Source: a virus
Lineage: Duplodnaviria; Caudoviricetes
Strand: one strand, 5' to 3'
Virus record (IMG/VR): IMGVR_UViG_3300022934_000025
Span: 1 to 55,753 of that record
Length of the DNA: 55,753 nucleotides
In this document: positions 1-55,753 of the stretch, one piece after another
Numbering within the stretch: the first letter of the stretch is position 1
How the letters are laid out: every line of letters starts with the position of its first letter
Notes under the pieces: model-generated
What the model was told of the DNA's origin: nothing
What the model saw: only the letters and a program-made list of their open reading frames with translations
Databases searched by the model: none
Program-made: the position numbers and the translations under genes

Positions 1-185
1 CCGAACTCCCGCGCCGCTTCCACTAGACCTTTTTCCGACTTAACTTTTCCCAAGTGGTCGTAAGCTAGAGAGTTCAGGCTGTAGCTAAATCTGTTTTCAT
101 CAAGCAGTGATGCGATGACCATGGTGTCTATGATGCGGCCTTTGACATCGAAGCCCATGGCTTTGATCCAACCCAAGTCATACTG
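1..185. repeat. Terminal overlap repeat (copy 1) of 55569-55753; indicates a circular assembly
   Basis: 182/185 identical to 55569-55753; differences at 33, 69 and 171. Confidence 0.97.
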
Positions 186-494
186 CGCGTTGTGCATGAT
201 CTTGTCGGCAGGACACTCAAACACTTTCTTTAGCCAGCGGTTGACGATCTTCTCATCAAGGTTGCCGCCGCCGAAGTGTCGGATCGGTATGTAGCCGGAC
301 CACTCATCTACTGCGATTGCGTAGCCCACCACTTCGCCGTCACCTGTTGGCCATCCGGGGCCGTTGCTCTTCAGGTTGGGGTCCTTGGTTTCTACGTCGA
401 TTGCTATCTTTTTGGCTGACGTTATGTCAGGCAATTCGATAGGTGGTATCCATTCACTTTTTGGGGCGAACATGCTCATTTGAAGCTTTGCCAT
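1..494 (-). CDS. polA: DNA polymerase family A, 5' part (3'-5' exonuclease domain); continues across the contig join into 55568-54167 (about 631 aa total)
   Basis: Hand translation from ATG 494: MAKLQMSMFAPKSEWIPPIELPDITSAKKIAIDVETKDP (ExoI DxE)...MHNAQYDLGW (ExoII); GGAGAAGG RBS; in frame with ORF 54167-55744. Confidence 0.93.
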   Translation of the reverse strand, partial: MAKLQMSMFAPKSEWIPPIELPDITSAKKIAIDVETKDPNLKSNGPGWPTGDGEVVGYAIAVDEWSGYIPIRHFGGGNLDEKIVNRWLKKVFECPADKIMHNAQYDLGWIKAMGFDVKGRIIDTMVIASLLDENRFSYSLNSLAYDHLGKVKSEKGLVEAAREF

Positions 495-747
495 TACCTT
501 CTCCACCCAATGCACCATACCCGCAGATGTCGAGCCACGAGTCCTCGTGCGTTGGGCTTACTATTAATCGTGAGAGCTTAACAGCGATCATGCACTGATA
601 AACTTGTTCAGGGGTTACGTCAGTATCAAGAATGACCTTCCATAAATTAGCGATGCGCTGGTGGTTCTCGTAGGCATCGCCGTATTCTTCGGCCCGCTTT
701 CCGTTGATAGTCTGCTCGGCCTTCTTGAGGATTTGTTCCCGCTTCAT
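454..747 (-). CDS. DUF6378-like phage protein, common in replication modules
   Basis: R-x-x-x-YGD...HEDSWLDICGYGAL signature. Confidence 0.75.
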   Translation of the reverse strand: MKREQILKKAEQTINGKRAEEYGDAYENHQRIANLWKVILDTDVTPEQVYQCMIAVKLSRLIVSPTHEDSWLDICGYGALGGEGNGKASNEHVRPKK

Positions 748-954
748 TCAATGTACCGTTTGGTTAAGGGGGCCATAGACACACCACTCTTGGAGTTCCA
801 TGTCCCACGTTAAGGTAAGGCCCGGTAAATCCTCGTCTTTAATGAGAGGATTGTTCCAGTCTTTTTCTGAGATTTCGTTTTCAAACAACGCACCATGTTT
901 CTCTTCTGCTTCGTGCATCATCTCCATATATTTCTTAAAGGTTATTCTGGTCAT
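748..954 (-). CDS. Hypothetical protein
   Basis: 68 aa, ATGA-coupled to the helicase and abutting the next gene. Confidence 0.65.
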   Translation of the reverse strand: MTRITFKKYMEMMHEAEEKHGALFENEISEKDWNNPLIKDEDLPGLTLTWDMELQEWCVYGPLNQTVH

Positions 955-2468
955 AGGTCGTAACTCCTTGATACGTCTTCCGCGTCTACTATGTACAAGT
1001 TCTTTCTAGCACGAGTTACCCCCACATAGAAAACACGATGTGTGTCATCCGGACTCTGTTGAAACTGTACGTCCGCCGCCGGACTTAAATCAGTAAAGAG
1101 TACAACGTTATCTGCTTCACCGCCCTTTGATCCGTGGATCGTGGACGCCGTAATCCGGGGAATCCCATTAAACTTCTCTCCTCTTCGAAGGAGAGCCGTG
1201 ATATAGGCACGGTCGGTGGAGGGTAATTTGTCCATGGCTTCGGACCAGATCATTTCCTTGGTCGCCAGCAAGCCGTGATGCTCCGCTAAATCATCAAACG
1301 TTACGAGGTCGTTATCATCAATTCCCGGCAGCTTTTTAAAGCCACGGGTTAAGCGTTCACCAATGGACATGTAGCTATATATTATACGCGCTACTTTGCC
1401 CGATACTTCTTTTCCCTTGCGCATTTGTTCCCAACCGTTGACCGCTTCGCTGATCTTTTCAGAGATGGACCGTCGTCCGCGGTAGTTGAACAGGTAGCCG
1501 TTTGACTTTAGGTCGTTGGCTACGGGTGTCAGTTGGTATCCAGCCTGCGACAAAATCAACCAATCCCCTTGTGCCATGTCGAGGGAGTTGATAGTTGTGA
1601 TTCGCGTCACGTTGCCGGGTTCCTCACGAGGCAGGTATTTCTTCGGAAATCGTCTGGCAATGCGACGCACGACATTCTCAGCTACTTCATGGACTCTACG
1701 TGGTATGCGGTAAGACTTGGATAGCGTTTCGCTACCGCCCGGTAAGTTGATGAAGTGGTCTACGTCGGCACCGGCCCAGCGGTAAATGGCTTGGTCATCA
1801 TCACCCGCGCAGTACATTTTCTTGGACCGACGGTCGAGCAGGTGGGCGATGTCCCACTGGAGCGGGGACAGGTCTTGTGCCTCATCTAAAAAGCAAAGCT
1901 CAAACTCAGGGCAGTAACGTGCGTCACCGTTGGCAAAGTGTTCGAGCATGTCGGTGAAGTCAAAAAGCCCCATGGCTTCTTTGTATTCTTTCAAACTGTT
2001 GGCGACAAAGTTAACTGTATTCCAGTCTTGTTCGATGTCGCTGATATTGTATTGGTCCCGCAGTGGGACCTTGCGCAGTCTCGCCAAGTTAATCAGGCCA
2101 AGGACCGGATCGCTACTTGCCACCATGCTAGGCACGTCATCATCTATCGACGTATTCTTTTGTCCGCCTAGTTCGACACCAATCGTGCGACTAAGCTCAC
2201 GATAGTTTTCTTCCTGCATTACCTGCTCTGGTCGGATGTCCGACATGGTGAGCGCCAGACTGTGTAGCGTCCGGAAGAACAACAGGTCTTCTTTGGGGTC
2301 CAAGTTAAACCGTGCGGCTGCACGTTCTTTTGCCTCATTTGCCGCTTTTCGAGTGAACGCCAAGAAGGCTATGCGAGTTGGTTCGACACCTTCTTCTAAA
2401 GCTTTGTCCACCATGTTGAGGAGCGTGGTTGTTTTACCAGTTCCGGGTGGACCGAAAATCCTAAACAT
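951..2468 (-). CDS. UvrD/Rep SF1 DNA helicase
   Basis: GPPGTGKTT, LDEAQD, GDDDQAIYRW, TIHGSKGGEAD, FYVGVTRA; start moved to MFRIFG. Confidence 0.95.
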   Translation of the reverse strand: MFRIFGPPGTGKTTTLLNMVDKALEEGVEPTRIAFLAFTRKAANEAKERAAARFNLDPKEDLLFFRTLHSLALTMSDIRPEQVMQEENYRELSRTIGVELGGQKNTSIDDDVPSMVASSDPVLGLINLARLRKVPLRDQYNISDIEQDWNTVNFVANSLKEYKEAMGLFDFTDMLEHFANGDARYCPEFELCFLDEAQDLSPLQWDIAHLLDRRSKKMYCAGDDDQAIYRWAGADVDHFINLPGGSETLSKSYRIPRRVHEVAENVVRRIARRFPKKYLPREEPGNVTRITTINSLDMAQGDWLILSQAGYQLTPVANDLKSNGYLFNYRGRRSISEKISEAVNGWEQMRKGKEVSGKVARIIYSYMSIGERLTRGFKKLPGIDDNDLVTFDDLAEHHGLLATKEMIWSEAMDKLPSTDRAYITALLRRGEKFNGIPRITASTIHGSKGGEADNVVLFTDLSPAADVQFQQSPDDTHRVFYVGVTRARKNLYIVDAEDVSRSYDL

Positions 2469-2604
2469 TCTTTGTCTTTTCCCTGTAATAGATTTGCTGC
2501 ACACGTTGCTTGGTGATGCCAAACAACTTCGCCACCGCCGTCATTGTCATTCGTTCTTTGTCGATTAACCGAACGATTTCTGTGTCACGGTCCTTCTTCG
2601 ACAT
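2461..2604 (-). CDS. Small helix-turn-helix protein (47 aa, not in ORF track)
   Basis: MSKKDRDTEIVRLIDKERMTMTAVAKLFGITKQRVQQIYYREKTKNV; sigma-region-4-like HTH pattern; fills the primase-helicase gap. Confidence 0.75.
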   Translation of the reverse strand: MSKKDRDTEIVRLIDKERMTMTAVAKLFGITKQRVQQIYYREKTKNV

Positions 2605-2609
2605 ACTGC

Positions 2610-4148
2610 TCAAAATGGTGCCTCCTCTTGGTTTCCGAACGACGGGGTTTTTAGTTCAACATCTGCGCTTTCGAACGCAGGGATTTTCCAAACTCGTACA
2701 GCGCGGCCTTTGATCTTCAAGACCATACTGTCGCCATTAATATCACGCAGACGCTGCGCGATCTTGTGAGACTTATATTCGAAAAACTTATTCTTTTTGA
2801 GATAGCTTTCAAAGTCTTTGAGACGGAAGTAAGTGACCTCCTCCTCTTCATCAGTCCATGGGCGACGGAGCAGGATTTCTTCTTTGTCCTGCGCTTGCTG
2901 TAGGTGACTGCAAAATTCTTCAAGGTAATCGTAAAACTGTCCGCTGATGCTGGCGTCCTGCGCCACTTCAATAATGGCGCTTTCGTTGTCACGCATCTCA
3001 GTCATCAGGGTGCTAATGCGGCTTTCCCATTGTGCCTTCTGCACGGACCGCGGCATGAAGTTAAGTTGCTCCATGCAGGATTTCTGGAACATGGGCTGGC
3101 TCATCAAAGCGTCCGTGTCTAGCTCCAGAGGTTCGCCGTTAACGTCCATAAACCATACAGGTGGGGTGGAGTTATACTTGCGTAGGTTCGCTATCGTAGC
3201 GCCCGCTACAGCGGCTCCTATGCCAAATTTACGGGTACGACACAGTTCTTTGTTGCAGTGTGCGCTAATCGGCGCGTCAGAGCATTTGTATGCGTAGTCT
3301 TTGCGGTCTAGTTGCTTGGCAACTATGTTGACCTCCGGTAATGGCAATGGCGGAGATAGGAACTCCATGTTGTATCGTAGTATTTCTGACTCCCAACTAT
3401 CCGGGTACGCTTTTCGTAAGTACACCCCAATGTTGAATAGACCATTATTTCTGCCCCCTTCGCTGATGCGTTGCTTACAAAGTATCTGTAAACAGGGCGG
3501 TCCGTCCTTCATTAAGTCCGTTTCACCGCTGTCTACTATCTGTAGCTTAACAACCTCTTCTGGGGTTTGAGCGTATTTTTCGTATAGCTCTATGAACTCA
3601 TTTAGATCAGCGGATGTACCATCATCCAAGAATGCGTAACGCAAGCCGTTTTCGTGATCGTAGTATGGAAGGTTGAGAAAGTTTCCAACGTCACCCCGGT
3701 CGAGATGCAGCTTTACCTGCTTTGGGAATATCTCACTCTCGCCATAACCAAGCGCCGCGGACATGTGTTGCAGAGCCTTCTGCATGTCTTTCGCTTCAAC
3801 CCATTCTTTTGAGAACAGAAAGCAGTGCGCACCGCCAGACTTACTGCGGCACACTACTAAAGGTAACTTTAACTTTCTAATCTTTTGTACAAGTAGCTTG
3901 TGGTCGAGCGGATACTGGTCCACGTCGATGCAACCCCACTTGCACATGTTGTCTTCATTGATCGGGATGATACCCAATCCGTTGCCCTTGCCGGACAGAT
4001 GGTTTTCCCAAAGCTTCTTAGTCCGGGGTTCGCGTGTGACCCCCGCCTTGCCTTGCGCTTTACCGTTAGCTGCGGTCTTTTCAATCTTGAAGTAACCGTG
4101 TGCTTCTTTCAGGCCATCGAAGATAGCCATAAATTTCTCTAATGACAT
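2610..4148 (-). CDS. AEP-family DNA primase with PriCT-like domain
   Basis: WGCIDVD (motif I), SKSGGAH (II), FLNLPY (III), PPCL...GGRNNGLFNIGVYL; start at MSLEKF. Confidence 0.88.
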   Translation of the reverse strand: MSLEKFMAIFDGLKEAHGYFKIEKTAANGKAQGKAGVTREPRTKKLWENHLSGKGNGLGIIPINEDNMCKWGCIDVDQYPLDHKLLVQKIRKLKLPLVVCRSKSGGAHCFLFSKEWVEAKDMQKALQHMSAALGYGESEIFPKQVKLHLDRGDVGNFLNLPYYDHENGLRYAFLDDGTSADLNEFIELYEKYAQTPEEVVKLQIVDSGETDLMKDGPPCLQILCKQRISEGGRNNGLFNIGVYLRKAYPDSWESEILRYNMEFLSPPLPLPEVNIVAKQLDRKDYAYKCSDAPISAHCNKELCRTRKFGIGAAVAGATIANLRKYNSTPPVWFMDVNGEPLELDTDALMSQPMFQKSCMEQLNFMPRSVQKAQWESRISTLMTEMRDNESAIIEVAQDASISGQFYDYLEEFCSHLQQAQDKEEILLRRPWTDEEEEVTYFRLKDFESYLKKNKFFEYKSHKIAQRLRDINGDSMVLKIKGRAVRVWKIPAFESADVELKTPSFGNQEEAPF

Positions 4149-4164
4149 CTGTGCCCCCATACGG

Positions 4165-4193
4165 AAAAAACGACGGGGCACAAGGCCCCGTCG
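4165..4193 (-). terminator. Rho-independent terminator after SSB
   Basis: 9-bp stem CGACGGGGC/GCCCCGTCG followed by T6 on the minus strand. Confidence 0.85.
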
Positions 4194-4202
4194 CGTGACT
4201 AA

Positions 4203-4982
4203 TTAAAACGGTGTTGATTGGTCGCCGTTTTCGTCGTCCGTATGTTTCACCACAACATCGCCTGCGGTGATGCTCTCTGCAAAGTTCTTCGCTCTCATAT
4301 ACAGATCGCCATCTTCGATAATGCCTTCGCAGGACATCTCCCACCCATGCCAAGAACCTTTTGAGTTCTCTTCGGCAATGGTTTTCAGGTGATAGATGTG
4401 GCTAAAACGGGGCGGGGTAAACGGCCCGTTCTTACCCTGTATCGAACGAGACGCCATCATACTGTTCCACTTACGGCTCTTTTTAAGCTGCGTGGATTTC
4501 ATTGCGATGAGGGCGGTCTCGGCTGACCCATCATCGTTGAGAAGGAGTACGAAGTGCTGGTGGGTTTCTTCGATGTAGTCACCCTCCCCACCGACAACAT
4601 ATTCTTTGTTGTCGTCGGGGCTACGCTCCGTCTTTGGCCGCTCTTCTCCCGGCTCGTAAATTGCCATGGGCGCACCGCTTCCGCTGCCACGCGGAGCCCA
4701 CTGGATAAACCTACGCTGGTAAGCACAAGGAATCACGCGGACACCTTCCTTACCTTTGTACGCCAACCCAGTAACGGTGTTGTAAATATCGCCCTTACGA
4801 GCATCGACAGTATCGTCGTCCAATACAGGATCGTTACCAGACAAGACTTTTAGAAACGGAAGAGCTAAGTCTTCAGTTCCCATATTCTCCATGCCTGCTC
4901 CGGCATCCTGCTCCATTAAGGCAGCATCAAATACTGCCACTTCGTTTTTGCCAGCTTTGGCAACAGCTTTTTTATCGCTCAT
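4203..4982 (-). CDS. Single-stranded DNA-binding protein (phage type)
   Basis: DLALPFLKVL, MKSTQLKKSRKWNS, acidic tail ending in PF; position in replication module. Confidence 0.75.
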   Translation of the reverse strand: MSDKKAVAKAGKNEVAVFDAALMEQDAGAGMENMGTEDLALPFLKVLSGNDPVLDDDTVDARKGDIYNTVTGLAYKGKEGVRVIPCAYQRRFIQWAPRGSGSGAPMAIYEPGEERPKTERSPDDNKEYVVGGEGDYIEETHQHFVLLLNDDGSAETALIAMKSTQLKKSRKWNSMMASRSIQGKNGPFTPPRFSHIYHLKTIAEENSKGSWHGWEMSCEGIIEDGDLYMRAKNFAESITAGDVVVKHTDDENGDQSTPF

Positions 4983-5563
4983 TTTTTACCTCTCTTGATA
5001 ACTGCGCGTTGACCTACCCATGCCCCAAACAATTCCATAGGAAACTCATCTCCTGCTTCGCAACGTTCTTTAACGAACGCACGTAGCGTTTGAGGGTGTA
5101 CCTCTGTTTTTTGATCGGGGACATATCCTTGCTGTTGCGCGAAGGCAGCAAAGGCACTCGCTTGATCGTCCTCGCCACGGCCAAACTGACAGGCGACAGT
5201 ATTCTTGATAATGTCGTCGTATCCGTTATCGCGCAGCCACTCGAAAGCCTCTGGACGTTTCTCAACGAGAATGGATGCACCATAGGTTTGTTTAACCTCG
5301 ACGGTTGATCCGTCATCAAGTGCGAAGTGGGACATGCCTATCTCTGCAAGCATCGCAGGCATTTCCTCATCCGTTAATTTAAGAAGCTCTTTCTTCTCAT
5401 CTTTAAGACGTTGCTCAAGATCAGAAATGGTCGCCTCCTTATCACGGATTGTTCTGGCCAACGCAGCTACCGAAGTAAGTCCTTGCTGGTCAATTTTCTC
5501 AACGGATGAAGCTTGATTTTCTTCAAAATCCTGCTCCATCAGTTTTGCTAGGTCATCACTCAT
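4979..5563 (-). CDS. Conserved replication-module protein (gp33-like coiled-coil protein)
   Basis: AFEWLRDNGYDDIIKN and VHPQTLRAFVKE motifs; AGGAG RBS before MSDDL. Confidence 0.75.
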   Translation of the reverse strand: MSDDLAKLMEQDFEENQASSVEKIDQQGLTSVAALARTIRDKEATISDLEQRLKDEKKELLKLTDEEMPAMLAEIGMSHFALDDGSTVEVKQTYGASILVEKRPEAFEWLRDNGYDDIIKNTVACQFGRGEDDQASAFAAFAQQQGYVPDQKTEVHPQTLRAFVKERCEAGDEFPMELFGAWVGQRAVIKRGKK

Positions 5564-5609
5564 CGTATTTCTCCTTTCGTGTGACGTGGTTAAAGGCACC
5601 TTTCGGGCC

Positions 5610-5650
5610 TTGACAATTTAAGATAATATCTTATACACTGAGTATGTCAA
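5610..5650. promoter_or_regulatory. Overlapping divergent sigma70-type promoters
   Basis: + strand TTGACA(5610-15)-18-TACACT; - strand TTGACA(5650-45)-16-TATTAT; lies between divergent genes. Confidence 0.7.
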
Positions 5651-5674
5651 GCGTTTTTAAAAAATAGGTTCAAA

Positions 5675-7123
5675 ATGATCGGCTACGAATACGAGACCCA
5701 ACCCTACGACCACCAACGTAAAGCGTTCGAAGACTCGTGGGCCGCGGAGTTTTATGCGCTTCTTATGGAGATGGGCACAGGCAAATCAAAGGTTGCCATT
5801 GATACCATGGGGGCATTGTTCGAGGCAGGAAAAATCAAAGCTGCGCTGATCGTTGCGCCGAAAGGGGTCTACGACAACTGGGTCAAAGGCGAAGTGCCGC
5901 TTCACCTCCCGAAGCGGATCGACCGTAGCATTATGCGATGGACGCCAGCAAAAACCCAGCGTTATGAAAATGACCTGAAAGATTTTATCGTGGACCGTGA
6001 TCCGAAGTTGAAGGTCTTCGTAATGAACATCGAAGCGTTCTCCTCTCAACGTGGCACCGAAGCTGCTACGGCATTCCTATACCAGAATCCCGACAACATT
6101 GTGATTGTCGATGAATCAACTACAATAAAGAATAGAAAGGCTGCGAGGACGAAGAACATTATCGCGTTGCAGGCACGGGCTAAATACCGCCGGATATTGA
6201 CCGGCTCCCCTATAACCAAGAGCCCTATGGACCTGTTCAGCCAATGTAACTTCCTTGCCGAAAAGGCGCTCGGCTTCAATAGCTACTACGCATTTCAAGC
6301 GCGTTACGCCAATGTTCAGAAACGGACCATGGGTCATCGCAGTTTTCAACAGATCGTGGGCTATCGACGGTTAGACGAACTATCTGAAAAGTTAGATCGG
6401 TTTAGTAGTCGAGTTCTAAAAGTCGATTGCCTTGATCTTCCGGTCAAAGTCTACACTCGTAGAGAAGTCCACCTTACACCAGAGCAAACCCGCCTGTATG
6501 TGCAGATGAAAAAGCTGGCGCTTGCCAAGCTTGAAAGCGGGGAACTAGCAACCACGGCTAGTGTGCTGACACAGATTATGCGGTTACAACAGATTTGCTG
6601 CGGACATTTGCAGCCAGACGACGGCGAGATACAGACCATTAAAAGCAACCGTTTGAACGAATTACTCGACGTGACTGAAGAGCTTCAGGGAAAAGCCATC
6701 ATTTGGGCGACGTATACACACGACATCCAACAGATAGCTTCTGCCCTGCGCGACCGTTTCGGGCCCGATTCGGTCGCAACCTATTACGGAGCAACACCAC
6801 AAGATGAGCGCCAAGAGATCGTTGAGAGGTTTCAAAACCCCTCTGATCCATTGCGCTTTTTTGTGGGGCAGCCCAAGACTGGTGGTTATGGCATTACGCT
6901 AACCGCTGCCAATACCGTAGTTTACTACAGCAACAGCTACGACCTAGAAATTAGATTGCAGTCAGAAGACCGTGCGCATCGTATTGGTCAGACCAACAAG
7001 GTAACGTACATCGACCTTGTGTCACCGGGCACGATAGATGAAAAGATACTAGAAGCGTTACGCAGTAAGATTGATATAGCCGGTAAGGTGCTTAACGAAG
7101 AAGTACAGGAATGGTTGCGCTAG
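5675..7123 (+). CDS. SNF2-family (SF2) helicase; only clear plus-strand gene
   Basis: MEMGTGKS, VDEST, LTGSP, GGYGITL, QSEDRAHRIGQ. Confidence 0.95.
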   Translation: MIGYEYETQPYDHQRKAFEDSWAAEFYALLMEMGTGKSKVAIDTMGALFEAGKIKAALIVAPKGVYDNWVKGEVPLHLPKRIDRSIMRWTPAKTQRYENDLKDFIVDRDPKLKVFVMNIEAFSSQRGTEAATAFLYQNPDNIVIVDESTTIKNRKAARTKNIIALQARAKYRRILTGSPITKSPMDLFSQCNFLAEKALGFNSYYAFQARYANVQKRTMGHRSFQQIVGYRRLDELSEKLDRFSSRVLKVDCLDLPVKVYTRREVHLTPEQTRLYVQMKKLALAKLESGELATTASVLTQIMRLQQICCGHLQPDDGEIQTIKSNRLNELLDVTEELQGKAIIWATYTHDIQQIASALRDRFGPDSVATYYGATPQDERQEIVERFQNPSDPLRFFVGQPKTGGYGITLTAANTVVYYSNSYDLEIRLQSEDRAHRIGQTNKVTYIDLVSPGTIDEKILEALRSKIDIAGKVLNEEVQEWLR

Positions 7124-7269
7124 TCTTTGTTATTCCAGAGATCGAAAAGGACTTTAATTTTTTCTTTTATAGTTTCGATGTCCGCGTGCATTTTGGCAAG
7201 CACAATCACTAGCGTTACAAACGCCAGTCCAATGGGGAACAAAACTCCAACTAGGCTTACTACATCCAT
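7120..7269 (-). CDS. Small membrane protein (49 aa, not in ORF track)
   Basis: MDVVSLVGVLFPIGLAFVTLVIVLAKMHADIETIKEKIKVLFDLWNNKD: TM helix plus coiled coil; last gene of the late operon. Confidence 0.7.
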   Translation of the reverse strand: MDVVSLVGVLFPIGLAFVTLVIVLAKMHADIETIKEKIKVLFDLWNNKD

Positions 7270-7284
7270 AATCGAACACTATCT

Positions 7285-7743
7285 TTAGCGCAAAAGTAAG
7301 AATAAATACAAGCCTGCAAAACACACAAGCAAACAACAAAAGCCAATGCCAACAAGCTGGCCTAGCTCCCGATACAGTTTACGACGTTCTGCTTTTTTCT
7401 TTTTTATTTTTGCAAGTTCTTTTTCGTGTTGTATACGGCTTTCTTCTACGCGGTTCATGATTTCGTTGTAGTCAGAAGCCAGTCCCTGCATCAGCATCAT
7501 GTCTTTCAATTGTTGGTTAAACGTTTGTAGCTGTTTTTTAGCCACCTGCATCTGCATGGAGTCTTGTAGGGATAACTTACCTACATGTTTAGATTCAGCT
7601 TCTTGAAGCTTTTCGTTCGCGGTCGCGTACTTCTGGATGATGCTTCCCAAGTCGCTCGCGTGTCCGCCTGCGGTTTTTACGGCGGATATAGCGTCATTGA
7701 TACCCTTGACTGCGGCAATGACCGCAGCGACTTCGGCTAACAT
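7285..7743 (-). CDS. Coiled-coil protein with C-terminal TM helix
   Basis: Helical, hydrophobic C-terminus; same architecture as 38427-38882. Confidence 0.75.
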   Translation of the reverse strand: MLAEVAAVIAAVKGINDAISAVKTAGGHASDLGSIIQKYATANEKLQEAESKHVGKLSLQDSMQMQVAKKQLQTFNQQLKDMMLMQGLASDYNEIMNRVEESRIQHEKELAKIKKKKAERRKLYRELGQLVGIGFCCLLVCFAGLYLFLLLR

Positions 7744-8111
7744 TATTTTGCACCGTCTTCTTCTTTTTGTCGTTGCTCATAGAGCGCCTCTAACGTACCC
7801 ACACGGATGGTTAGTTCATGCACTTTATCTTGCATTTCGCGCAGTTCGTGCAAGTCCCTTTCCAAGCCTTCAAGCAACATATCCTGACGAGCATCTGCCG
7901 GAAGCGAACCAAGCTGTCCTCTAGGCCAGAGGATTCGAAACTCACTGTTGGCTTTGATTTCAATGTCGGTCATCTCGATGTTATGTTCGAGAGCCGTGAG
8001 GCGTGATTCGATGGTAAAGTATGCCATCGTGGCTACCGCGGTCAGAGCTATCATGCCCAAGATATTCTTGAGCGGGATGGTTAAATTAGTGTCTTCTGAT
8101 ACTCTGGCCAT
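7743..8111 (-). CDS. Membrane-anchored coiled-coil protein
   Basis: N-terminal TM, GQLGSLPADARQDMLLE motif, TAATG coupling. Confidence 0.75.
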   Translation of the reverse strand: MARVSEDTNLTIPLKNILGMIALTAVATMAYFTIESRLTALEHNIEMTDIEIKANSEFRILWPRGQLGSLPADARQDMLLEGLERDLHELREMQDKVHELTIRVGTLEALYEQRQKEEDGAK

Positions 8112-8127
8112 AGCATTGAATTAATCC

Positions 8128-9060
8128 TTAAAACGCCGCAGGCAAAGATGCTATACCCCGATCCATGGGAGTCTGTGCCTGTGGTTGTGGCATATATTGT
8201 TGAGCCATGGGTCCGCCACCATACCCAAAGCTTTCTTCTGCGCCAAAATGGGCGCGTTCCGCCTGATCGACTAGATCAAGGAAGTGATCGACTTTTTGTT
8301 GTTGCGCCTGCATTTCAGGCTGCGCATAAGTCTGCATTAAATAATTTTGATAAACACGTAATGGTGACGCTTGCATCATCCCCATTTGTTGCCCGAATTT
8401 TTGTTGTAGGCTTTCAAAAGCCCCGCCAATACCGGGTGATGGCATAGGACCACGATCTACCTGAATTACTGGCGCTGGCATTGGCCCACTTAACACTGGT
8501 ATGGGCTCAGGAGCGTTCATTTTTATCTGCCCCACTGGCATAGTTGAATATACTTTTTCCGGCGGAGGTGCCACTGAGTAACTTGATTTCATTGGGTCCG
8601 CGTATGGCGATTTAATCATTCCGCCCTCCTGCATATATTGAATTACACCTCCTTCTGCTCGGCGTTGTACATCTCTACCGTTACCGCCGCCACCGCCTCC
8701 ACCGCCGCCACCGCCGCCACCACCAGAAGTGGTGCTTGAGCTAGTTGATGTCCCAGTAGGGCTACCCGCTCCAGAAAATCCAGCTAACCCGGACGTTCCT
8801 CCAGAGGTGTGACCGCTAAACCCGCCAAAGCTAAAAGCAGGATTCGTGGACGCTGTACCGCGGCCCACGTAAGAATACGGAATGGCGTCCATCGCCGCCT
8901 CTTCCGCTTTTGCTCTACTATCGGCTTTCTTTTGTACCTGTGCCGAAAACGCGTCATACGTTTCCTGCGTGTAGTTGTACTTTTCAGGATTCTGTAAACG
9001 ATCTAACTCGTCTGCCGTGTAGTAAGAGCCTCTTCCCCCGTATTCTGCAAATATACTCAT
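8128..9060 (-). CDS. Low-complexity Gly/Ser/Pro/Gln-rich putative internal virion protein
   Basis: Poly-Gly linker, AEGGVI/QEGGMI motifs, C-terminal GIASL. Confidence 0.7.
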   Translation of the reverse strand: MSIFAEYGGRGSYYTADELDRLQNPEKYNYTQETYDAFSAQVQKKADSRAKAEEAAMDAIPYSYVGRGTASTNPAFSFGGFSGHTSGGTSGLAGFSGAGSPTGTSTSSSTTSGGGGGGGGGGGGGGNGRDVQRRAEGGVIQYMQEGGMIKSPYADPMKSSYSVAPPPEKVYSTMPVGQIKMNAPEPIPVLSGPMPAPVIQVDRGPMPSPGIGGAFESLQQKFGQQMGMMQASPLRVYQNYLMQTYAQPEMQAQQQKVDHFLDLVDQAERAHFGAEESFGYGGGPMAQQYMPQPQAQTPMDRGIASLPAAF

Positions 9061-12000
9061 CCTGCTTGCCCCATCAAACTAGCAATACCCAAAAGTTCGC
9101 GGTCTTCGGGAAATAAAGCTGCAAACCTAGCCCTATCAACTTGCCCTGAAGGGGTATTAGTTGGCTGGGGAGCCGCAGACGCAAGTTGCGTGGGCATAGG
9201 CGCAGCACCGCCGCCCTGAGTGGGAGGTTGGGCAGGTGGTACGAGAGCCCCTTGCTGGTTAGCAGGAGGCAAATTCTGTGGAAGATTTATTGGACGACTT
9301 GCTGGTTCTGGCGCTTCGTAATCGTCTTCTTCGATTACTGGTCTTGTGCCAAGTGGTATACGTCTTCCAGTTTGTCGAGCCAATGGTTCAAATACTTTTT
9401 CGAGAGCAGACATAGCGGCGTCTGCTTGTTTCTTGTCGTTAATTTCTTTCATCATCGCAGCAAGCAACTTAGGGTTAGAGAACATTTCTGTCATAACCTT
9501 TATACGTTGCGTCTCTGGTCCGCGAAGCAAGACACGCTGCACAAGCTCAGAACCGGTTTGTTCCGCGATAAGACCTCCGCTCATTCCGGGCATACCAAGA
9601 AACTTTTTCAATTGTTGTTGCGCCGCCGCACCGGCAGTAGCACCACCAATTCGGACGTAAAACAACTTAGCCAAACTGGGGTTTTTAAACAGGACGTTTT
9701 CAAAATCACCCGTTGCAAAAGCTTCCTCTACGCCGCGTAGAGTTTTTACGGCCTTTTGTACTTCGTCCATTTCGTCTTCAGTAGAAAGACCCTTCCGTAT
9801 CAGGAAGTCTTTCATAGAAAACTTAACGTCGGGTTGCACACCTTCTAATTGCCCAAACAAGGATTTTTGTAAGGCGTCACCATTCGGCAATCCTGCGGTG
9901 TTGTTAGCCTTACGAAGCGCATTGTTGAAAATAGCGGATTTCAAACCCTGCATCGCTTGACTGCGTGTATATTCACTACCAGCGTAATCAGCTTCGTCTA
10001 CCATTTGGTAGAGCTTGTTAAGTGCTAACGTTGGACGCTCTGACGCCAGTGCTTTCGCAACAGCTTTTCCGGGGTCCTCAAATTCAAGGACGCTTTGAAA
10101 TGCTTTAGTTGCATACAATCTGTCTATCTGGTCGGGCGTAAATCCTGCCTGCTTGGCCCGTGACGGGCTCATCATGTTGGAGGCATCGACTAACATGTTG
10201 TCAAAGGCCTTTTGAGCAGAAACGGCATCAGTTAGATCGACCTCTAAATCCGGTATTAGCGCGAAGAGTTCTTTCGTTCCCGGCTGATCTTTGAATGTAT
10301 CTAGTTTTCTTTGGTTAACTTGAAACGTCTCAATAATTTCATTTGGATTAGCGGGGTTCGGTATGGACTTTTTATCCATAATCTTGCTTAACGAATCTCG
10401 TAGCGCGGCACTCATTAATTCATCAGCGTCCATTACCAAAGCCTCTGCTTCAGTTAATCCGCCTTCATCAACAAGGAATCTACCTGCGGCACGAATTTGG
10501 TCAAACCGTTTGGCCGTGCTTAGATTACCGCCTCTAAAAACAGTATCCAGTAGGTTTTGAGGGTCAAGTATTAATCCTCTGTTTCTATCAGTAGCTGTAA
10601 GATCGCTTAAAAAACTACGCGTAAAGACGTTATTTCTAGCAAAGGTATATGCGCGGGCCGCGTTGTAAGCCTCAGAAGCCCCGTCTTGTTGACCAGTCAA
10701 ATCGCGCAGTAAAGCGTCGCTAATTTTGTCCAAACGTCCAGCATTTACGGTGTCGCCGGTTTTACGCAATTGTGCGGCACGGTTCAGTAAGCCTGAACGC
10801 ATTTCAAAAAACTTTTGCGCGGTTGCGGGGTTACGTCCTGTTTGGTTTTGGAAGTAATCTCGCAAATCATCAATATCTTTTTGGTAACCCGACAAAGCAC
10901 TTTCTAAGTCTCTTTGAGCGCCTTTTGATGCAAAGTTCAAACCACCGTCTCTTGAAGGACGGTCTAACAATTGCAGCACATTGGGTTGTTGAATTTCTCG
11001 ACCATTCTTCGCAAAAAACTGAGTTAATGGGTAGCTGCCGACTTCTTTCCAGAGCCGTTGTTCGCGGACTTTGCTTAAATCAATTTGATTTTTAAGCACG
11101 TCATACAGTTTTTCTGACAGGTTTACTCTGTCGGACGCTGCCGTTACATCACGTCCTATAACCGTTGACGCGGAGTCCATCAGCTTTGCTACGGAAGCAT
11201 CAACGTTATCTAAAATGTTTTGTTCAAACAGCCCTTGTTGGATTCGCGCCGCATAAGCTAGGGCCAATGGGTCTCCAGTCGCAGTCAAAGCACGAATGGC
11301 GTTGATTGCGCCAGCTTGCATTTCTTCTCGACCACGGCCTGTGGCTACTTTTAAGTCTTCGCTTGATTTAGCTAATTCGTTTTGAATGGTGCGCAGTGTA
11401 GGAGAAAAATCTAAACCCGCCATCTGGGCCAAATCAGCAACCGTTGGCGTGACTTCTTGGCCGTCAGCGCCTTTACGAACAACATCGGCTTCTTTACCAA
11501 GCTCTTCAATAAACTTGGCTAGTTTTTCATCTGCCGTAATGACACGCCCATCTGGGCCTACTGATTCAGCAAATTCTTCAGAGCGTTCCAAAGCCTGAAT
11601 AATACGTTTTGCACTGTCTTTTCTTAACGCGTCTGAAAGCAAGCCATCACGTTTTTCAGCGTTACTGGTGTTACCCCACCAGTTGCGCATAGTTCTAAAC
11701 AAGGCTTTACCGGCATCCGGGCCACTATCTACGAGGATTTGTGCAGGTATAGGAATAATCAACGAGCCTGCAAGCTCATAACCTACTCTTGCCCCTTCGT
11801 CATAAGGAGACATCTCTTGCGCAATGTAGGCCCCTGTTCCGGCCCCGCCTGCAACTAAACCTTCTGCGCCTAAAAATTTACCGGGATTTTCTCTAGCAAA
11901 CCGCATTGAACGATCAATGCCGCCTTCAATACCCGCGACTACTCTGGTGCCCACCGGTCCTTTTCTAGGATCAAAAACGTAACCCGCTGGATTAAATCTG

Positions 12001-12857
12001 CCGATACCAAGGTCTACACCAAGACCACCACCAAACATTTTGCCACGCTCGGAAGCTACGGCTCTGGCCCGTGAGGCGCGTTCAAATAACTTTGTAGCAG
12101 CCTTTTCGCTCAAACCTGCGTTTTTTGCGGCAAGCTGAAAAGCTTCGTCGGCCACGTCAACGTATTTGCCGTTCGAAACCTGTTTAAAGTTCTCAAGGAA
12201 CTCAATAGCACCTGTTTTGGCTTTGGGTATTGTGGGGGCCAGTTTCCATGGTGACGCCAACATTGACAACGCAAACATGCCTGTCTCACCGCCACGATAA
12301 GCAGGTTCAAGTGAAGGCACGACTGGAGCAGCTTCTCCAAGCACGGCGTCTTCTACTTCACCTGCACCGAGAGCGCCCAAAATAGCGCCGCCGATACCGC
12401 CGATACCGTAAACAATACCTTTTGCGGCTAGTCCGGGTAATCCAACCGGAGGAATCATGGCAGCTACAGGCGTTACAGCAGCGAGACCAGCCTTAAAACC
12501 AAGGCCGCCACCAACAGTTTCCGGAATCATACGAGCCGCGCCGCTTCCAGCGGCTTTTAAACCCGAAAAGCTGCCTTTTTCTGGGTCGTATTTACCGTAA
12601 TCTTCGACGTTGGTAAAAATAGTAAGCATTTCTTCTGGAGAAATGTTGCGTTCTTCGGGCGCAATACCTTTATACCGGTCCAGTTTGTCCAATATAGGGT
12701 GTGTACCATTAGCCAAGCTTTCTCGCGTAAGGGGTGCGTCTAACTCAAGTTCCTCATTGGCAATGGACAAGATGCCGTCAACGGTCTTGTCCAAACCTTG
12801 AGTTTCCATCAAGTTTTCAAACTGCGGCCTTGTAAGTTGAACTAACGCATCTGCCAT
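9057..12857 (-). CDS. Large internal virion / DNA ejection protein
   Basis: 1266 aa, helical, Gly-rich hydrophobic segments; position at end of tail module. Confidence 0.65.
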   Translation of the reverse strand: MADALVQLTRPQFENLMETQGLDKTVDGILSIANEELELDAPLTRESLANGTHPILDKLDRYKGIAPEERNISPEEMLTIFTNVEDYGKYDPEKGSFSGLKAAGSGAARMIPETVGGGLGFKAGLAAVTPVAAMIPPVGLPGLAAKGIVYGIGGIGGAILGALGAGEVEDAVLGEAAPVVPSLEPAYRGGETGMFALSMLASPWKLAPTIPKAKTGAIEFLENFKQVSNGKYVDVADEAFQLAAKNAGLSEKAATKLFERASRARAVASERGKMFGGGLGVDLGIGRFNPAGYVFDPRKGPVGTRVVAGIEGGIDRSMRFARENPGKFLGAEGLVAGGAGTGAYIAQEMSPYDEGARVGYELAGSLIIPIPAQILVDSGPDAGKALFRTMRNWWGNTSNAEKRDGLLSDALRKDSAKRIIQALERSEEFAESVGPDGRVITADEKLAKFIEELGKEADVVRKGADGQEVTPTVADLAQMAGLDFSPTLRTIQNELAKSSEDLKVATGRGREEMQAGAINAIRALTATGDPLALAYAARIQQGLFEQNILDNVDASVAKLMDSASTVIGRDVTAASDRVNLSEKLYDVLKNQIDLSKVREQRLWKEVGSYPLTQFFAKNGREIQQPNVLQLLDRPSRDGGLNFASKGAQRDLESALSGYQKDIDDLRDYFQNQTGRNPATAQKFFEMRSGLLNRAAQLRKTGDTVNAGRLDKISDALLRDLTGQQDGASEAYNAARAYTFARNNVFTRSFLSDLTATDRNRGLILDPQNLLDTVFRGGNLSTAKRFDQIRAAGRFLVDEGGLTEAEALVMDADELMSAALRDSLSKIMDKKSIPNPANPNEIIETFQVNQRKLDTFKDQPGTKELFALIPDLEVDLTDAVSAQKAFDNMLVDASNMMSPSRAKQAGFTPDQIDRLYATKAFQSVLEFEDPGKAVAKALASERPTLALNKLYQMVDEADYAGSEYTRSQAMQGLKSAIFNNALRKANNTAGLPNGDALQKSLFGQLEGVQPDVKFSMKDFLIRKGLSTEDEMDEVQKAVKTLRGVEEAFATGDFENVLFKNPSLAKLFYVRIGGATAGAAAQQQLKKFLGMPGMSGGLIAEQTGSELVQRVLLRGPETQRIKVMTEMFSNPKLLAAMMKEINDKKQADAAMSALEKVFEPLARQTGRRIPLGTRPVIEEDDYEAPEPASRPINLPQNLPPANQQGALVPPAQPPTQGGGAAPMPTQLASAAPQPTNTPSGQVDRARFAALFPEDRELLGIASLMGQAG

Positions 12858-15754
12858 TATTCTGCACCGTTGTTTTGTTTACGCATGTCCAAAATTTGCT
12901 GACGCGCTGTGTCAGTGCTTTGATCCTGTCCTTCGACGTTACTTGTCCTTACAGTCGGCTTGAAGTTAAAACCCTCTTGGAATTTAAGCACTTCGTTATA
13001 CAAAACCTTCAGCTTCTGCATATCTCTTCTAGCGCCAGTAAGCTGTTTTTCGGTGTACATACCCGGACGACCACCATATTCAGGTAGGATACTTGCACCC
13101 AATTGCAGTTGCTGTTTCAGCGTAGACTCAATTCCGGCCAGAGCGGCTTCAGCATCGGCGTCTGTTTTTAAGAACAATCCACCGGGACGTATATTGGTAG
13201 TTTCACGTTCAATAAGCTCTTGAACAAACTTTAGGATTCGACCGCTATCCGTGTCAGAGGTGTTATACTGCAAAATGTCGTTAGCCAAGTTATCTAAGCT
13301 AGTTGCTGCCTTTGCAATGTTCTTAGCACGTGGGCTGGCGTCTCCGCCAAACAATTCTGCGGAACCCTCTGAGAACAATCGGCCAATACCCGGAATTACT
13401 CTTGAAGCACCTATTACTTCTCTGTAATCCAACTCCGGATCAAACAAATAAGCAGGTGTGGTGTTCCAAACTGGCGATTCGGTATTAATAGAGCCATCCG
13501 CATTCACAATTTCTGTTGTGGCGGTCATCACATTTGCTTCTGGCTCTGGCATCGGTTGCCCGTCTTCGCCTAGTTCAATGCTCGTGATCCGTGTGTAGAG
13601 GTTCGGGTTACCCTGACGAACAGCATCAAGAACAACATCACTTAGTTTACCCGCAGAACCTTGGACATAACGCCCAGAGGTATCGTCCCAAACATCCTTG
13701 GCTGACGTATAGTCAAGTAAAGCTTGCTCATAAAGCGCGGTTTCGTCACCCAGAGTGCCTTCTGCAAACGCTTTCATACGCTCTGGGTTTGTGATGTAAG
13801 TCAATTCGTCGGTTTTAGCTTTGCTACCTACCTTAGTTGCATTTGCCACCATTCGGTCAATAGCCAAAGAGCCCAGCTTGTAAGCCTCGTCCAGAGCCTG
13901 CGCTCTTTCTGCAAGGCCAAGCGACACATCTTTTTGATCCGCGCCGCGTACTGCGAGAGCTTCATCAAAGGCTCTGTTAGTTTTGGCAATCGCTCTATCA
14001 ATCTCAGCTTGATCGGACGTAAATTGCTGCATTTCTTCTTGCATAAGCCTACGGAAGGCTTGATCGCTAAGTTGCAGATTTTCTCTTTGCGCACGGTTAA
14101 GAGCATTTTCCGCCGCAGTAAATGCGTTTTGAAGCTCTTGGTTTTCGCGCTCAATCGCACCGCGATGACTGGCAAGAGCAAGGTTTTGCTCATGCCCGCG
14201 TTCCATCTTGGAAATATCATTGATATGCAAGATATTGTCGCGTTGAAGCGTATTTTCGAAGGAAATCTGATTTTCAGCGATACGCAATTCACTACCCAGA
14301 CGCATGTTTTCTTTCTGAAGCTGGTCTTTGAGTAATGTGGCTTGTTGCGAGTTATCAAACTCAAGCGCGATAAGAGCTTGTTGGTTAGCAAACTGTTGTT
14401 CACGCACCGTGTCTTGATAGGCTTGTGTGTCCAACCGCTCTGACGTAGTAAAGTCAAAACGCTCTTGCTGCATCTGTCTGTTAAAGGCGTTGTTAATCTG
14501 TGCCAGTTCTTGTTGAAGCTGACCACGTAAGGTGATGTCTGCTTGGCTTTGTGCGCCTCGTAATTGTTGCAACAAGTTTTGAGCTTCAATTTTGCGGTTT
14601 GCCAGACGCATTTGGAAACTTTGGTTAGATTCGTTTTCTTCTCGGTTAAAAGCAAACGTTCTATCCATTTTCAAAAGTTCATGCGCTCGGTCTTCTGCTT
14701 TTTCTTTAGATTTCCAAGCACGTTCTGCCGCGGCAGCCTTATTGTCAGCATCTACTTTAAGCTCAAAAGCTAATTGATTTTCGGCAGCACCTAAAGCTGA
14801 CAGGTTTAGTGCCCGCTTTTCTTTCTTCTGGTCTTGTTTAAATTTCTGAAGCTCACCCGCACGGGCACTAATGTTACCCAATACCGGAGTAAACGCTTGA
14901 GCTAACCGCTCTGCGGGACTCATACGGGTTTCACCGGGCGTTGCAAACATCAAAGCGCCTTGTGCTACATCAAATAGCATTTGCGCTCTTGTCGTTTGTT
15001 GCTGGTCAGCAAATTCTGCTTCTTGATCGGCAAGTCCTAAAATGTCTCCATAAACCGCCTGTTTATCCTGATATATTTGTCCAAGGCGGCTATCACCACC
15101 GTTTGCCATGTAAGCTACGGAACCGCCTTGGTTAAAATTTACGGGAGCAGGCCCTCCTTGAGCCTGATCCGGACCGCCCATATTGACGGTGGACATAATG
15201 CCTTCTGCCATAGCTCCTTCGATTGGAGCGTTCATCTCTTCGGCAGCCAAACCGCCGATCCCTTGATCGACCGCTGCCATCATCATGACGGGCTGTACCA
15301 GTGCCAGCACTGATTCAGGAGTTTGTTGAGCATCTTCCTGTCCAACGACACTAGCCAGTTCTTGGTAGCGTTGTTCGATAGGCTGGTCATCACCTCGAAT
15401 ACCGTTCATTACGGTTTCGTAATCTTCGGCGTTTTCAAGATCGTCCATACCTTGCGCGTATTGAGTCAACATGCCTTCGAGCATTGCGGGGTCAATGCCA
15501 TTTTGCATAGCGCCTTGCGCTGCTTGATTGATGTCTACGCTGTTGGGATCAATCGCGGGCATACTCTGCGGACTCATCTGTGGTCCGGGTGCCGCGGGTG
15601 CTGGCATGGGAGCCATGCCCCCATCCTGCATTTCGATCACACCGCGACCAATCAATATATCTTTCTGGGTAACATTCCCATCCCCGCTAAGGTCGGGAAA
15701 GGCTGCACCCCCTTTAGCAAACATCTGTCTGCTCATAACTTCTCTATTCATCAT
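12857..15754 (-). CDS. Coiled-coil internal virion / ejection protein
   Basis: 965 aa, long Q/E/A/R heptad region, N-terminal PDLSGDGNVTQKDIL EF-hand-like loop. Confidence 0.65.
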   Translation of the reverse strand: MMNREVMSRQMFAKGGAAFPDLSGDGNVTQKDILIGRGVIEMQDGGMAPMPAPAAPGPQMSPQSMPAIDPNSVDINQAAQGAMQNGIDPAMLEGMLTQYAQGMDDLENAEDYETVMNGIRGDDQPIEQRYQELASVVGQEDAQQTPESVLALVQPVMMMAAVDQGIGGLAAEEMNAPIEGAMAEGIMSTVNMGGPDQAQGGPAPVNFNQGGSVAYMANGGDSRLGQIYQDKQAVYGDILGLADQEAEFADQQQTTRAQMLFDVAQGALMFATPGETRMSPAERLAQAFTPVLGNISARAGELQKFKQDQKKEKRALNLSALGAAENQLAFELKVDADNKAAAAERAWKSKEKAEDRAHELLKMDRTFAFNREENESNQSFQMRLANRKIEAQNLLQQLRGAQSQADITLRGQLQQELAQINNAFNRQMQQERFDFTTSERLDTQAYQDTVREQQFANQQALIALEFDNSQQATLLKDQLQKENMRLGSELRIAENQISFENTLQRDNILHINDISKMERGHEQNLALASHRGAIERENQELQNAFTAAENALNRAQRENLQLSDQAFRRLMQEEMQQFTSDQAEIDRAIAKTNRAFDEALAVRGADQKDVSLGLAERAQALDEAYKLGSLAIDRMVANATKVGSKAKTDELTYITNPERMKAFAEGTLGDETALYEQALLDYTSAKDVWDDTSGRYVQGSAGKLSDVVLDAVRQGNPNLYTRITSIELGEDGQPMPEPEANVMTATTEIVNADGSINTESPVWNTTPAYLFDPELDYREVIGASRVIPGIGRLFSEGSAELFGGDASPRAKNIAKAATSLDNLANDILQYNTSDTDSGRILKFVQELIERETTNIRPGGLFLKTDADAEAALAGIESTLKQQLQLGASILPEYGGRPGMYTEKQLTGARRDMQKLKVLYNEVLKFQEGFNFKPTVRTSNVEGQDQSTDTARQQILDMRKQNNGAE

Positions 15755-18700
15755 TAAAATAACCCCGCTTGTTTAGCACCTGCCGCTGCCGACAAGCCTG
15801 CTACACCCAAGCCTAAGATAGACTGGGCTGGTGATACACTTCCGCCAGATGCTTGGGTAACGCCCATCTGACTAGACGGCGCACCCTTATAAATGTCGGA
15901 GAGGAAGCCCACACGTTGGTAAGGCTCGTACATCTGCTCGACTTGCGTCTTACGTTCTGCTTCAAGAACCGCTTGATCTTGTGCTTGCTGTTGCTTACCA
16001 ACATCGAACAAGAAGCCTGCTTCTTTCTGACCCAAGTTTTGTTGCAGTTCGCCAAGAGCGCCCTGACGTAGGCCAAGCTGGCTAAGAGCGTCACCTTGTT
16101 GCAATGCAAGCTGACCGTATTGAGTACCAAGAGAACCAAGTCCCTCGCCCAAACGACCTTGTAGCTCTGATCCTTGCAAGCCAAGAGCGCCCGCCTGTTG
16201 AGAACCCTGCATAGCCATCTGAGCTTGGCCTTGACCAAGCTGACCAGATTGACTTGCCAATTGTCCTGCAAGCTGTTCGGCAGATATACCAAGTTGTGCA
16301 GCTTGACGTGCGATGTCGGCTTGTTGGCCGACGCCTTGCATGGCTAACGCACCCGTTTGCTGGTTCAATTGACCCGCTAACTGCGCTTGATTCATGCCTG
16401 TCTGGGCTGCAAGTTGTTGTAAATTCATTCCGGTGTTGGCCAAAGCTTGAGCGTTTGCAGAAGCCATTTGTTCTGCACTCATCCCTAGCTGTCCTGCTTG
16501 CTGCAACGCTGCTAGACCAAGCTGACCACCTTGTTGTGCAGCCTGTTGCTGCATTTGAGCGGCACTCATACCCAGACCAGCGGCTTGTCCAGCCAACTGA
16601 CCTTGTAGTTGAGACGCACTCATACCTAATTGTCCAGCCAATTGCTCTGCCGAAATACCGGTTTGAGCTTGTTGCTGGGCCGTCTGCGCGGCTAATTGCT
16701 CTGCGCTTAATCCTAGCTGACCGGCCTGTTGAGCGGTCTGGGCTAGAAGTTGTTGTGCAGACATACCAGTCTGGGCTTGCTGCCCGATCAAACGACCAGC
16801 CAATTCTTCTGCACTCATGCCCATCTGAGCCGCTTGACCCGCGAGTTGACCTTGCAATTGAGCAGAGGAGATGCCCAATTGTCCGGCCAACTGTTCTGCG
16901 GATTGACCTAATTGCCCTGCTTGCGCCAAGTTCGAAGCAGCTAATTGCTCCGCGGACAAAGCTTGTTGTCCCGCACTCAGTGAACCTTGCTGGGCCATTT
17001 GCTCTGCGGAAAGCCCTAGCTGTCCTGCTTGCGCCAGATTTGAAGCAGCTAATTGCTCCGCCGACAATCCAAGCTGTCCTGCTTGGTTGAAAGCAGACAA
17101 CCCTAACTGACCACCTTGTAATGCGCCTTGCTGGGCTAGTTGTTCTGCGGACATTCCCGTCTGAGCCGCTAACTGCTCTGCGGAAAGTCCTAGTTGTCCT
17201 TGTTGTTGCGCGGTCCGTGCAGCGAGTTCTTCTGCCGACAAACCAAGTTGTCCGGCAGCTTGTGCTGCTTGCATTCCGGCTTGCGAACCTTGAGCGCCCA
17301 ATGCCCCAGTAAGCTGTGCAGCCTGTTGCGCACGAGCTTGTTGAGATTCAAATGCTTGTTGTGCCCGTTGAGCCGCGCTTTCGAAGCCTTGCTGACGCAT
17401 ACCTGCGGCAGTTCTGGCCTGTTGTTCTAAGATATTTCTGCCTAATTCTTGTTCGGCAACAGCTTGTCTTGAGCCACCAAACGCTCCGGCGCTTACCGCT
17501 TGTGCGGCTAATTGATCGCCTTGAATTTGACCCGCTCTAGCGATGTCTTGCAAAGCTTGCTGAACCGCAGCATCTTCATACTGGTTCATAAATGCGCCAG
17601 ATGAAGCGGGGTCAAATCCGCCAGTCGTACCGGCCAAACCTGCAATACCTTGCTGGGCCGTCTGTGTTCCTAACGCACCCGCCGCTTGTAAGGCTTGAGC
17701 GGCATCACCTGTGATACCCCTAGCGCCGGAAATCGCGGCTTGAGTCTGTTGTGCAGCTTGTTGCGCTGCCGTTTGTCCGCCTGTTCTAGCTTGACCTGCA
17801 ACGTTTCGAGCCGCTTGCGCAATATCATCAACTCCGCCAATAGCTCTTTCATAAGCACCTAACCCACCAGCGGCAGCCGTTTGAGCCGCGGTCCGCGCTG
17901 CGCCACTTACGCCGCCTAAACCTTGGCCAGTCTGTTGTGCGGCTAACCGTGCTGCGGCAGTAGCGTCCGCTACACCAGCACCTGTTTGTTGTGCAGCTAA
18001 TCGTGCAGCATCACTTACACCACCCAATCCTTGAGCAGTGCCAGCGGCACCCATTCTTGCACCGAGACCAGCTTGAGAAGCAGCATCTGCGCCCGCCAAA
18101 CCTGCGGCGGCTAACGCTTGCTGGCCACCTGCGGCCTGCGCTCTGGCAGCATCAATTGCGCCTTGAGTCGCGGTCCCTGCCTCTTGAGCAGCTTGTAACG
18201 CGCCAATACCAGCTTGTTGTAATCCTGTTCCTGCACCCTGAACAGCACCTCGTGCAGCTTGAATAGCTGCGGCAGTGTCCGTTCCGGCTTGTTGTGCCGC
18301 GGCCCGCGCTCCGGTGCCCGCTTCTGTAGCAAAAGCTTGGCCTTGACCGGCAGCCGTGCCTAAATCGGCTTGTCCCGTGGCTGCGGCTTGTTGAGCAGCT
18401 AACGTAGCAGCATCCAAACCAGCTTGTGTGGTGTCCGCTTGCGTCAGGGCACCTTGTCCAAGATTGGCGGCAAGGTTTCGTGCAGCGGTATCTGCCGTGG
18501 CTAACCCTGTGCCAAGAGCATCTACACGCCCTGTAGCCGCGGCATCTTGAGCGGCTTGCGCAGCAATAAGATTTGCAGCCTGATTACCGGCAGCAACATC
18601 TTGTACTACGCCGGGAATGTTTGCAGCGGCAGTACCTAACGCTTGTTGACCACCGCCAGCGGCAGTTCTAGCACCAACAGCGGCAGTATCTAGTGCGCCT

Positions 18701-19092
18701 TGGGCCGCGGTCGTTGATGCGCCACCCGCGTCGATTGCACTTTGAATACCTTGTTGAGCCGCTTCTACCGCACCGGGTACATTAGCCAGACCCGCCTGCA
18801 TTGCAGCGGCAGCGTCTCGTTGAAAAGGTTCAGCCGCGGCCATCGCGCCGCCAATAGCGGTTTGGGCGTCGCCTAGTGTGTATCCAGCTTCTTGTAAATA
18901 AGGTTGGTATCCGCCGATCCCAGCTTCTGCCAGTTCGGTCGCTTTAATCTGTAGACCAGACATTTCCGCGACCATATAGGGCGGAATAGTCAGTCCTTGG
19001 TCGGCAAGAGCTTTAGCAGATTGGAGTAAGCCTATCTTATAGGCTTCAATTTCCGGGGCTTCGCGGACAATACTTGTTGTTTGTTCAGCCAT
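15754..19092 (-). CDS. Ala/Gln/Gly-rich repeat protein, putative DNA transfer (pilot/ejection) protein
   Basis: 1112 aa, many GQLG[LMI]SAEQLA repeats, AGAFGGSRQAV motif. Confidence 0.65.
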   Translation of the reverse strand: MAEQTTSIVREAPEIEAYKIGLLQSAKALADQGLTIPPYMVAEMSGLQIKATELAEAGIGGYQPYLQEAGYTLGDAQTAIGGAMAAAEPFQRDAAAAMQAGLANVPGAVEAAQQGIQSAIDAGGASTTAAQGALDTAAVGARTAAGGGQQALGTAAANIPGVVQDVAAGNQAANLIAAQAAQDAAATGRVDALGTGLATADTAARNLAANLGQGALTQADTTQAGLDAATLAAQQAAATGQADLGTAAGQGQAFATEAGTGARAAAQQAGTDTAAAIQAARGAVQGAGTGLQQAGIGALQAAQEAGTATQGAIDAARAQAAGGQQALAAAGLAGADAASQAGLGARMGAAGTAQGLGGVSDAARLAAQQTGAGVADATAAARLAAQQTGQGLGGVSGAARTAAQTAAAGGLGAYERAIGGVDDIAQAARNVAGQARTGGQTAAQQAAQQTQAAISGARGITGDAAQALQAAGALGTQTAQQGIAGLAGTTGGFDPASSGAFMNQYEDAAVQQALQDIARAGQIQGDQLAAQAVSAGAFGGSRQAVAEQELGRNILEQQARTAAGMRQQGFESAAQRAQQAFESQQARAQQAAQLTGALGAQGSQAGMQAAQAAGQLGLSAEELAARTAQQQGQLGLSAEQLAAQTGMSAEQLAQQGALQGGQLGLSAFNQAGQLGLSAEQLAASNLAQAGQLGLSAEQMAQQGSLSAGQQALSAEQLAASNLAQAGQLGQSAEQLAGQLGISSAQLQGQLAGQAAQMGMSAEELAGRLIGQQAQTGMSAQQLLAQTAQQAGQLGLSAEQLAAQTAQQQAQTGISAEQLAGQLGMSASQLQGQLAGQAAGLGMSAAQMQQQAAQQGGQLGLAALQQAGQLGMSAEQMASANAQALANTGMNLQQLAAQTGMNQAQLAGQLNQQTGALAMQGVGQQADIARQAAQLGISAEQLAGQLASQSGQLGQGQAQMAMQGSQQAGALGLQGSELQGRLGEGLGSLGTQYGQLALQQGDALSQLGLRQGALGELQQNLGQKEAGFLFDVGKQQQAQDQAVLEAERKTQVEQMYEPYQRVGFLSDIYKGAPSSQMGVTQASGGSVSPAQSILGLGVAGLSAAAGAKQAGLF

Positions 19093-20900
19093 TACGCCAT
19101 TGCCCTCCCGCGGCGTTCAAGATTGCGCATAACTGAGTACATGTTCTTGATGCCGTTGTTAAGATTTCCGTTGCCTAAGCCACGTACTGCGTCGGTGGTC
19201 ATAACAAACTCACCGGGCATTAGCATGGCTCGAACGCTATCTTCACCCGGAGTACCCTCGTTAGGCATAATGCCGCCGTTGCGGCGCGGGAACATAGCTC
19301 CACCCTCTGCGGCCTGTGTCACGTAAGGACGTGCAAACGGTCCGCCGGGGTTGCTGGCCATCAGATAGCCAGACTCATTAACCGGAGGTGGTGCAATCAC
19401 CGGTTGGAATGCTGGAGGAAGATAAGCCGCTTCCTCTTCAGTCGTTGTTTCTTGTCCTACAGGCTCGTATTCGCCTGTTTCTTCGTTTAGCTGAATTTGA
19501 CCAAGGTTCTTAACGAGATACTTGCCGGGGTCTTGTGCGATCAAATCGGTTCCAGTAACCGGGCTGCCATCTGGGTTGTAATCCAAAAAGTTGGCTTGCT
19601 CGATTTCGGGTGTATCGAAGAAGCCTGCTCCTGCGGCTACAGCGGTTCCTGCTAGTGCAGTAGGACCATATCGTGTCAATATGCCCGGACCTGCGGCAGC
19701 TTGAGCCGCTTTTAATCCCGCTTCAGTAGGAGCAATTCCGGCTGCCGCCATGTCCGATAGATAAGTTTGACCTGCCGTGCTTTGTAATTTTGCAATTTCT
19801 TCAGGCGTTTTACCCCCTCGGAACATCACGTCACCGGTCTTTTCAAGGAAGCTTCTTTCCGCACCTTCACTCGCTACATTTTCTGCGGTTTCTTTCACTA
19901 CATTTTCTGTGACTGTAGTGCCAGTAGCTGCGCCACCTGCGGGCGGCGGAATGGTTAAAGATTCGCCCGCAATAATCATATTGGGGTCAGTGATTTGTGG
20001 GTTAGCCGCCATAAGAGCATCGACTGTCGTGCCATTTTTAGCAGCAATCTGGCTTAACGTATCACCCGATTGAATGACTTGAGACGTTGGGACCGCAGAA
20101 CCTGTCACATCGGTGACTGCTTGGAAATCTTTGCCAATAGCGTCTCTAAATCCTTGGAAAGAACCGCTTTGCAATCCTTCACCTATGTTACTGAATGCTT
20201 GTGAGAACCGTGCGCCGGGATTCGAGGCTGCTTCACCGACTTTCTGGAAGAAACCCTTACTTGGATCACCTGTAAATCCGGCGGTTACACCACCAATCGC
20301 GCCAGAAACAAGCGCAGACTTCAATGCGTCCTTAATACTACCGCCGCCTATGAGCGTTCCGATACCAGAACCTAATGCGGCTCCGTACATTGGGCCCAAA
20401 GCAGGTAGCAAGAAAGGCATTGCAATAGGCAAGATGATCGGCGCGACCTTCTTGACCACTTTAACAACGGCCTTAACTACCTTTTTTATGCCCTTAACTA
20501 CTTTCTTAAATAATTTCTTGAGGAAAAACTCTGGTAATCCAGTGGTAGGGTTGAGATCGTTTGATTCAGAACCGACAACGTAAGCTTCAGGGTCCTCTAC
20601 ACCAGCTTCTTCAAGCATTTCGAAGATGCGCTGCTTCATTACCTCGTCTTCGAGGAATTGAGCAGGAATAACTAATTCGCCCTCTGCAACGTGGGCCAGC
20701 ATGTTGTCTTCATTACGGCCATATTTGGCCATGCGCTCTGCAAGCGCAGGAAACTGGGCTATACCATCGTCACCAAAGTCTTCAGCTTTATCAGCATATA
20801 CCTCATCCGCCTCGTCATCTTCCATGACGAAATCGCCAATACCACCGGTCGGGACTTCCAATTCTTCATTTTCTTCAATTTTTAACGCTTCTTCAGCCAT
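19092..20900 (-). CDS. Ejection/internal protein with LysM domain
   Basis: LysM: VIQSGDTLSQIAAKNGTTVDALMAANPQITDPNMIIAGESLTIP; two D-x-x-x-A-x-[VL]-x-x-GE-x-V modules; basic amphipathic segment. Confidence 0.8.
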   Translation of the reverse strand: MAEEALKIEENEELEVPTGGIGDFVMEDDEADEVYADKAEDFGDDGIAQFPALAERMAKYGRNEDNMLAHVAEGELVIPAQFLEDEVMKQRIFEMLEEAGVEDPEAYVVGSESNDLNPTTGLPEFFLKKLFKKVVKGIKKVVKAVVKVVKKVAPIILPIAMPFLLPALGPMYGAALGSGIGTLIGGGSIKDALKSALVSGAIGGVTAGFTGDPSKGFFQKVGEAASNPGARFSQAFSNIGEGLQSGSFQGFRDAIGKDFQAVTDVTGSAVPTSQVIQSGDTLSQIAAKNGTTVDALMAANPQITDPNMIIAGESLTIPPPAGGAATGTTVTENVVKETAENVASEGAERSFLEKTGDVMFRGGKTPEEIAKLQSTAGQTYLSDMAAAGIAPTEAGLKAAQAAAGPGILTRYGPTALAGTAVAAGAGFFDTPEIEQANFLDYNPDGSPVTGTDLIAQDPGKYLVKNLGQIQLNEETGEYEPVGQETTTEEEAAYLPPAFQPVIAPPPVNESGYLMASNPGGPFARPYVTQAAEGGAMFPRRNGGIMPNEGTPGEDSVRAMLMPGEFVMTTDAVRGLGNGNLNNGIKNMYSVMRNLERRGRAMA

Positions 20901-21133
20901 TATCCCGCTCCGCCGGTTATGCTTTCAGGCATAGTTACTTGTATCATTGTACTTCTGTTCTCAGTTCCAGTCCATGAAGAACCACACTGGGGACAGTTTC
21001 CATCCGGATAAGATGCAATCTCCTCTGGAGTATCAACCTCATTAGTACACGTAGCACAATGCACCACGTCTCGGCTAGTAGAAGGTTTCCATTGACTGCC
21101 GTCCGGCATATTAATAATTGTTCCATCACTCAT
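20900..21133 (-). CDS. Small zinc-ribbon protein
   Basis: CATC...CPQC. Confidence 0.7.
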   Translation of the reverse strand: MSDGTIINMPDGSQWKPSTSRDVVHCATCTNEVDTPEEIASYPDGNCPQCGSSWTGTENRSTMIQVTMPESITGGAG

Positions 21134-21426
21134 GATATTGTCACCGTTACGCTACCTACGCCGCCAGATGCTTGTGATCCTCGCAAGTAAGGCTTATTAG
21201 CTACAGTTATGCGTAACTCATCGCCATATTGGAAAATACCGCCGATAGGAAGGTTATAATTGTCGGTCTGCAAGTCAGGCAAAGTTAAAGCTGATGCCTG
21301 CCAAGGACCGGGGTTGTTAACTTGTTGTAGAAAAACAGAAAAGGCGCGGACAACCTCCGCCATGTACTGAGCGTCATACTCAGTAGGCGCGTTAGGAAAG
21401 AGTGGTTGTACTAAGCCTCTACTCAT
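21130..21426 (-). CDS. Hypothetical virion protein
   Basis: 98 aa, coupled to neighbours, PNAPTEYD motif. Confidence 0.7.
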   Translation of the reverse strand: MSRGLVQPLFPNAPTEYDAQYMAEVVRAFSVFLQQVNNPGPWQASALTLPDLQTDNYNLPIGGIFQYGDELRITVANKPYLRGSQASGGVGSVTVTIS

Positions 21427-23348
21427 CTACGCCCATCCGGTCTAAGTTCTACACGTGGTGTCCCTAATCTCCATTCGACGCCTGTCGTATCGGACTCAAT
21501 CTTGAGCGCAAACGAGCGTCCTCGCATTCGTAATCGCACCTGATCTGTAAATTGCTCAACAGGGACGGTTGAGCTACGAATAACGTTGCTGCTTACGGTT
21601 TGGCTGTAATCTGTACCCGGAAAACGTCTGGTTTCGAGTGTGAAATCCACGTTTGGCGACGGTGAAGTCGAGCCATCAAACGTTACGTCAGGTATCAGTT
21701 TGCTCAAGAATACGAAGTTATCGCCTGCCCCCATCGACATCTGACTGCTCTCAATATAGGAGCTAATAGCGGCTGGAGGGTTAACACTGCCGTCGTCTGT
21801 ACCAAACTCGTGGTAGTACAAATAACCGTCAGTGCTGGCTGCAATAGGATATTGCTGAATACCTCGGTCAATCCAAGCAGTTCTTGTCAGATTGCCGTAG
21901 TACCAAACCTGCTCTTGGTAGTTGTAGCACACATACTTGTCGATAGTGTCGGAATCGGCAGAGGGGTAGAACCACCAAATCTCTGAATACGAAGAGTTAA
22001 CCGCAGCCGTGACTTTTTCAGCTTGGTCTTGGTTAAAGTCGTTGAAAACATAGGCCCTTACAGAACAAGGTAGCTTCTGCACTTGACCGGTGTAGATATA
22101 AAACTCTTCCTCACCCATCCACATAACCATATCGTCTACCGCAATAGCGGCTAACGGGCTGGCAATCGTGATGTTTTCCGAAATCATCGAAATACCGAAG
22201 GTAAACGGAGGCCCTAAATACTGCATCGCGTGGAGCGATCTATCAGTAAATACAAGGATTTGCTGCCTTGTTTCGAGGGCCGTGATGATTTCAGAACCCG
22301 TGCCGATCCGCAAATCACCAGCCGTATTGGTAGCTTGGGCTGACCAGACTAAGGGGTTTTCCTGATCCGAAAAGCGGATCAGCAACGGGTCTTGTGTGCC
22401 AATATCGTCTTGGGGGTCGCAACCAAACACAATGACGTGTCTGTCACGATCCGAAATCATGACCTGTTTTGCGATAGTAGGCGTTGTAGTGTCTGCGCCC
22501 GCAAGGTCTTTGAGTTCTACTGCACGAGCAAAAGGTGCTGAACTGGTCGATTTATCCCAGTAGTAGATACCACCGTTGCGAACGTTAATAATTAAGTCTT
22601 CACCAAAGTTGTCATGGCTCCAAATACGCAGGATGTCGCCTACCGCAGTCAAGCTGGCGGCAGAGCCCCACGCTCCACGGGACCACGTACCTGCACCCCA
22701 ACCAGTCCCAGCAACCGTAGTATCCAAACCACTTTGGATTTGATACGCGCCGACGACAGACGCTCCGCCGTTACCGGTGTCTGAGCTATTAGCAAGTACA
22801 GGGGTAGGTGTGTAAGTACCGTCAATGGTAATGTCGTTCAGAGAGGCAACTTCTCTTGCAACGACCTCATACGAGTTTGTATTGACGATACGAGATATTT
22901 GATATTCTTGGTTGAGAACATCTGCCGTAATGTTACCCCCAAGCGATGCAGCGCCACTAAAAGTAACAAAATCGTTTTCTAACGCGCCATGGCCAGTATC
23001 GGTAACAGTCAGTGTGGATGAGCCGTTGGTCGCGGAAAACGTTACGTCGCCCGCGCTAGTCGTCTCACGGATTGGAGTGATGTCGTTATAGCCACCACCT
23101 TCGTTGATGTAGTATTTTAGATGCGTTCCGACACCCAGATAACTTTCGCCAGCAAGAGCAACAAAAGGTTTTATAGCACGGCATGTGCCTAAGAAGCTTT
23201 TACCGGAATACTTGGACCAGCCGCCTATCTTTTCTGGGGTGCCGAAACGAAACCTTACTTTGTCACAGTCAAACCAACCGCCCTCGTTTGTGTACGAAGT
23301 GGTCTCTCGGTTTACTCCGGGTCTAAACTGTAACTTTTGTAAAGGCAT
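21423..23348 (-). CDS. Tail nozzle / packaged-DNA stabilization protein
   Basis: 641 aa beta-rich; LLIRFSDQENP, W-x-x-x-x-TNTAGD and C-terminal PDGRR typical of marine podovirus stabilization proteins. Confidence 0.75.
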   Translation of the reverse strand: MPLQKLQFRPGVNRETTSYTNEGGWFDCDKVRFRFGTPEKIGGWSKYSGKSFLGTCRAIKPFVALAGESYLGVGTHLKYYINEGGGYNDITPIRETTSAGDVTFSATNGSSTLTVTDTGHGALENDFVTFSGAASLGGNITADVLNQEYQISRIVNTNSYEVVAREVASLNDITIDGTYTPTPVLANSSDTGNGGASVVGAYQIQSGLDTTVAGTGWGAGTWSRGAWGSAASLTAVGDILRIWSHDNFGEDLIINVRNGGIYYWDKSTSSAPFARAVELKDLAGADTTTPTIAKQVMISDRDRHVIVFGCDPQDDIGTQDPLLIRFSDQENPLVWSAQATNTAGDLRIGTGSEIITALETRQQILVFTDRSLHAMQYLGPPFTFGISMISENITIASPLAAIAVDDMVMWMGEEEFYIYTGQVQKLPCSVRAYVFNDFNQDQAEKVTAAVNSSYSEIWWFYPSADSDTIDKYVCYNYQEQVWYYGNLTRTAWIDRGIQQYPIAASTDGYLYYHEFGTDDGSVNPPAAISSYIESSQMSMGAGDNFVFLSKLIPDVTFDGSTSPSPNVDFTLETRRFPGTDYSQTVSSNVIRSSTVPVEQFTDQVRLRMRGRSFALKIESDTTGVEWRLGTPRVELRPDGRR

Positions 23349-23349
23349 A

Positions 23350-23589
23350 TCATCCGTTCACTACTTCAGCTTCTTCAGGTGCGTCAGACGCGGCTAACGA
23401 GTCTTTTAGCATTTGAAAGAAAGCTTGGCGACCTACATCAAGCTGATCTAGGTTGAAGCGTAGGCTTCCCATCTTTTTGTCCAAGTCCGCTATGTGATTA
23501 ACCATAGCTACTTGCTGTTCCGTTAAGTCTTCAACGTTGTACTCAACATCATCGACAGTAATGGTTTTCTTTTCATTTTTCGCCATCAT
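23350..23589 (-). CDS. Tail-fibre-associated small coiled-coil protein
   Basis: ITVDDVEYNVEDL then heptads; downstream of tail fibre. Confidence 0.7.
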   Translation of the reverse strand: MMAKNEKKTITVDDVEYNVEDLTEQQVAMVNHIADLDKKMGSLRFNLDQLDVGRQAFFQMLKDSLAASDAPEEAEVVNG

Positions 23590-23611
23590 AAGTCTCCTTG
23601 TCGGTTAAAAT

Positions 23612-23965
23612 TTATTCAGAATCCCAAGGCAGTCCGCCGGACTCCGAGTTTGCACGATCAATCTGACCTTGTACTTTTGCAGTACGGTCAGCTTCAACAC
23701 GAGCTTTTGCTTCGTCGGCAGTTTCGTCGCCTTCAATTAGGCTGTTGTAAACCCAACCAAGCACATCGGCTTCAGTCAGATCAGCATACGGAATAAAGTC
23801 CGGTGCTGATGCGTCGTAGGTAAGACGGAGTTTCCCGCCCTCTGTAGCTGTATAAGACGGAGTTCCGTCGCTTGCAGCTACGCAGGACCAATAAACAAGG
23901 ATAACGCCCCCGTCTGAATCTTTATGCGTCATTTCTTTGACGCTCCAAGTTGTAGTAATTGCCAT
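23612..23965 (-). CDS. Tail-fibre-associated protein (DUF7936-like)
   Basis: FIPYADLTEADVLGWV and GLPW C-terminus. Confidence 0.72.
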   Translation of the reverse strand: MAITTTWSVKEMTHKDSDGGVILVYWSCVAASDGTPSYTATEGGKLRLTYDASAPDFIPYADLTEADVLGWVYNSLIEGDETADEAKARVEADRTAKVQGQIDRANSESGGLPWDSE

Positions 23966-23992
23966 GTTTCTTTCTCCTTTAATGACAGTTGG

Positions 23993-26900
23993 TTAAAATT
24001 GTGTACCACCACCAGTAAACCAAGCACTGATGCCAGTGCTTACTCCGCTAGTGTTTGTGATGCGAATAGTGCCTGTTGCAACATAAGTCACGGTAAAACT
24101 CGCCGCTGAACTGCCGTCCGCTGTATGTAGCACAGATGTGTTAAATCCGGGAAATTGGTTGTTAGCCAAAATCGAAATAAGAGATTGTGTTCTTTGAGAA
24201 CCGTTTGCCATCGAGGAGTTATTAACCCCCAACATTCCTGTCCAGTAGTTAATGCTACTGTTACCAATGTTTACATCAATGTATGACCCGGATGCGACGT
24301 TAACTTCCTCGACATAAGCAACTAATCCGCCTCCGTTCTCAGCGCCGCCTAACTTTACAGTGGTGTCGAATCCACTTGCTTGAGTGTTGTCGTCATTAAT
24401 TGCGATGCCTTTTTTAGAGGCCTCGACGAAAAGCGCATGAGTATTGCTATCAGACTCAACGCGGAAGTCTTGGTCGTAACTATCCTCGTTAAAAATTGTT
24501 ACGCCATCGTAGTCAAAAGACATGACGGGCTTTTCGGTAGTGCCGTTATCTGTGTAAATCGAGGCTCGCGTAATTGGACTACCGCTGTTGTAGTCTCTTT
24601 TGATCCCAAACTGAACGCCGTCGTTATCCGTTAAAGCTATGTGGGAACCACGAGCTGTATTAGTATTTACGTTTATGTAACCTACATGATTTCCAGACCC
24701 GTCATTTGTAGCGTCTAATGTAAGCGTGGTAGTAGCCCCATTTTGTAGAATAGAAGTTCCATCAATCTGAAGCGTGGCTGTCGGTGACGAGGTTCCAACC
24801 CCGACCCGATTATTGCCAGCATCAACAAACAACATCGCGCTGTTTGCGTTAGACTCAACGCGGAAGTCTACGTCGGCACTGTTGTCATTAATTGTAACCC
24901 CACCCTCAAGTTGAGAGGCATTGTTTGCCTTGAAAAGACCGGATACGCCAACAATCTGCACGGTGTTTGCGGCGTTATAGGTATCAAAACAAAAGGCGTC
25001 TCCGCGCACTGCTAGTTTTGACGTTGAGTTTCCTTGGTCAATAAAAGTAAGTGTCGGGTTTTCAAAGCCACTTGTCGAACCATTGTGAATGGTAATGCCT
25101 TTATCTGAAGCAGAACTAAAAACTGTTAAGGTGTCACTCGTTGATGCGCTGTTTATTCCAACAGTTGACGTGCCTGCATCCATATAAATTGCATGAGTAT
25201 TGCTGTCAGACTCAACGCGGAAGTCTTGGTCGTTACTGCTTTCGTTAAAGACAATTTGGTCACGCTCAAACCTAGCGCGTTCAGCACCCATCGTATGGAT
25301 TTCAAAACGTCCACCCGTAGACTCTGTGTCCTGAGCATCAATGATAGCTACACCATCGTTTTGACCGCTACGGGACGCAGTAGATAAAGCAAGACCGCGA
25401 TTGTTGGTGCTTGTAAATACTGCTTGCTTGCTGTTTAAGCCGCCATTGACATTAAGAATGCCGCCAAAGTCTGTTGTGTTGCCGATATTTACGGTGTCTG
25501 CGGAGGCATCGATAAACAATATGTTGGAGTTGTTGTCAGACTCTACTCTAAAGTCAGCACTAGCGCCTTGTTCGTTAAAAATTGCAGCCCCGTCGCCAGC
25601 AATCCTATGAACAAGATTGCCATCAGTGTTCGTAACATCAAAACGACTGTTATAGGTATTTGAAGAATCTGCGGCTAGTTCAAAAACACCAATCGCTCCG
25701 GTAGAGCCTATCTTAAACGTGTTGCTTTGCCACCGCATCTCTCTTGAGGAATCAAAATACAGATCGCCTGCAACGTTTAGGAAACCGCCCAGATCAGAAG
25801 ACGTACCGATGTTTACATGGTTGCTTCCGCCGTCAATGTACAACATATTAGGGTTGCCACTGGTCTCAACGCGGAAATCTAGGTCTCTTGCCGATTCATT
25901 GAATACTGTTTCGCTTGAGTTAAAGGTTTGGACTATTTTGCTATCAGGAGTTTCGCTAGATGTGTTTCTACCGTGATAAAAATTCCAAATTGTCCCACTG
26001 GTAATTTGATACCAGCCACTTTCTAAAGTATCTAAACTTGCAATACCTCCACCGTAAGAGCCTCTTCCCAAAATAGCTGGCCTATGAGCGGCTGATGCGG
26101 CGTTTGCTGATCCTGTAACAATTAAATTTCCTGCACTTAGGTCAGAAGCCCCCGCTATGTTTACTGAATCATTACCAGCATCAACAAACAGCATATTAGC
26201 GTTGTTGTCAGACTCAACACGGAAGTCTAAATCAACGCTTGTATTGTTTATGACAATTTCTTTACCAGTCAATCCGTTAATAGAAAGGTTTTCTGAACTG
26301 TCTTCTACAATAACAAAATCATCTGACGTTGATCTGCGGAAGATAAGGCTTTTGGAGTTCGATCCGCCAGAGGCAATGGCTATGGCTCTGTCAGAGGAAT
26401 CGTTTTGGTTGCCAACTTGAAAGTCCACATTTATTGAACTTGTGTTTACGCCTACCCTATTATTCGTGCTATCGACTTTTAGGGTGTCAGTGTCTACGGT
26501 TAAGTCGCCCGAGGCAGTGAGCGTTGTAAACGCGCCTGTTCCAGCACTTGACGCACCAATGTTGGTGCCATCAATTGAACCGCCGTTGATGTCCGTGGTG
26601 GTTAACACAGACGACGCAATAGTCATTACGCCTGTACTATTAGCCAAAGTAGCGGCTTCAGTGCCGTCATTAGCAGAAATACTGCTTACTTCAATATCGG
26701 TAGCGTTAACAACGTCATCTTTAAGCAAAACGCTGTCAATTGTGACTCCGCTGCCCGCAGTCGTTTCGTTAATCGTATTGGTTTTAAGTGCCTGACCAGA
26801 GTCTATCTCTGGGTTGGTTGATCCAGACGTAGCTCCGTTAGCTAGAACCTCGGCCCATGTATCGACCGTGCCTACCTGAGAGTCAACGTAAGCTTTAATG

Positions 26901-27586
26901 GATTGTTGCGTAGCAAGCTTGGTTGGGCTGTTTGAAGACATATCGTCTTCATCTTTAATGCCCGTAACCGTTGCGCCATCACCAGCAATGTTAAGGCTGG
27001 TGTTTGCAACAATAGTTGTACCTGTAATGGCCGCTGCGGTAGTGCCGCCAATAACAGAGTTATCTAGCGTACCGCCGTTGATGTCGGCAGTCGTCGCAGT
27101 AAGCGTGGGTGTAGTTAGTTCAGTGACACGTAGCTTGGTGTATACGTCAGTTACAGTAGCCGCAGAAGCGCCGCCACCGTCAAATTTGACCACCATGTCA
27201 ACGCCCGCAGGAACTTCTAGGTCACGCGCTGCGTCATAAGTGCCTTGAAAAAGCAGAATAGACTGGCTTCCTGCCAGACTATTTCTAATAAAAAGAATTT
27301 TTTCTGCGTCGTTAGGATCAAGCTGCAAGTAAGCCGACCCACCAAGGTCGCTTGCGCTATAGATTTCAATCCACTTATTGCGCCCGTCAGAGGCTGCACC
27401 GTTCGTGATTTGAAGCTGATTGGGTGAACCAGAAGTGCCCGCGCTGGTTAGGGTAACCCGTACCGCGCCGTTGATTGCTTGATCCAGAATATCGAAATTG
27501 GTGTTTGTAGTATCGCCCCATGTACCCGACTGCTCACCAGTAGCCGGTTTTTCAATACCGAGGTTAACTGTATAGGTACTTGGCAT
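23993..27586 (-). CDS. Tail fibre protein with six DFRVE[ST] repeat modules
   Basis: N-terminal ATGEQSGTWGDTTNTN anchor, ATQQSIKAYVD, repeated D-x-DFRVE[ST] units. Confidence 0.88.
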   Translation of the reverse strand: MPSTYTVNLGIEKPATGEQSGTWGDTTNTNFDILDQAINGAVRVTLTSAGTSGSPNQLQITNGAASDGRNKWIEIYSASDLGGSAYLQLDPNDAEKILFIRNSLAGSQSILLFQGTYDAARDLEVPAGVDMVVKFDGGGASAATVTDVYTKLRVTELTTPTLTATTADINGGTLDNSVIGGTTAAAITGTTIVANTSLNIAGDGATVTGIKDEDDMSSNSPTKLATQQSIKAYVDSQVGTVDTWAEVLANGATSGSTNPEIDSGQALKTNTINETTAGSGVTIDSVLLKDDVVNATDIEVSSISANDGTEAATLANSTGVMTIASSVLTTTDINGGSIDGTNIGASSAGTGAFTTLTASGDLTVDTDTLKVDSTNNRVGVNTSSINVDFQVGNQNDSSDRAIAIASGGSNSKSLIFRRSTSDDFVIVEDSSENLSINGLTGKEIVINNTSVDLDFRVESDNNANMLFVDAGNDSVNIAGASDLSAGNLIVTGSANAASAAHRPAILGRGSYGGGIASLDTLESGWYQITSGTIWNFYHGRNTSSETPDSKIVQTFNSSETVFNESARDLDFRVETSGNPNMLYIDGGSNHVNIGTSSDLGGFLNVAGDLYFDSSREMRWQSNTFKIGSTGAIGVFELAADSSNTYNSRFDVTNTDGNLVHRIAGDGAAIFNEQGASADFRVESDNNSNILFIDASADTVNIGNTTDFGGILNVNGGLNSKQAVFTSTNNRGLALSTASRSGQNDGVAIIDAQDTESTGGRFEIHTMGAERARFERDQIVFNESSNDQDFRVESDSNTHAIYMDAGTSTVGINSASTSDTLTVFSSASDKGITIHNGSTSGFENPTLTFIDQGNSTSKLAVRGDAFCFDTYNAANTVQIVGVSGLFKANNASQLEGGVTINDNSADVDFRVESNANSAMLFVDAGNNRVGVGTSSPTATLQIDGTSILQNGATTTLTLDATNDGSGNHVGYINVNTNTARGSHIALTDNDGVQFGIKRDYNSGSPITRASIYTDNGTTEKPVMSFDYDGVTIFNEDSYDQDFRVESDSNTHALFVEASKKGIAINDDNTQASGFDTTVKLGGAENGGGLVAYVEEVNVASGSYIDVNIGNSSINYWTGMLGVNNSSMANGSQRTQSLISILANNQFPGFNTSVLHTADGSSAASFTVTYVATGTIRITNTSGVSTGISAWFTGGGTQF

Positions 27587-27597
27587 CTAATTTATCC

Positions 27598-28302
27598 TCA
27601 CGCTGCTATTTGCGTCCAATTTGCGCTCTGGCTTGGTTCTTCCTCCGACCACGATGGCGACTGGTTAACATTAATCTCACTATAACTCGGATTTTGATCC
27701 GGCACAATGTTTCCGTAAACCAGTACAGTACCAACACTACCTGTTGCGCTGACTCCTATTACATTTACTAAAGCGTCTCCATTAATAGAAACGCTACCTA
27801 CCTGACCCGTCCCAGCGACTCCGCCAACGTTGATGGTTTGACCTGTGCTTACAGATACTGATCCAACGTTGCCTGTCGCAGACAAGCCTGTTACTGGCGC
27901 GTTAGCTTCGGCAATTACTGTTACCGAGCCCACTGAACCAGTAGCTTCAAGACCTGTTGGGAATACGTTTGCTGCCGCGTCTACAGTTACGGAACCAACG
28001 GACCCAGTGGCCTCTAATCCTGTGACGGGAACATTTGCTGTACCGGTAACGGTAACTGAGCCTACGGCTCCTGTTCCTGACACACCCGTAACATTAACGT
28101 TTGCATCTGCGGTAACCGTTACGGAGCCTACGGCTGCCGTCGCGGATAATCCGGTTACAGGAACGTTTGCATCTGCGTTTACAGTTACAGAACCTACGTT
28201 CCCGGTTGCGCCGGGGAGACCCTCGTCTTCGCCCCACGCTCCACCGCCCCAACCTTGGCTAGAAGAGTTCCAGCCCTTAAATGCGACGGTGATGTCCGCC
28301 AT
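27598..28302 (-). CDS. Val/Thr/Gly repeat virion protein
   Basis: About 8 copies of a ~23-aa TG-x-VGSVTV repeat; Trp-spaced termini. Confidence 0.75.
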   Translation of the reverse strand: MADITVAFKGWNSSSQGWGGGAWGEDEGLPGATGNVGSVTVNADANVPVTGLSATAAVGSVTVTADANVNVTGVSGTGAVGSVTVTGTANVPVTGLEATGSVGSVTVDAAANVFPTGLEATGSVGSVTVIAEANAPVTGLSATGNVGSVSVSTGQTINVGGVAGTGQVGSVSINGDALVNVIGVSATGSVGTVLVYGNIVPDQNPSYSEINVNQSPSWSEEEPSQSANWTQIAA

Positions 28303-28754
28303 TACGCTATCCGTATAATGGCATTACTTGCATCAGCGGTTGGAAAAACAATCGTAAAATCACCTGCGGTGGATGTTTTGTCGCCGCCGAAATCCAAAAC
28401 TACGACAGTCGGGTTAGTTACCGACAAAGAGGTAGTGTTTGGAGTTGTATTATAAATAAGTGCCCCACGTGCAGTTATTGTTGCCGTGGAGAAAGTTTCG
28501 TCTTGGAAGTCGGTCAAAGCCGTCGTACCAGACGAGGTTGGGTCTACGTTTGTCAACGCGCCGCCACCCGCGGTGTATCCCGTGCCGCTCACCTCATTAG
28601 AGGTTGTATAAGCAGTCGTAGACGCATCAAACGAGGCGTTGTTGTCATAGAGAGCAATTTTAAAAGTATCGCCGTTGGCGAGATCAAAATCGTGGACACC
28701 GTACAATAGCTCCTTCTTGAACGATGTACACATGAAGTTTCCACTGAAAGCCAT
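28302..28754 (-). CDS. Virion structural protein
   Basis: CTSFKKELL, FKIALY, LDFGGDKTSTAGDFTIVFP. Confidence 0.75.
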   Translation of the reverse strand: MAFSGNFMCTSFKKELLYGVHDFDLANGDTFKIALYDNNASFDASTTAYTTSNEVSGTGYTAGGGALTNVDPTSSGTTALTDFQDETFSTATITARGALIYNTTPNTTSLSVTNPTVVVLDFGGDKTSTAGDFTIVFPTADASNAIIRIA

Positions 28755-28756
28755 GG

Positions 28757-29056
28757 TTACAGTCTCCTAATTAATTCTGCGAGTTCAAGATTCCCAGAAT
28801 CCTTTATCGCGTTGTACACTGTGGTTCTATCACTTTTTATCGCTTCGCGCATGTAAAATTCCAGAACCTTGACAATGTGCTTACGAAAGGCATGTGCTTG
28901 TGCCTGTATCGCAGGGTTTGCCGAATCGCTAATTGAGATAATCTTATCCGCGCAACGCTCCGCCACCTCCTCCGGGGTAAAACCACGGTTTTGGGTGGTG
29001 TGTACTTCCACCTTAAAATCCGGGTTTAAATCTAACTCTAACGCTGGGAAGCTCAT
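28757..29056 (-). CDS. Hypothetical structural-module protein
   Basis: RGFTPEE...QAHAFR...AIKSDRTT motif; coupled to neighbours. Confidence 0.72.
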   Translation of the reverse strand: MSFPALELDLNPDFKVEVHTTQNRGFTPEEVAERCADKIISISDSANPAIQAQAHAFRKHIVKVLEFYMREAIKSDRTTVYNAIKDSGNLELAELIRRL

Positions 29057-29703
29057 TGTTTCGGCCTCACTAGCATTCCTGTGCGATAATCATCGGTGAC
29101 TTCTTTGTTTTCACCCAGCATCTTCATGCCTGTCATCGCTTCTGCAAATCTTTTTTCATACTGCGCCATTATATCTTGTTCGCCCTTCATATAGATATAA
29201 GCTTCGATCAAGCTGCCATAAAGCATGGCCATTTGGGCGTTTTCGCTCAACCAAGTAGTGCCGCTGTCTGCTCCTGCGGTCAAACTTGCTGGACGATAGA
29301 AATAATGTAGTTCTACAGCCCGCGCCGCGTTAGGCGTCGGACCAATAATAAAGTTGTCTACGTCAAAAACCGCGTAATAACGCGGATTACCTGTCGTAGC
29401 AGGGTTCGGATTAAAACTTTGCACGAAATCAGTGTCTTTGAACTCCAAAAACACCTTGTTGCTGTCTGCATCCGTGAAAGAAAGCGAAAAAGGGGCCAAA
29501 AAGTCGCTTGGACACGCCAAATACTGGTTGTCCTGCGTCATTGTGCCACTGACATTCTTTCTAAACAGGCTTAATTGAACGTTTTTAAGGATTCTTTCCT
29601 CTGCCTGACGTATAAACACAGGCAAATTGGTTACGAAAGAGCTTTCATCGTTCTCTGCGTAGTCTTGAATTGCTGTTTTTAGCTGTGCGTATGTAAAACT
29701 CAT
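29053..29703 (-). CDS. Head-tail adaptor-like protein
   Basis: TYAQLKTAIQDY, GNPRYYA, GPTPN, LYGSLIEAY. Confidence 0.75.
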   Translation of the reverse strand: MSFTYAQLKTAIQDYAENDESSFVTNLPVFIRQAEERILKNVQLSLFRKNVSGTMTQDNQYLACPSDFLAPFSLSFTDADSNKVFLEFKDTDFVQSFNPNPATTGNPRYYAVFDVDNFIIGPTPNAARAVELHYFYRPASLTAGADSGTTWLSENAQMAMLYGSLIEAYIYMKGEQDIMAQYEKRFAEAMTGMKMLGENKEVTDDYRTGMLVRPKQ

Positions 29704-30059
29704 GGCGTCACCACCGATACTGTGCCCACCGCACCTTGCAAAGCCGGGGTGTTTTCTAATTCTGTAGGCAGTTCCGCTGTTCCACCGGTACTCCAGTTGC
29801 CATTACCCAAGTAAGTGATGCCGTTCGTGGTAATGACCAAAAAGGCGCTTGTAGGGTTGTCTGGCTGGGGCCTAGCATTCATCAAAGCTTGCGGATCAAC
29901 CACTTTGCGAAAAGGTCCTAGCTGCGGATGCTTTGGTTCGTATTCATCAGGACCCACAAGCAAGCCATTCCACTCCTTTTTCATTACCTTGTACTGATAA
30001 CGAAAGCCAGAGCGGTCCGAAATTGCGTATGAGTTTTTACCTGTTGCGAACTTAGCCAT
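29700..30059 (-). CDS. Hypothetical virion protein
   Basis: AISDRSGF...EYEPKHPQL...DPQAL-x-x-ARP motif. Confidence 0.72.
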   Translation of the reverse strand: MAKFATGKNSYAISDRSGFRYQYKVMKKEWNGLLVGPDEYEPKHPQLGPFRKVVDPQALMNARPQPDNPTSAFLVITTNGITYLGNGNWSTGGTAELPTELENTPALQGAVGTVSVVTP

Positions 30060-30727
30060 TATCCCGTCCTGTAATACTCATACTTAGGAACAACGTTGAA
30101 AGACGACCGATCACGGTCCTCTGTCGCAGCACGATCAAACTCTTCTTCGTAAACAGCTTTTAACATCTGCACCCTGTTTGGAGCCCTTTTTAGAGCAATG
30201 TAATATGCCAATCCCGCTGCAAGGCAAGGATAAAATCTAAACGGCATATCCATGGTATTGGTGTAAATGTCGGCGTCGTCCATGCGCGTCAACGCGTCAT
30301 AGTACAGAACGTCAGTGCTGTTTTCGGGGACAGGCCAAATTTTTAAGTTTGGCGTCAATTGACGGTCTAAAAAGAACTGGTTGGGCCTACTTTGTGTCGT
30401 TTTTGTCGGAATTGTCAGATATTCATCCCGACTCAAGCGTTCTAACGAGTAATCCGTGCCATCTCTGCGTAAAACAACAGACAATACGTCGATAATGTCT
30501 GCATTTAAGGCGTATTCACCGGTTCCTTGCGTCAACGCTTGCGAACGCTGCTTGATTGTCCACTGGTTCAAGCCACGGTTAGCCCAATCTGCCAGCAATA
30601 GATTAAGCGAACGTTTAGCCGTCTTGAGGTCGTAACCAGTACGCACCTCAAGACCACATCGCTCGAATGCCTCTTCGACGTAATCTGCTACGTCTAACTC
30701 AAAATCTTTGCTGTTAGATACAGTCAT
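30059..30727 (-). CDS. Tail tubular / adaptor protein
   Basis: EEAFERCG, WANRGLNQWT, IWPVP, PFRFYPCLAAGLAYY. Confidence 0.75.
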   Translation of the reverse strand: MTVSNSKDFELDVADYVEEAFERCGLEVRTGYDLKTAKRSLNLLLADWANRGLNQWTIKQRSQALTQGTGEYALNADIIDVLSVVLRRDGTDYSLERLSRDEYLTIPTKTTQSRPNQFFLDRQLTPNLKIWPVPENSTDVLYYDALTRMDDADIYTNTMDMPFRFYPCLAAGLAYYIALKRAPNRVQMLKAVYEEEFDRAATEDRDRSSFNVVPKYEYYRTG

Positions 30728-30868
30728 TTACTTTTTCTTCTTTTTTACCGCGCCGCCGCCACGCATCTTCTTAACCATGCCGCCACCGCGCATCTTCTTA
30801 ACCATGCCGCCGCCACGCATCTTCTTAGCAGCACCACCTTTACGCATTTTTTTAGGTTTCATTGCCAT
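30728..30868 (-). CDS. 46-aa basic tandem-repeat protein (not in ORF track)
   Basis: MAMKPKK-MRKGGAAKK-MRGGGMVKK-MRGGGMVKK-MRGGGAVKK-KKK; GGAG RBS; synonymous variation between the 27-nt repeats. Confidence 0.85.
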   Translation of the reverse strand: MAMKPKKMRKGGAAKKMRGGGMVKKMRGGGMVKKMRGGGAVKKKKK

Positions 30869-31436
30869 TTTTCAGTCTCCTATAAAGTTCAGTCCGTTTT
30901 GCATAGATGTCTGACGCATTATATTCGCCATCATAACTATCATAATATCCTTTTTTGTCCAACTTGTCTGCCGCTTCTTGCAGCTTTGACAATCGTTGAA
31001 CAAATATCATGGAGTATTCGGTATCAGTCTCGTAGTCAAAAGTAACTTCTTGTACAAAGTCACTAGGCTCATCATTAGGGTGAAAACCCATGAGCCAAAT
31101 ATCTTTATCAATAAACATGCCCTCTGCAATCACGTCATTTAGTTGATCTAAATACTCATGAAATGCGTCGGAGTCCTCGTCGGGATTGATGTCTACAATA
31201 ATGGCTAGGTCAAATGCGTCGTCAAAGCGTGAAATGCACGAGTACAAAACCTGATAAGACGGCTCGTATTTGAAAAGAATAGAGATTTTGTTGTCTAGCC
31301 AACCAGCACGGGCATACGGACATGGCGGTAAATTATTAAAATAAGGGCTTGGTTTTTCTAACACCTCTGCCGACCATTGCATAATTTCCTCTACAACGGC
31401 TTTTTCTATCGGCTGGTTATAGAAAGCTAAGTTCAT
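30852..31436 (-). CDS. DUF1415-like protein
   Basis: NNLPPCPYAR and MGFHP motifs. Confidence 0.6.
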   Translation of the reverse strand: MNLAFYNQPIEKAVVEEIMQWSAEVLEKPSPYFNNLPPCPYARAGWLDNKISILFKYEPSYQVLYSCISRFDDAFDLAIIVDINPDEDSDAFHEYLDQLNDVIAEGMFIDKDIWLMGFHPNDEPSDFVQEVTFDYETDTEYSMIFVQRLSKLQEAADKLDKKGYYDSYDGEYNASDIYAKRTELYRRLKNGNET

Positions 31437-31816
31437 GATTGCGTAACCGCCCCTTTTGTTCTTTTGCGTCGGTTGCTCATGATCGCGCCGCAGCCTCTAG
31501 CTACGGCAGTTCCGGGTTGTGATTTACCGCGGAAAGGTCTTTTAGGCTTGGTGCTTGGAACCGCGCCACCCGCCTCCATCTTTCTTACTTTGGCGGCTTT
31601 TGTGTTCGAAACAACTTGCTTTCCCTTAGAGCCTTCGCGCTTTTTCTTACGTGCAGTCGCAGCCCTTTCAGACTTACTGAGACTCTGTGCTTTAGATCGT
31701 GGTAGGCATCGGTCAGGATTTTTCTTATTTTTTGACGTGCCACATTTACCTGCGATATTACCTGAGCTATCAATTCTGACCCAATCTTCATCTACCCAAT
31801 CCTGTAGCTTGCCCAT
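31433..31816 (-). CDS. Basic protein (DUF5872-like N-terminus)
   Basis: LQDWVDEDWV, CG...CLP, K/R-rich. Confidence 0.65.
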   Translation of the reverse strand: MGKLQDWVDEDWVRIDSSGNIAGKCGTSKNKKNPDRCLPRSKAQSLSKSERAATARKKKREGSKGKQVVSNTKAAKVRKMEAGGAVPSTKPKRPFRGKSQPGTAVARGCGAIMSNRRKRTKGAVTQS

Positions 31817-32058
31817 TACTTGCCCTTCCTTTTGCCACCTTTTGACTTCTTAGCATAGTTAGGGTCTTTGCAATACTTTGATGCAGCTAAATTAGCGTAT
31901 GCGGAAGGATATGTATCGAAGGTTCTTTTGGCCCAAGCTTTTCCTTCTGGGCAAATTTTACTGCCTTTAGATTTTTTGGAAACCTTACCACCCTTGCGGT
32001 AGTAGGTTACATCGGGGCACTTAGTCTTCTTTGGCCCTGTTCTGACTCGTGCGCCCAT
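31816..32058 (-). CDS. Small basic protein
   Basis: ICPEGKAWAKRTFDTYPSAYAN motif. Confidence 0.7.
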   Translation of the reverse strand: MGARVRTGPKKTKCPDVTYYRKGGKVSKKSKGSKICPEGKAWAKRTFDTYPSAYANLAASKYCKDPNYAKKSKGGKRKGK

Positions 32059-32061
32059 GCC

Positions 32062-32244
32062 TCACCCCAAAAATCTCTGCACAAATGGTGCAATTAAAAT
32101 TAACACTGCCAGCGCCCAGAGTTTGACATCAAGGGCTTTTAACGAACTTTTATGATCGTCAAGACGCTCCTCAATCCGTTGGTATCGAAGATTACACTCA
32201 GCCTCGTGTTTTTCTAACTTGGCTAATACTTCTTCCACCTTCAT
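32062..32244 (-). CDS. Small coiled-coil plus TM protein (XhlA-like architecture)
   Basis: HEAECNLRY, C-terminal TM. Confidence 0.68.
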   Translation of the reverse strand: MKVEEVLAKLEKHEAECNLRYQRIEERLDDHKSSLKALDVKLWALAVLILIAPFVQRFLG

Positions 32245-32251
32245 CTAACCC

Positions 32252-32536
32252 TCACCACGCCTTACAACTCCAGTACCGAGCCGAAAATTTATCTTTCGCC
32301 GTATCACAAGAGTGTCTGGCACGAAAATTCTTACGACGACCCGGTTGATCTTTTTTGATCGACATCTTCGGGTCCCCGAATCTCACTAACTTGACTTCAT
32401 TGCCTTTTTTGGCAAGGACAGCACTTTTCTTTGCTTTACCGGGCGTCCTTTTCGGCTTGTTATACCCCGAAAAGGTTTCGCCTCGGTATTTTATGCGTCC
32501 TGACGGCAACCTCTTTACATCTTTAGTTGTTGCCAT
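32252..32536 (-). CDS. Basic protein (DUF6321-like)
   Basis: VRFGD, FRARHSCD, SARYWSCKAW. Confidence 0.72.
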   Translation of the reverse strand: MATTKDVKRLPSGRIKYRGETFSGYNKPKRTPGKAKKSAVLAKKGNEVKLVRFGDPKMSIKKDQPGRRKNFRARHSCDTAKDKFSARYWSCKAW

Positions 32537-32543
32537 GGCTCAC

Positions 32544-32816
32544 CTAGCTATAAAAAATCGTCACCGAAGTACACGCTGTAAAGGTAGCGATATAAATATC
32601 ACTAACCCTGATGCCTTCGTCCGGAATGTTTACAGAGTGAGTATCAGACGCATCCAAGTCCATGTCCAACACAGTTTCACCACCGTCGCCATCACTGATG
32701 GTAAGCCGCGGTGATCCTGTTGTCGTCTTTACCTGCACCTGACGAATACGTGCAACACCGACACCGGCAGAGCCGGTGGCAGTTAAACGTTTCGCCTTTA
32801 CATCAGAACCAGCCAT
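32544..32816 (-). CDS. Small beta-rich virion protein
   Basis: IPDEGI motif; follows capsid genes. Confidence 0.68.
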   Translation of the reverse strand: MAGSDVKAKRLTATGSAGVGVARIRQVQVKTTTGSPRLTISDGDGGETVLDMDLDASDTHSVNIPDEGIRVSDIYIATFTACTSVTIFYS

Positions 32817-32829
32817 AAGCTATCTCCTA

Positions 32830-33303
32830 TTACGAGTCAGCGAATGGAGTGGCTAACGTGCCAGAACCAAGCAAAGTACCTGTTACTAGATATTCATCTG
32901 CGGCAATTGCAGTGACTTCTACATAGGAACCCTCAATACCGCCAGTAGTAGTTCCATTCATAGAAATTACATCGTTTGTTGCAGCGGGCGCGAAGCCACG
33001 AGCCTGTGACGTAGCAGCCGCCGCCAACACCAGATTGCCAACAAACTTGTCAGTGCCGTCTGTTTTGATGTCTAAATCAGACGCTGTAGTGCCAATGAAA
33101 AACACATACTTTGCACCAATAGTGTCGGTAGAAGCAGATGGAAGCGTAACCGCGCCGTCAGCATCGTTGATTTCAATGATGCGACCAACATGGTCAGCAT
33201 ACGTGAGAGTGGTTTCCGCAGTAATGTTTACCACGGCAGTAGAACCTACCGAGGTGAACCCGCGTTCGGACCGTACTGGTCCTGAAAAAGTTGTTTGTCC
33301 CAT
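32830..33303 (-). CDS. Putative head decoration / minor capsid protein
   Basis: TTFSGPVRS N-terminus, NGTTTGG, ATPFADS end. Confidence 0.65.
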   Translation of the reverse strand: MGQTTFSGPVRSERGFTSVGSTAVVNITAETTLTYADHVGRIIEINDADGAVTLPSASTDTIGAKYVFFIGTTASDLDIKTDGTDKFVGNLVLAAAATSQARGFAPAATNDVISMNGTTTGGIEGSYVEVTAIAADEYLVTGTLLGSGTLATPFADS

Positions 33304-33381
33304 ATCTATCTCCTGTCTTGGGTTATGTCAGTCGCAACATGCAACTGTCAGGGATAGGATCAGGATACATTAGAAACAAAT

Positions 33382-33414
33382 AAAAAGAAAGGGGCAACTT
33401 TCGTTACCCCTTTC
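33382..33414 (-). terminator. Terminator after MCP
   Basis: GAAAGGGGTAAC-GAAA-GTTGCCCCTTTC-TTTTT. Confidence 0.85.
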
Positions 33415-33465
33415 CAGTCTTCAGGGAGGGTCAATATGAAATCGACACCTTCCTTATAGCACGAT

Positions 33466-34374
33466 TTACGCTCCGGGTGTACCGAAAACGCAACGCCAGT
33501 CGGATACACCAAAGCTGTAACGCTCACGCGCCTTGAAGCGCATGTTGCCGGTGTCAAAGTCACCTTCCATTGCCGTTTTAATGGGCGAACGGTTGAAGAA
33601 TTTGAAGCCGTTAGGTGCGTCAGTCTTGATGAAGAATGCGTCAGTATCCGTCAGGAAGTGGTTAACAACCGCTCCTTCTGGAAGCATTCCCATGCTCTTC
33701 ATAGCGTTCAGATCGTTGTCTGCGGTGCCCGAACGCAGGTTAGAGTTGATAACTCTTTCTGCGATGAACTGAAGCTCTTTAGGGATAATAAGCTTCATAC
33801 CACGAACAGCAATCTTCAGACCACGCTCATCAGTCAGACCAGCAATGTCAATCAACATCTGCTCAAGCGAAGTCTCATTGAGGTCCGCAGCAGTTGCCAG
33901 AATGTTAGTCTGGTTGCCTGAAAGGCTTGGGTGTGACGAGGAGCAAAGCGCCGCGCCGTCACCAATAGCAGAAGCACCCGCAGTGAACGCATTGTTCAAG
34001 ATAGCGGCAGCTTTAATCTGCTTGGTCTGAGCCATTGAACGAGCCAAGGCTTTCGTGTAGCGCGATGCGAGACGGTCATAAAGATTATCTTCAATCGCTT
34101 CCTCAGTGATTGAGAACGCAAGCGCAATGGTTTCGTGTGTGTAACGAGCAGTGTAAGTTTCCTGTGCATCGTCAAAGCTGATGGCAGTGCCTTCACCTTT
34201 TACGGGTGCCGTGGAAAAACCACCCAGCATCACTTCCTCTTCAAAGGCTCTGTCCGAAGACTCCTCTTCAAAGATTTCGCTATGCTCATTCTCGTAACGG
34301 TTGTATTCCAGCCCAAACAAAGCATTAAGGCCGGGTTCTAGCTCTTTAGCTAGTTGACTTCTAGAAATAGCCAT
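33466..34374 (-). CDS. Major capsid protein
   Basis: MAISRSQLAKELEPGLNALFGLEY, EEAIEDNLY, FKARERYSFG: well-known marine phage MCP family. Confidence 0.93.
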   Translation of the reverse strand: MAISRSQLAKELEPGLNALFGLEYNRYENEHSEIFEEESSDRAFEEEVMLGGFSTAPVKGEGTAISFDDAQETYTARYTHETIALAFSITEEAIEDNLYDRLASRYTKALARSMAQTKQIKAAAILNNAFTAGASAIGDGAALCSSSHPSLSGNQTNILATAADLNETSLEQMLIDIAGLTDERGLKIAVRGMKLIIPKELQFIAERVINSNLRSGTADNDLNAMKSMGMLPEGAVVNHFLTDTDAFFIKTDAPNGFKFFNRSPIKTAMEGDFDTGNMRFKARERYSFGVSDWRCVFGTPGA

Positions 34375-34387
34375 TATCTAACCCTCC

Positions 34388-35038
34388 TTAAATGCCTGTG
34401 GAATCCGCAGTGGTCTGAGAATCAAACCTACGGGTTCCGGCGTTAAAGTGTGCATTCAGACGAACGATAAGCGGAATGCCAGCGGCAGTGAAGTCGCTGT
34501 TTCCTGCGTCGTCCATGATACCAACAATACGAAGTGGCAAAGTTGCCGTCGTATTTACAGAGGACACGCTCAAGGCACCGCTTGACGAGCCCGTGTCAGT
34601 AGAGCCGGAACGAGCCGACGTACCGAGTGAGGCATTCGCAAACACGGTTGCAAGAGCAGTAGCGCGGTCTGTCAGAGACGCATCAGATGCGACTTTGAAC
34701 AGTTGGTCAGGGCTATCGGCCACAAACGCCTTTACAGGGTGGTTTGTGTCCACACTTACTGAACCCGAACCGGGCCAGTAGTTAATGAAGACCGGCTTTT
34801 TAGAAACCGAATCAACGTACTCTACCCCCATCAGGACACCCAATGCTTGAGTTGTTCCACCGGCAGTGTCGCCAGCTTGGTCAATAACACCTGCGGCCAA
34901 AGGTACGCAGATAGCATATTGATAAATAGCATTAGTGTTGTTGGACGCGATTTCGTACTGAGTTACCCCAGTTGAGTTTGCACCGCTACCAACAAGCCCG
35001 ATAGGACGTAGACCATAGGCAGTATTTGAATTTGCCAT
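34388..35038 (-). CDS. Capsid-associated structural protein
   Basis: AYGLRP N-terminus, TLPLRIVG; directly upstream of MCP. Confidence 0.7.
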   Translation of the reverse strand: MANSNTAYGLRPIGLVGSGANSTGVTQYEIASNNTNAIYQYAICVPLAAGVIDQAGDTAGGTTQALGVLMGVEYVDSVSKKPVFINYWPGSGSVSVDTNHPVKAFVADSPDQLFKVASDASLTDRATALATVFANASLGTSARSGSTDTGSSSGALSVSSVNTTATLPLRIVGIMDDAGNSDFTAAGIPLIVRLNAHFNAGTRRFDSQTTADSTGI

Positions 35039-35066
35039 AATAGTTTTCTCCTATTGGGGCAGTCCT

Positions 35067-35552
35067 TTATTTTTTAGGACCACCGAAGGTTACACGAGAT
35101 TGACGATCAGCATTGCTGATCCTCATGGTTGAGTGTGCATTCTCGCGCATCATATCGGTATCAACTGCTTCCATCTGGTCTCGACTACGTTGGTTAAAGT
35201 AGTCAGTCCGTTCTTGGACAGTTTCAATCGGTATTCTTGCGAGAAGCAATCCGCCTACTCCAAACACACCTTCGTATTTACCTGATTCGACAACTGGCGA
35301 TTCAAAGTCAGGGTATTCATCCTTACGGACCAATTCCCAACCCTCTCGCATTTTGGCACTGATGTTCTTCGTATCATCAAATCCACGCGTCTCGGCACGA
35401 ATCCAACGATGCTTGAAACCATCAGGGGCAGGTGGTGCATCTAACATTGACGGGGGAGCCCATGGCTTACGAATAGCCTGTTTTTCCCTAGATTCATTTG
35501 CGCGAGAAGTACGTTTCATGCCGGAACTTGTTTCTTTCATTTGTTCTGTCAT
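35067..35552 (-). CDS. Conserved head-module protein
   Basis: WAPPSMLDAPPAPDGFKHRWIR, REGWELVR, GGLLLARIP. Confidence 0.75.
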   Translation of the reverse strand: MTEQMKETSSGMKRTSRANESREKQAIRKPWAPPSMLDAPPAPDGFKHRWIRAETRGFDDTKNISAKMREGWELVRKDEYPDFESPVVESGKYEGVFGVGGLLLARIPIETVQERTDYFNQRSRDQMEAVDTDMMRENAHSTMRISNADRQSRVTFGGPKK

Positions 35553-35557
35553 TTCAT

Positions 35558-36418
35558 TTACTCCTTCACGTATTTCGCATATTCTTCAAGCGGCACACCC
35601 AATTTTTTCGCTATCGCGACTTGGCTAGGGGTGAGTCTAACCTTTTTCCCACTGCGCCCAGATGTGTTTCTTGTGGCTCCAACAACCGTCTGAGCGGGTC
35701 GTTTATTGGTAGCCGTAGCACCCGTATTAAACTTAGAAGCAATACGGTTGTCTAGTTCAGTATAGTAGTCATCGCTCTGAGGGTCAAATCCTTCTTCCTC
35801 AACGAGTTTTTTATGAATACCAAATGCTGCGTAGGTCATGGCCTCATCGGACCCAAACCAGCTATTTCGTAAAGCCCACTCTTCGGCTTTCTTATCAGGC
35901 CGTTTGGGTTGTTGAGCAGGCATCGGCTGACGAGCTTGATACTGCGCCGCCGCAGCTTGTTGCTGCCTAGCGCGTTCAGATTGCGCTTTTGCTTGCGCTG
36001 CCCTATCCGCCTGAATAGCTAAATTAGTTAAAGCACGTTGCGCCTCTACAGTAGCCGCGGAATCGCCAATTTCAATGGCTCGCGCCAAAGCGGCTTCGGC
36101 TTGCTGCATCTGAGTGCTAACGCGGTTGGAATACTCGGACACGTAATTAGTGTCTAAATTCTGAATGCGCTGCTTGAGTTGATTGGACTCTTGTTGCACA
36201 CCTTGAGCATACTTAATAGCTTCTTGCTCACGGCGCTCTGCTTCACGCATTTTCTTGGTAAGCCGGTCAATACGCTTCTGTGTTGCGCTTTCGGCTTTTT
36301 GAAACTGATCTTCACCAGAGTCAGCTTCTTGAACATCTTTGGACTCTTCAACCTCAACTTCGGTTTCTTGGTTATCGCCCAAATCAAGCTCGACTTGTTC
36401 CTTTTCGGCTTCAGCCAT
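35558..36418 (-). CDS. Capsid scaffolding protein
   Basis: Acidic N-terminus, coiled coil, C-terminal LTPSQVAIAKKLGVPLEEYAK. Confidence 0.78.
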   Translation of the reverse strand: MAEAEKEQVELDLGDNQETEVEVEESKDVQEADSGEDQFQKAESATQKRIDRLTKKMREAERREQEAIKYAQGVQQESNQLKQRIQNLDTNYVSEYSNRVSTQMQQAEAALARAIEIGDSAATVEAQRALTNLAIQADRAAQAKAQSERARQQQAAAAQYQARQPMPAQQPKRPDKKAEEWALRNSWFGSDEAMTYAAFGIHKKLVEEEGFDPQSDDYYTELDNRIASKFNTGATATNKRPAQTVVGATRNTSGRSGKKVRLTPSQVAIAKKLGVPLEEYAKYVKE

Positions 36419-36430
36419 AATTAATTCTCC

Positions 36431-36904
36431 TTACAAATGATGAATGTCTTCAGGGTCAAGAATAGTGGCTAGGATTTCGTCATCGTTCAAAATCCTGACC
36501 TCCCCACCGTCTATTTGGAAACGAGACCCGGCGTAACGAGCAAACATTACCCACTGTTTTTCTTCGCACCATGGGCCAGAAGGGAACTTTTCTTTGTCTT
36601 GGTAAGCCAAAGGGCCAACCTTGAGGACATAACCTACTTGTGTAGAGACTTGGCTTTTTTCCTGAACCTCGTTTGGTAAGAAAATACCGCCCGCGGTTTT
36701 AGATTTGCCTTGATAAGGAAGGATCAGAATACGCCACCCTGTAGGTGCTGGCATTCTGTCTAGTAAAGAAGAACCGATAGCTTCTGGATTAAGCTTTGGC
36801 TTTTCTACATATACATCCGCAAGCGATTGCGGGTCTTTTTCTGCTTGCATCTTATCCACAGCTTCTTTTGCAGCGGATAGATCAAGCTTTGCGCTATCAG
36901 TCAT
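36431..36904 (-). CDS. groES: Co-chaperonin GroES
   Basis: PTGWRILI, KTAGGIFLP, FARYAG, RILNDDEILA. Confidence 0.92.
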   Translation of the reverse strand: MTDSAKLDLSAAKEAVDKMQAEKDPQSLADVYVEKPKLNPEAIGSSLLDRMPAPTGWRILILPYQGKSKTAGGIFLPNEVQEKSQVSTQVGYVLKVGPLAYQDKEKFPSGPWCEEKQWVMFARYAGSRFQIDGGEVRILNDDEILATILDPEDIHHL

Positions 36905-37094
36905 TTGATCGCTCCTGTTTATCTAGCAGGCTCTTGAGTTCCTGTTCCACGTGATTTAGGCATTCTAAATTGCCCATAAGCTCACGATATTGCTCCATAG
37001 ATTTGACGTTTCCATAAATCATCAAATCTGTAACCGCTTGTCGCCGTTCTCTCAAGATTCTTAGTACGGCTTCGGTAACGTAAATGTCATCCAT
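36897..37094 (-). CDS. Hypothetical protein upstream of GroES
   Basis: 65 aa helical, GNVKSMEQYRELMG; overlaps groES start. Confidence 0.72.
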   Translation of the reverse strand: MDDIYVTEAVLRILRERRQAVTDLMIYGNVKSMEQYRELMGNLECLNHVEQELKSLLDKQERSND

Positions 37095-37178
37095 TCACCC
37101 CTCGCATAATATCAAACATATTCTGATATTATCCTAGCACAAGTTGTATAGGATGTGCTAGGAGAAAGTGTGATTTTA

Positions 37179-37652
37179 TCAGACAGATCGCAGTTCAAAG
37201 TGCGGACCATCAATAAATGGCCGTCTTCCTTGGCTCCTTCGTAAATCAACGTAACTATTCATGGCCTCTTCCATTGTGCCGTCCCAGTCCCGTAAATCAT
37301 CTACGGTCCATGCAGCGCCCCAACGGATATGAGCCCCGGTTTCAATAGCCGCCGCCTTCATTGCGTCAGCTAGATCATCATACAAATTTAGCTCCCACGA
37401 TCCGCGAGAACCCACATACGCCATTAGATCGACGGCGTGGCCATAGCCATCATCCTGCTTGAGATGATATGACTTCATAGTTTTTGAAGCACCTTTTTCA
37501 AACAGTGCTTTTTGCTCTTCGATTGTCCTAACGCCATAGATAACACCAAAGTCCGTCTTGGTTAGTTCGATAGCGCGTGTAACTGTCTCAACAAGCTTTG
37601 GATGTACCCCATCCATTTTGCTCAAACTGCGTTGTGATAATTTGAAGCTCAT
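37179..37652 (-). CDS. Endolysin, M15 L-Ala-D-Glu peptidase
   Basis: RTIEEQ, SYH, GHAVD, IRWG, DGPHFEL. Confidence 0.92.
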   Translation of the reverse strand: MSFKLSQRSLSKMDGVHPKLVETVTRAIELTKTDFGVIYGVRTIEEQKALFEKGASKTMKSYHLKQDDGYGHAVDLMAYVGSRGSWELNLYDDLADAMKAAAIETGAHIRWGAAWTVDDLRDWDGTMEEAMNSYVDLRRSQGRRPFIDGPHFELRSV

Positions 37653-38056
37653 TTGGACAACCCTTTTGACTTTTCATACGTGCGTAACGTACCAAGGCCC
37701 AAAAGTCCACCAAGAACAGTCAACAACGTAGACATGTCAAACTCAGGCAAAGGGGGTAATTGTGTACCCGTAGCCGCCATGCCAAAGATTAGCAACGGCT
37801 GAAGGATGAAGTGATATGCAAAAGCTACTCCGCAGACCCATCCGATAAAGGGTCTCCACGACGATTTAAAGAAACTAGACGATTGAGCTTCAATCTTATT
37901 GACTTCAATTTGCGCAAGCGCGACAGCGTGTGCTTGCTTTTCGGCCATCGTCGCGATTTCGTGCGCCAGCTTGGCTTTTTCATCTTTATCTTCGATAACC
38001 TTGTCAAGCAAGCCTGTAACCGGTCCGACAAGATTACCCACTATTTGTTGTAGCAT
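37649..38056 (-). CDS. Holin (3TM family)
   Basis: SWRPFIGWVCG, LLGLGTLRTYEK. Confidence 0.88.
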   Translation of the reverse strand: MLQQIVGNLVGPVTGLLDKVIEDKDEKAKLAHEIATMAEKQAHAVALAQIEVNKIEAQSSSFFKSSWRPFIGWVCGVAFAYHFILQPLLIFGMAATGTQLPPLPEFDMSTLLTVLGGLLGLGTLRTYEKSKGLSK

Positions 38057-38124
38057 AGTAACCTCCTAAGATTTACCGCATTTAATCTTATACCGATTTT
38101 GATAATTTATAAAGTAAAAACACC

Positions 38125-38442
38125 TTACTTGCGTGACATCCATGCCGAAACGCCCATGTAACTACCTATAATGCCAGCTACACTGATATAAAAAATATCG
38201 GAAACGTCTTTAAGTAACTCTATCCTAGAATCAGGAATAAAGGGCATAAATAAGGTAGCAGTAAATATCGCTCCACCAATCATAGCCCACCTAGCAATAC
38301 GAAGCTGCGCCATGTGTTTACGAGACTGGTCTTCAAACTCTCTTATTTCACGAGCGCGGTCTATTTCTGCGTCGCTTACCACGCCATCTTGATCCAAATC
38401 ATATTGCTCGTATGAGGACTGTTCTTCTAGCTGCTTAACCAT
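38125..38442 (-). CDS. Membrane protein with EF-hand-like loop and 2 TM helices
   Basis: YDLDQDGVVSDAEI; two hydrophobic helices; start uncertain (38442 or 38451). Confidence 0.72.
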   Translation of the reverse strand: MVKQLEEQSSYEQYDLDQDGVVSDAEIDRAREIREFEDQSRKHMAQLRIARWAMIGGAIFTATLFMPFIPDSRIELLKDVSDIFYISVAGIIGSYMGVSAWMSRK

Positions 38443-38882
38443 TTGGCCCAAACCATTATCAAAATAAAGCCGACCACAAACAAAGTTGCGCCTACAAAGT
38501 AGCCAAAATACTCCCAGTTTTTTGCAGCCTGCTGTTTCCTTTTTAATTCAGCTTCACGTCGCTGTTTTCTAGCTTGCCCTAGAAACCTTTGCCAGTCATC
38601 CCACATTCCGGGGCGACCGTAAAGCTTCATCATAGATTCTAGTTCTTTTTCGGTCTCTCGTATCTTTTCAAGAGCCATAAACTCTTCAAAATCGTTTTCG
38701 GTTTTACCACCAAGAACAGATAGGACACTTTTCTTTCTTTTTTCTCCACGGCGCTTTAGGTCTTCTTTGGCACCGACCATCTGTCCGATAGCGCCCATGG
38801 CGTCAGACAAATCGCGACCGTTAGCAATAAATTGCTTTACTACAGAAAACCCAGCATTGAATGCGGCTAATTCAGCTATCAA
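38427..38882 (-). CDS. Coiled-coil protein with C-terminal TM helix
   Basis: TTG start; EEFMALEKI, GRPGMWDDW; TM at C-terminus. Confidence 0.72.
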   Translation of the reverse strand: MIAELAAFNAGFSVVKQFIANGRDLSDAMGAIGQMVGAKEDLKRRGEKRKKSVLSVLGGKTENDFEEFMALEKIRETEKELESMMKLYGRPGMWDDWQRFLGQARKQRREAELKRKQQAAKNWEYFGYFVGATLFVVGFILIMVWAKWLSS

Positions 38883-38906
38883 TGGTCGTTGCCCCCGTGT
38901 TTTACA

Positions 38907-40910
38907 TTAGCCGCCGCCAGCGAGTGACCCAATGCCTCCTTGAGTTTCAGGTCTGCGGAAAGGATTGTCAGATACGGGCATTGTTTGTTGTGCCCCTGTC
39001 AAACCGTAAGAACTTGCGGATCGAACGTTCACTGGACCCGGTGCCGGTGCTGGACCACCCGTATTGTCCAAATCGCCTACAGGACCGACCGGGATAACGG
39101 AGTAACCGCCTTGTCCATCTGGAACAGTTCCTGACGGAATGCTACCAAAAGCACCCATACCAGCGTTTTGCCCAAACGGATTAAACCCTAGTAGATCAAC
39201 ATTAATACCACCGGGGTTACTTGCAAGATATTGATCTAACGCAGCTTGTTGTTCTGGCGTAAGTCCTGTGTTTGTCGGGTTAGTTGGAATAGGCGTTCCG
39301 GGCTCCAGATCACCATACTCGGCTAATTGACCGTCGGTTAAAAACTCTCCCGCAGGCGTCACATAATCTTCTGGATTAAAGCTGCCCATAAAATCAGAAG
39401 GCGAAGTACCTTGCGCTTCATTTATAGCACTTTGAGGCAAACCCGCGGGTTGCTGACCGGGTGTATATACACCTGTTTCAGGTTCCACAAACCCTCCAGC
39501 ATCCTGACCTAAACTGACCAGATCATCCAAAGTCAGGCCCCTACCAGTAGGTAGGCTTGGCGCTGGTTCTGGCGTGGGTTCCGGTGTTGGTCCGGGCGGT
39601 GTTGGTCCGGGCATTGTTGGCATTTCAAAATCGAAGCCTTCTCCGGGTAAACCGGTGAGGTCCAACGTGCTAAGGTCAAAAGAGCTACCGTCCGGTAAGG
39701 AAATAGTGTTTTCTGCTTCGACAACATCCCTACGGCCACCAAGAGATGCCATTTGCTCTGGTGTTGGAGCTACGGGTTCCCCAAGGTTTGGCAAAGCGGC
39801 TTGACCACGCCCCGGACCCTCAAGGTTTAATGTTGTTTGAGGCGGACCTGAAGGAGCAACAAACTCTTCTACCATAGGAAATTGATCGGCTAATGTCTCA
39901 ATACCTGATGTATCAATGTTTTGGAGAGCAGCAGCAATTTCAGGAGCGGGCTCCGGTGCTGGTTGCATTACCGGTGGCGGAACTTCCACAGGGGGAGGTG
40001 CCACGGGTCCAACTGTCCCACGTGAAAGAATATCTTCCGGAAGAGTAAAGTCCGCAGGTAAATCTATTGGTTCAGGCGTCATTACTGGGGGTGCCACAGG
40101 CTCTGGCGTAGGCTCTGGACCCGGTAAAACACCTTGAAAAGAACCCGGTGCCATAGGGGTTGGGACACCGGGCTGGCTAGGTGCCAAGGGAATAGGTGGT
40201 GCTACAGGCTCTGGTGTGGGCTGCATAACAGGCGGTGGAACCTCCACGGGTGGGGGTGCTACAGGCCCGACTGTTCCACGTGAAACAATGTCGTCTGGTG
40301 GAGCAGGTAAGTTAATCGGTGGTGGCACCTGTACCGGAGGTGGTAATTCATTGACCGGCGGAGCAGGTGGTAAAGGTGCCGCAACTGGGGGAGGCGGTGG
40401 AGGTGGAGGCGGCAATATCGGCTCAGGTACTGGCTGCGGTACTGGCGTAGGAATAGAAAATACAGGCTCTGGCGTAGGAGCAGGCATCGGCATCGGTTCC
40501 GGTACTTGCGGCATCGGTGCAGGCATGGGCGGCTCTGGAATTGGCAGAGGCGCAGGTTGTGGCACGGGCACTGGCGCAGGTACTTGAGGTACTGGCGCAG
40601 GCATAGGAATCTGCGGCTCCATTGGCGGCATAGGAATTGGTGGCACACCGGGGTTCGCAATAATCGGGCCAGATTCACCGGGTAAAGGCAGCGGCGGCTG
40701 CTTGATAGGAACCTTAACAGGCTCTGCTCTAGGAGGTTTTACAGGCAAGGGAGGCTGCTTGATAGGTACTTTAACAGGCTCTGCTCTAGGGGGTTTCACT
40801 GGTGCAGGCTGAACCGCGGGTGGAGGAGAAACCCCAACAGGAACTGGTGTAGGAAACTTAATGTCGAGCGGTAAGCCTCCGGGTGGCATAAATCTTGTAA
40901 AATCAACCAT
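38907..40910 (-). CDS. Proline-rich, probably disordered 667-aa protein
   Basis: Very Pro-rich, internal duplications, C-terminal GGIGSL; TGATG coupling. Confidence 0.75.
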   Translation of the reverse strand: MVDFTRFMPPGGLPLDIKFPTPVPVGVSPPPAVQPAPVKPPRAEPVKVPIKQPPLPVKPPRAEPVKVPIKQPPLPLPGESGPIIANPGVPPIPMPPMEPQIPMPAPVPQVPAPVPVPQPAPLPIPEPPMPAPMPQVPEPMPMPAPTPEPVFSIPTPVPQPVPEPILPPPPPPPPPVAAPLPPAPPVNELPPPVQVPPPINLPAPPDDIVSRGTVGPVAPPPVEVPPPVMQPTPEPVAPPIPLAPSQPGVPTPMAPGSFQGVLPGPEPTPEPVAPPVMTPEPIDLPADFTLPEDILSRGTVGPVAPPPVEVPPPVMQPAPEPAPEIAAALQNIDTSGIETLADQFPMVEEFVAPSGPPQTTLNLEGPGRGQAALPNLGEPVAPTPEQMASLGGRRDVVEAENTISLPDGSSFDLSTLDLTGLPGEGFDFEMPTMPGPTPPGPTPEPTPEPAPSLPTGRGLTLDDLVSLGQDAGGFVEPETGVYTPGQQPAGLPQSAINEAQGTSPSDFMGSFNPEDYVTPAGEFLTDGQLAEYGDLEPGTPIPTNPTNTGLTPEQQAALDQYLASNPGGINVDLLGFNPFGQNAGMGAFGSIPSGTVPDGQGGYSVIPVGPVGDLDNTGGPAPAPGPVNVRSASSYGLTGAQQTMPVSDNPFRRPETQGGIGSLAGGG
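40272..40287. promoter_or_regulatory. parS: parS-consensus site (intragenic)
   Basis: TGTTCCACGTGAAACA. Confidence 0.7.
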
Positions 40911-41113
40911 CAGAAAACTCCTTGAAATCGTTGTGGTCTCGCTATTGGGCTGAAACCTTTAACCACACCACCACGTTTCATTCGCTTGGCAGGCGTTTCA
41001 CCAGCCTTAGACAAGGCAATAGCCACCGCTTGGTTTTGTTCATAACCTTCGTCACGCAGCTTGCTTATGTTGCTGCTAATCGTTTTGCGGCTTTTGCCTT
41101 TCTTCAGTGGCAT
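40910..41113 (-). CDS. Small basic protein
   Basis: MPLKKGKS...[11 protein letters not shown] motif. Confidence 0.72.
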
Positions 41114-41114
41114 A

Positions 41115-41333
41115 TCAGCACCCTATGTAATCGCCGCCCTTCTTGGCCGCACCCATTCCACGTGCAGTAAGCTTGGAACCGGGTCCTTTGCCATACTCCA
41201 TGCGCTTATCAGAGTATGGAGCTTCAGCTGTCTTGCCGTAAGGAATACGACCTTGGTCATCAATCTGTGCATACTCTACTGGCTTCGGCGCATTTTTCGG
41301 CGCGGAACCCATATATTTTACTCTACCTTTCAT
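41115..41333 (-). CDS. Small basic protein (72 aa)
   Basis: Start at MKGRVKY after the portal stop, GGAGG RBS; [11 protein letters not shown]. Confidence 0.68.
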
Positions 41334-41334
41334 T

Positions 41335-43770
41335 CTAACCTCCTTGGTTTTTAAGTAGCTCACGCTGCATTGCAGCGTCGATACGTGCTTGCGTCTGACG
41401 CTCTTGCGAAGCCAATCGCTGGTCAAACTGCGCACTACGCATCTGTTGGTTCTGTGCATCCAACTGTACTTTAGCTTGGTCAATCGCTTGATCGGCCTGA
41501 TCGGCTTGAGCCCGAATCTGAAGCTCTTGCTCTTTAAGCTGTACCAACGGATCAGGCGCACCAGCACCCGACAACTGGCCAGACAGTTCTTTCACTTGCT
41601 GCAAGCCTTCTGCTACAAACTGCGCGGTCAAACGCTCAATCTCTAGCATCTCGTCATCACTAGCAGGCTGACCACCTTTTTGCTGCATCTGTTGTAGATA
41701 AGCAACAGCGGCCTGTTCTTTAGCAGCAATCTGGACGTGTTCCATAACGTGCTTTTGCAAAGACATAGCAACCGGAGGCAAGCCGCCAACCATAGGCGAC
41801 GAACCGAATACCAAGTGCGCTTGTATGTGCGCTTGGTGGTTTTGTCCCTCAAAAGCATGAAGCTCTAACATATCCAACGCGTTGATATTTTCTTGCGCGG
41901 GGTCGAGAGGCACGGGCTCCTCATCAGGAACCGACTTCATAATACGATCAACGTCAGTCACACCCAACGCTTCATACATATCTCTAAACACTTCAGCTAA
42001 ATTGTGAAGCTCTGGAGCCTGCGTCGCTAATTGAAGCTTAGTCTGTGCCAGCATAATACGTTGTGCTTGGCTAAATACATTTGGATTACTAACAGGTACG
42101 ACATCAACACGATCATCAAAGTCGCTCTGCATAATTTTTTTGTCACCACCAGCAACCGTATACGGGTATTGCTGTGGCAAACTCTCTGACATCACACGTG
42201 CCAGAATCTTAAACTCTTGGCGCATTGCATAATGCAACCGCTTATGTACAGCACTCATCACACGAGTGCCTTGCTCCATCATTGCTATGGTTGTACCAAC
42301 AGGAGCTTGTTGATTCCCATCACCTACCTTGAGGTCCGTGATCGTCGCAAAACGCTGACCGGCCTGCACCACAAAACCCAATAGATTGAACAATGTTTGA
42401 TCGGGCCCCTTAAACGGCAGCGGCATGAGGCTATCGCGAATAGCCCCACCCGGAGCGTCCACGTCGCGGAACTCACCGGGCTGCAAAGGATCGTCATCAT
42501 CCCTGATCCGTAGTCCACGGGCCTTGAAACCCGCAGGGAGATTGGACAACGTACCAGCGTCGATCAACTGTCGCAGTGCCGCCGTGGCGGTCCTCGATAG
42601 ACCACCAATCGTATGAATCAGACCTAGCCCATAGAAACCAAAACCGGGTAGGAATTTGAAATGCGTGAAGTATTGTATCTTCTTGCGTAGCTCGTCATCT
42701 TCGCGGTAATTACGGCGAATCGACAGTATCTGTCCGTTGTCTTCTGAAATTGTGACAATGTAAGGAATTTTAATGCCGGTAGGCTCACCGTCACTATCCA
42801 TGTCCTCATAACCTTCTAGGTCAAGATCAACATGGCATTCCAAAATTGTGCAGTCGTAATCAATCTGATTAGGTTCCAGACCCTCAATGCGGTCCATCTC
42901 ACCATCTAAATCAGACATTTCTTTCTGTGCAGGAATCACCTCAACGTCTAGGTAAGTGCCTGCAATCTGCCTCTTACGCAAATCGTTGAGCGACATGCGC
43001 ACAACCTGCGTAATGTTAGGACATGTTTCGAGGTCCGCGGTCTCATAAGGAACAACCAAGTTCTCCGCAGGGACAAACTTGGATACCGCACGGCCTAGCG
43101 TTTCATCGTAATACGTCTTCTTAAACGTAGAGCCCGCCAGCGGGAGATAAAACAACATCTGATCCATGTCAGGCGTGTATTCTTCCATCACATTCGTGAT
43201 GTAGTAGTTCATGAACTGACGAACACGAGCCGCTTGCTGCGTCTTAGATACCGTGTCCTTACCCATTACTACGGTGCGCACGGGCCCCGAAGCAGGTAAC
43301 AATTCATTAAAAGCTTGTGCTTGGAACTGCGTTGCAGCTTCTGCAAGCAGCGGATGCGTTACTCCGGAGGCTCCACGGAAAGGCTGAGTACGCTCATCGT
43401 AAGTAAAGCCCAAAAGCTCCAAACCGTTAGTGTAAGCATCTTCCCATTCTTGTCGGCTTGCTTTGTTAGCATCAAACTCACCAATCAAGTCGCTCGAAAT
43501 ACGAGCCAACTCACGATCAGGAATCTCTTCAGCTAGGTTTGCATAAAAATCGTCGCTGGTGCCGCGCTGATCCTGCGGATCAAAGTCGATTACAACACCA
43601 CCATCATCTTCGGGCTTGATCTCAATGGAACCAACGTCAGTCGCCTCAATGTCTGCCATCACAACATTCGAACTATCTGGCAACTCAAGCTCAACTTCAG
43701 CCGCTAATTCATCATTGTCTAACTGCGATGGTACATCCATCAATCCTGCATTTGGTTTACCATTTGCCAT
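41335..43770 (-). CDS. Portal protein
   Basis: 811 aa; PFRGASGVTHPLL, GFYGLGLIH, LRQLIDAGTLSNLP, SAVHKRLH. Confidence 0.92.
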   Translation of the reverse strand: MANGKPNAGLMDVPSQLDNDELAAEVELELPDSSNVVMADIEATDVGSIEIKPEDDGGVVIDFDPQDQRGTSDDFYANLAEEIPDRELARISSDLIGEFDANKASRQEWEDAYTNGLELLGFTYDERTQPFRGASGVTHPLLAEAATQFQAQAFNELLPASGPVRTVVMGKDTVSKTQQAARVRQFMNYYITNVMEEYTPDMDQMLFYLPLAGSTFKKTYYDETLGRAVSKFVPAENLVVPYETADLETCPNITQVVRMSLNDLRKRQIAGTYLDVEVIPAQKEMSDLDGEMDRIEGLEPNQIDYDCTILECHVDLDLEGYEDMDSDGEPTGIKIPYIVTISEDNGQILSIRRNYREDDELRKKIQYFTHFKFLPGFGFYGLGLIHTIGGLSRTATAALRQLIDAGTLSNLPAGFKARGLRIRDDDDPLQPGEFRDVDAPGGAIRDSLMPLPFKGPDQTLFNLLGFVVQAGQRFATITDLKVGDGNQQAPVGTTIAMMEQGTRVMSAVHKRLHYAMRQEFKILARVMSESLPQQYPYTVAGGDKKIMQSDFDDRVDVVPVSNPNVFSQAQRIMLAQTKLQLATQAPELHNLAEVFRDMYEALGVTDVDRIMKSVPDEEPVPLDPAQENINALDMLELHAFEGQNHQAHIQAHLVFGSSPMVGGLPPVAMSLQKHVMEHVQIAAKEQAAVAYLQQMQQKGGQPASDDEMLEIERLTAQFVAEGLQQVKELSGQLSGAGAPDPLVQLKEQELQIRAQADQADQAIDQAKVQLDAQNQQMRSAQFDQRLASQERQTQARIDAAMQRELLKNQGG

Positions 43771-43778
43771 TGCCGCTC

Positions 43779-44507
43779 CTAATGATCCGCAATAAAGTAA
43801 CCATAAGAGTCACGAGGGAAATAAAGGTCCATGCCCTTCTCCCCACTCTCAAACCTGCGTTCATTTGCTGGTCGGTTCATAATTGCTTCTAATTGCTGGA
43901 ATATCTTTGCGTCAACCATTTTCGCTAACTGTGCAGGTGTTGCATTAATCCCAGCTTGTTTAAATATACTAACGCCCACTGCGTTATTACGCTTATCCAT
44001 AGCACGATGTAAGCGATTTGAGAAACCTATATCTTCTCCAAGGTTCCCAACAGTCATCGCGGTCTCTGGTCCGTAGTCCGCGGCTACTAAAGCAGTACCC
44101 AAGGCATGTCCACGGGCATCCGCTAGTTCTTGAGGCGTAGGCATGTCCTGTCTAGGTCTGCCAAAACGATTCTCCCCTTCAATGGGGTCTTGAACCAACG
44201 GATAACCGTACTCGCTTGAAAGCGTTTCGAAAAAGGTGTCACCTTCCGGATAGTATGTTTCGCGGGCCGCGGAGCCCGGATTGCCAGACGCTCTTATCTC
44301 TGATTGTTTATCAGCGTCGAACCTAGCTCCCTCCGGCGGATCGGCAAACGGCGTGTATTGTTCTGCAAAAAATGCTGCTACACCGCGTTCGTCAAAATCT
44401 TGCTCTTGAGCAGGGCTTGTAGTATCTTGTAAAACTACAGTAGCGCCCCCGTCCTCAAAGTAGGACACGAATCCGCCCGCTCCAAGATTTACCGCAGGAC
44501 TATTCAT
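43779..44507 (-). CDS. DUF6973/SAA-like helical domain protein
   Basis: DARGHALG...MDKRNNAVG motif pair. Confidence 0.6.
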   Translation of the reverse strand: MNSPAVNLGAGGFVSYFEDGGATVVLQDTTSPAQEQDFDERGVAAFFAEQYTPFADPPEGARFDADKQSEIRASGNPGSAARETYYPEGDTFFETLSSEYGYPLVQDPIEGENRFGRPRQDMPTPQELADARGHALGTALVAADYGPETAMTVGNLGEDIGFSNRLHRAMDKRNNAVGVSIFKQAGINATPAQLAKMVDAKIFQQLEAIMNRPANERRFESGEKGMDLYFPRDSYGYFIADH

Positions 44508-44530
44508 TAGGCCGCCTTTCCATAAAAAAG

Positions 44531-45994
44531 TTAATAATACGCTTTCACTTTAACATGGTTTTCGTCATCTTCCCAGTCATCAGTTGGTAGCTGTACAAAA
44601 TTACCCTGCCTATATCGCATAAGTGCTTGCGTCATACTATCAACTAAGTCGTCATGCTCACCATTAGGAAAAGCCGCCACTTCTTCAATTAACTCGTCTG
44701 AAAAAGTTTCGTCGGGGGCCCAAACCATCCCTGCTTCAAACAATGGCGAGACACTATGTACTCGACTCACCTTATCGTTACCTCGACTCGGTGTAAAGTT
44801 AACAACGGGTATGCCCATGTTCCGTAATTCGTGCGTCAATGGCATACCGCTTGCTTTAGCCTCCACGATTACCGTGTCAGGCTCCCAAAACTTATAATTC
44901 TCAAGCGCAACTTGTTTTAACTCAGGGAAATCCCAGCGCCCTTTTTTGCTGTCAAGCAAAATCAAATTAGGACCCGATCCACCCTCGTTAGGATAAAATA
45001 CGCCCCACGTCGTTATCGCAGAATAGTCCGACGTTTCTCTTTTACTAAAAGCCGTATCGTAGCTCTGAATCACATATTCTAGCTGGGGGACCCTATCGCG
45101 ATCCCAACAGCGCCACCACTCGCGCTTAATAATCGCGTTCTCTTCACCCGTAGGATTTTGTTGATACTGCGCGTTCCACTTGGACGGAGGAATAGATGCG
45201 CGGACCGCGGTCAAATCGTCAAGAGACCAAAATTCTGGCCAGCACGGAGTCCCATCTTCAAAAATAGCGGGCAACTCCACAACTTCCCATTGATCGGCAA
45301 GCGGGTCTTTGGCCATCGCTTTCAATAATTGACCCGTCATGTCCTTCTCAGACCAACGTGTTTGAACCAAAACGATGCTGCCACCGGGCTGCAAACGCTG
45401 ACGAGGACCACCCGTGTACCAATCCCAAGCATCATCAAACCCAGAACTCGACATAGCCGTCTGCTCCGAGTGCGGGTCGTCAATGATTACCAAGTCACCT
45501 CCACGACCAGCCAAGTTACTGCCAACGCCAACAGCGTAATACATACCACCTTTGTTCGTGTCCCAACGACCAGACGCCTTACTATCCGCAGCAAGTTTCA
45601 CCTCCGGAAATATCTCTTTGAAATCATCACTCTCAATCAGGTTCTTGGTCTTCCTACCAAAATTCACAGCAAGTTCTGTCGTGTGCGTCGCCTGAATGAT
45701 CTTCTTGTTCGGCATACGGCCCATGAACCACGCAGGGAACAGATAGGACGCAAATTCGGACTTCGTGTGACGCGGTGCCATATTAATTATGAGCCGCTTC
45801 AATTCGCCCGTGGCTACCCGTTCAAGCTTTTCTGCAATGATCCGGTGATGACGGCCCGCGATGAACTCTGGCCAAACAGTTTTCACGAAAGTTAGAAAAT
45901 CATTTTGGCACTTTTCGTTCTTTTCAAGCTGCGCAAGCCGAAGCTCAAGCTTCAGTTTTTTCTCTTCTAGCAATGTATTTTGCGCTGCACTCAT
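44531..45994 (-). CDS. terL: Terminase large subunit
   Basis: APRHTKS (Walker A variant), IIDDP, YQQNP, SYDTAF, HDDLVDS. Confidence 0.95.
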   Translation of the reverse strand: MSAAQNTLLEEKKLKLELRLAQLEKNEKCQNDFLTFVKTVWPEFIAGRHHRIIAEKLERVATGELKRLIINMAPRHTKSEFASYLFPAWFMGRMPNKKIIQATHTTELAVNFGRKTKNLIESDDFKEIFPEVKLAADSKASGRWDTNKGGMYYAVGVGSNLAGRGGDLVIIDDPHSEQTAMSSSGFDDAWDWYTGGPRQRLQPGGSIVLVQTRWSEKDMTGQLLKAMAKDPLADQWEVVELPAIFEDGTPCWPEFWSLDDLTAVRASIPPSKWNAQYQQNPTGEENAIIKREWWRCWDRDRVPQLEYVIQSYDTAFSKRETSDYSAITTWGVFYPNEGGSGPNLILLDSKKGRWDFPELKQVALENYKFWEPDTVIVEAKASGMPLTHELRNMGIPVVNFTPSRGNDKVSRVHSVSPLFEAGMVWAPDETFSDELIEEVAAFPNGEHDDLVDSMTQALMRYRQGNFVQLPTDDWEDDENHVKVKAYY

Positions 45995-46031
45995 AGGGGT
46001 CCCTAGCTAATTTTTCACACGCAGTTTTCAA

Positions 46032-46047
46032 TGTTCCACGTGGAACA
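46032..46047. promoter_or_regulatory. parS: parS-consensus palindrome 1 of tandem pair
   Basis: TGTTCCACGTGGAACA. Confidence 0.85.
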
Positions 46048-46055
46048 TTTCACGT

Positions 46056-46071
46056 TGTTTCACGTGAAACA
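46056..46071. promoter_or_regulatory. parS: parS-consensus palindrome 2 of tandem pair
   Basis: TGTTTCACGTGAAACA, exact canonical consensus. Confidence 0.87.
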
Positions 46072-46079
46072 TAGCACCA

Positions 46080-46108
46080 ATTATATGCGATTTTAAGCAC
46101 AAATATAA
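46080..46108 (-). promoter_or_regulatory. Putative promoter of terL/late operon
   Basis: Perfect TATAAT (46085-46080) preceded by ATCGCA box; poor -35. Confidence 0.5.
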
Positions 46109-46179
46109 GACAGTTAATTCTGGTTCGAAATAACTGGTGATTATTTGCGAAAAACATGGCTCAAGCCCCCGCTTCGTAA

Positions 46180-46530
46180 ACACGGGGCCGTGCGCGGTGG
46201 ATCGCGGTTTTTGGCTCCCGCTCCGTGCCATTTGACCCGATACGCTGGGGCCCCTGCCGACGGTTCGCGGCGCTTGGACCATGACCCGCGGCGCTTGGTC
46301 CAGCGGCCATGGCCGCGGATAACTGGCAGCGGCTGGGGTGCATCGTCCGCGGTTTAATTTTCACGGGCTGGGGTTCGGGGTTCGGGGATCGCGCAGCGCG
46401 GCCCGCTGCCGACGGCCTGCCGCCCGCTAACTTTTGCCAACTGGGCACGGCCTGCGGCCATGGGATCGCGGCCCGTAGGTTTTGGGAAGGGAGCGCGGGG
46501 CGGGGCCCGCCTTGTTTAACTGGGAAACAC
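46180..46530. repeat. GC-rich non-coding tract with recurrent CGCGG units
   Basis: Multiple CGCGG; tandem CGCGGCGCTTGG[A/T]CCA; no credible ORF. Confidence 0.55.
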
Positions 46531-46537
46531 TAGGCAC

Positions 46538-46565
46538 AAAAAAAGGCCCGCACGGGGCGGGCCTT
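46538..46565 (-). terminator. Terminator at end of early region
   Basis: AAGGCCCGC stem plus T-run. Confidence 0.85.
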
Positions 46566-46583
46566 CGGTTTGCTGGGGACGGT

Positions 46584-46985
46584 TTAGACGTTGATCGACA
46601 AATCCAGTTCGATGTTCGAATAGTCGACTTCAACGGATATATCCCCGTCGCGGATCATATCTTTGACGGTTTCGCGGATTTTGTCGTCGGTCGCGTCGTC
46701 GGTCTCGTCTTCGCGATCTGCTAGCGTTCGGTCGATATGCTGCCCGATGCGGTCGCGCATCAAATCAAAAAGAACATCCGCCAACTGCTGGCGCTGTTCG
46801 GCGGCGGCTTGTATCTCCGCGCTCATTTTCTGGATGTTCAGTTCCAATCGCTCCGCGTATTCCTGCAAGTTTTTATGATCCAACGCGGCGGCTTTCAAAT
46901 CCGATCCGGTCGCGTCGCGTCCGTCTTGGATATGATCGGCGGCTAATTGGTCCAGATATTCGACGTTCGTTTTAAGTTCAATCAT
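46584..46985 (-). CDS. Early hypothetical coiled-coil protein
   Basis: 133 aa; own promoter, GGAG RBS and terminator. Confidence 0.78.
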   Translation of the reverse strand: MIELKTNVEYLDQLAADHIQDGRDATGSDLKAAALDHKNLQEYAERLELNIQKMSAEIQAAAEQRQQLADVLFDLMRDRIGQHIDRTLADREDETDDATDDKIRETVKDMIRDGDISVEVDYSNIELDLSINV

Positions 46986-47038
46986 GGTTCAGTTTCTCCG
47001 TTGTTAAAGTTGCGACGGCTTGCCCGCCGTCGTATGCG

Positions 47039-47068
47039 ATTATATGCGCTAACTTTTCAAAAAGTAAA
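47039..47068 (-). promoter_or_regulatory. Early promoter
   Basis: TTTACT-18-TATAAT; near-duplicate of 47581-47610. Confidence 0.75.
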
Positions 47069-47073
47069 CCCGC

Positions 47074-47099
47074 AAAAAAAAGGCCGCCCGAAGGCGGCC
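47074..47099 (-). terminator. Terminator
   Basis: GGCCGCC-TTCG-GGCGGCC-T8. Confidence 0.9.
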
Positions 47100-47118
47100 C
47101 GATGCGGCGCGGTTGCGC

Positions 47119-47532
47119 CTAGTCAAATCTGGCGATTTTGGTTTGACGGGTTGCGCGGTCGCGTATGGCGGTAATCCCGTATTCATATACGAAACACTCG
47201 AAACCCTCAAAGATGAAACGCGCCAGCGGTGCCAGTGCTGGATCGTCGTCGTGTTCGCTTTGGTATGTCCCGTTGTGATCGTCAACGGTCCCGCTGAATG
47301 GATAACAAAAGCCGCCAAATTGATAAGCGTCATCCATGCCCGCCGCGATATTGTCCAGCGTCAACGGGTCCGCCGTCATGCAAGCTTGGCAGAAAAAGTC
47401 GGGAATGATCCCGCAAGCTTCCGCCAATTGTGCAGGCGTTGCCCCGCCTAGCTGTTTATCCTGCGCAGGATTGAAAACCCGATCCAGTAATAAGTCGGAC
47501 GGGCGCACATTTAAAGTTCTAACGTTTTCCAT
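47119..47532 (-). CDS. Early hypothetical protein
   Basis: 137 aa; VYEYGITAI...ARFD; cassette with promoter and terminator. Confidence 0.78.
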   Translation of the reverse strand: MENVRTLNVRPSDLLLDRVFNPAQDKQLGGATPAQLAEACGIIPDFFCQACMTADPLTLDNIAAGMDDAYQFGGFCYPFSGTVDDHNGTYQSEHDDDPALAPLARFIFEGFECFVYEYGITAIRDRATRQTKIARFD

Positions 47533-47580
47533 GGTTTTTTACTCCGTAGTAATGCGGCGCTTTATTGCCCCGCGTATGTG

Positions 47581-47610
47581 ATTATATGCGATAACTTTTG
47601 AAAAAGTAAA
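47581..47610 (-). promoter_or_regulatory. Early promoter
   Basis: TTTACT-18-TATAAT. Confidence 0.75.
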
Positions 47611-47618
47611 GTAGAAAC

Positions 47619-47645
47619 AAAAAGGCCCGCACATTGGCGGGCCTT
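47619..47645 (-). terminator. Terminator
   Basis: AAGGCCCGC stem plus T-run; near-identical to 46538-46565. Confidence 0.82.
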
Positions 47646-47666
47646 CGGTTTGCGTTGTCGCTGGTT

Positions 47667-48857
47667 TTATGCGGCGACTTTATCCAGTAACGCGCCCGCC
47701 TTTCGTTCGATTTCAATGCGGGCATCTTGGTGCGGTATGTCCCGCGCAATTGCGGTAATAGCCTGCGCCGCGTCCCAAACTGTTTCAACGGGTCGGCCTT
47801 CTTCTTTTAAATGCCTAGCGTTCGCGGCCTTGGCCATGCGGCCAGATAATCCCGCCCGCTTACTTAGGAAATCAAAACGGCTTTCATCATCGTGCGCAAT
47901 CTTGGCGGCCTTGGCAGCTTGGACGCCTTCAATAAATGTAGACGTTGCACCATGCGCGAAGCTTTCCAAAGCTGGCCGCGCTTCCATCGCGAAACGATCG
48001 GGCGCGAATTTGGTATGCCTAATCTTAATTTCTTGGAAGTTTTCCACGCCCCAAAGATTTCGATTCATACAAACCCCGCGCAGATACATCGCGGCGATGC
48101 CTGCGGTTTTGCTGCCCGTTTCACTGTTCCATGCGTAAAAGCCGCGGAACATCAAATCGGGTTCGCCGTTCGGCAGCTTACCGACTTCGATAGGGTTGCG
48201 GTCGTCAACTAGGAAAACGAAAACGTCGCGGTCGCTGGCGAATAGCGTGGTCGTTTCCATTGTTACTGGCACGTCGGGATCGTAAACGGCTAAACCGTCG
48301 CGGCTTCCCGTCATCATGCCCGGCACTTTCCAACGTCCGCCGCTGGCGTCAACTAGGTTTTTCACTGGTTCCAAAATTTCCCAGTCAAAAATTCGCCCGT
48401 AGTCTGGACCCGTTGCGGCGCGTAAATCCCCGCCGTCGGTTTGGCTACCGTATACCTTGACCAGTTCCCGCCCGCGGTTATAGCGCAAACCCCATTGAAT
48501 ACAGTCCGCCGCCAATGGTGCAGGCAAGTCGCGCAGGTAACCAGCGGGTGCGCCAGATAGCTGGGACAATTGGCCAAAACTCCAATTGGTCGGGGTGTTC
48601 ACGTGGTCGCGGTAATTGTCGTCTTGGTATTCAACGCGCAAATCCCCGCGGCTGGGGTTGCTTTCATCCAGTTCGCCAATGATCTGGATTTTGTGAGTAT
48701 CAACGGTGCGGCTTGTCATCCGCTGGGCGTCAATCTTTTTTGTGGCCAGCATATCATCCAGCGTCAAAAACTTTTGATCGTCGGGACGGCTGAACCATTG
48801 TGATGAAACCGCGCTATTTCCAATGCCATGCGCGAAGGCGTTAGTTGTATAAGTCAT
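47667..48857 (-). CDS. DUF932-family protein
   Basis: WSFGQL, RAATGPDYGRI, NSETG, YLRGVCMNR, KIRH. Confidence 0.8.
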   Translation of the reverse strand: MTYTTNAFAHGIGNSAVSSQWFSRPDDQKFLTLDDMLATKKIDAQRMTSRTVDTHKIQIIGELDESNPSRGDLRVEYQDDNYRDHVNTPTNWSFGQLSQLSGAPAGYLRDLPAPLAADCIQWGLRYNRGRELVKVYGSQTDGGDLRAATGPDYGRIFDWEILEPVKNLVDASGGRWKVPGMMTGSRDGLAVYDPDVPVTMETTTLFASDRDVFVFLVDDRNPIEVGKLPNGEPDLMFRGFYAWNSETGSKTAGIAAMYLRGVCMNRNLWGVENFQEIKIRHTKFAPDRFAMEARPALESFAHGATSTFIEGVQAAKAAKIAHDDESRFDFLSKRAGLSGRMAKAANARHLKEEGRPVETVWDAAQAITAIARDIPHQDARIEIERKAGALLDKVAA

Positions 48858-48910
48858 ATTTTTTACTCCGTAGTTAAAAGTTAAGGGCCGATCATTTCTG
48901 ACCAGCCCCT

Positions 48911-48941
48911 ATAATATCCCATATTATTGTATATGGTGCAA
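48911..48941 (-). promoter_or_regulatory. Putative early promoter
   Basis: TTGCAC...TATTAT (long spacer) with ATCCCATA box. Confidence 0.5.
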
Positions 48942-48958
48942 GCTAATTTTTTAGAAAG

Positions 48959-49672
48959 TTATTCCAGCCCAATGTCGCCCGCAACATGATGCCGAATGAT
49001 CGAACGCGGCGGGAGTGATTTCGCAAACCGCAAAAGCTTTTCCCCGTCCGTTTCATCCGGTTGCGATTGGTTTGAAGTATCGCGCCAATGCAATGCAACG
49101 TTTCCGCCGTCGGCATAACATCCGCCGCGCACGTCGGGATCGGCGGCTTTTTTCTTGCTGGCACCATGCGCGGTAAATCCGATCACATAATCCCTATCAA
49201 GTCGGGCGCACAATGGCAGGCCGTTGCCACAATCGCGGCAGCTAAACCCGTCACGATATTCGGCGGGACATCTAACGACCCGAACACCCCAGCCAGCGGG
49301 TTGGGTTTTTTTACCTTCCCAGCTATCTGGCGAAACGACAGTAACCGACGGGACGCCATTAATAATTGACGCCGCTGCGGCGGCTTTGTTTTCCGTCGAG
49401 AAATTTATGACGGTTTTACCTTCGGCCAATTTACGGTCCCAGCCATATTGGCGCGGATCGAAATGCGAGTAAGTAAACGAGACGCCTTTACGCGGAACCG
49501 CGTCCAATAATGCGTCCAAATAATCTGGATCAATTTTTTGCGATCCCTTCCCGCTGCAATTCATTTTGCAGGCGGCTGGGCAGGTCGCATATTTTTCACC
49601 ATTGCCAGCGCGATAGGTTACCGCGATGCCTTTGGTTTTTTCTGCCCGACTCATTTCTACTGTTTTAAGCAT
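48959..49672 (-). CDS. Cys-rich Gp88/DUF7227-like protein
   Basis: TCPAAC, CPAE...SCRDCG...LC, GFTAHG, GGCYA, RHHVAGD. Confidence 0.65.
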   Translation of the reverse strand: MLKTVEMSRAEKTKGIAVTYRAGNGEKYATCPAACKMNCSGKGSQKIDPDYLDALLDAVPRKGVSFTYSHFDPRQYGWDRKLAEGKTVINFSTENKAAAAASIINGVPSVTVVSPDSWEGKKTQPAGWGVRVVRCPAEYRDGFSCRDCGNGLPLCARLDRDYVIGFTAHGASKKKAADPDVRGGCYADGGNVALHWRDTSNQSQPDETDGEKLLRFAKSLPPRSIIRHHVAGDIGLE

Positions 49673-49916
49673 GGAACATTTCCCCCAATTTGCAGCCCTG
49701 CATTAATCGGGAACGAATAAAGCAAAAATCATATATGTGTTTATTCCAGTAAAAATCGCCGTTGTGAAACATGCGGATCAATTCCCATTCACCCGTTTTA
49801 CTATCCAAAAATTGGATACCATCCCCGCACGGTTCGATCACGTCGGCCTTAATCCAACATTGTGGGACGGTCATGGTGTCACTTATCGCTTCGCGTAGTT
49901 GAATGTATATCGTCAT
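49665..49916 (-). CDS. Early hypothetical protein
   Basis: 83 aa, GGAGG RBS, own promoter. Confidence 0.68.
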   Translation of the reverse strand: MTIYIQLREAISDTMTVPQCWIKADVIEPCGDGIQFLDSKTGEWELIRMFHNGDFYWNKHIYDFCFIRSRLMQGCKLGEMFHA

Positions 49917-49951
49917 CGGTTTGCCCTCCGTAGTTATAAGATATATCGCAT

Positions 49952-49988
49952 ACTATACGACATAAAAAAGCCCGCGGTCAAGCGGGCT
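49952..49988 (-). terminator. Terminator whose loop is the -35 box of the next promoter
   Basis: AGCCCGC-TTGACC-GCGGGCT-TTTTT then TATAGT 18 nt after TTGACC. Confidence 0.75.
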
Positions 49989-50002
49989 AAATTTTTATTT
50001 TT

Positions 50003-50092
50003 TTATCGTCGCCTTCGCTTCGGCTTTGGCCGTAAATCGTCGGCGGCATCTTCCCCAAACAAAAGTTTATAAAGCCATTCGATCAAACCCAT
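50003..50092 (-). CDS. 29-aa amphipathic/basic peptide (not in ORF track)
   Basis: MGLIEWLYKLLFGEDAADDLRPKPKRRRR; GGAGG RBS; TAATG coupling. Confidence 0.6.
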   Translation of the reverse strand: MGLIEWLYKLLFGEDAADDLRPKPKRRRR

Positions 50093-50262
50093 TACACGGC
50101 CTCCACGGTTACGTCGTCATGATAATCGCCGTCATAACTGTTAATAAAATAATCTTCGTCGCCTGCCTTCAATTTTCTTAAAGCATCGTCTTCATCAACA
50201 GCATCAACGTGGTGAACTTCCACGACCGTATAGCTGAACATCACTTTATATTTCTGCGCCAT
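50092..50262 (-). CDS. 56-aa acidic early protein (not in ORF track)
   Basis: MAQKYKVMFSYTVVEVHHVDAVDEDDALRKLKAGDEDYFINSYDGDYHDDVTVEAV; AACTACGGAGG leader. Confidence 0.72.
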   Translation of the reverse strand: MAQKYKVMFSYTVVEVHHVDAVDEDDALRKLKAGDEDYFINSYDGDYHDDVTVEAV

Positions 50263-50290
50263 CGTTTTACCTCCGTAGTTAAATTAATGA

Positions 50291-50770
50291 CTATGGGATT
50301 GTATGCGATGTTGTGGGACTAATCAAGCCAAAAACTTTTTGCCAGTCAAGTGCACCAGCTGCGTGATAATGCGCGGGGACCTTCAACCCTTCCAGCTTCA
50401 GATCAACAGCGTCCGCTCCGCGGTATAAAAAAATTTGCTCAGGTTGATTTTTGGTTTTGTGTTTTTTAACCAAGACCCAAACGCTGGCGTGACCATGATT
50501 GGTTAGCCAAGCCACTTGGTGAGGCCGTAGGTCCACCGCATTACCTGCGGTCGCTTTCAGTTCAATAAAATGAAACTGACCAAACTCGTCACACAAAACA
50601 ACATCGGGCACACCGGGCATCGCCCACGTTTCAAGCCTAGTCGCTTTCAGATTCCTGCCAGTCTTCTCCATCCCCGTTTTCATCTGCCTCCAAAAGTCGG
50701 CTTCTCGCTTTGTCGCGGTTCTGGGGATTGCTCTCTCCTTCGGGAGTAACGTCGATAGTGATCGGGGCAT
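50291..50770 (-). CDS. VRR-NUC / PD-(D/E)xK nuclease (Holliday junction resolvase-like)
   Basis: PGVPD, FIELK, LRPHQVAW; start uncertain. Confidence 0.82.
   Translation of the reverse strand: MPRSLSTLLPKERAIPRTATKREADFWRQMKTGMEKTGRNLKATRLETWAMPGVPDVVLCDEFGQFHFIELKATAGNAVDLRPHQVAWLTNHGHASVWVLVKKHKTKNQPEQIFLYRGADAVDLKLEGLKVPAHYHAAGALDWQKVFGLISPTTSHTIP
50298..50326 (-). promoter_or_regulatory. Early promoter inside the 3' end of the nuclease gene
   Basis: TTGATT-17-TACAAT with three phased ATC[GC]CATA-like boxes. Confidence 0.72.
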
Positions 50771-51254
50771 AACTTTGTTTAATCTCCTTGAGCGCCCTCA
50801 ACACTTCATCCTTGCTCATACTGTCAATGCTGCCAGTGCGGATTTCGCTCTTGTTTACATAAATGTCACCTTGCGCTTGCCCGCGCCTGTATTCTGCCTG
50901 AACGGCTGCGCTGTATGCGCCGTTGTTTAATGCCATGTCGCGGATGACCTGAAGGTCCCGCAAATGGCGTTGGTAGTTCACACCAAACTTTTCATCCAGT
51001 TCTGCACGATAAGCTTGGATCGCTGCCACAACATGAGGGCTGATGTTTGGGTTGGTTAGTTCATACGCTCTGGTGTGAGCAGACCCTGCGGGATAGCCAG
51101 CATTGATTGCTGCCTCTCGCATTGTGATCTGACCATCCTTCGATACCAGTTCTTTAACAAACAGTTCTTGCTTTCGCGTTAGCTGCTGGGCTTTGGTTGC
51201 CTTGGGTCGTCCTACCCTTTTCTTTGGGGCAGGAGCTACTGATTTACTTGGCAT
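50637..51254 (-). CDS. terS: Terminase small subunit
   Basis: LTRKQELFVKEL...REAAINAGYPAGSAHTRAYEL HTH typical of TerS. Confidence 0.8.
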   Translation of the reverse strand: MPSKSVAPAPKKRVGRPKATKAQQLTRKQELFVKELVSKDGQITMREAAINAGYPAGSAHTRAYELTNPNISPHVVAAIQAYRAELDEKFGVNYQRHLRDLQVIRDMALNNGAYSAAVQAEYRRGQAQGDIYVNKSEIRTGSIDSMSKDEVLRALKEIKQSYAPITIDVTPEGESNPQNRDKARSRLLEADENGDGEDWQESESD

Positions 51255-51307
51255 TTAATTCTCCAGTTATTTGGCGATAGTTTGCCATAAAACTAACCCG
51301 CTTTGAA

Positions 51308-51533
51308 TATATAGACAAGAAATCAAAAAAAAATAAAAAACGATCTGACCTCCCTATACGCAATCTTGCCCTTTCTGGTTACACAAACTCGGATACGGTT
51401 ACTTTTTTGTTTTTCACTTATGTAACTTAAAATCTCTTTATATAACAAGAGCTTGCTTGCTTCGGTTACACGGTTACACCGGTTACGGCTATTTTACCGA
51501 AAAAATTTATTTTTTATTTTTACTGTCTATATA
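51308..51533. repeat. AT-rich element: TATATAGACA inverted repeats enclosing GGTTAC iterons; candidate origin or packaging site
   Basis: IR 51308-17/51524-33 with A/T tracts; GGTTAC at 51377, 51397, 51464, 51472, 51481; inverted TGTAAC at 51421. Confidence 0.6.
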
Positions 51534-51671
51534 AGTAAACGCCGTTTACTTGTACCGTGCGCCGCGGCCCCTGATTCCTGTATACTGCCCCTCGGCCCGT
51601 CCCTGTTCACTCCTAGTGGGGGAGTTATGACCCCTGCATCAAACGGCGGGGGCGGGCCACCTCCCTCGCAT

Positions 51672-51700
51672 AAAAAAACCCCCGATCCGAAGACCGGGGG
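51672..51700 (-). terminator. Terminator
   Basis: CCCCCGGTC-TTCG-GATCGGGGG-T7. Confidence 0.85.
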
Positions 51701-51710
51701 CCGTGTTTAA

Positions 51711-52025
51711 CTACTCAGTGTAGACTTCATACCATTCGTCTTCCCCGTCTTTCGCTTTGTGCGTTATGACATGTGGATCGAATGGAAACCCGTAGCTATG
51801 TCCGACGCGGCCTTGGATGGAGTCACGCATTGCGTGACACTCCGCAGCTAAAAGGTCGGTATAACCATATCGGCAAAGATTGAAACCGATGTAAGCCCCA
51901 CCGTCAAAGTAGTCTTGCTTACGTTTCGATTCGAGTCCGTCGGGAAACTTCTCTTTGATGAATCTTTCGATGTCTTCAAGATTGTTAATGACGACCTTGC
52001 CGTCCTTGAGTTCAAAGTCACTCAT
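51711..52025 (-). CDS. Early hypothetical protein (104 aa)
   Basis: Start MSDFELK after AACTACGGAGG leader. Confidence 0.75.
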   Translation of the reverse strand: MSDFELKDGKVVINNLEDIERFIKEKFPDGLESKRKQDYFDGGAYIGFNLCRYGYTDLLAAECHAMRDSIQGRVGHSYGFPFDPHVITHKAKDGEDEWYEVYTE

Positions 52026-52107
52026 GGTGAACCTCCGTAGTTTTTCAATTGTTAAAGAACGTGGGGCTTGCCCGCCCCGCCAACTGGAACTCCCAGTTGG
52101 TAAAAAT

Positions 52108-52136
52108 AGTTTACCACGGGTATGCGATAATGTCAA
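52108..52136 (-). promoter_or_regulatory. Strong sigma70 promoter
   Basis: TTGACA-17-TAAACT with extended TG. Confidence 0.85.
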
Positions 52137-52194
52137 GTCCAATAATGAAGGGAAAGTGGAGAGGTGGTGGAAATCCACTTAATTTTTTAGAAAG

Positions 52195-52500
52195 TTATAT
52201 CGTCGCGGATGGGTGAACGGCGAAGTAGTCCATTCGGTCGTCCCATTGGAAGGTATGTTCTTGCCACTTGGCTGCTTCTTCAGCAAGGCGGTCTTCGATG
52301 GCGGGTGATGAGGTCCACGCCTTGAGGTTCATCTTCAGACTCCACTTAAACTCGTCGGCTTTCTCTTTCCAGTAGTTGGCTTCGTGCGTTCGGCCTTCCC
52401 AGTCGTCTTCCTCTGCCCAAAAGGAGCAGAGGTCGAAGCAAGCCTGATCGCTCAGTGAGCCGTCTCTCATGCGCAGGATCGCGGGCCGTTTACCGTTCAT
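52195..52500 (-). CDS. Hypothetical Trp-rich protein
   Basis: 101 aa, ATGA coupled. Confidence 0.68.
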   Translation of the reverse strand: MNGKRPAILRMRDGSLSDQACFDLCSFWAEEDDWEGRTHEANYWKEKADEFKWSLKMNLKAWTSSPAIEDRLAEEAAKWQEHTFQWDDRMDYFAVHPSATI

Positions 52501-52715
52501 AGCCTGTCCTCGTATTCTTCAACGGATGGGACGGCACCTTCTTCGTCGTCCACTTCTGCATGGATCAAGGCAATGACGTAGGTCGGGTTGATCTGGACGA
52601 TCTTGCCGTTGTCGAGCTTTAGCTCAATCATGTCTTTGCCCCACTTCCATGATGTGACGCTGTAGTTAAGTTGCGTCCCGACGGACGGGTGCATATCAAT
52701 GGTTAGTATTTTCAT
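52497..52715 (-). CDS. Hypothetical protein (72 aa)
   Basis: GAGGA RBS before MKILT. Confidence 0.68.
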   Translation of the reverse strand: MKILTIDMHPSVGTQLNYSVTSWKWGKDMIELKLDNGKIVQINPTYVIALIHAEVDDEEGAVPSVEEYEDRL

Positions 52716-53016
52716 CACGTTCCTCCTCTGCGATGTAGACACGCTTCATTGGTTTAGTGCGAAAGAACCCTTTGTAGTCTGGGTACTCGTGCATGAACAA
52801 CCGAGCGTAAAGCGCAATGAAGTCGTTAGAGATTTTGTATTCGTTACCGGTGGTTACGATCATCGTTTCCCACCGAATCCTGTTGACGATAAGCCATGCT
52901 GAAAGTCTACGGTGCCCTTTCTGGATAGCTTGAAAGGTGAACTTTTTAAATAGCTCATAGAACTCTGGGTTCTCTTTGTGCCACGCCCACCATTTATCTT
53001 TGAGATCGTCTGTCAT
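52696..53016 (-). CDS. Conserved phage protein
   Basis: WHKENP...NRIRWE...YKISNDFIALYARLF...FFRT motif. Confidence 0.75.
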   Translation of the reverse strand: MTDDLKDKWWAWHKENPEFYELFKKFTFQAIQKGHRRLSAWLIVNRIRWETMIVTTGNEYKISNDFIALYARLFMHEYPDYKGFFRTKPMKRVYIAEEERDENTNH

Positions 53017-53351
53017 CCAAATAACGCGAACGCGATAGCTGCAAGGAATCCGCCAACAGCGGCTTGCAGGATGAACTTATGCTTGACGTACCATGGCTCG
53101 TGGTCCGCGTCCCAATGCGCGTCAGTCTCTTCGTAGGTGACATCGACTGCGGTTCGTTCGGCGTTGTTTTTAAAGCACCAAGCTAGGATAGCGCCGCGTT
53201 CCCAACGGTTAACCATCTTTGGCCCGCGGGTCGCGGTGGTTGGAACTTTGACGGGGGATGGAAATTCACCCACCTTTACCTTTCGGTAAACGGTGGGCTT
53301 GCTGACCTGCGCGAGGTCGCACACTTCTTCGATGGTAATCAAATCTTTCAT
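53013..53351 (-). CDS. AlpA-like HTH DNA-binding protein with C-terminal hydrophobic helix
   Basis: LITIEEVCDLAQVSKPTVYRKVKVGEFPSPVK...NRW. Confidence 0.82.
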   Translation of the reverse strand: MKDLITIEEVCDLAQVSKPTVYRKVKVGEFPSPVKVPTTATRGPKMVNRWERGAILAWCFKNNAERTAVDVTYEETDAHWDADHEPWYVKHKFILQAAVGGFLAAIAFALFG

Positions 53352-53379
53352 AACGTTCTCCATGTAGACTTACATAGAG

Positions 53380-53409
53380 ATTGTATGGGATTTTATATAG
53401 AAAAGTCAA
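53380..53409 (-). promoter_or_regulatory. Early promoter
   Basis: TTGACT-18-TACAAT with ATCCCATA box. Confidence 0.75.
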
Positions 53410-53576
53410 CCCTGAAGGATACGTTGCCAGCACTTCTCAAGCTCCGCACTGCGTTGCTTGTCTTCTTCGCTGCCGCTTTCTTCGAGTTGTTTTTGGAAGT
53501 CGGTGACGGCTTTGTTCACCTGATTGACTGCGTAAGGCCAAGGTATTTCTGATACGCGTAGGTTTAGTTCGTCCAT
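53406..53576 (-). CDS. 56-aa hypothetical protein (not in ORF track)
   Basis: MDELNLRVSEIPWPYAV...LEKCWQRILQG; AGGAGG RBS. Confidence 0.7.
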   Translation of the reverse strand: MDELNLRVSEIPWPYAVNQVNKAVTDFQKQLEESGSEEDKQRSAELEKCWQRILQG

Positions 53577-53593
53577 GGTTATCCTCCTAAGAT

Positions 53594-53663
53594 AAAAAAG
53601 CCCCAGCCGGGGGCAACCGTACTGGGGCTGGTTTTAACTACGGAGAACATGTTCACCATGTTC
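53594..53663 (-). ncRNA. Predicted 70-nt trans-acting small RNA antisense to early-gene RBS leaders
   Basis: Own promoter, 5' hairpin GAACAUG/CAUGUUC, seed CUCCGUAGUUAAAA, terminator AGCCCCAG/CUGGGGCU-U5. Confidence 0.7.
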
Positions 53664-53669
53664 AAGCGT

Positions 53670-53699
53670 AGTATAACCCCACCAATATGGGATATGCAA
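53670..53699 (-). promoter_or_regulatory. Promoter of predicted sRNA
   Basis: TTGCAT-18-TATACT, ATCCCATA in spacer. Confidence 0.75.
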
Positions 53700-53702
53700 C
53701 AC

Positions 53703-53906
53703 TTAATCGCATATCTCATTCAAGTTTTCTGGGTATTCCCCAGCTTCTAAGGGATCGACAATAGACAATTGGCAGGTCTTACACATACGAAAGAGATGGG
53801 TGTCCGATTTACCGGTCACCGTAAGGGGCTGCTCACACTTGGGGCACTTATTTTCCACCAGTCTTTTGTGGAACTGTCCCGTTTCCCCCGCTGCTTCCAT
53901 CATGTG
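53703..53906 (-). CDS. Zinc-ribbon protein
   Basis: CPKC...CKTC; GGAG RBS before ATG 53906. Confidence 0.68.
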   Translation of the reverse strand, partial: HMMEAAGETGQFHKRLVENKCPKCEQPLTVTGKSDTHLFRMCKTCQLSIVDPLEAGEYPENLNEICD

Positions 53907-54039
53907 CTGTCTCCATGTACCACTCAAAGACCAGACGTAATTGTCCGCCGATGGTTCGGCCTTCCTTTTTCGAAAGGGCCTTTATCTCTTCATACACTTC
54001 CCGCGGTACGAGACTGCTTTTCCAACGATCTGTATCCAT
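53848..54039 (-). CDS. Ribbon-helix-helix (Arc-like) DNA-binding protein
   Basis: KSSLVPREVYEEIKALSKKEGRTIGGQLRLV. Confidence 0.72.
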   Translation of the reverse strand: MDTDRWKSSLVPREVYEEIKALSKKEGRTIGGQLRLVFEWYMETAHDGSSGGNGTVPQKTGGK

Positions 54040-54071
54040 TAATCTATCTCCGATGCCCCCGGATGTCTACG

Positions 54072-54100
54072 ATAATATAGGAGATTATACAAGAATGCAA
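54072..54100 (-). promoter_or_regulatory. Promoter directly after polA terminator
   Basis: TTGCAT-17-TATTAT. Confidence 0.72.
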
Positions 54101-54101
54101 G

Positions 54102-54123
54102 AAAAACCCCGCCGAAGCGGGGT
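54102..54123 (-). terminator. Terminator after polA
   Basis: ACCCCGC-TTCG-GCGGGGT-TTTT. Confidence 0.88.
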
Positions 54124-54166
54124 AGTTGAGAGGCCACAGGCGTGGGCCACGAGCAGCATGGAGTTG

Positions 54167-55753
54167 CTATTTAGCTTCGCCCCATGAAGGTCCGATCTCG
54201 ACATCGCACTTACTGGGTACTTCAAGGGGGACAGCATCCTCCATGACCTTAGCGATTTCATGCGCTTCGTCAACACTTTTAACGGACATGGCTATTTCAT
54301 CGTGGATTTGAATCATGGGCAGCTTGCCCATCTTGTAGAGGTCCACCATCGCTTTTTTCGTCATATCCGCGGCAGATGCTTGGATTAAACGATTGAGCGC
54401 CTTATAGGTGTAGGCTCGTTTGAGACGGGTCGTGGGCCCATATTCGTCAACCGCTTCCCGGTAAGGCAGCGCCTTGTTCATGGCAAAGGTATCGGGCTCC
54501 CACAGATCGAAGCGACACTTACGGCCAAGCAGCGAGTGCAGCGAACCGCCCGACGATTTCTCGTTCAGTCGGTTCATGACGCCCGTCATCAGTCCTTTCA
54601 CAAACGGTACGCGGTCATGGTATTGCTTGGTTAGGCTTTTTGCTTCTTCGACCGACAGGTCCAGTTGCTCAGACAGTTTGTTCACACCCATGCCATACAT
54701 CATGCCAAGGTTAATTGTCTTAGCTTGCTTCCGCGGAATGTTAGCCATCTCCGCAACCATCGTATGGAAGTCAGTGTCCGGATCATCGTTGTATGCGTTG
54801 ACAAACTCCTTGGCTCCCTCCAGTTGAACGCCTCGCATTTTTCCGTATACATGCGCATAATGGACCAAGATGCGCGGTTCCTGTTGCGAGAAGTCAATGG
54901 CCGCCCACTGTTCACCTTCCTCTGGTAGGAACAACGAACGAATCATTGGTCCCAGTTCAGGGTCGCGGGCCGGGATTTGCTGTAGGTTAGGATTAGACAT
55001 GGAGATACGGCCCGATACGGTGCCTCCATCGTCAGAGCGGATTTGATTGATATGGGAGTGTATTCGACCATCAGCGTGGCAGTGCTTCATGATTGTATTG
55101 ATGAAGGTGCCGGATGTCTTGTTCAGGTTCCTAGCTTGGGTGACGAGTTGCGCGAGTGGATGCTCATGCTCTTGGAGGAAGAGTTTGGTGAACGACGGTG
55201 CGCCCTTTTCAGTGCGTGGATAGTTGACTCCGACTTTATCGAACGCTTTAGCGAGAGACTGTGCAGCCCAGATTTCGACATCCGTGCCGCTGATGCGCTT
55301 AATCTCCTTGAGGACTTCCCGTTCTCGCTTGAGCAAACCATCCCGCGTTCGCTCGACCTTATCCGTATCTACCCGGACACCCCGCATGGTCATATCGACC
55401 AGACATGGGAGGAGATCAAGTTCGAGATTGGCGATAGGCCACAAGCCTTCTTTGCCAAGTTGAACGGAGAAGTAATTCCAGAGTTCGAGGGTAAGTTCAG
55501 CATCACCCTCCGCATACGGTCCAACGTACATGGCGGGCATCTTCCACATCTCTGCTTTCGGATCGACTCCGAACTCCCGCGCCGCTTCCACTAGACCTTT
55601 CTCCGACTTAACTTTTCCCAAGTGGTCGTAAGCTAGTGAGTTCAGGCTGTAGCTAAATCTGTTTTCATCAAGCAGTGATGCGATGACCATGGTGTCTATG
55701 ATGCGGCCTTTGACATCGAAGCCCATGGCTTTGATCCAGCCCAAGTCATACTG
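54167..55753 (-). CDS. polA: DNA polymerase family A, 3' part (polymerase domain)
   Basis: SGRISMSNPNLQQIP, DFSQQEPR (motif A), RKQAKTINLGMMYG (B), IHDE (C). Confidence 0.96.
   Translation of the reverse strand, partial: QYDLGWIKAMGFDVKGRIIDTMVIASLLDENRFSYSLNSLAYDHLGKVKSEKGLVEAAREFGVDPKAEMWKMPAMYVGPYAEGDAELTLELWNYFSVQLGKEGLWPIANLELDLLPCLVDMTMRGVRVDTDKVERTRDGLLKREREVLKEIKRISGTDVEIWAAQSLAKAFDKVGVNYPRTEKGAPSFTKLFLQEHEHPLAQLVTQARNLNKTSGTFINTIMKHCHADGRIHSHINQIRSDDGGTVSGRISMSNPNLQQIPARDPELGPMIRSLFLPEEGEQWAAIDFSQQEPRILVHYAHVYGKMRGVQLEGAKEFVNAYNDDPDTDFHTMVAEMANIPRKQAKTINLGMMYGMGVNKLSEQLDLSVEEAKSLTKQYHDRVPFVKGLMTGVMNRLNEKSSGGSLHSLLGRKCRFDLWEPDTFAMNKALPYREAVDEYGPTTRLKRAYTYKALNRLIQASAADMTKKAMVDLYKMGKLPMIQIHDEIAMSVKSVDEAHEIAKVMEDAVPLEVPSKCDVEIGPSWGEAK
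55569..55753. repeat. Terminal overlap repeat (copy 2)
   Basis: Matches 1-185 with 3 substitutions. Confidence 0.97.

Follow-up and report, generated by a model that had tools for sequence, protein, structure and literature searches.

Canonical parS Sites Without a Cognate parA-parB Ahead of the Terminase Gene in a Marine Podophage and Its Uncultured Relatives

The virus genome analyzed here (IMG/VR record IMGVR_UViG_3300022934_000025; 55,753 nt, the whole of which is referred to as "the window") carries two perfect 16-bp parS sites in tandem in the leader of its large terminase gene (terL), and a third inside a coding sequence. By sequence these 16-mers are canonical chromosomal-type parS, far beyond chance, and they are orphans in that the cognate parA-parB is missing from the same replicon. 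From the comparisons presented below, they are probably centromere sites of the host type that are recognized by the chromosomal ParB (Spo0J family) of the host. In bacteria, chromosomal parS (tGTTNCACGTGAAACa) and ParB (Spo0J) constitute a centromere, at which ParB is loaded as a CTP-dependent clamp and to which ParA and SMC are recruited. Virulent phages with host-type parS and without ParA or ParB are an already known kind, of which phi29 is the example; what is new is the marine podophage clade, the tandem placement where the late operon begins, the clade-wide conservation with repeated gain or loss, and a hint that orphan parS is frequent in viral contigs.

Genome Organization

The window is a complete or near-complete virus record (CheckV completeness 99). 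Its DNA polymerase gene is split over the two ends (1-518 and 54167-55753), which makes the record a circularly permuted assembly and not a genome with mapped ends. Nearly all genes lie on the minus strand, where terL is the first gene of a long packaging and structural block that continues downstream with structural and lysis genes and GroES (Table 1). Upstream of terL is a hypervariable block (46584-48857 and 51711-53363), the replication and structural genes being shared with relatives; in the records of nine relatives, nothing corresponding to the ORFs at 46584-48857 and 51711-53016 was found. Many of the relatives' contigs end at the hypervariable border, within a few hundred bases of the parS region. 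ARAGORN found no tRNA in the window, and a megablast search with 44000-48000 against cultured phages gave no match.

Six-frame HMM searches of the whole window for ParB_N, HTH_ParB, AAA_31, and CbiA returned no matches at E ≤ 10, nor did Phage_integrase under the same settings; run on 14 reference genomes as controls, these searches gave matches in 11 to 14. Pfam analysis of 45 ORFs (17 families) revealed no ParA, ParB, recombinase, or RNA polymerase, and the Pfam and PHROG matches, with 25 of 56 families covered in one listing, include neither a recombinase nor a repressor module. ParB_N is also missing from all ten whole records of relatives. The original prediction had recognized no ParA or ParB gene, and the searches with their positive controls bear this out; it had also called the phage lytic, which fits the annotation and the missing integrase and stands at the level of annotation. 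Two small HTH proteins (HTH_17 and HTH_26) are encoded in the window, where many core genes are unannotated; 53013..53363 encodes a weak excisionase-like HTH with no lysogeny module around it.

Table 1. Coordinates of the features discussed, in window positions
Feature	Position	Strand	Remarks
Degenerate parS copy TGTCCCACGTGAAAGA	40014..40029		two mismatches; in the sister copy of a 97-nt coding repeat
parS site 3 TGTTCCACGTGAAACA	40272..40287		within CDS 38907..40910(-); other strand reads TGTTTCACGTGGAACA, the phi29 form
Portal	41335..43770	-	
terL, large terminase	44531..45994	-	phrog_38, E 1.4e-112; Terminase_6C
GGGACCCC palindrome, ribosome-binding region	45996..46003	-	immediately 5′ of the ATG
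parS site 1 TGTTCCACGTGGAACA	46032..46047		perfect palindrome; member of the pair closer to the ribosome-binding site
Spacer TTTCACGT	46048..46055		8 nt; reads ACGTGAAA on the terL strand
parS site 2 TGTTTCACGTGAAACA	46056..46071		perfect palindrome; promoter-proximal member of the pair
Changes in the run X2 variant	46029, 46030, 46048, 46050-46053, 46055, 46078, 46079		
TATAAT hexamer (plus strand ATTATA), alternative -10	46080..46085	-	missing from some relatives
Start-region element CGCATA	46084-46089	-	conserved; directly after the promoter
Sigma-70-like promoter TTAACT-16 nt-TAAAAT	46090..46117	-	9/12 consensus matches
G+C-rich stretch	46140..46530		no conserved ORF; ends in the 20-mer AGCCATGTTTTTCGCAAATA
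Intrinsic-terminator-like hairpin and T-run	46542..46566	-	closes the upstream transcription unit
TerS, small terminase	50637..51254		phrog_51; 4.6 kb upstream of terL

Sequence of the parS Sites

The two tandem sites are 24 bp apart, centre to centre, and lie, as had been claimed, between the TATAAT hexamer at 46080-46085 and the terL ATG at 45994. The window 16-mers match the chromosomal parS consensus TGTTNCACGTGNAACA, whose free positions take T/C and A/G. In the window and its relatives the free positions are filled as T..A, C..G, or C..A only, and these are the natural parS variants. There are three exact matches in the window, whereas none of 100 dinucleotide-preserving shuffles contains any (mean 0.00). 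When up to two mismatches are allowed the window has four matches against 0.29 expected, a number reached in none of the 100 shuffles. The claim that three canonical sites are present for reasons other than chance is thereby confirmed.

The third site is an exact match situated in one copy of the 97-nt coding repeat, where it specifies DDIVSRGT; the sister copy encodes EDILSRGT. Site 3 is missing from the whole records of ten relatives even with one mismatch allowed, from which it follows that it is peculiar to the window. Site 3 may be a selected third parS or a by-product of coding, and the coding repeat may partly explain it. The 667-residue product of CDS 38907..40910(-) is rich in proline, glycine, and alanine and contains the repeats D-I-V/L-S-R-G-T-V-G-P-V-A-P-P-P; it matches no family, and among nine relatives only a short match was found, in G008. 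The GC skew is locally inverted (+0.21) in this region.

Promoter and Leader of terL

On the terL strand the promoter is followed by CGCATATAAT, and in relatives the promoter region is kept as TTAACTGTCTTATA...ATCGCATA. The TATAAT box of the original prediction is present; its conservation fails in some relatives, and the TAAAAT promoter lies upstream of it. With either -10, both tandem sites fall within the first ~50 transcribed bases of the terL leader. A CGCATAtAAT-like motif also precedes the minus-strand genes at 47039, 47581, 50298, and 53380. The possibility that TTAACTGTCTTATA is a repeated phage promoter was rejected, as it is not enriched (seven matches versus 3.8 expected) and occurs in exact form only at terL.

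The leader folds modestly better than shuffled sequences (z -2.09). The palindrome in the ribosome-binding region is conserved in relatives as AGGGnCCCC, often TAGGGGCCCCTA, which is unusual for a Shine-Dalgarno region. The G+C-rich stretch was considered as a structured RNA and discarded (z 0.74 versus shuffles; no Rfam family above threshold); the best Rfam match upstream of terL is Leu_leader, with 24.4 bits against a cutoff of 50, and lies over the terminator. A 20-mer, GGCCATGTTTCTCNCAAATA (in the window AGCCATGTTTTTCGCAAATA, 46142-46161, minus strand), is kept in nearly all relatives (L004-L083), with or without parS, ~60-80 nt upstream of the terL promoter and always at the downstream edge of the G+C-rich stretch. 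The window has a single copy of this 20-mer where 0.02 would be expected, and it may be an origin, a packaging signal, or the site of a regulator.

Conservation in Related Phages

Relatives were taken from IMG/VR as the best 80 of at least 600 stretches; they are uncultured, with TerL proteins 84-95% identical. Three of the 80 were left out as the sequence upstream of terL was too short, leaving 77 evaluable. The original prediction had proposed scanning related phages for parS near terL, and the scan is positive: 45 of these 77, from the best 80 of at least 600, possess a perfect parS upstream of terL, and ten of the 45 have two. A one-mismatch site is found at this place in three more (L037, L039, and L040), and 29 of the 77 have no site upstream of terL with one mismatch or fewer, the near-miss in L045 being downstream. 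With 32 of the 77 (same best 80) thus having no perfect site, the element is dispensable, and a strict operator role is not essential. In the whole records of ten relatives, searched with up to one mismatch, sites are present in seven, solely at the terL-upstream locus, and three are without.

The perfect sites with full flanks, window included, number 56 and represent 41 distinct 56-nt contexts (best 80 of at least 600). The form is TGTTTCACGTGAAACA in 31 of these contexts and TGTTCCACGTGGAACA in ten, and the free positions are never filled otherwise; over the 41, nothing varies but positions 5/12, paired as T:A or C:G. The flanking columns, by comparison, carry 1.28 bits or less each. These contexts show strong selection on the 16-mer. 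Close relatives swap the order of the two parS variants. The spacer, described originally as a half-site, has that form in the window; relatives have five different spacers instead, each 7 to 8 nt long (e.g., ACGCGAA, TCCAATAT, TCGCAAAT, and TCGTGAT), unrelated to it, and the half-site is therefore not a conserved feature.

When mapped on the TerL tree, parS presence and absence requires at least 11 changes, four of them forced by well-supported branches. Shuffled labels give a mean of 24 changes, and 11 or fewer in none of 500 shuffles, a comparison in which the upstream region may recombine separately from TerL.

Position Relative to the Promoter

In 27 of the 45 relatives with a perfect site (best 80 of at least 600), the first site begins 0-37 nt after a CGCATA-type element; nine relatives have a distance of 0-2 nt, and fourteen one of 12 nt. 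Measured on the transcript, this corresponds to ~+1 to +13, a classical place for a block. Approximately 16 others (L043, L058-L063, L066, L068-L070, L073-L075, L079, and L080) have the site upstream of a TTAACTG/TTCACTG...GCATAT promoter in the context ...GATATGA-parS-TTGCCTAAT..., a class assigned by reading of the sequences, of which a regular expression for the promoter caught two. In four of the latter a gene is inserted and parS is ~1.06 kb from terL. Two site-bearing relatives fit neither class. A second conserved palindrome, TGCCTAATnATTAGGCA, directly follows parS in L043, L058-L063, L066, L074, and L075; it is not found in the window.

The constant feature is the non-coding boundary between the hypervariable early/replication region and the packaging/structural block, whereas the operator geometry varies. 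Since the position of the site relative to the promoter is not fixed, a pure operator model is weakened.

Independent Assemblies and a Strain Variant

Twenty sequencing runs contain the region 45400-46700; they belong to 13 studies, whose samples were salt-marsh, marine, aquatic, and sponge material. Contigs that extend from the terL start through both sites to the promoter were recovered from four runs of four studies (records 10, 16, 27, and 4). A co-occurring variant in run X2 shows ten changes within 46029-46079 (Table 1) and none in the 32 parS positions, even though six of the eight spacer bases are altered. Together, the variant and the bridging contigs rule out a chimera and show purifying selection at the strain level. 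Read-level confirmation that the region is not chimeric with host DNA had been proposed as a check in the original prediction; independent contigs bridge the region and its flanks are phage-specific, which settles this point in its favor.

Recognition of the Sites

One critical question is whether the sites are read by a phage product or by the host. A comparison of window genes with nine relatives' records, three of them lacking parS and the power accordingly low, found no phage gene that tracks parS. TerS is 71-85% identical in relatives with the site and without it. The HTH gene at 53013..53363 has a weak counterpart in one of the six parS-bearing records compared, and the genes common to all relatives are also present in those without a site at one mismatch. 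In relatives without parS no substitute palindrome was found, and the promoter runs straight into the ribosome-binding region. A perfect 16-mer in 45 of 77 relatives, combined with no co-occurring phage gene, favors a host factor of fixed specificity; a reader of invariant specificity that is not encoded by the phage fits host ParB.

An operator for some other dimeric DNA-binding protein, of phage or host, whose palindrome merely coincides with parS, is quite improbable. Placement 0-37 nt past the start-region element in 27 of the 45 site-bearing relatives (best 80 of at least 600) is typical of a repressor, and the HTH_17 and HTH_26 proteins and the many unannotated core genes of the window would be in keeping with one. 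However, the coincidence would have to extend to 14 fixed bases and to the natural variants of the two free positions, most site-bearing relatives have no counterparts of the window's HTH genes, the universally conserved genes are equally present where the site is not, and site-less relatives show no alternative palindrome in its place. Even smaller is the probability we would give to chance or to a host-DNA assembly chimera, which is practically nil: no exact site arose in 100 shuffles, the arrangement is seen again in dozens of contigs assembled from various metagenomes, and contigs of four runs and four studies bridge the region with phage-specific flanks. The shuffles, the relatives' contigs, and the bridging contigs together refute it.

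Two further roles for the 16-mers are both very unlikely. RNA hairpins formed by the 5′ leader of terL, acting on stability, processing, or translation, would be consistent with the transcription of the sites in the window and in 27 of 45 site-bearing relatives (best 80 of at least 600), and with the z score of the leader (-2.09); yet hairpins would be expected to show loop and compensatory stem changes, and over 41 contexts only the 5/12 pair varies. Moreover, a third of the sites fall outside the leader, the site being upstream of the promoter or ~1 kb away in ~16 relatives, and the identical 16-mer is found elsewhere in unrelated phages, within genes in phi29. A packaging signal (pac/cos) recognized by the small terminase draws on the adjacency to terL, on the many relatives' contigs that end within a few hundred bases, and on the five parS between terS and terL in an unrelated phage (L179). 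Against it, TerS identity is the same 71-85% whether the site is present or absent, 32 of the 77 relatives (best 80 of at least 600) must package without it, and the contig ends coincide with the border of the hypervariable region as well.

Comparison With Known Systems

The closest parallel is Bacillus phage phi29. A passage in PMC2731898, citing Meijer et al. 2005, describes five parS sites for host Spo0J in phi29 and exploitation of the segregation machinery for entrapment in the spore, and a passage in PMC9437464 likewise mentions its use of host segregation. In the phi29 record we find four perfect TGTTTCACGTGGAACA sites, at 10445, 15903, 17243, and 18760, and, with up to three mismatches, ten matches versus 1.33 expected. 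No ParA or ParB is annotated, and three of the four sites are within genes. Like the window phage by its annotation, phi29 is virulent; both lack ParA and ParB and have several perfect host-type parS, some of them in genes; the novelty originally claimed for orphan parS in a lytic phage was thus overstated, since phi29 already has the same sites. The two differ in that phi29 is a 19-kb protein-primed Bacillus phage and the window a 56-kb marine phage related to HTVC023P. The role in phi29 is tied to sporulation and Spo0A boxes, a link that the window phage probably does not share. The tandem pair of the window is at the terL promoter and leader, whereas the phi29 site at 17243 is just after the packaging ATPase gene. 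The literature searched contains no report of host-type parS in phages beyond the phi29 family, and the genome paper on HTVC023P-type phages (PMC9599517) mentions neither parS nor ParB.

The window shares with the chromosomal centromere the same 16-bp sequence, the same natural variants, and copies clustered within a few kb; the centromere, however, lies in the origin region, whereas the replicon here is a phage without a parAB operon. The plasmid-prophages P1 (parABS) and N15 (sopAB) possess their own ParA and ParB and their own distinct centromere sequences. They too are phage genomes with centromere-like sites, but the window encodes neither protein. KorB of plasmid RK2 is a ParB-family CTP clamp that, bound at OB, acts as a repressor from promoter-proximal and distal sites. 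This layout resembles that of the relatives, whose sites are in the start region, at ~-80, or ~1 kb from the promoter; RK2, however, encodes KorB and KorA, its OB differs, and no such genes exist in the window, such that the likeness is one of layout only. CtrA boxes in promoters of phages of Alphaproteobacteria are associated with "lytic deferment" in a passage of PMC9437464. These phages and the window are alike in being virulent and in having promoters with sites, putative ones in the window, for a host cell-cycle protein. CtrA, in contrast, is a transcription factor with another motif, and ParB is primarily a segregation protein.

Proposed Role of Host ParB

Binding and loading of host ParB at the window sites is likely, judging from the match to parS and its conservation. 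The original prediction that the phage exploits host ParB is partly supported, by canonical sites beyond chance, no phage ParA or ParB, a non-chimeric assembly, and conservation in 45 of 77 relatives; the consequences that it attached to binding are proposals. Host ParB would load at the 16-mers as CTP-dependent clamps, and the phage DNA would acquire a partition-type nucleoprotein complex at the entrance to the late (packaging and structural) operon. Once loaded at parS, ParB clamps slide over kilobases of DNA; from a nucleation point anywhere in the boundary they would thus cover both the late promoter and terL. Chromosomal ParB usually has a mild effect on nearby transcription.

Given binding, it is a reasonable possibility that the phage genome, unintegrated, is carried along by the ParABS and SMC systems of the host and thereby positioned or inherited when infections of slow-growing hosts are long or deferred. 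This would be a non-sporulating counterpart of the spore entrapment of phi29. About as probable is that ParB bound at ~+1 to +50 of the terL transcript damps the late promoter while the phage copy number is low. Titration of ParB that disturbs host segregation or division is an unlikely outcome. What probability remains under binding falls to other effects, and all of these consequences are compatible with one another.

A broader proposal, of which we are rather doubtful, is that orphan host-type parS is a widespread and repeatedly acquired device of virulent phages, with ParB, in this abundant marine clade, partitioning a dormant genome to the daughter cells of slow-growing hosts and restraining its late genes. 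ParB would later be out-titrated as the phage replicates, or displaced by late transcription; the result would be a plasmid-like carrier state within "lytic" ocean phages. Should ParB load, a universal segregation protein would be a host factor exploited by phages well past Bacillus sporulation. ParB loading would also provide a concrete, testable mechanism for the persistence of unintegrated phages in slow-growing marine bacteria (pseudolysogeny and carrier states), and a testable late-gene timer operating by titration of a host protein. Natural parS tags would, if ParB loads, permit phage genomes to be tracked in cells with ParB fusions, and the 16-mer would be a sequence marker predicting phages of ParABS-bearing hosts.

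Orphan parS in Other Viral Contigs

A scan of IMG/VR for exact parS returned at least 119 stretches, of which 80 loci were examined, some of them possibly plasmids or host fragments. Ten of the 80, among at least 119 matches, belong to the TerL family of the window (56-90% identity). Outside this family, at 70 loci, the free positions are canonical (T/C and A/G) in 86 of 90 sites, against 25% by chance, and 11 of these loci have two or more sites (again among at least 119 matches). The ParB_N test covered 40 of the 70 non-family records, the first by listing order with canonical free positions; one of the 40 was positive, and none of the nine with at least 90% completeness (among at least 119 matches). 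These counts hint that orphan parS may be commoner in viral DNA than the single textbook example.

Arrays of three to five perfect parS in records without ParB_N were seen in L179, L147, L158, and L177 (6637-6894). In L179 (2657-3444), an unrelated phage, five sites stand between terS and terL; in L147 (6545-6594 and 9223-9589) and L158 (5525-5566), records of 12-18 kb, tandem sites are beside terminase or major-head genes. The unrelated array-bearing contigs may include phi29-like small phages.

Hosts and Cultured Relatives

Close relatives fall into MAG bins of widely differing taxonomy, including Verrucomicrobiota (several), Rhodobacteraceae, Halieaceae, Maricaulis, and others, the binning of phages being unreliable. 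With the same reservation, all five bins tested encode ParB, and four of the five contain exact parS, which in G013 is found solely on the phage contig. By TerL, the nearest cultured phages are 023Pt_psg01 and HTVC027P (62.6%), DSL-LC04 (58.1%), and HTVC023P (55.2%). These nearest cultured relatives infect Pelagibacter, a non-sporulating lineage, and the hosts of the window phage and its clade are most likely non-sporulating.

No convincing parS was found in three of these four cultured phages. Pelagibacter phage HTVC027P (MN698241.1) possesses CGTTTCACGTGAAACA at 16412-16427, a match of 15 in 16 with a perfect 14-bp core, located in the gap that separates the convergent genes gp31 and gp32, with terL ~4 kb downstream and no obvious promoter nearby. 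HTVC027P is a possible experimental system. Two runs from 2025, X19 and X20, which bear an organism code and not a metagenome label, contain 24-33% of the sampled words; X19 contigs are 95-99% alike and span terL, parS, and the promoter, with 46192-46411 uncovered. These runs are a possible lead to a culture with a relative of the window phage.

What the first reader, a model, noticed from the sequence alone, without database searches (positions are those of the whole stretch)
47210..49920. Extreme GAG/CTC avoidance confined to the early region
Seen (manual count): no GAG or CTC in 47545-48579 (about 1 kb) and about 9 in 47221-49920, two of them in RBSs. Roughly 30 per kb are expected at random, and I counted more than 30 in 54601-55560. 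Known: first-entering DNA is exposed to restriction before anti-restriction proteins are made. Inference: this segment enters first and has purged a GAG-containing motif read by host R-M/BREX-like systems, implying that the genes inside encode counter-defence.
Basis: partly seen in the sequence, partly recalled or inferred. Interest (0 to 1): 0.72.

Follow-up and report, generated by a model that had tools for sequence, protein, structure and literature searches.

The report
Restriction-site-poor gene island in a phage
A 4.3-kb block of small genes between the two terminase genes of an uncultured marine phage has been scrubbed of the words GAG/CTC, CCGG and GTAC while the rest of the genome keeps them, which is best explained if this block is exposed to host DNA-cutting defences before the rest is protected.

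Summary
The full depleted interval is about 46.0-50.4 kb, between terS and terL of a circularly assembled 55.7-kb podovirus genome.

Codon bias does not explain it. There are 23 sites against 66 from dinucleotide shuffles. The CDSs hold 14 against 37 from synonymous permutation. All frames, both strands and noncoding DNA are depleted.

The same island also lacks CCGG (3 against 31 expected) and GTAC (0). The whole genome lacks 27 of 64 palindromic hexamers and all CCWGG.

The island is a conserved core module, not an import. In 52 orthologous DUF932 genes GAG/CTC numbers 7-22, against 2 here. A second, distant lineage has independently lost CCGG and GAG/CTC in the same island.

The island genes have their own sigma-70-like promoters, terminators and a shared leader.

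Best reading: region-limited avoidance of host nuclease sites, as in the first-step-transfer region of T5. Entry order, the system that reads GAG and any counter-defence role of the genes remain untested. No homology supports that role.

The parts
46000..50290 (.). Site-poor island between terS/nuclease and terL: GAG/CTC 23 (66 expected), CCGG 3 (30.6 expected), GTAC 0, CTGA/TCAG 6 (23.4 expected). It makes up 7.7% of the genome.
47207..49925 (.).
50092..50262 (-). g56, a 56-aa acidic protein (pI 4.3) with no homolog in the 80 related loci; RBS GGAG at 50271.
49665..49916 (-). g83, an 83-aa protein with no homolog in the related loci. It is preceded by a sigma-70-like promoter (49981-49952) and the leader TAACTACGGAG.
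48959..49672 (-). DUF7227 protein (237 aa, 8 Cys), conserved in the family at 59-96% identity. Related to GP88 clusters; function unknown.
47667..48857 (-). DUF932 protein (396 aa), the conserved core gene of the island. It has 2 GAG/CTC against 7-22 in 52 distinct orthologs.
47119..47532 (-). g137, a 137-aa acidic protein (pI 4.3) conserved in the family. It has its own promoter (47610-47581) and terminator (47100-47081). The AF2 model has pLDDT 92 and no PDB fold match.
46584..46985 (-). g133, a 133-aa very acidic protein (33 D+E, pI 4.3), variable among relatives. It has its own promoter (47068-47039) and terminator (46566-46542).
45995..46541 (-). Conserved GC-rich, repeat-bearing noncoding element at the island's terL border. 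At its downstream end it carries a promoter-like site and two CACGTG-centred palindromes (about 46031-46072) just upstream of terL.
50637..51254 (-). Terminase small subunit (Terminase_2); the upstream boundary. GAG/CTC density is normal here.
50291..50770 (-). 159-aa nuclease-like ORF (PHROG endonuclease / Holliday-junction-resolvase-like hits) that overlaps the end of terS. The depletion starts at its 3' end.
44531..45994 (-). Terminase large subunit; the downstream boundary. GAG/CTC density is normal here.

Best explanation
The 4.3-kb island between terS and terL is a block of independently transcribed, host-RNAP-type (probably early) genes. Its DNA is under selection to carry no target for host DNA-cutting defences. 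Hexamer palindromes and CCWGG have been purged from the whole genome. Words too short to purge everywhere (GAG/CTC, CCGG, GTAC, CTGA) have been purged only here.

That pattern makes sense only if this block must survive uncut for a time while the rest of the genome is either not yet in the cell or is protected afterwards by what the block encodes. This is the logic shown experimentally for the first-step-transfer region of T5.

Shown here: the region-limited, DNA-level, lineage-specific and convergent purge, and the island's own promoters, terminators and leader.

Inferred: that host nucleases are the agent, that the island is exposed first, that its acidic small proteins, DUF932 or DUF7227 provide the later protection, and that GAG is read as a short half-site shared by several specificities or by a frequent-cutting enzyme.
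For: 1. The depletion exceeds dinucleotide, codon-permutation and codon-usage nulls. It covers all frames, both strands and noncoding DNA.
2. The same interval lacks CCGG (3 against 30.6; the rest of the genome has 181 against 209) and contains the genome's largest GTAC gap, 45416-51552. Only island-overlapping intervals, of 112 tested, show k-mers at or below 0.4 of expectation.
3. The genome as a whole shows extreme restriction-type avoidance. 27 of 64 palindromic hexamers are absent, against 29 of 4032 non-palindromic words. CCWGG is 0 against 86, CAGCAG 6 against 41, and GAGCAC, RGATCY and GWGCWC are absent.
4. The island is not an import. It is syntenic and conserved in the related loci. 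Four-fold-site divergence from the nearest long relative L007 is uniform: portal 0.41, terL 0.36, DUF932 0.39, DUF7227 0.40, terS 0.46.
5. The purge is lineage-specific. In DUF932, GAG/CTC is the only outlier trinucleotide against 52 distinct orthologs: 2 against a mean of 14.3, range 7-22. The window gained 0 GAG/CTC in DUF932 but 7-15 in each of terL and portal.
6. It is convergent. L062 and L063, in another well-supported clade, have CCGG 1 of 20 expected and GAG/CTC 16-21 of about 40 expected in the island, with normal flanks.
7. Other lineages show other island-limited losses: TGCA in L022, L023 and L032; CTGA in L007; AGCC in DSL-LC04.
8. The retained GAGs include 5 RBS GGAG sites, as expected if only functionally needed copies survive.
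9. The island has three sigma-70-like promoters, five strong terminators and a leader (TAACTACGGAG) shared by 5 island genes, among 7 genome matches with at most 1 mismatch.
10. No methyltransferase was found in the 40 proteins scanned with Pfam.
11. Precedent: T5 resists Type I, II and III R-M, CRISPR and Ssp systems provided no site lies in the FST region (PMC10644984, passages read).
Against: - Entry polarity and physical termini are unknown. The assembly is circular, the island lies in the middle of a one-directional gene array, and the public runs gave contigs only.
- No bacterial system known to me reads GAG alone, and the loss holds in all eight flanking contexts (ratios 0.00-0.55).
- Island proteins match no known anti-restriction family. 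g137 has no solved-fold match (best Z 3.8). DUF932 shows only weak OB-fold likeness (Z 5.3-5.8).
- Part of the signal is family-wide and may have other causes. In 15 relatives the island has about half the flank density of GAG and CTC. It is CpG-rich. It is poor in coding-strand AG words in a strand-asymmetric way that points to codon- or mRNA-level constraints.
- Strong island-limited losses in relatives are few, and one comparable loss lies in a flank (GGCC in L024). That the island is a 'hot spot' is therefore not statistically established.
- Small genes at 51.3-54.1 kb, two with the same leader, are not depleted.
Confidence: 0.55

Rival explanations
1. The island's odd word usage is a by-product of selection on expression: codon choice, avoidance of internal Shine-Dalgarno-like GGAG/GAGG/AGGA, or avoidance of cleavage of early mRNAs by a sequence-specific RNase or toxin.
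For: Island codon usage differs globally: GAA 0.90 against 0.64, CGC 0.47 against 0.20, NCT codons 0.06-0.12 against 0.22-0.31. In 15 relatives, coding-strand AG words fall more than their complements; for example AGT 0.55 against ACT 1.10, and AAG 0.76 against CTT 1.07. AGG/CCT is the most depleted trinucleotide in 22 of 49 related islands.
Against: Coding-strand CTC is as depleted as GAG (0.16-0.24). Permuting synonymous codons with the island's own usage still predicts 37 against 14. Noncoding DNA is depleted too. The palindromes CCGG and GTAC are lost in the same interval. Orthologs encoding 84-95% identical proteins keep 7-22 sites. Neighbouring small genes with the same leader are not depleted.
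Confidence: 0.1
2. The agent is a host defence other than classical restriction. Candidates are CRISPR interference (a PAM set that includes GAG, AGG and AAG), a phosphorothioate- or other modification-dependent system with a 3-4-nt word, or a frequent-cutting nicking enzyme. The positional logic, an exposed first segment, stays the same.
For: GAG, AGG and AAG are all below the rest of the genome in the island (0.24, 0.54 and 0.66). T5 escapes CRISPR and Ssp systems as well, provided targets are outside the FST (PMC10644984, passages read). Natural enzymes with 3-nt words exist: Nt.CviPII (CCD) and Nt.CviQII (R^AG) (PMC3017599, passages read). That the Type I-E PAM set is AAG/AGG/ATG/GAG is recalled, not checked.
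Against: AAG, the canonical PAM in that recalled set, is the least depleted, and CTT is not depleted in relatives. About 117 AAG/CTT remain in the island, so PAM thinning would protect little. CCGG and GTAC are typical Type II words. The 3-nt nickases cited are from algal viruses, not bacteria.
Confidence: 0.15
3. The words are avoided because of a phage function tied to this place. Near the packaging start they might mimic a terminase or regulator site, or they might be targets of a phage-encoded nuclease such as the 159-aa nuclease-like ORF next to terS.
For: The island lies directly between terS, the nuclease-like ORF and terL. It abuts a conserved, repeat-bearing 0.55-kb noncoding element that could be a pac/cos or regulatory site. 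Right-hand ends of related metagenome contigs pile up there: 25 of 72 fall within +750 to +1750 nt of the DUF932 stop.
Against: TerS, the nuclease-like ORF and terL are 72-96% identical across relatives. Yet CCGG loss occurs in only 2 lineages among the 53 distinct DUF932 genes of the tree, and the strength of GAG loss varies from o/e 0.28 to about 0.9. Several unrelated words are lost together. The rest of the genome carries all of them at normal density, so a phage nuclease with these targets would cut its own DNA.
Confidence: 0.08
4. The island is a horizontally acquired or recombined module that simply carries the word usage of its donor.
For: GC, CpG (rho 1.49 against 1.04) and AG/CT (rho 0.56 against 0.96) differ from the rest of the genome. 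A similar GC/CpG shift is seen at the same place in DSL-LC04 and 023Pt_psg01.
Against: The module is syntenic and conserved across the related loci, with terL and portal as conserved as DUF932. Synonymous divergence from L007 is the same inside and outside the island. The extra GAG/CTC and CCGG loss is specific to the window's terminal branch and to L062/L063. The window shows no gains in the island but normal gains outside it.
Confidence: 0.05

Closest known systems
First-step-transfer (pre-early) region of phage T5 and other Tequintaviruses
   Same: A segment of about 8% of the genome (here 7.7%) with host-RNAP-type genes of unknown function. Freedom from recognition sites in this segment decides whether R-M, CRISPR or Ssp systems can act, while sites elsewhere are tolerated (PMC10644984, passages read). 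A long repeat-rich noncoding region lies at its border; here this is 45995-46541.
   Different: Here nothing shows two-step entry, a terminal position or a terminal repeat. The island lies between terS and terL of a podovirus related to the HTVC023P type. No homolog of T5 pre-early genes turned up among the Pfam or PHROG hits. The purge reaches a 3-nt word, which to my knowledge has not been described for T5.
Leading early region of T7 with Ocr (gene 0.3)
   Same: A podovirus with large internal proteins. The first genes are read by host RNA polymerase. A small, very acidic protein at the leading end blocks restriction before later DNA arrives (recalled knowledge). g133, g137 and g56 have pI 4.3.
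   Different: No sequence or fold match to Ocr was found, but a missing fold match does not exclude it. No phage RNA polymerase gene was found, and the direction of entry is unknown.
Genome-wide restriction-site avoidance in phages (palindrome avoidance)
   Same: The whole genome lacks 27 of 64 hexamer palindromes and all CCWGG. The island extends this to CCGG and GTAC.
   Different: Classical avoidance is genome-wide and concerns complete 4-8-bp sites. Here the shortest words are purged only in one 4.3-kb block, and one of them (GAG/CTC) is not a complete known site.
Enzymes that read GAG or shorter words: Type IB EcoAI (GAG N7 GTCA), nickases Nt.CviQII (R^AG) and Nt.CviPII (CCD)
   Same: They show that GAG can be a specificity half-site (EcoA site as listed in PMC10644984) and that 3-nt recognition exists in nature (PMC3017599, passages read).
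   Different: No such enzyme is linked to this phage's unknown host. The nickases are from algal viruses. AAG/CTT is not symmetrically depleted, so R^AG as such does not fit.
Anti-defence islands in plasmid or ICE leading regions, which often carry DUF932 genes (recalled, not checked here)
   Same: First-entering DNA that carries small acidic proteins and a DUF932 gene. A DUF932 gene on an integrated plasmid is mentioned in bioRxiv 10.1101/2025.06.20.660599 (passages read).
   Different: This is a lytic-type phage genome, not a conjugative element. No ArdA, KlcA, PsiB or SSB family hit was found in the island.

Membership tests
T5-type first-step-transfer region | Recognition sites absent from the segment but present in the rest of the genome | tested here: met
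   GAG/CTC 5.4/kb against 21/kb; CCGG 3 against 30.6 expected, with the rest at 181 against 209; GTAC 0.
T5-type first-step-transfer region | The segment lies at the genome end that enters first (within a terminal repeat in T5) | not testable with these tools
   The assembly is circular. Runs are kept as contigs only, and no molecule ends were reported.
T5-type first-step-transfer region | Transfer halts at a cis-acting stop signal in a repeat-rich noncoding region | tested here: inconclusive
   A conserved, repeat-bearing 0.55-kb noncoding element borders the island. Its function is unknown.
T5-type first-step-transfer region | Genes are read by host RNA polymerase before all others | tested here: inconclusive
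   Consensus promoters and terminators were found, but promoter-like sites in 44000-55753 are not above shuffles overall (13 against 10.9). Positional counterparts in HTVC027P are early or early-to-middle (PMC12753301, section 12). Its Table S3 could not be seen.
Classical restriction-site avoidance | Depletion beyond composition- and codon-preserving nulls | tested here: met
Classical restriction-site avoidance | The avoided word is a complete site of a known R-M type | tested here: inconclusive
   CCGG and GTAC are typical 4-bp palindromes. GAG/CTC is only a 3-nt word, depleted in all eight contexts. REBASE was not available.
Classical restriction-site avoidance | The avoided words match the host's R-M repertoire | not testable with these tools
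   The host is unknown. The phage is found in salt-marsh, marine and sponge metagenomes.
Known anti-restriction proteins (Ocr, ArdA, KlcA/ArdB and the like) | Sequence or fold similarity to a known member | tested here: inconclusive
   No Pfam, PHROG-function or PADLOC hit for g133, g137, g83 or g56. g137 model best Z 3.8. Only acidity fits. g133, g83 and g56 were not folded.
DUF932 (PF06067) | Pfam hit above the gathering score | tested here: met
   28 bits against a cutoff of 23, E 2.4e-6. phrog_1362 E 2e-45. 2274 representative clusters at E<=1e-3.
DUF7227 (PF23872) | Pfam hit above the gathering score | tested here: met
   111.5 bits against a cutoff of 27. Atlas neighbours are DUF7227 and GP88 clusters.

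The most novel reading that the evidence does not exclude
A large uncultured family of marine and salt-marsh podoviruses, relatives of the HTVC023P-type pelagiphages, delivers its DNA in two stages as T5 does. A pre-early segment of about 4 kb (7.7% of the genome) lies next to terL, is bounded by a conserved repeat-rich noncoding stop or packaging element, and enters first. It carries new counter-defence genes (DUF932, DUF7227 and small acidic proteins of unmatched fold). In the window's lineage it is under attack by a host system that reads as little as the 3-nt word GAG/CTC. Region-limited loss of short words could then be used to find first-entering DNA, and the specificities of host defences, from sequence alone.
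Probability: 0.25. Interest if true: 0.8.

Novelty: new variant of a known kind. Interest (0 to 1): 0.62.

Why it matters
If the reading holds, a purely computational signature would mark which part of an uncultured phage's genome meets the host's nucleases first. That signature is short words missing from one block but not from the rest, varying between sister lineages. It would also point to the genes that disarm those nucleases. This gives a testable entry-order hypothesis for an abundant marine phage group that has no genetics. It flags DUF932, DUF7227 and three small acidic proteins as candidates for new anti-defence functions. It also raises the question of what host system selects against a 3-nt word.

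Tried and rejected
- Megablast of the island against GenBank phages found no match.
- Rfam and tRNA scans found nothing in the island; the only hit was Mu-gpT-DE at 33301-33353.
- Public runs: 24 holders, all kept as Logan contigs. Laying X1, X22, X23 and X24 gave short contig pieces over both the island and its flanks. It gave no molecule ends and no usable depth, so there is no information on termini, on a terminal repeat or on expression level.
- The positions where contigs end in the 80 loci cluster between g137 and terL: 25 of 72 right ends. This may reflect a variable or GC-rich region as well as a physical end, so I did not use it as evidence of a terminus.
- Fold searches: no match with E<=0.001 for g137 or DUF932 in Foldseek/PDB. 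In the VIA-align wide search the best Z was 3.8 for g137 and 6.1 for DUF932. Known anti-restriction folds were not listed, which does not exclude them.
- PDB sequence searches found nothing at E<0.7.
- The Atlas gave no usable hit for g137.
- PADLOC gave no hit for island proteins.
- An early idea that the words match Salmonella or E. coli systems was dropped once the relatives turned out to be marine phages.
- The idea of thymidine hypermodification, raised for some HTVC023P-type clades in PMC9599517, found no support. No such enzyme appeared among the 40 proteins scanned. Small ORFs were not scanned.
Full report
**What the window is.** The 55,753-bp window is a whole, circularly assembled phage genome. 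A family-A DNA polymerase gene runs across its ends. Nearly all genes lie on the minus strand: 58 of 66 ORFs in a crude greedy set. Pfam and PHROG hits give the following:
- a UvrD-type helicase, an AEP primase and Pam3 gp33/gp34-like proteins;
- one plus-strand SNF2 helicase;
- terS (50637-51254) and terL (44531-45994);
- a Mu-gpT-like capsid protein and two SU10-adaptor-like proteins;
- several proteins of 600-1266 aa without family.

This is a podovirus-type architecture. TerL is 55-63% identical to the terL of Pelagibacter phages HTVC027P and HTVC023P, phage 023Pt_psg01 and lake phage DSL-LC04. Near-identical DNA occurs in salt-marsh, marine, seawater and sponge metagenomes. The host is unknown.

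**The observation.**
- no GAG or CTC in 47545-48579;
- 9 in 47221-49920, two of them in RBSs;
- 34 in 54601-55560.

The genome mean is 21.0 per kb. The gap from 47542 to 48580 (1038 nt) is the longest in the genome. The best-fitting depleted interval is 46231-50410, with 20 sites in 4180 nt.

**Chance and codon bias.**
- Dinucleotide-preserving shuffles of 46000-50290 give 65.8 +/- 6.6 sites (minimum 45 of 1000) against 23 observed.
- GAG/CTC is the lowest of 32 symmetric trinucleotides at 0.35 of its first-order Markov expectation; the next is 0.71.
- In the six island CDSs all three frames of both GAG and CTC are depleted, at ratios 0.00-0.52 of the other genes.
- Permuting synonymous codons while keeping the island's own codon counts predicts 37.3 +/- 4.3 (minimum 26 of 2000) against 14 observed. 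Rest-of-genome codon usage predicts 70.7 +/- 7.4. The same test on terL+portal gives 96 against 103.3 +/- 5.3.
- Noncoding DNA has 7.9 per kb in the island and 19.9 per kb elsewhere.

The loss holds in all eight one-base contexts: AGAG 0 of 26.7 expected, GAGC 6 of 31.3, GAGG 4 of 21.7, TGAG 5 of 26.9. It is weakest for GGAG, at 13 of 23.7. Five of the 23 survivors are the GGAG of ribosome-binding sites.

**More than GAG.**
- The same interval has 3 CCGG against 30.6 expected from CCG, CGG and CG counts. The rest of the genome has 181 against 209.
- It has no GTAC. The largest GTAC gap of the genome, 6136 nt, runs from 45416 to 51552.
- CTGA/TCAG is 6 against 23.4.
- Several degenerate 5-mers are low relative to the rest of the genome: AGNCT 2 against 14.8, GANTC 2 against 9.9, CTNAG 1 against 7.2.
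- In a scan of 112 overlapping 4.3-kb intervals with local expectations, other regions show only mild trinucleotide deficits (o/e about 0.55-0.7). Deficits at or below 0.4 occur only over the island.
- The genome as a whole shows extreme restriction-type avoidance. 27 of 64 palindromic hexamers are absent and 36 have at most two copies, against 29 of 4032 non-palindromic words absent. CCWGG is 0 against 85.9, CAGCAG/CTGCTG 6 against 40.6 and GAGCAC/GTGCTC 0 against 18.9. All forms of RGATCY and nearly all of GWGCWC are missing.
- No DNA methyltransferase or base-modification enzyme was found in the 40 proteins scanned with Pfam. Small ORFs were not scanned.

**Anatomy of the island.** In reading order on the minus strand it holds:
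- g56 (50262-50092) and g83 (49916-49665);
- a DUF7227 protein (49672-48959);
- a DUF932 protein (48857-47667);
- g137 (47532-47119) and g133 (46985-46584);
- a 0.55-kb GC-rich noncoding stretch up to terL.

Sigma-70-like sites precede g83, g137 and g133, scoring 10 of 12, two with a perfect TATAAT. Strong intrinsic terminators follow DUF7227, DUF932, g137 and g133, and one precedes g83. Promoter-like sites in 44000-55753 are not more numerous than in shuffles overall (13 against 10.9), whereas terminator-like sites are (38 against 14.7). The leader TAACTACGGAG, with at most one mismatch, occurs 7 times in the genome. Five of these lie in front of island genes and two are at 52033 and 53635. 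g133, g137 and g56 are acidic, at pI 4.3.

**Relatives.** A DUF932-based scan of IMG/VR found 268 stretches, and the best 80 loci were kept at 84-95% protein identity. They share the order terS, nuclease, (variable small genes), DUF7227, DUF932, g137, (g133), terL, portal. TerL is 75-96% identical (85-96% in all but six loci) and portal 74-95%. g56 and g83 have no counterpart in them. The island is therefore a core module of a large family, not a recent insertion. Four-fold-site divergence between the window and the nearest long relative L007 is the same inside and outside the island: portal 0.41, terL 0.36, DUF932 0.39, DUF7227 0.40, terS 0.46.

**Two layers of signal.** The first layer is family-wide. 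In 15 relatives with long flanks, the island has about half the flank density of GAG (0.53) and CTC (0.43). It is CpG-rich. It is poor in coding-strand AG words, while the complementary CT words are much less affected (for example AGT 0.55 against ACT 1.10). That asymmetry points to codon- or mRNA-level causes for this part.

The second layer is lineage-specific.
- In the DUF932 gene the window has 2 GAG/CTC against 7-22 (mean 14.3) in 52 distinct orthologs. This is the only outlying trinucleotide (z = -3.7; all others lie within 2 SD).
- Its nearest relatives are intermediate, at 7-11.
- In three-taxon comparisons the window gained 0 GAG/CTC in DUF932. It gained 7-9 in terL and 11-15 in portal, as its sister did.
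- On a DUF932 tree the window sits alone on a terminal branch.
- L062 and L063 come from two other metagenomes and sit in a different clade with 99-100% support. They independently show CCGG at 1 of 20 expected and GAG/CTC at 16-21 of about 40 expected in the island, with normal flanks.
- Other lineages show other island-limited losses: TGCA 4 of 14-16 in L022, L023 and L032; CTGA 3 of 17.5 in L007; AGCC/GGCT 17 of 50 in DSL-LC04.
- Against this, one comparable loss lies in a flank (GGCC in L024), and 023Pt_psg01 lacks CATG throughout its fetched 17-kb stretch. The sample is too small to prove that the island is a hot spot.

**What it most likely is.** A strand-symmetric loss of several unrelated short words, which is frame-independent, region-limited, lineage-specific and convergent, sits in a genome already stripped of hexamer palindromes. 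This is best explained by selection against recognition by host DNA-targeting defences. Limiting the purge to 4.3 kb makes sense only if that block must stay intact during a time when the rest is either still outside the cell or is later shielded by the block's products. That is the logic established for T5. T5 resists Type I, II and III R-M, CRISPR and Ssp systems provided no site lies in its first-step-transfer region, which is also about 8% of its genome and is bordered by a repeat-rich noncoding region (PMC10644984, passages read).

Three further points fit this reading. The island is 7.7% of the genome. It is bordered on the terL side by a noncoding element conserved in the 14 sequences aligned (the window and 13 relatives), with repeated motifs. 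In HTVC027P three genes between terS (gp29) and terL (gp40), namely gp30, gp33 and gp34, are reported as early or early-to-middle, and that phage relies on host RNA polymerase (PMC12753301, section 12 read; for the map). These are resemblances, not proof.

**What is not shown.**
- Nothing here tells which DNA enters first. The runs that hold the phage are kept as contigs, and laying four of them gave no molecule ends.
- No known bacterial system reads GAG alone. The even loss across contexts suggests a short half-site shared by several specificities (EcoAI reads GAG N7 GTCA, as listed in PMC10644984), a frequent-cutting enzyme (3-nt nickases exist in algal viruses, PMC3017599), or several overlapping longer sites. 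This is inference.
- The island proteins give no homology support for counter-defence. There is no such Pfam, PHROG or PADLOC hit.
- The g137 model (pLDDT 92) has no solved-fold match, with best Z 3.8.
- The DUF932 model (pLDDT 94.8) resembles OB folds of RPA- and SSB-type proteins only weakly. That match is at residues 46-152, with Z 5.3-5.8, rmsd 3.0-3.7 and 87-93 residues aligned, below the level the tool calls meaningful.
- DUF7227 is related to GP88 clusters of unknown function.

**Rivals.** Four rivals were considered:
- Expression-level selection explains part of the family-wide layer. It does not explain the symmetric, out-of-frame, noncoding and palindromic losses.
- A defence other than classical restriction keeps the same positional logic and cannot be excluded.
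- A phage-internal cause tied to packaging fits the location. It does not fit the variation between lineages whose terminases are 87-96% identical.
- Import from a donor is contradicted by the uniform divergence inside and outside the island and by the window-specific lack of gains.

**Verdict.** I class the finding as a new variant of a known kind, namely region-limited restriction-site avoidance as in the T5 FST, here in an uncultured marine podovirus family and reaching a 3-nt word.

Noticed in passing
whole window: Extreme genome-wide avoidance. 27 of 64 palindromic hexamers are absent and 36 have at most 2 copies. CCWGG is 0 against 86 expected, CAGCAG/CTGCTG 6 against 41 and GAGCAC/GTGCTC 0 against 19. 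RGATCY and SAGCTS forms are nearly absent. Close relatives share much of this (L007 has 8 copies of the window-absent palindromes in 18 kb); distant ones do not (DSL-LC04 has 170 in 17 kb).
   Followed up: partly
window 45995-46541: A 0.55-kb GC-rich noncoding element upstream of terL, conserved across the 14 sequences aligned (window and 13 relatives). It has invariant blocks and repeated CAGTTA / GGTGAAAATTAA-like motifs. It could be a pac/cos site, an origin, an injection stop or a structured RNA. Rfam found nothing there.
   Followed up: partly
window 46031-46087: A promoter-like -10 box (TATAAT at 46085-46080) is followed by two CACGTG-centred palindromes (TTTCACGTGAAA and TTCCACGTGGAA) just upstream of terL. 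Their order is swapped in some relatives, and four of the 13 aligned relatives lack one of them. This is a likely operator for the late operon.
   Followed up: no
window 46996, 47542, 48866, 49926, 50271, 52033 (-) and 53635 (+): A shared translation leader, TAACTACGGAG, precedes five island genes and occurs at two sites in the neighbouring small-gene region. This suggests a common expression class.
   Followed up: partly
window 33301-33353 (-): Rfam Mu-gpT-DE RNA motif (68 bits) next to the capsid gene region.
   Followed up: no
window 1-518 and 54167-55753 (-): A family-A DNA polymerase gene is split by the window ends, so the record is a circularised assembly opened inside a gene.
   Followed up: yes
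window 50637-50770: The 159-aa nuclease-like ORF (50291-50770) overlaps the 3' end of terS by 134 nt in another frame. Its true start may lie further downstream.
   Followed up: no
L002 (DSL-LC04) 4001-9000; L007 8001-12000: Relatives show their own island-limited losses at the same place: AGCC/GGCT 17 of about 50 in DSL-LC04 and CTGA/TCAG 3 of 17.5 in L007.
   Followed up: partly
L001 (023Pt_psg01) 1-17377: CATG is completely absent from the whole fetched 17-kb stretch of this relative, against about 10 expected per 4 kb.
   Followed up: no
window 29053-29703 and 30059-30727 (-): Two paralogous SU10-adaptor-like proteins point to a podovirus neck of the SU10 (Kuravirus) kind.
   Followed up: no

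Follow-up and report, generated by a model that had tools for sequence, protein, structure and literature searches.

The locus considered here raises the question of whether a phage can control a whole set of its own genes through one small RNA that pairs with the ribosome-binding sites of their messengers. The window, which is the whole IMG/VR virus record IMGVR_UViG_3300022934_000025 (55,753 bp, estimated completeness 99%), carries nearly all of its genes on the minus strand. The contig break falls inside polA, with the N-terminal exonuclease part at 518-3 and the remainder at 55753-54167. Along the minus strand, an AEP primase, a UvrD-like helicase and polA are followed by a Zn-ribbon ORF (53927-53703) and by the locus under study, after which come a 56-aa ORF, an AlpA-like HTH protein, small ORFs, terS and a second block of small ORFs; this second block includes DUF7227 and DUF932 proteins and leads to terL and the structural genes. 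The TerL of the window is 55-63% identical to the TerL of the Pelagibacter phages HTVC027P and HTVC023P and of phage 023Pt_psg01. In this study, we hold it probable that the locus is a stand-alone gene for a trans-acting anti-leader RNA, which would cover the Shine-Dalgarno (SD) sequences of leader-bearing cassettes by a loop kiss and seed pairing and thereby lower their translation.

The predicted RNA of about 70 nt would start on the minus strand at the inferred +1 and run through the last U of the U-run (53663-53594). It is preceded by a sigma-70-like promoter (53699-53670) with TTGCAT at 53699-53694, an 18-nt spacer and TATACT at 53675-53670. The first base, G53663, opens a 5' hairpin of 7 bp with a 5-nt loop (GAACAUG-GUGAA-CAUGUUC, 53663-53645), which is followed by the single-stranded seed CUCCGUAGUUAAAA (53645-53632), a perfect 14-nt complement of 48866-48879, and by a terminator hairpin (53629-53599) with the apical hexaloop UUGCCC at 53616-53611 and a U-run (U6) at 53599-53594. 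Around the -35 element lies the palindrome TATGCGAT-N12-ATCCCATA (53713-53686), which is probably the operator of a DNA-binding protein. The next gene (56 aa, ATG 53576) has an SD (AGGAGG, 53588-53583) that is predicted to pair in cis with the CUCC of the seed in a read-through RNA. The small RNA folded into the 5' hairpin, an unpaired core and the terminator hairpin with a minimum free energy of -31.2 kcal/mol (z -4.17); the seed core was unpaired in this fold, and the seed extension was partly predicted to pair with the RNA's own U-tail. The promoter matched the consensus at 8 of 12 positions, with only 3 of 6 in the -35 element, which is why it was absent from a simple sigma-70 scan; the same kind of scan did list a terminator-like hairpin at the locus. 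The promoter, +1 hairpin, seed stretch, terminator and 70-nt length that the original prediction had read from the minus strand were thus all recovered at the same positions. Three features had been overlooked there, namely the UUGCCC/GGGCAA module, the palindromic operator and the possible cis pairing with the ribosome-binding site of the next gene.

At gathering scores no Rfam family matched the locus, and up to an E value of 10 only weak sub-threshold matches to unrelated families appeared; the c4 family was absent among the locus matches even at E values up to 10. Moreover, blastn and megablast searches of the locus against GenBank phages gave no match. Six metatranscriptomic RNA runs were found, each with 5-9% of the sampled words, and four of them were compared with the region. 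Among the resulting contigs, which are low-depth and unstranded and have undefined ends, a 505-nt X3 contig ran from 53475 to 53979 across the locus and its neighbours, and the X2 contigs ended at 53579 and restarted at 53703.

Is this arrangement kept by evolution as an RNA gene? From at least 599 related stretches detected in a scan with the polA protein, the 80 best loci were taken for comparison. With nhmmer, the element was detected in 63 of these 80 polA-linked loci, once per locus and invariably on the strand of polA. The other 17 loci comprised 10 with just 100-1663 nt of sequence after polA, which held no copy and are uninformative (only L039, with 1663 nt, is doubtful), and 7 with a different version. 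A covariance model found one copy each in 78 of 100 sources; this model was structured by hand with both helices, and a model built from a plain MAFFT alignment had no 5' hairpin. Among 47 distinct rows, 97.1% of the cells formed standard pairs versus 79.4% in shuffles, and 13 of the 18 pairs showed compensatory changes on both sides (6 of 7 in the 5' hairpin and 7 of 11 in the terminator hairpin), values that none of 500 shuffles reached, in an alignment that had been fitted to the structure and so favours it. When the partner columns were slid as a control, pairing fell to 35-47%. In addition, independent folding of each sequence gave the 5' hairpin in 42 of 43 distinct variants, many of them with unrelated stem sequences.

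The pattern of conservation along the RNA was uneven. In the same 47 distinct rows, the seed C-UCCGUAG-U was 91-100% conserved and the hexaloop UUGCCC 98% conserved; the stem columns of the 5' hairpin were mostly 43-70% conserved, with a closing G-C pair at 89% and 100%. The -35 element TTGCWT and a TATAMT-like -10 element kept their positions across relatives. The intrinsic terminator consists of a GC-rich hairpin with a covarying helix and then U6, and the U-run after the hairpin was interrupted in many relatives. Four GenBank relatives (HTVC027P, HTVC023P, 023Pt_psg01 and DSL-LC04) lacked the RNA, and each of their genomes held 0-1 CTACGGAG; a weak hit of the model in DSL-LC04 (E 0.5) was rejected as the ordinary leader of an opposite-strand gene. 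The strand opposite the locus held no conserved ORF and the targets lie 1.6-6.7 kb away, which is not the arrangement of a cis-encoded antisense RNA. On this comparative evidence, the locus is best described as a real, conserved small-RNA gene that represents a new RNA family. The separate small-RNA gene that the original prediction had proposed is upheld here by the conservation of its promoter and of its single-stranded seed and by the covariation of its helices.

The different version in the remaining seven loci (L068, L071, L075, L076, L078, L079 and L080) is informative about which part of the RNA matters. The main element was absent from them, and a different scaffold keeps CUCCGUAG: each locus has one opposite-strand CTACGGAG (equal to gene-strand CUCCGUAG) a few hundred bases past polA. 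In the four loci examined closely (L068, L071, L075 and L080), a small hairpin (GUGCUCCGUAGGCAC) carries CUCCGUAG in its loop; a second CUCCGUG precedes CUCCGUAG, and an unrelated strong U8 terminator and then a separate promoter for the downstream gene follow. Since the second scaffold keeps CUCCGUAG on a different structure, the seed appears to be the part that is kept by selection. Furthermore, judged from this layout, the RNA of the second scaffold clearly appears to be a transcription unit of its own.

What does the seed match? Six leaders in the window, all on the minus strand and all between polA and terL, are complementary to it across the GGAG of the SD. They are AACUACGGAG (52042-52033), located 7 nt before ATG 52025 of a 104-aa ORF without a family (-16.9 kcal/mol); UUUAACUACGGAG (50283-50271), before ATG 50262 of a 56-aa ORF (-19.8 kcal/mol) and the best non-self site in the window; UAACUACGGAG(GGCAAACC) (49936-49926), before ATG 49916 of an 83-aa ORF (-18.4 kcal/mol), with GGGCAA(A)CC after the SD, which is kept in relatives; UUUUAACUACGGAG (48879-48866), before ATG 48857 of a 396-aa DUF932 protein (-19.7 kcal/mol); ACUACGGAG (47550-47542), before ATG 47532 of a 137-aa ORF, the weakest of the six (-14.6 kcal/mol); and UUUAACAACGGAGAA (47008-46994), a 14/15 match before ATG 46985 of a 133-aa ORF (-17.4 kcal/mol). 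The match lengths given previously for the sites at 48866, 50271, 49926, 52033, 47542 and 46994 (14, 13, 11, 10, 9 and 14/15) agree with these leader sequences.

Exact copies of AACTACGGAG occur five times in the window, four on the minus strand (48866, 49926, 50271 and 52033) and one on the plus strand (53636), in agreement with the earlier observation that the locus is the only copy in the opposite orientation; simple arithmetic gives an expectation of about 0.1 for an exact 10-mer in 111 kb. With up to one mismatch there were seven copies versus 2.75 expected, a count reached in 2 of 100 shuffles, and none of these copies lay in the window outside 46994-53645. Every minus-strand copy of AACTACGGAG stands 7-10 nt ahead of an ATG. 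Among 27 start regions, the six leaders scored from -14.6 to -19.8 kcal/mol, and the other 21 were no better than -12.3 kcal/mol. In keeping with the expectation that these leaders should lead a genome-wide target ranking, they were the best of the 27 start regions, and in a duplex scan of both strands of the window they took ranks 1, 3, 4, 8, 9 and 22 among non-self sites. By motif counts, duplex scan and start regions, complementarity to the translation-initiation regions of several distant mRNAs exceeds chance. Each target cassette has its own sigma-70-like promoter and terminator. The target genes are mostly of unknown function (small ORFs without families and one DUF932 protein) and sit between the replication and packaging modules with terS among them, which lends no support to the label of early host-takeover genes that had been attached to them.

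A second complementary element was found in the terminator loop. The UUGCCC hexaloop is complementary to GGGCAA, which is the commonest gene-strand hexaloop in these phages (43 distinct contexts among 6658, stems of at least 5 bp) and is carried on stems that vary widely. For 22 of 44 distinct GGGCAA hairpins, the leader motif followed 4-33 nt downstream and then a start codon (60-nt range); for hairpins with other hexaloops the figure was 116 of 6568 (1.8%). The GGGCAA hairpins of the window lie in two target 5' UTRs and inside two coding regions. The first of the two leader hairpins, GGGGC-GGGCAA-GCCCC (52078-52063, minus strand), has a loop complementary to the loop of the small RNA and lies upstream of the target leader at 52033; the second, CGACGGC-GGGCAA-GCCGUCG (47032-47013, minus strand), lies right behind a TATAAT promoter and upstream of the target leader at 46994. 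A long complement of the loop region of the small RNA (GGGGGCAACC) occurred in the window at the locus itself only, which is chance level. The order of the modules is compatible with antiparallel pairing, since the leader has the loop and then the SD motif and the RNA has the seed and then the loop. Because loop and seed are both complementary and in matching order, the RNA would correspond to the reverse complement of a composite leader. This correspondence suggests that the small RNA may have arisen as an inverted copy of a leader, and the paired modules suggest recognition by a kissing loop together with the seed.

Moreover, the modules tend to come and go together. Downstream of loci with the first scaffold (31 loci, 241 kb) there were 55 gene-strand GGGCAA loops, 3 on the other strand and 125 leader motifs. 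Downstream of the second scaffold, which lacks the UUGCCC loop (5 loci, 32 kb), there were 0 GGGCAA loops and 28 leaders, and downstream of loci with the same promoter and a seed-less RNA (5 loci, 14 kb) there were 0 GGGCAA loops and 1 leader, each of these two classes comprising only about two independent lineages. These counts support the view that seed and leader motif are present or absent together across lineages.

If the RNA pairs with distant leaders, the variable part of the seed should follow the leaders of its own lineage, and the original prediction had called for a look at such covariation in relatives. The bases after GUAG vary by lineage (UUGAC, AAGAGAC, UAGAGAC, UUAAGAC, UAAAA and others). 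For loci with at least 4.5 kb downstream, the start regions of all ORFs of at least 40 codons were scored against the seed of every lineage, the main effects of seed and locus were removed, and the assignments were permuted, a procedure that removes shared ancestry only in part; related lineages are not independent. In a first set (20 loci, 16 seeds), the own-seed residual was -1.04 versus 0.00 +/- 0.25 in permutations, and none of 20,000 permutations was as extreme (p 5e-5); with the seeds cut to 14 nt and 12 nt, the test gave p = 1e-4 and p = 8e-4, respectively. A second set from other contigs (14 loci, 9 seeds), which shares seed families with the first, gave p = 0.014, and both sets pooled gave p = 5e-5. 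Clear cases were L027 (seed CUCCGUAGAAGAGACU with leader AGUCUCUUUAACUACGGAGG) and L045 (seed CCUUCGUAGUUGAA with leaders UUCAACUAUGGAGG and CUACGAAGG), with L034 and L035 as further clear own-seed cases. No own-seed preference was seen for the lineages with seed ACUCCGUAGUAAAA, for L053 or for the second scaffold (ranks 6-14 of 16). The lineage-specific match that the covariation argument predicts was thus obtained in both sets, with some lineages showing no effect, and it is supported that seed extensions fit the leaders of their own lineage better than foreign seeds do.

These results bear directly on the possibility that the locus works chiefly in cis, as a 5' leader or attenuator for the gene behind it (the 56-aa ORF, 53576-53406). 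In that case the promoter would drive the next gene, the imperfect U-run would end some of the transcripts, the CUCC would hide the SD in the read-through RNA, and the short RNA would arise only incidentally. The U-run is indeed followed immediately by the SD and ATG of the next gene in the window and in most relatives, the U-runs are broken in many relatives, and 5 of the 7 minimum-energy folds predicted for read-through RNA join the CUCC of the seed to the downstream SD; the locus may therefore act in cis as well as in trans, or even mainly in cis. However, a cis partner needs the CUCC only, yet the GUAG(U), for which the surroundings of the downstream SD offer no complement, is conserved to the same degree. 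Furthermore, in the phages with the second scaffold CUCCGUAG is kept before a strong U8 terminator and the next gene has a promoter of its own, and a cis element leaves both the lineage-specific match to distant leaders and the co-occurrence of the modules unexplained. We therefore regard a mainly cis-acting element as unlikely.

The reading that we favour, a trans-acting anti-leader RNA, can be outlined as follows. A host-type promoter within a palindromic operator would drive the RNA of about 70 nt, which would begin with a protective 5' hairpin, expose the seed (C)UCCGUAGUU... as a single strand and end in a terminator hairpin whose UUGCCC loop hardly varies. The composite leader on the other side would have a 5' hairpin with a GGGCAA hexaloop, then, 4-33 nt on, (A)ACUACGGAG including the SD, and the start codon, and would serve several small-gene cassettes that bear promoters and lie between polA and terL. 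The UUGCCC and GGGCAA loops would kiss first; the seed would then zip onto ACUACGGAG, so that the ribosome-binding site would be covered; and the translation of all leader-bearing cassettes would drop jointly, possibly with mRNA decay too. A cassette that gained the leader would fall under the same control. From these features we infer that the RNA is transcribed, that it starts at the predicted base and that it pairs in vivo, as well as the direction and timing of its effect, and repression of the targets would follow from the duplex geometry together with general knowledge of bacterial small RNAs. In the multi-target trans-acting riboregulator that the original prediction had drawn, the pairing with a number of ribosome-binding-site leaders of the phage itself is thus backed by the lineage-specific match and the co-occurrence, and the repression keeps the standing of a plausible outcome.

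The pairing may also be real with an outcome other than shut-off, such as processing by a double-strand-specific nuclease, stabilisation of the mRNA or altered termination within the leader. The same pairing evidence applies to these outcomes, the computations are neutral on the direction of the effect, and the leader hairpins lie near U-rich stretches. The geometry argues against them, since the duplex covers the GGAG and reaches to 7-10 nt from the start codon, and a duplex at that position blocks 30S binding, as is known for bacterial small RNAs. In addition, no structure hiding the SD was found in the leaders of the window, and there would therefore be nothing for the RNA to open. An effect other than shut-off is accordingly given a small share of the probability.

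The promoter region offers evidence of another kind. In relatives, the palindrome takes the form TATGCGAT-N12-ATCSCATA around the -35 element, and the 28-nt degenerate pattern was found exactly in 97 IMG/VR contigs, once each among the matches listed. The half-site ATCSCATA occurs 13 times in the window versus 2.3 expected; the cassette promoters bear it around the -10 element, and the small-RNA promoter bears the palindromic form. Since the cassette promoters and the RNA promoter share the half-site, one DNA-binding protein probably controls both the RNA and the cassettes; candidates for this role are the AlpA-like HTH protein (53363-53013) and the Zn-ribbon protein (53927-53703). An obvious protein-binding palindrome of this kind would also suit a situation without any RNA-RNA pairing, in which CTACGGAG and the GGGCAA/UUGCCC hairpins would be protein sites or DNA-level signals and the locus an inverted leader copy kept as a terminator or operator region. 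Read on the plus strand, the locus does resemble a complete leader (a GGGCAA-loop hairpin, TTTT, AACTACGGAG and ATG), and the capsid gene is also trailed by a terminator with a UUGCCC loop. A protein site, however, needs no lineage-specific complementarity in the variable extension, and the conserved promoter is oriented anti-leader, the leader motif holds a fixed strand and a fixed distance to start codons, and the second scaffold retains the seed only; signals without RNA pairing are therefore very unlikely. A plus-strand 33-aa protein (53649-53750) translated from GGAG-AAC-ATG, whose ribosome-binding site would be the motif and which the original prediction had named as its competitor, has hardly any credit left and is ruled out as the origin of the motif, because its ORF, although present in the window and with an ATG 2-13 nt past the motif in 41 of 55 distinct variants, was not conserved in relatives (no ATG in 14 of the 55, ORF lengths from 5 to more than 54 codons and a reading frame that differs between lineages across the conserved palindrome), because the sequence evolves via compensatory hairpin changes, and because the GGAG-to-ATG gap is 3 nt in the window with a terminator-like hairpin directly upstream on the plus strand.

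An anti-leader RNA of this type would combine features of several known systems. Trans-encoded bacterial small RNAs have a 5' structure, a conserved unpaired seed and a Rho-independent terminator and bind several mRNAs at the SD, and in Staphylococcus, C-rich stretches of RNAIII and the Rsa RNAs pair with G-rich ribosome-binding sites. The phage RNA shares this build and the SD-directed pairing with several mRNAs. Unlike those of the bacterial RNAs, its targets are the phage's own genes with a near-identical leader, and it would therefore be an antisense copy of a repeated module and not a partial match to unrelated mRNAs. Plasmid systems of the CopA/CopT, RNA I/RNA II and hok/sok type begin with a loop-loop contact, which is followed by extended pairing over the ribosome-binding site, and the same two-step recognition is proposed here. 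However, these plasmid-type RNAs are transcribed opposite a single target, whereas the phage RNA is encoded 1.6-6.7 kb from its targets and shows no complementarity to them in the stems, so that only loop and seed would pair. In phage T4, the RegB endoribonuclease cuts within GGAG and RegA is a translational repressor; there too, a group of phage mRNAs is silenced by a single phage factor via a common ribosome-binding-site signal, but RegB and RegA are proteins, and the factor here would be an RNA with specificity by base pairing. The CI RNA of P4, likewise small and phage-encoded, pairs with complementary sites that recur in the phage's own transcripts, causes premature termination of transcription and serves prophage immunity. 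In contrast, the pairing described here covers SDs. No lysogeny module was recognized among the ORFs examined in the window.

The closest known system is c4 of P1/P7, likewise a phage RNA that uses short elements at the ribosome-binding site of its own mRNA. The c4 RNA acts on the single adjoining operon icd-ant and is excised from the transcript of that operon, whereas the RNA here is predicted to have its own promoter, would address six or more scattered targets through a standard leader, and offers one loop besides its single-stranded seed. As described in the part of a 2025 review that deals with it, the c4 antisense RNA of the immI region is about 77 nt long, with short complementary elements that are presumed to lie in loops, binds its own phage mRNA around the ribosome-binding site and blocks translation, and sequence differences set the specificity between related phages (PMC12197685). 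The phage small RNAs listed in that review mostly target host genes or one neighbouring phage gene (PMC12197685). Fremin et al. (2023) predicted 10,006 structured RNAs from viral sequences (PMC10690425). Our literature searches retrieved no description of the RNA; the supplementary lists of PMC10690425 may include the motif, and the main text of PMC9599517 makes no mention of small or noncoding RNA, promoters or intergenic regions.

In conclusion, one RNA apparently fits an entire set of cassettes that belong to the phage itself, are transcribed separately and share a modular leader. As a broader and tentative proposal, which we hold to be possible rather than probable, the accessory cassettes of a widespread, uncultivated group of marine podophages may carry an RNA address label, consisting of the GGGCAA kissing hairpin and the ACUACGGAG ribosome-binding site, that would be read in two steps by one anti-leader RNA. 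New cassettes would join by carrying the label, the phages would fall into specificity groups according to their seed extension and scaffold, and the RNA could silence the cassettes of an incoming related phage, a form of RNA-based superinfection control without obvious lysogeny genes. With its two short complementary modules, the model is easy to test with synthetic RNAs and reporters, and the host is not needed. If true, it would provide a simple and portable means for the co-regulation of mosaic accessory genes, and since the phage group is common in IMG/VR, with at least 599 related stretches and 97 contigs that show the exact promoter pattern, a regulatory RNA of this type would often be met with in marine viral communities.

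The octamer ATCSCATA occurs 13 times in the window, where 2.3 copies would be expected, and 11 of these 13 copies lie within positions 46084-53713, mostly on the minus strand. In the cassette promoters, the -10 element is framed by this octamer as ATCGCA-TAYAAT-CSCATA, which generates direct repeats 10 bp apart, and in the promoter of the small RNA it is arranged as a palindrome around the -35 element. A phage regulator probably binds at ATCSCATA. The 28-nt promoter/operator of the small RNA was also found in five other loci (L117, L121, L128, L144 and L160), where it drives a different RNA of approximately 100 nt that lacks CUCCGUAG; neither the leader motif nor the GGGCAA hairpins were found downstream in these five contigs.

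GGGCAA-hexaloop hairpins were also located on the minus strand within two coding regions, one at 47433-47450 in the 137-aa ORF and one at 50873-50886 in terS, and the former hairpin is kept in several relatives. The second-best predicted pairing site of the seed, UUUUAGCUGCGGAGU (51839-51862, minus strand; -19.7 kcal/mol), lies within the 104-aa ORF and is directly followed by a perfect palindromic hairpin, GUCACGCAAUGCGUGAC.

A short way past the end of the major capsid gene (33466-34374), a Mu-gpT-DE RNA (RF03012) was matched by Rfam at 33301-33353 on the minus strand; the match scores 68 bits, and the gathering score of the family is 49. Between the two, a terminator-like hairpin, GAAAG-UUGCCC-CUUUC, is followed by a U-run (33387-33402, minus strand). 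Because its UUGCCC hexaloop is identical to that of the small RNA, the 3' end of the capsid mRNA could be a further contact of the GGGCAA loops.

The polA gene is divided between the record ends (1-518 and 54167-55753, minus strand), which indicates either a circular permutation of the genome or a circular genome. Only one large gene lies on the plus strand (5675-7123), against the direction of the remaining genome; its product is an SNF2-family helicase.

Within the window, an exact 19-nt direct repeat is present at two cassette boundaries (48944-48962 and 52180-52198), and a 55-nt repeat with 85% identity (47031-47085 and 47573-47627) spans terminator-promoter junctions. These repeated boundary modules appear to be building blocks of the cassettes.
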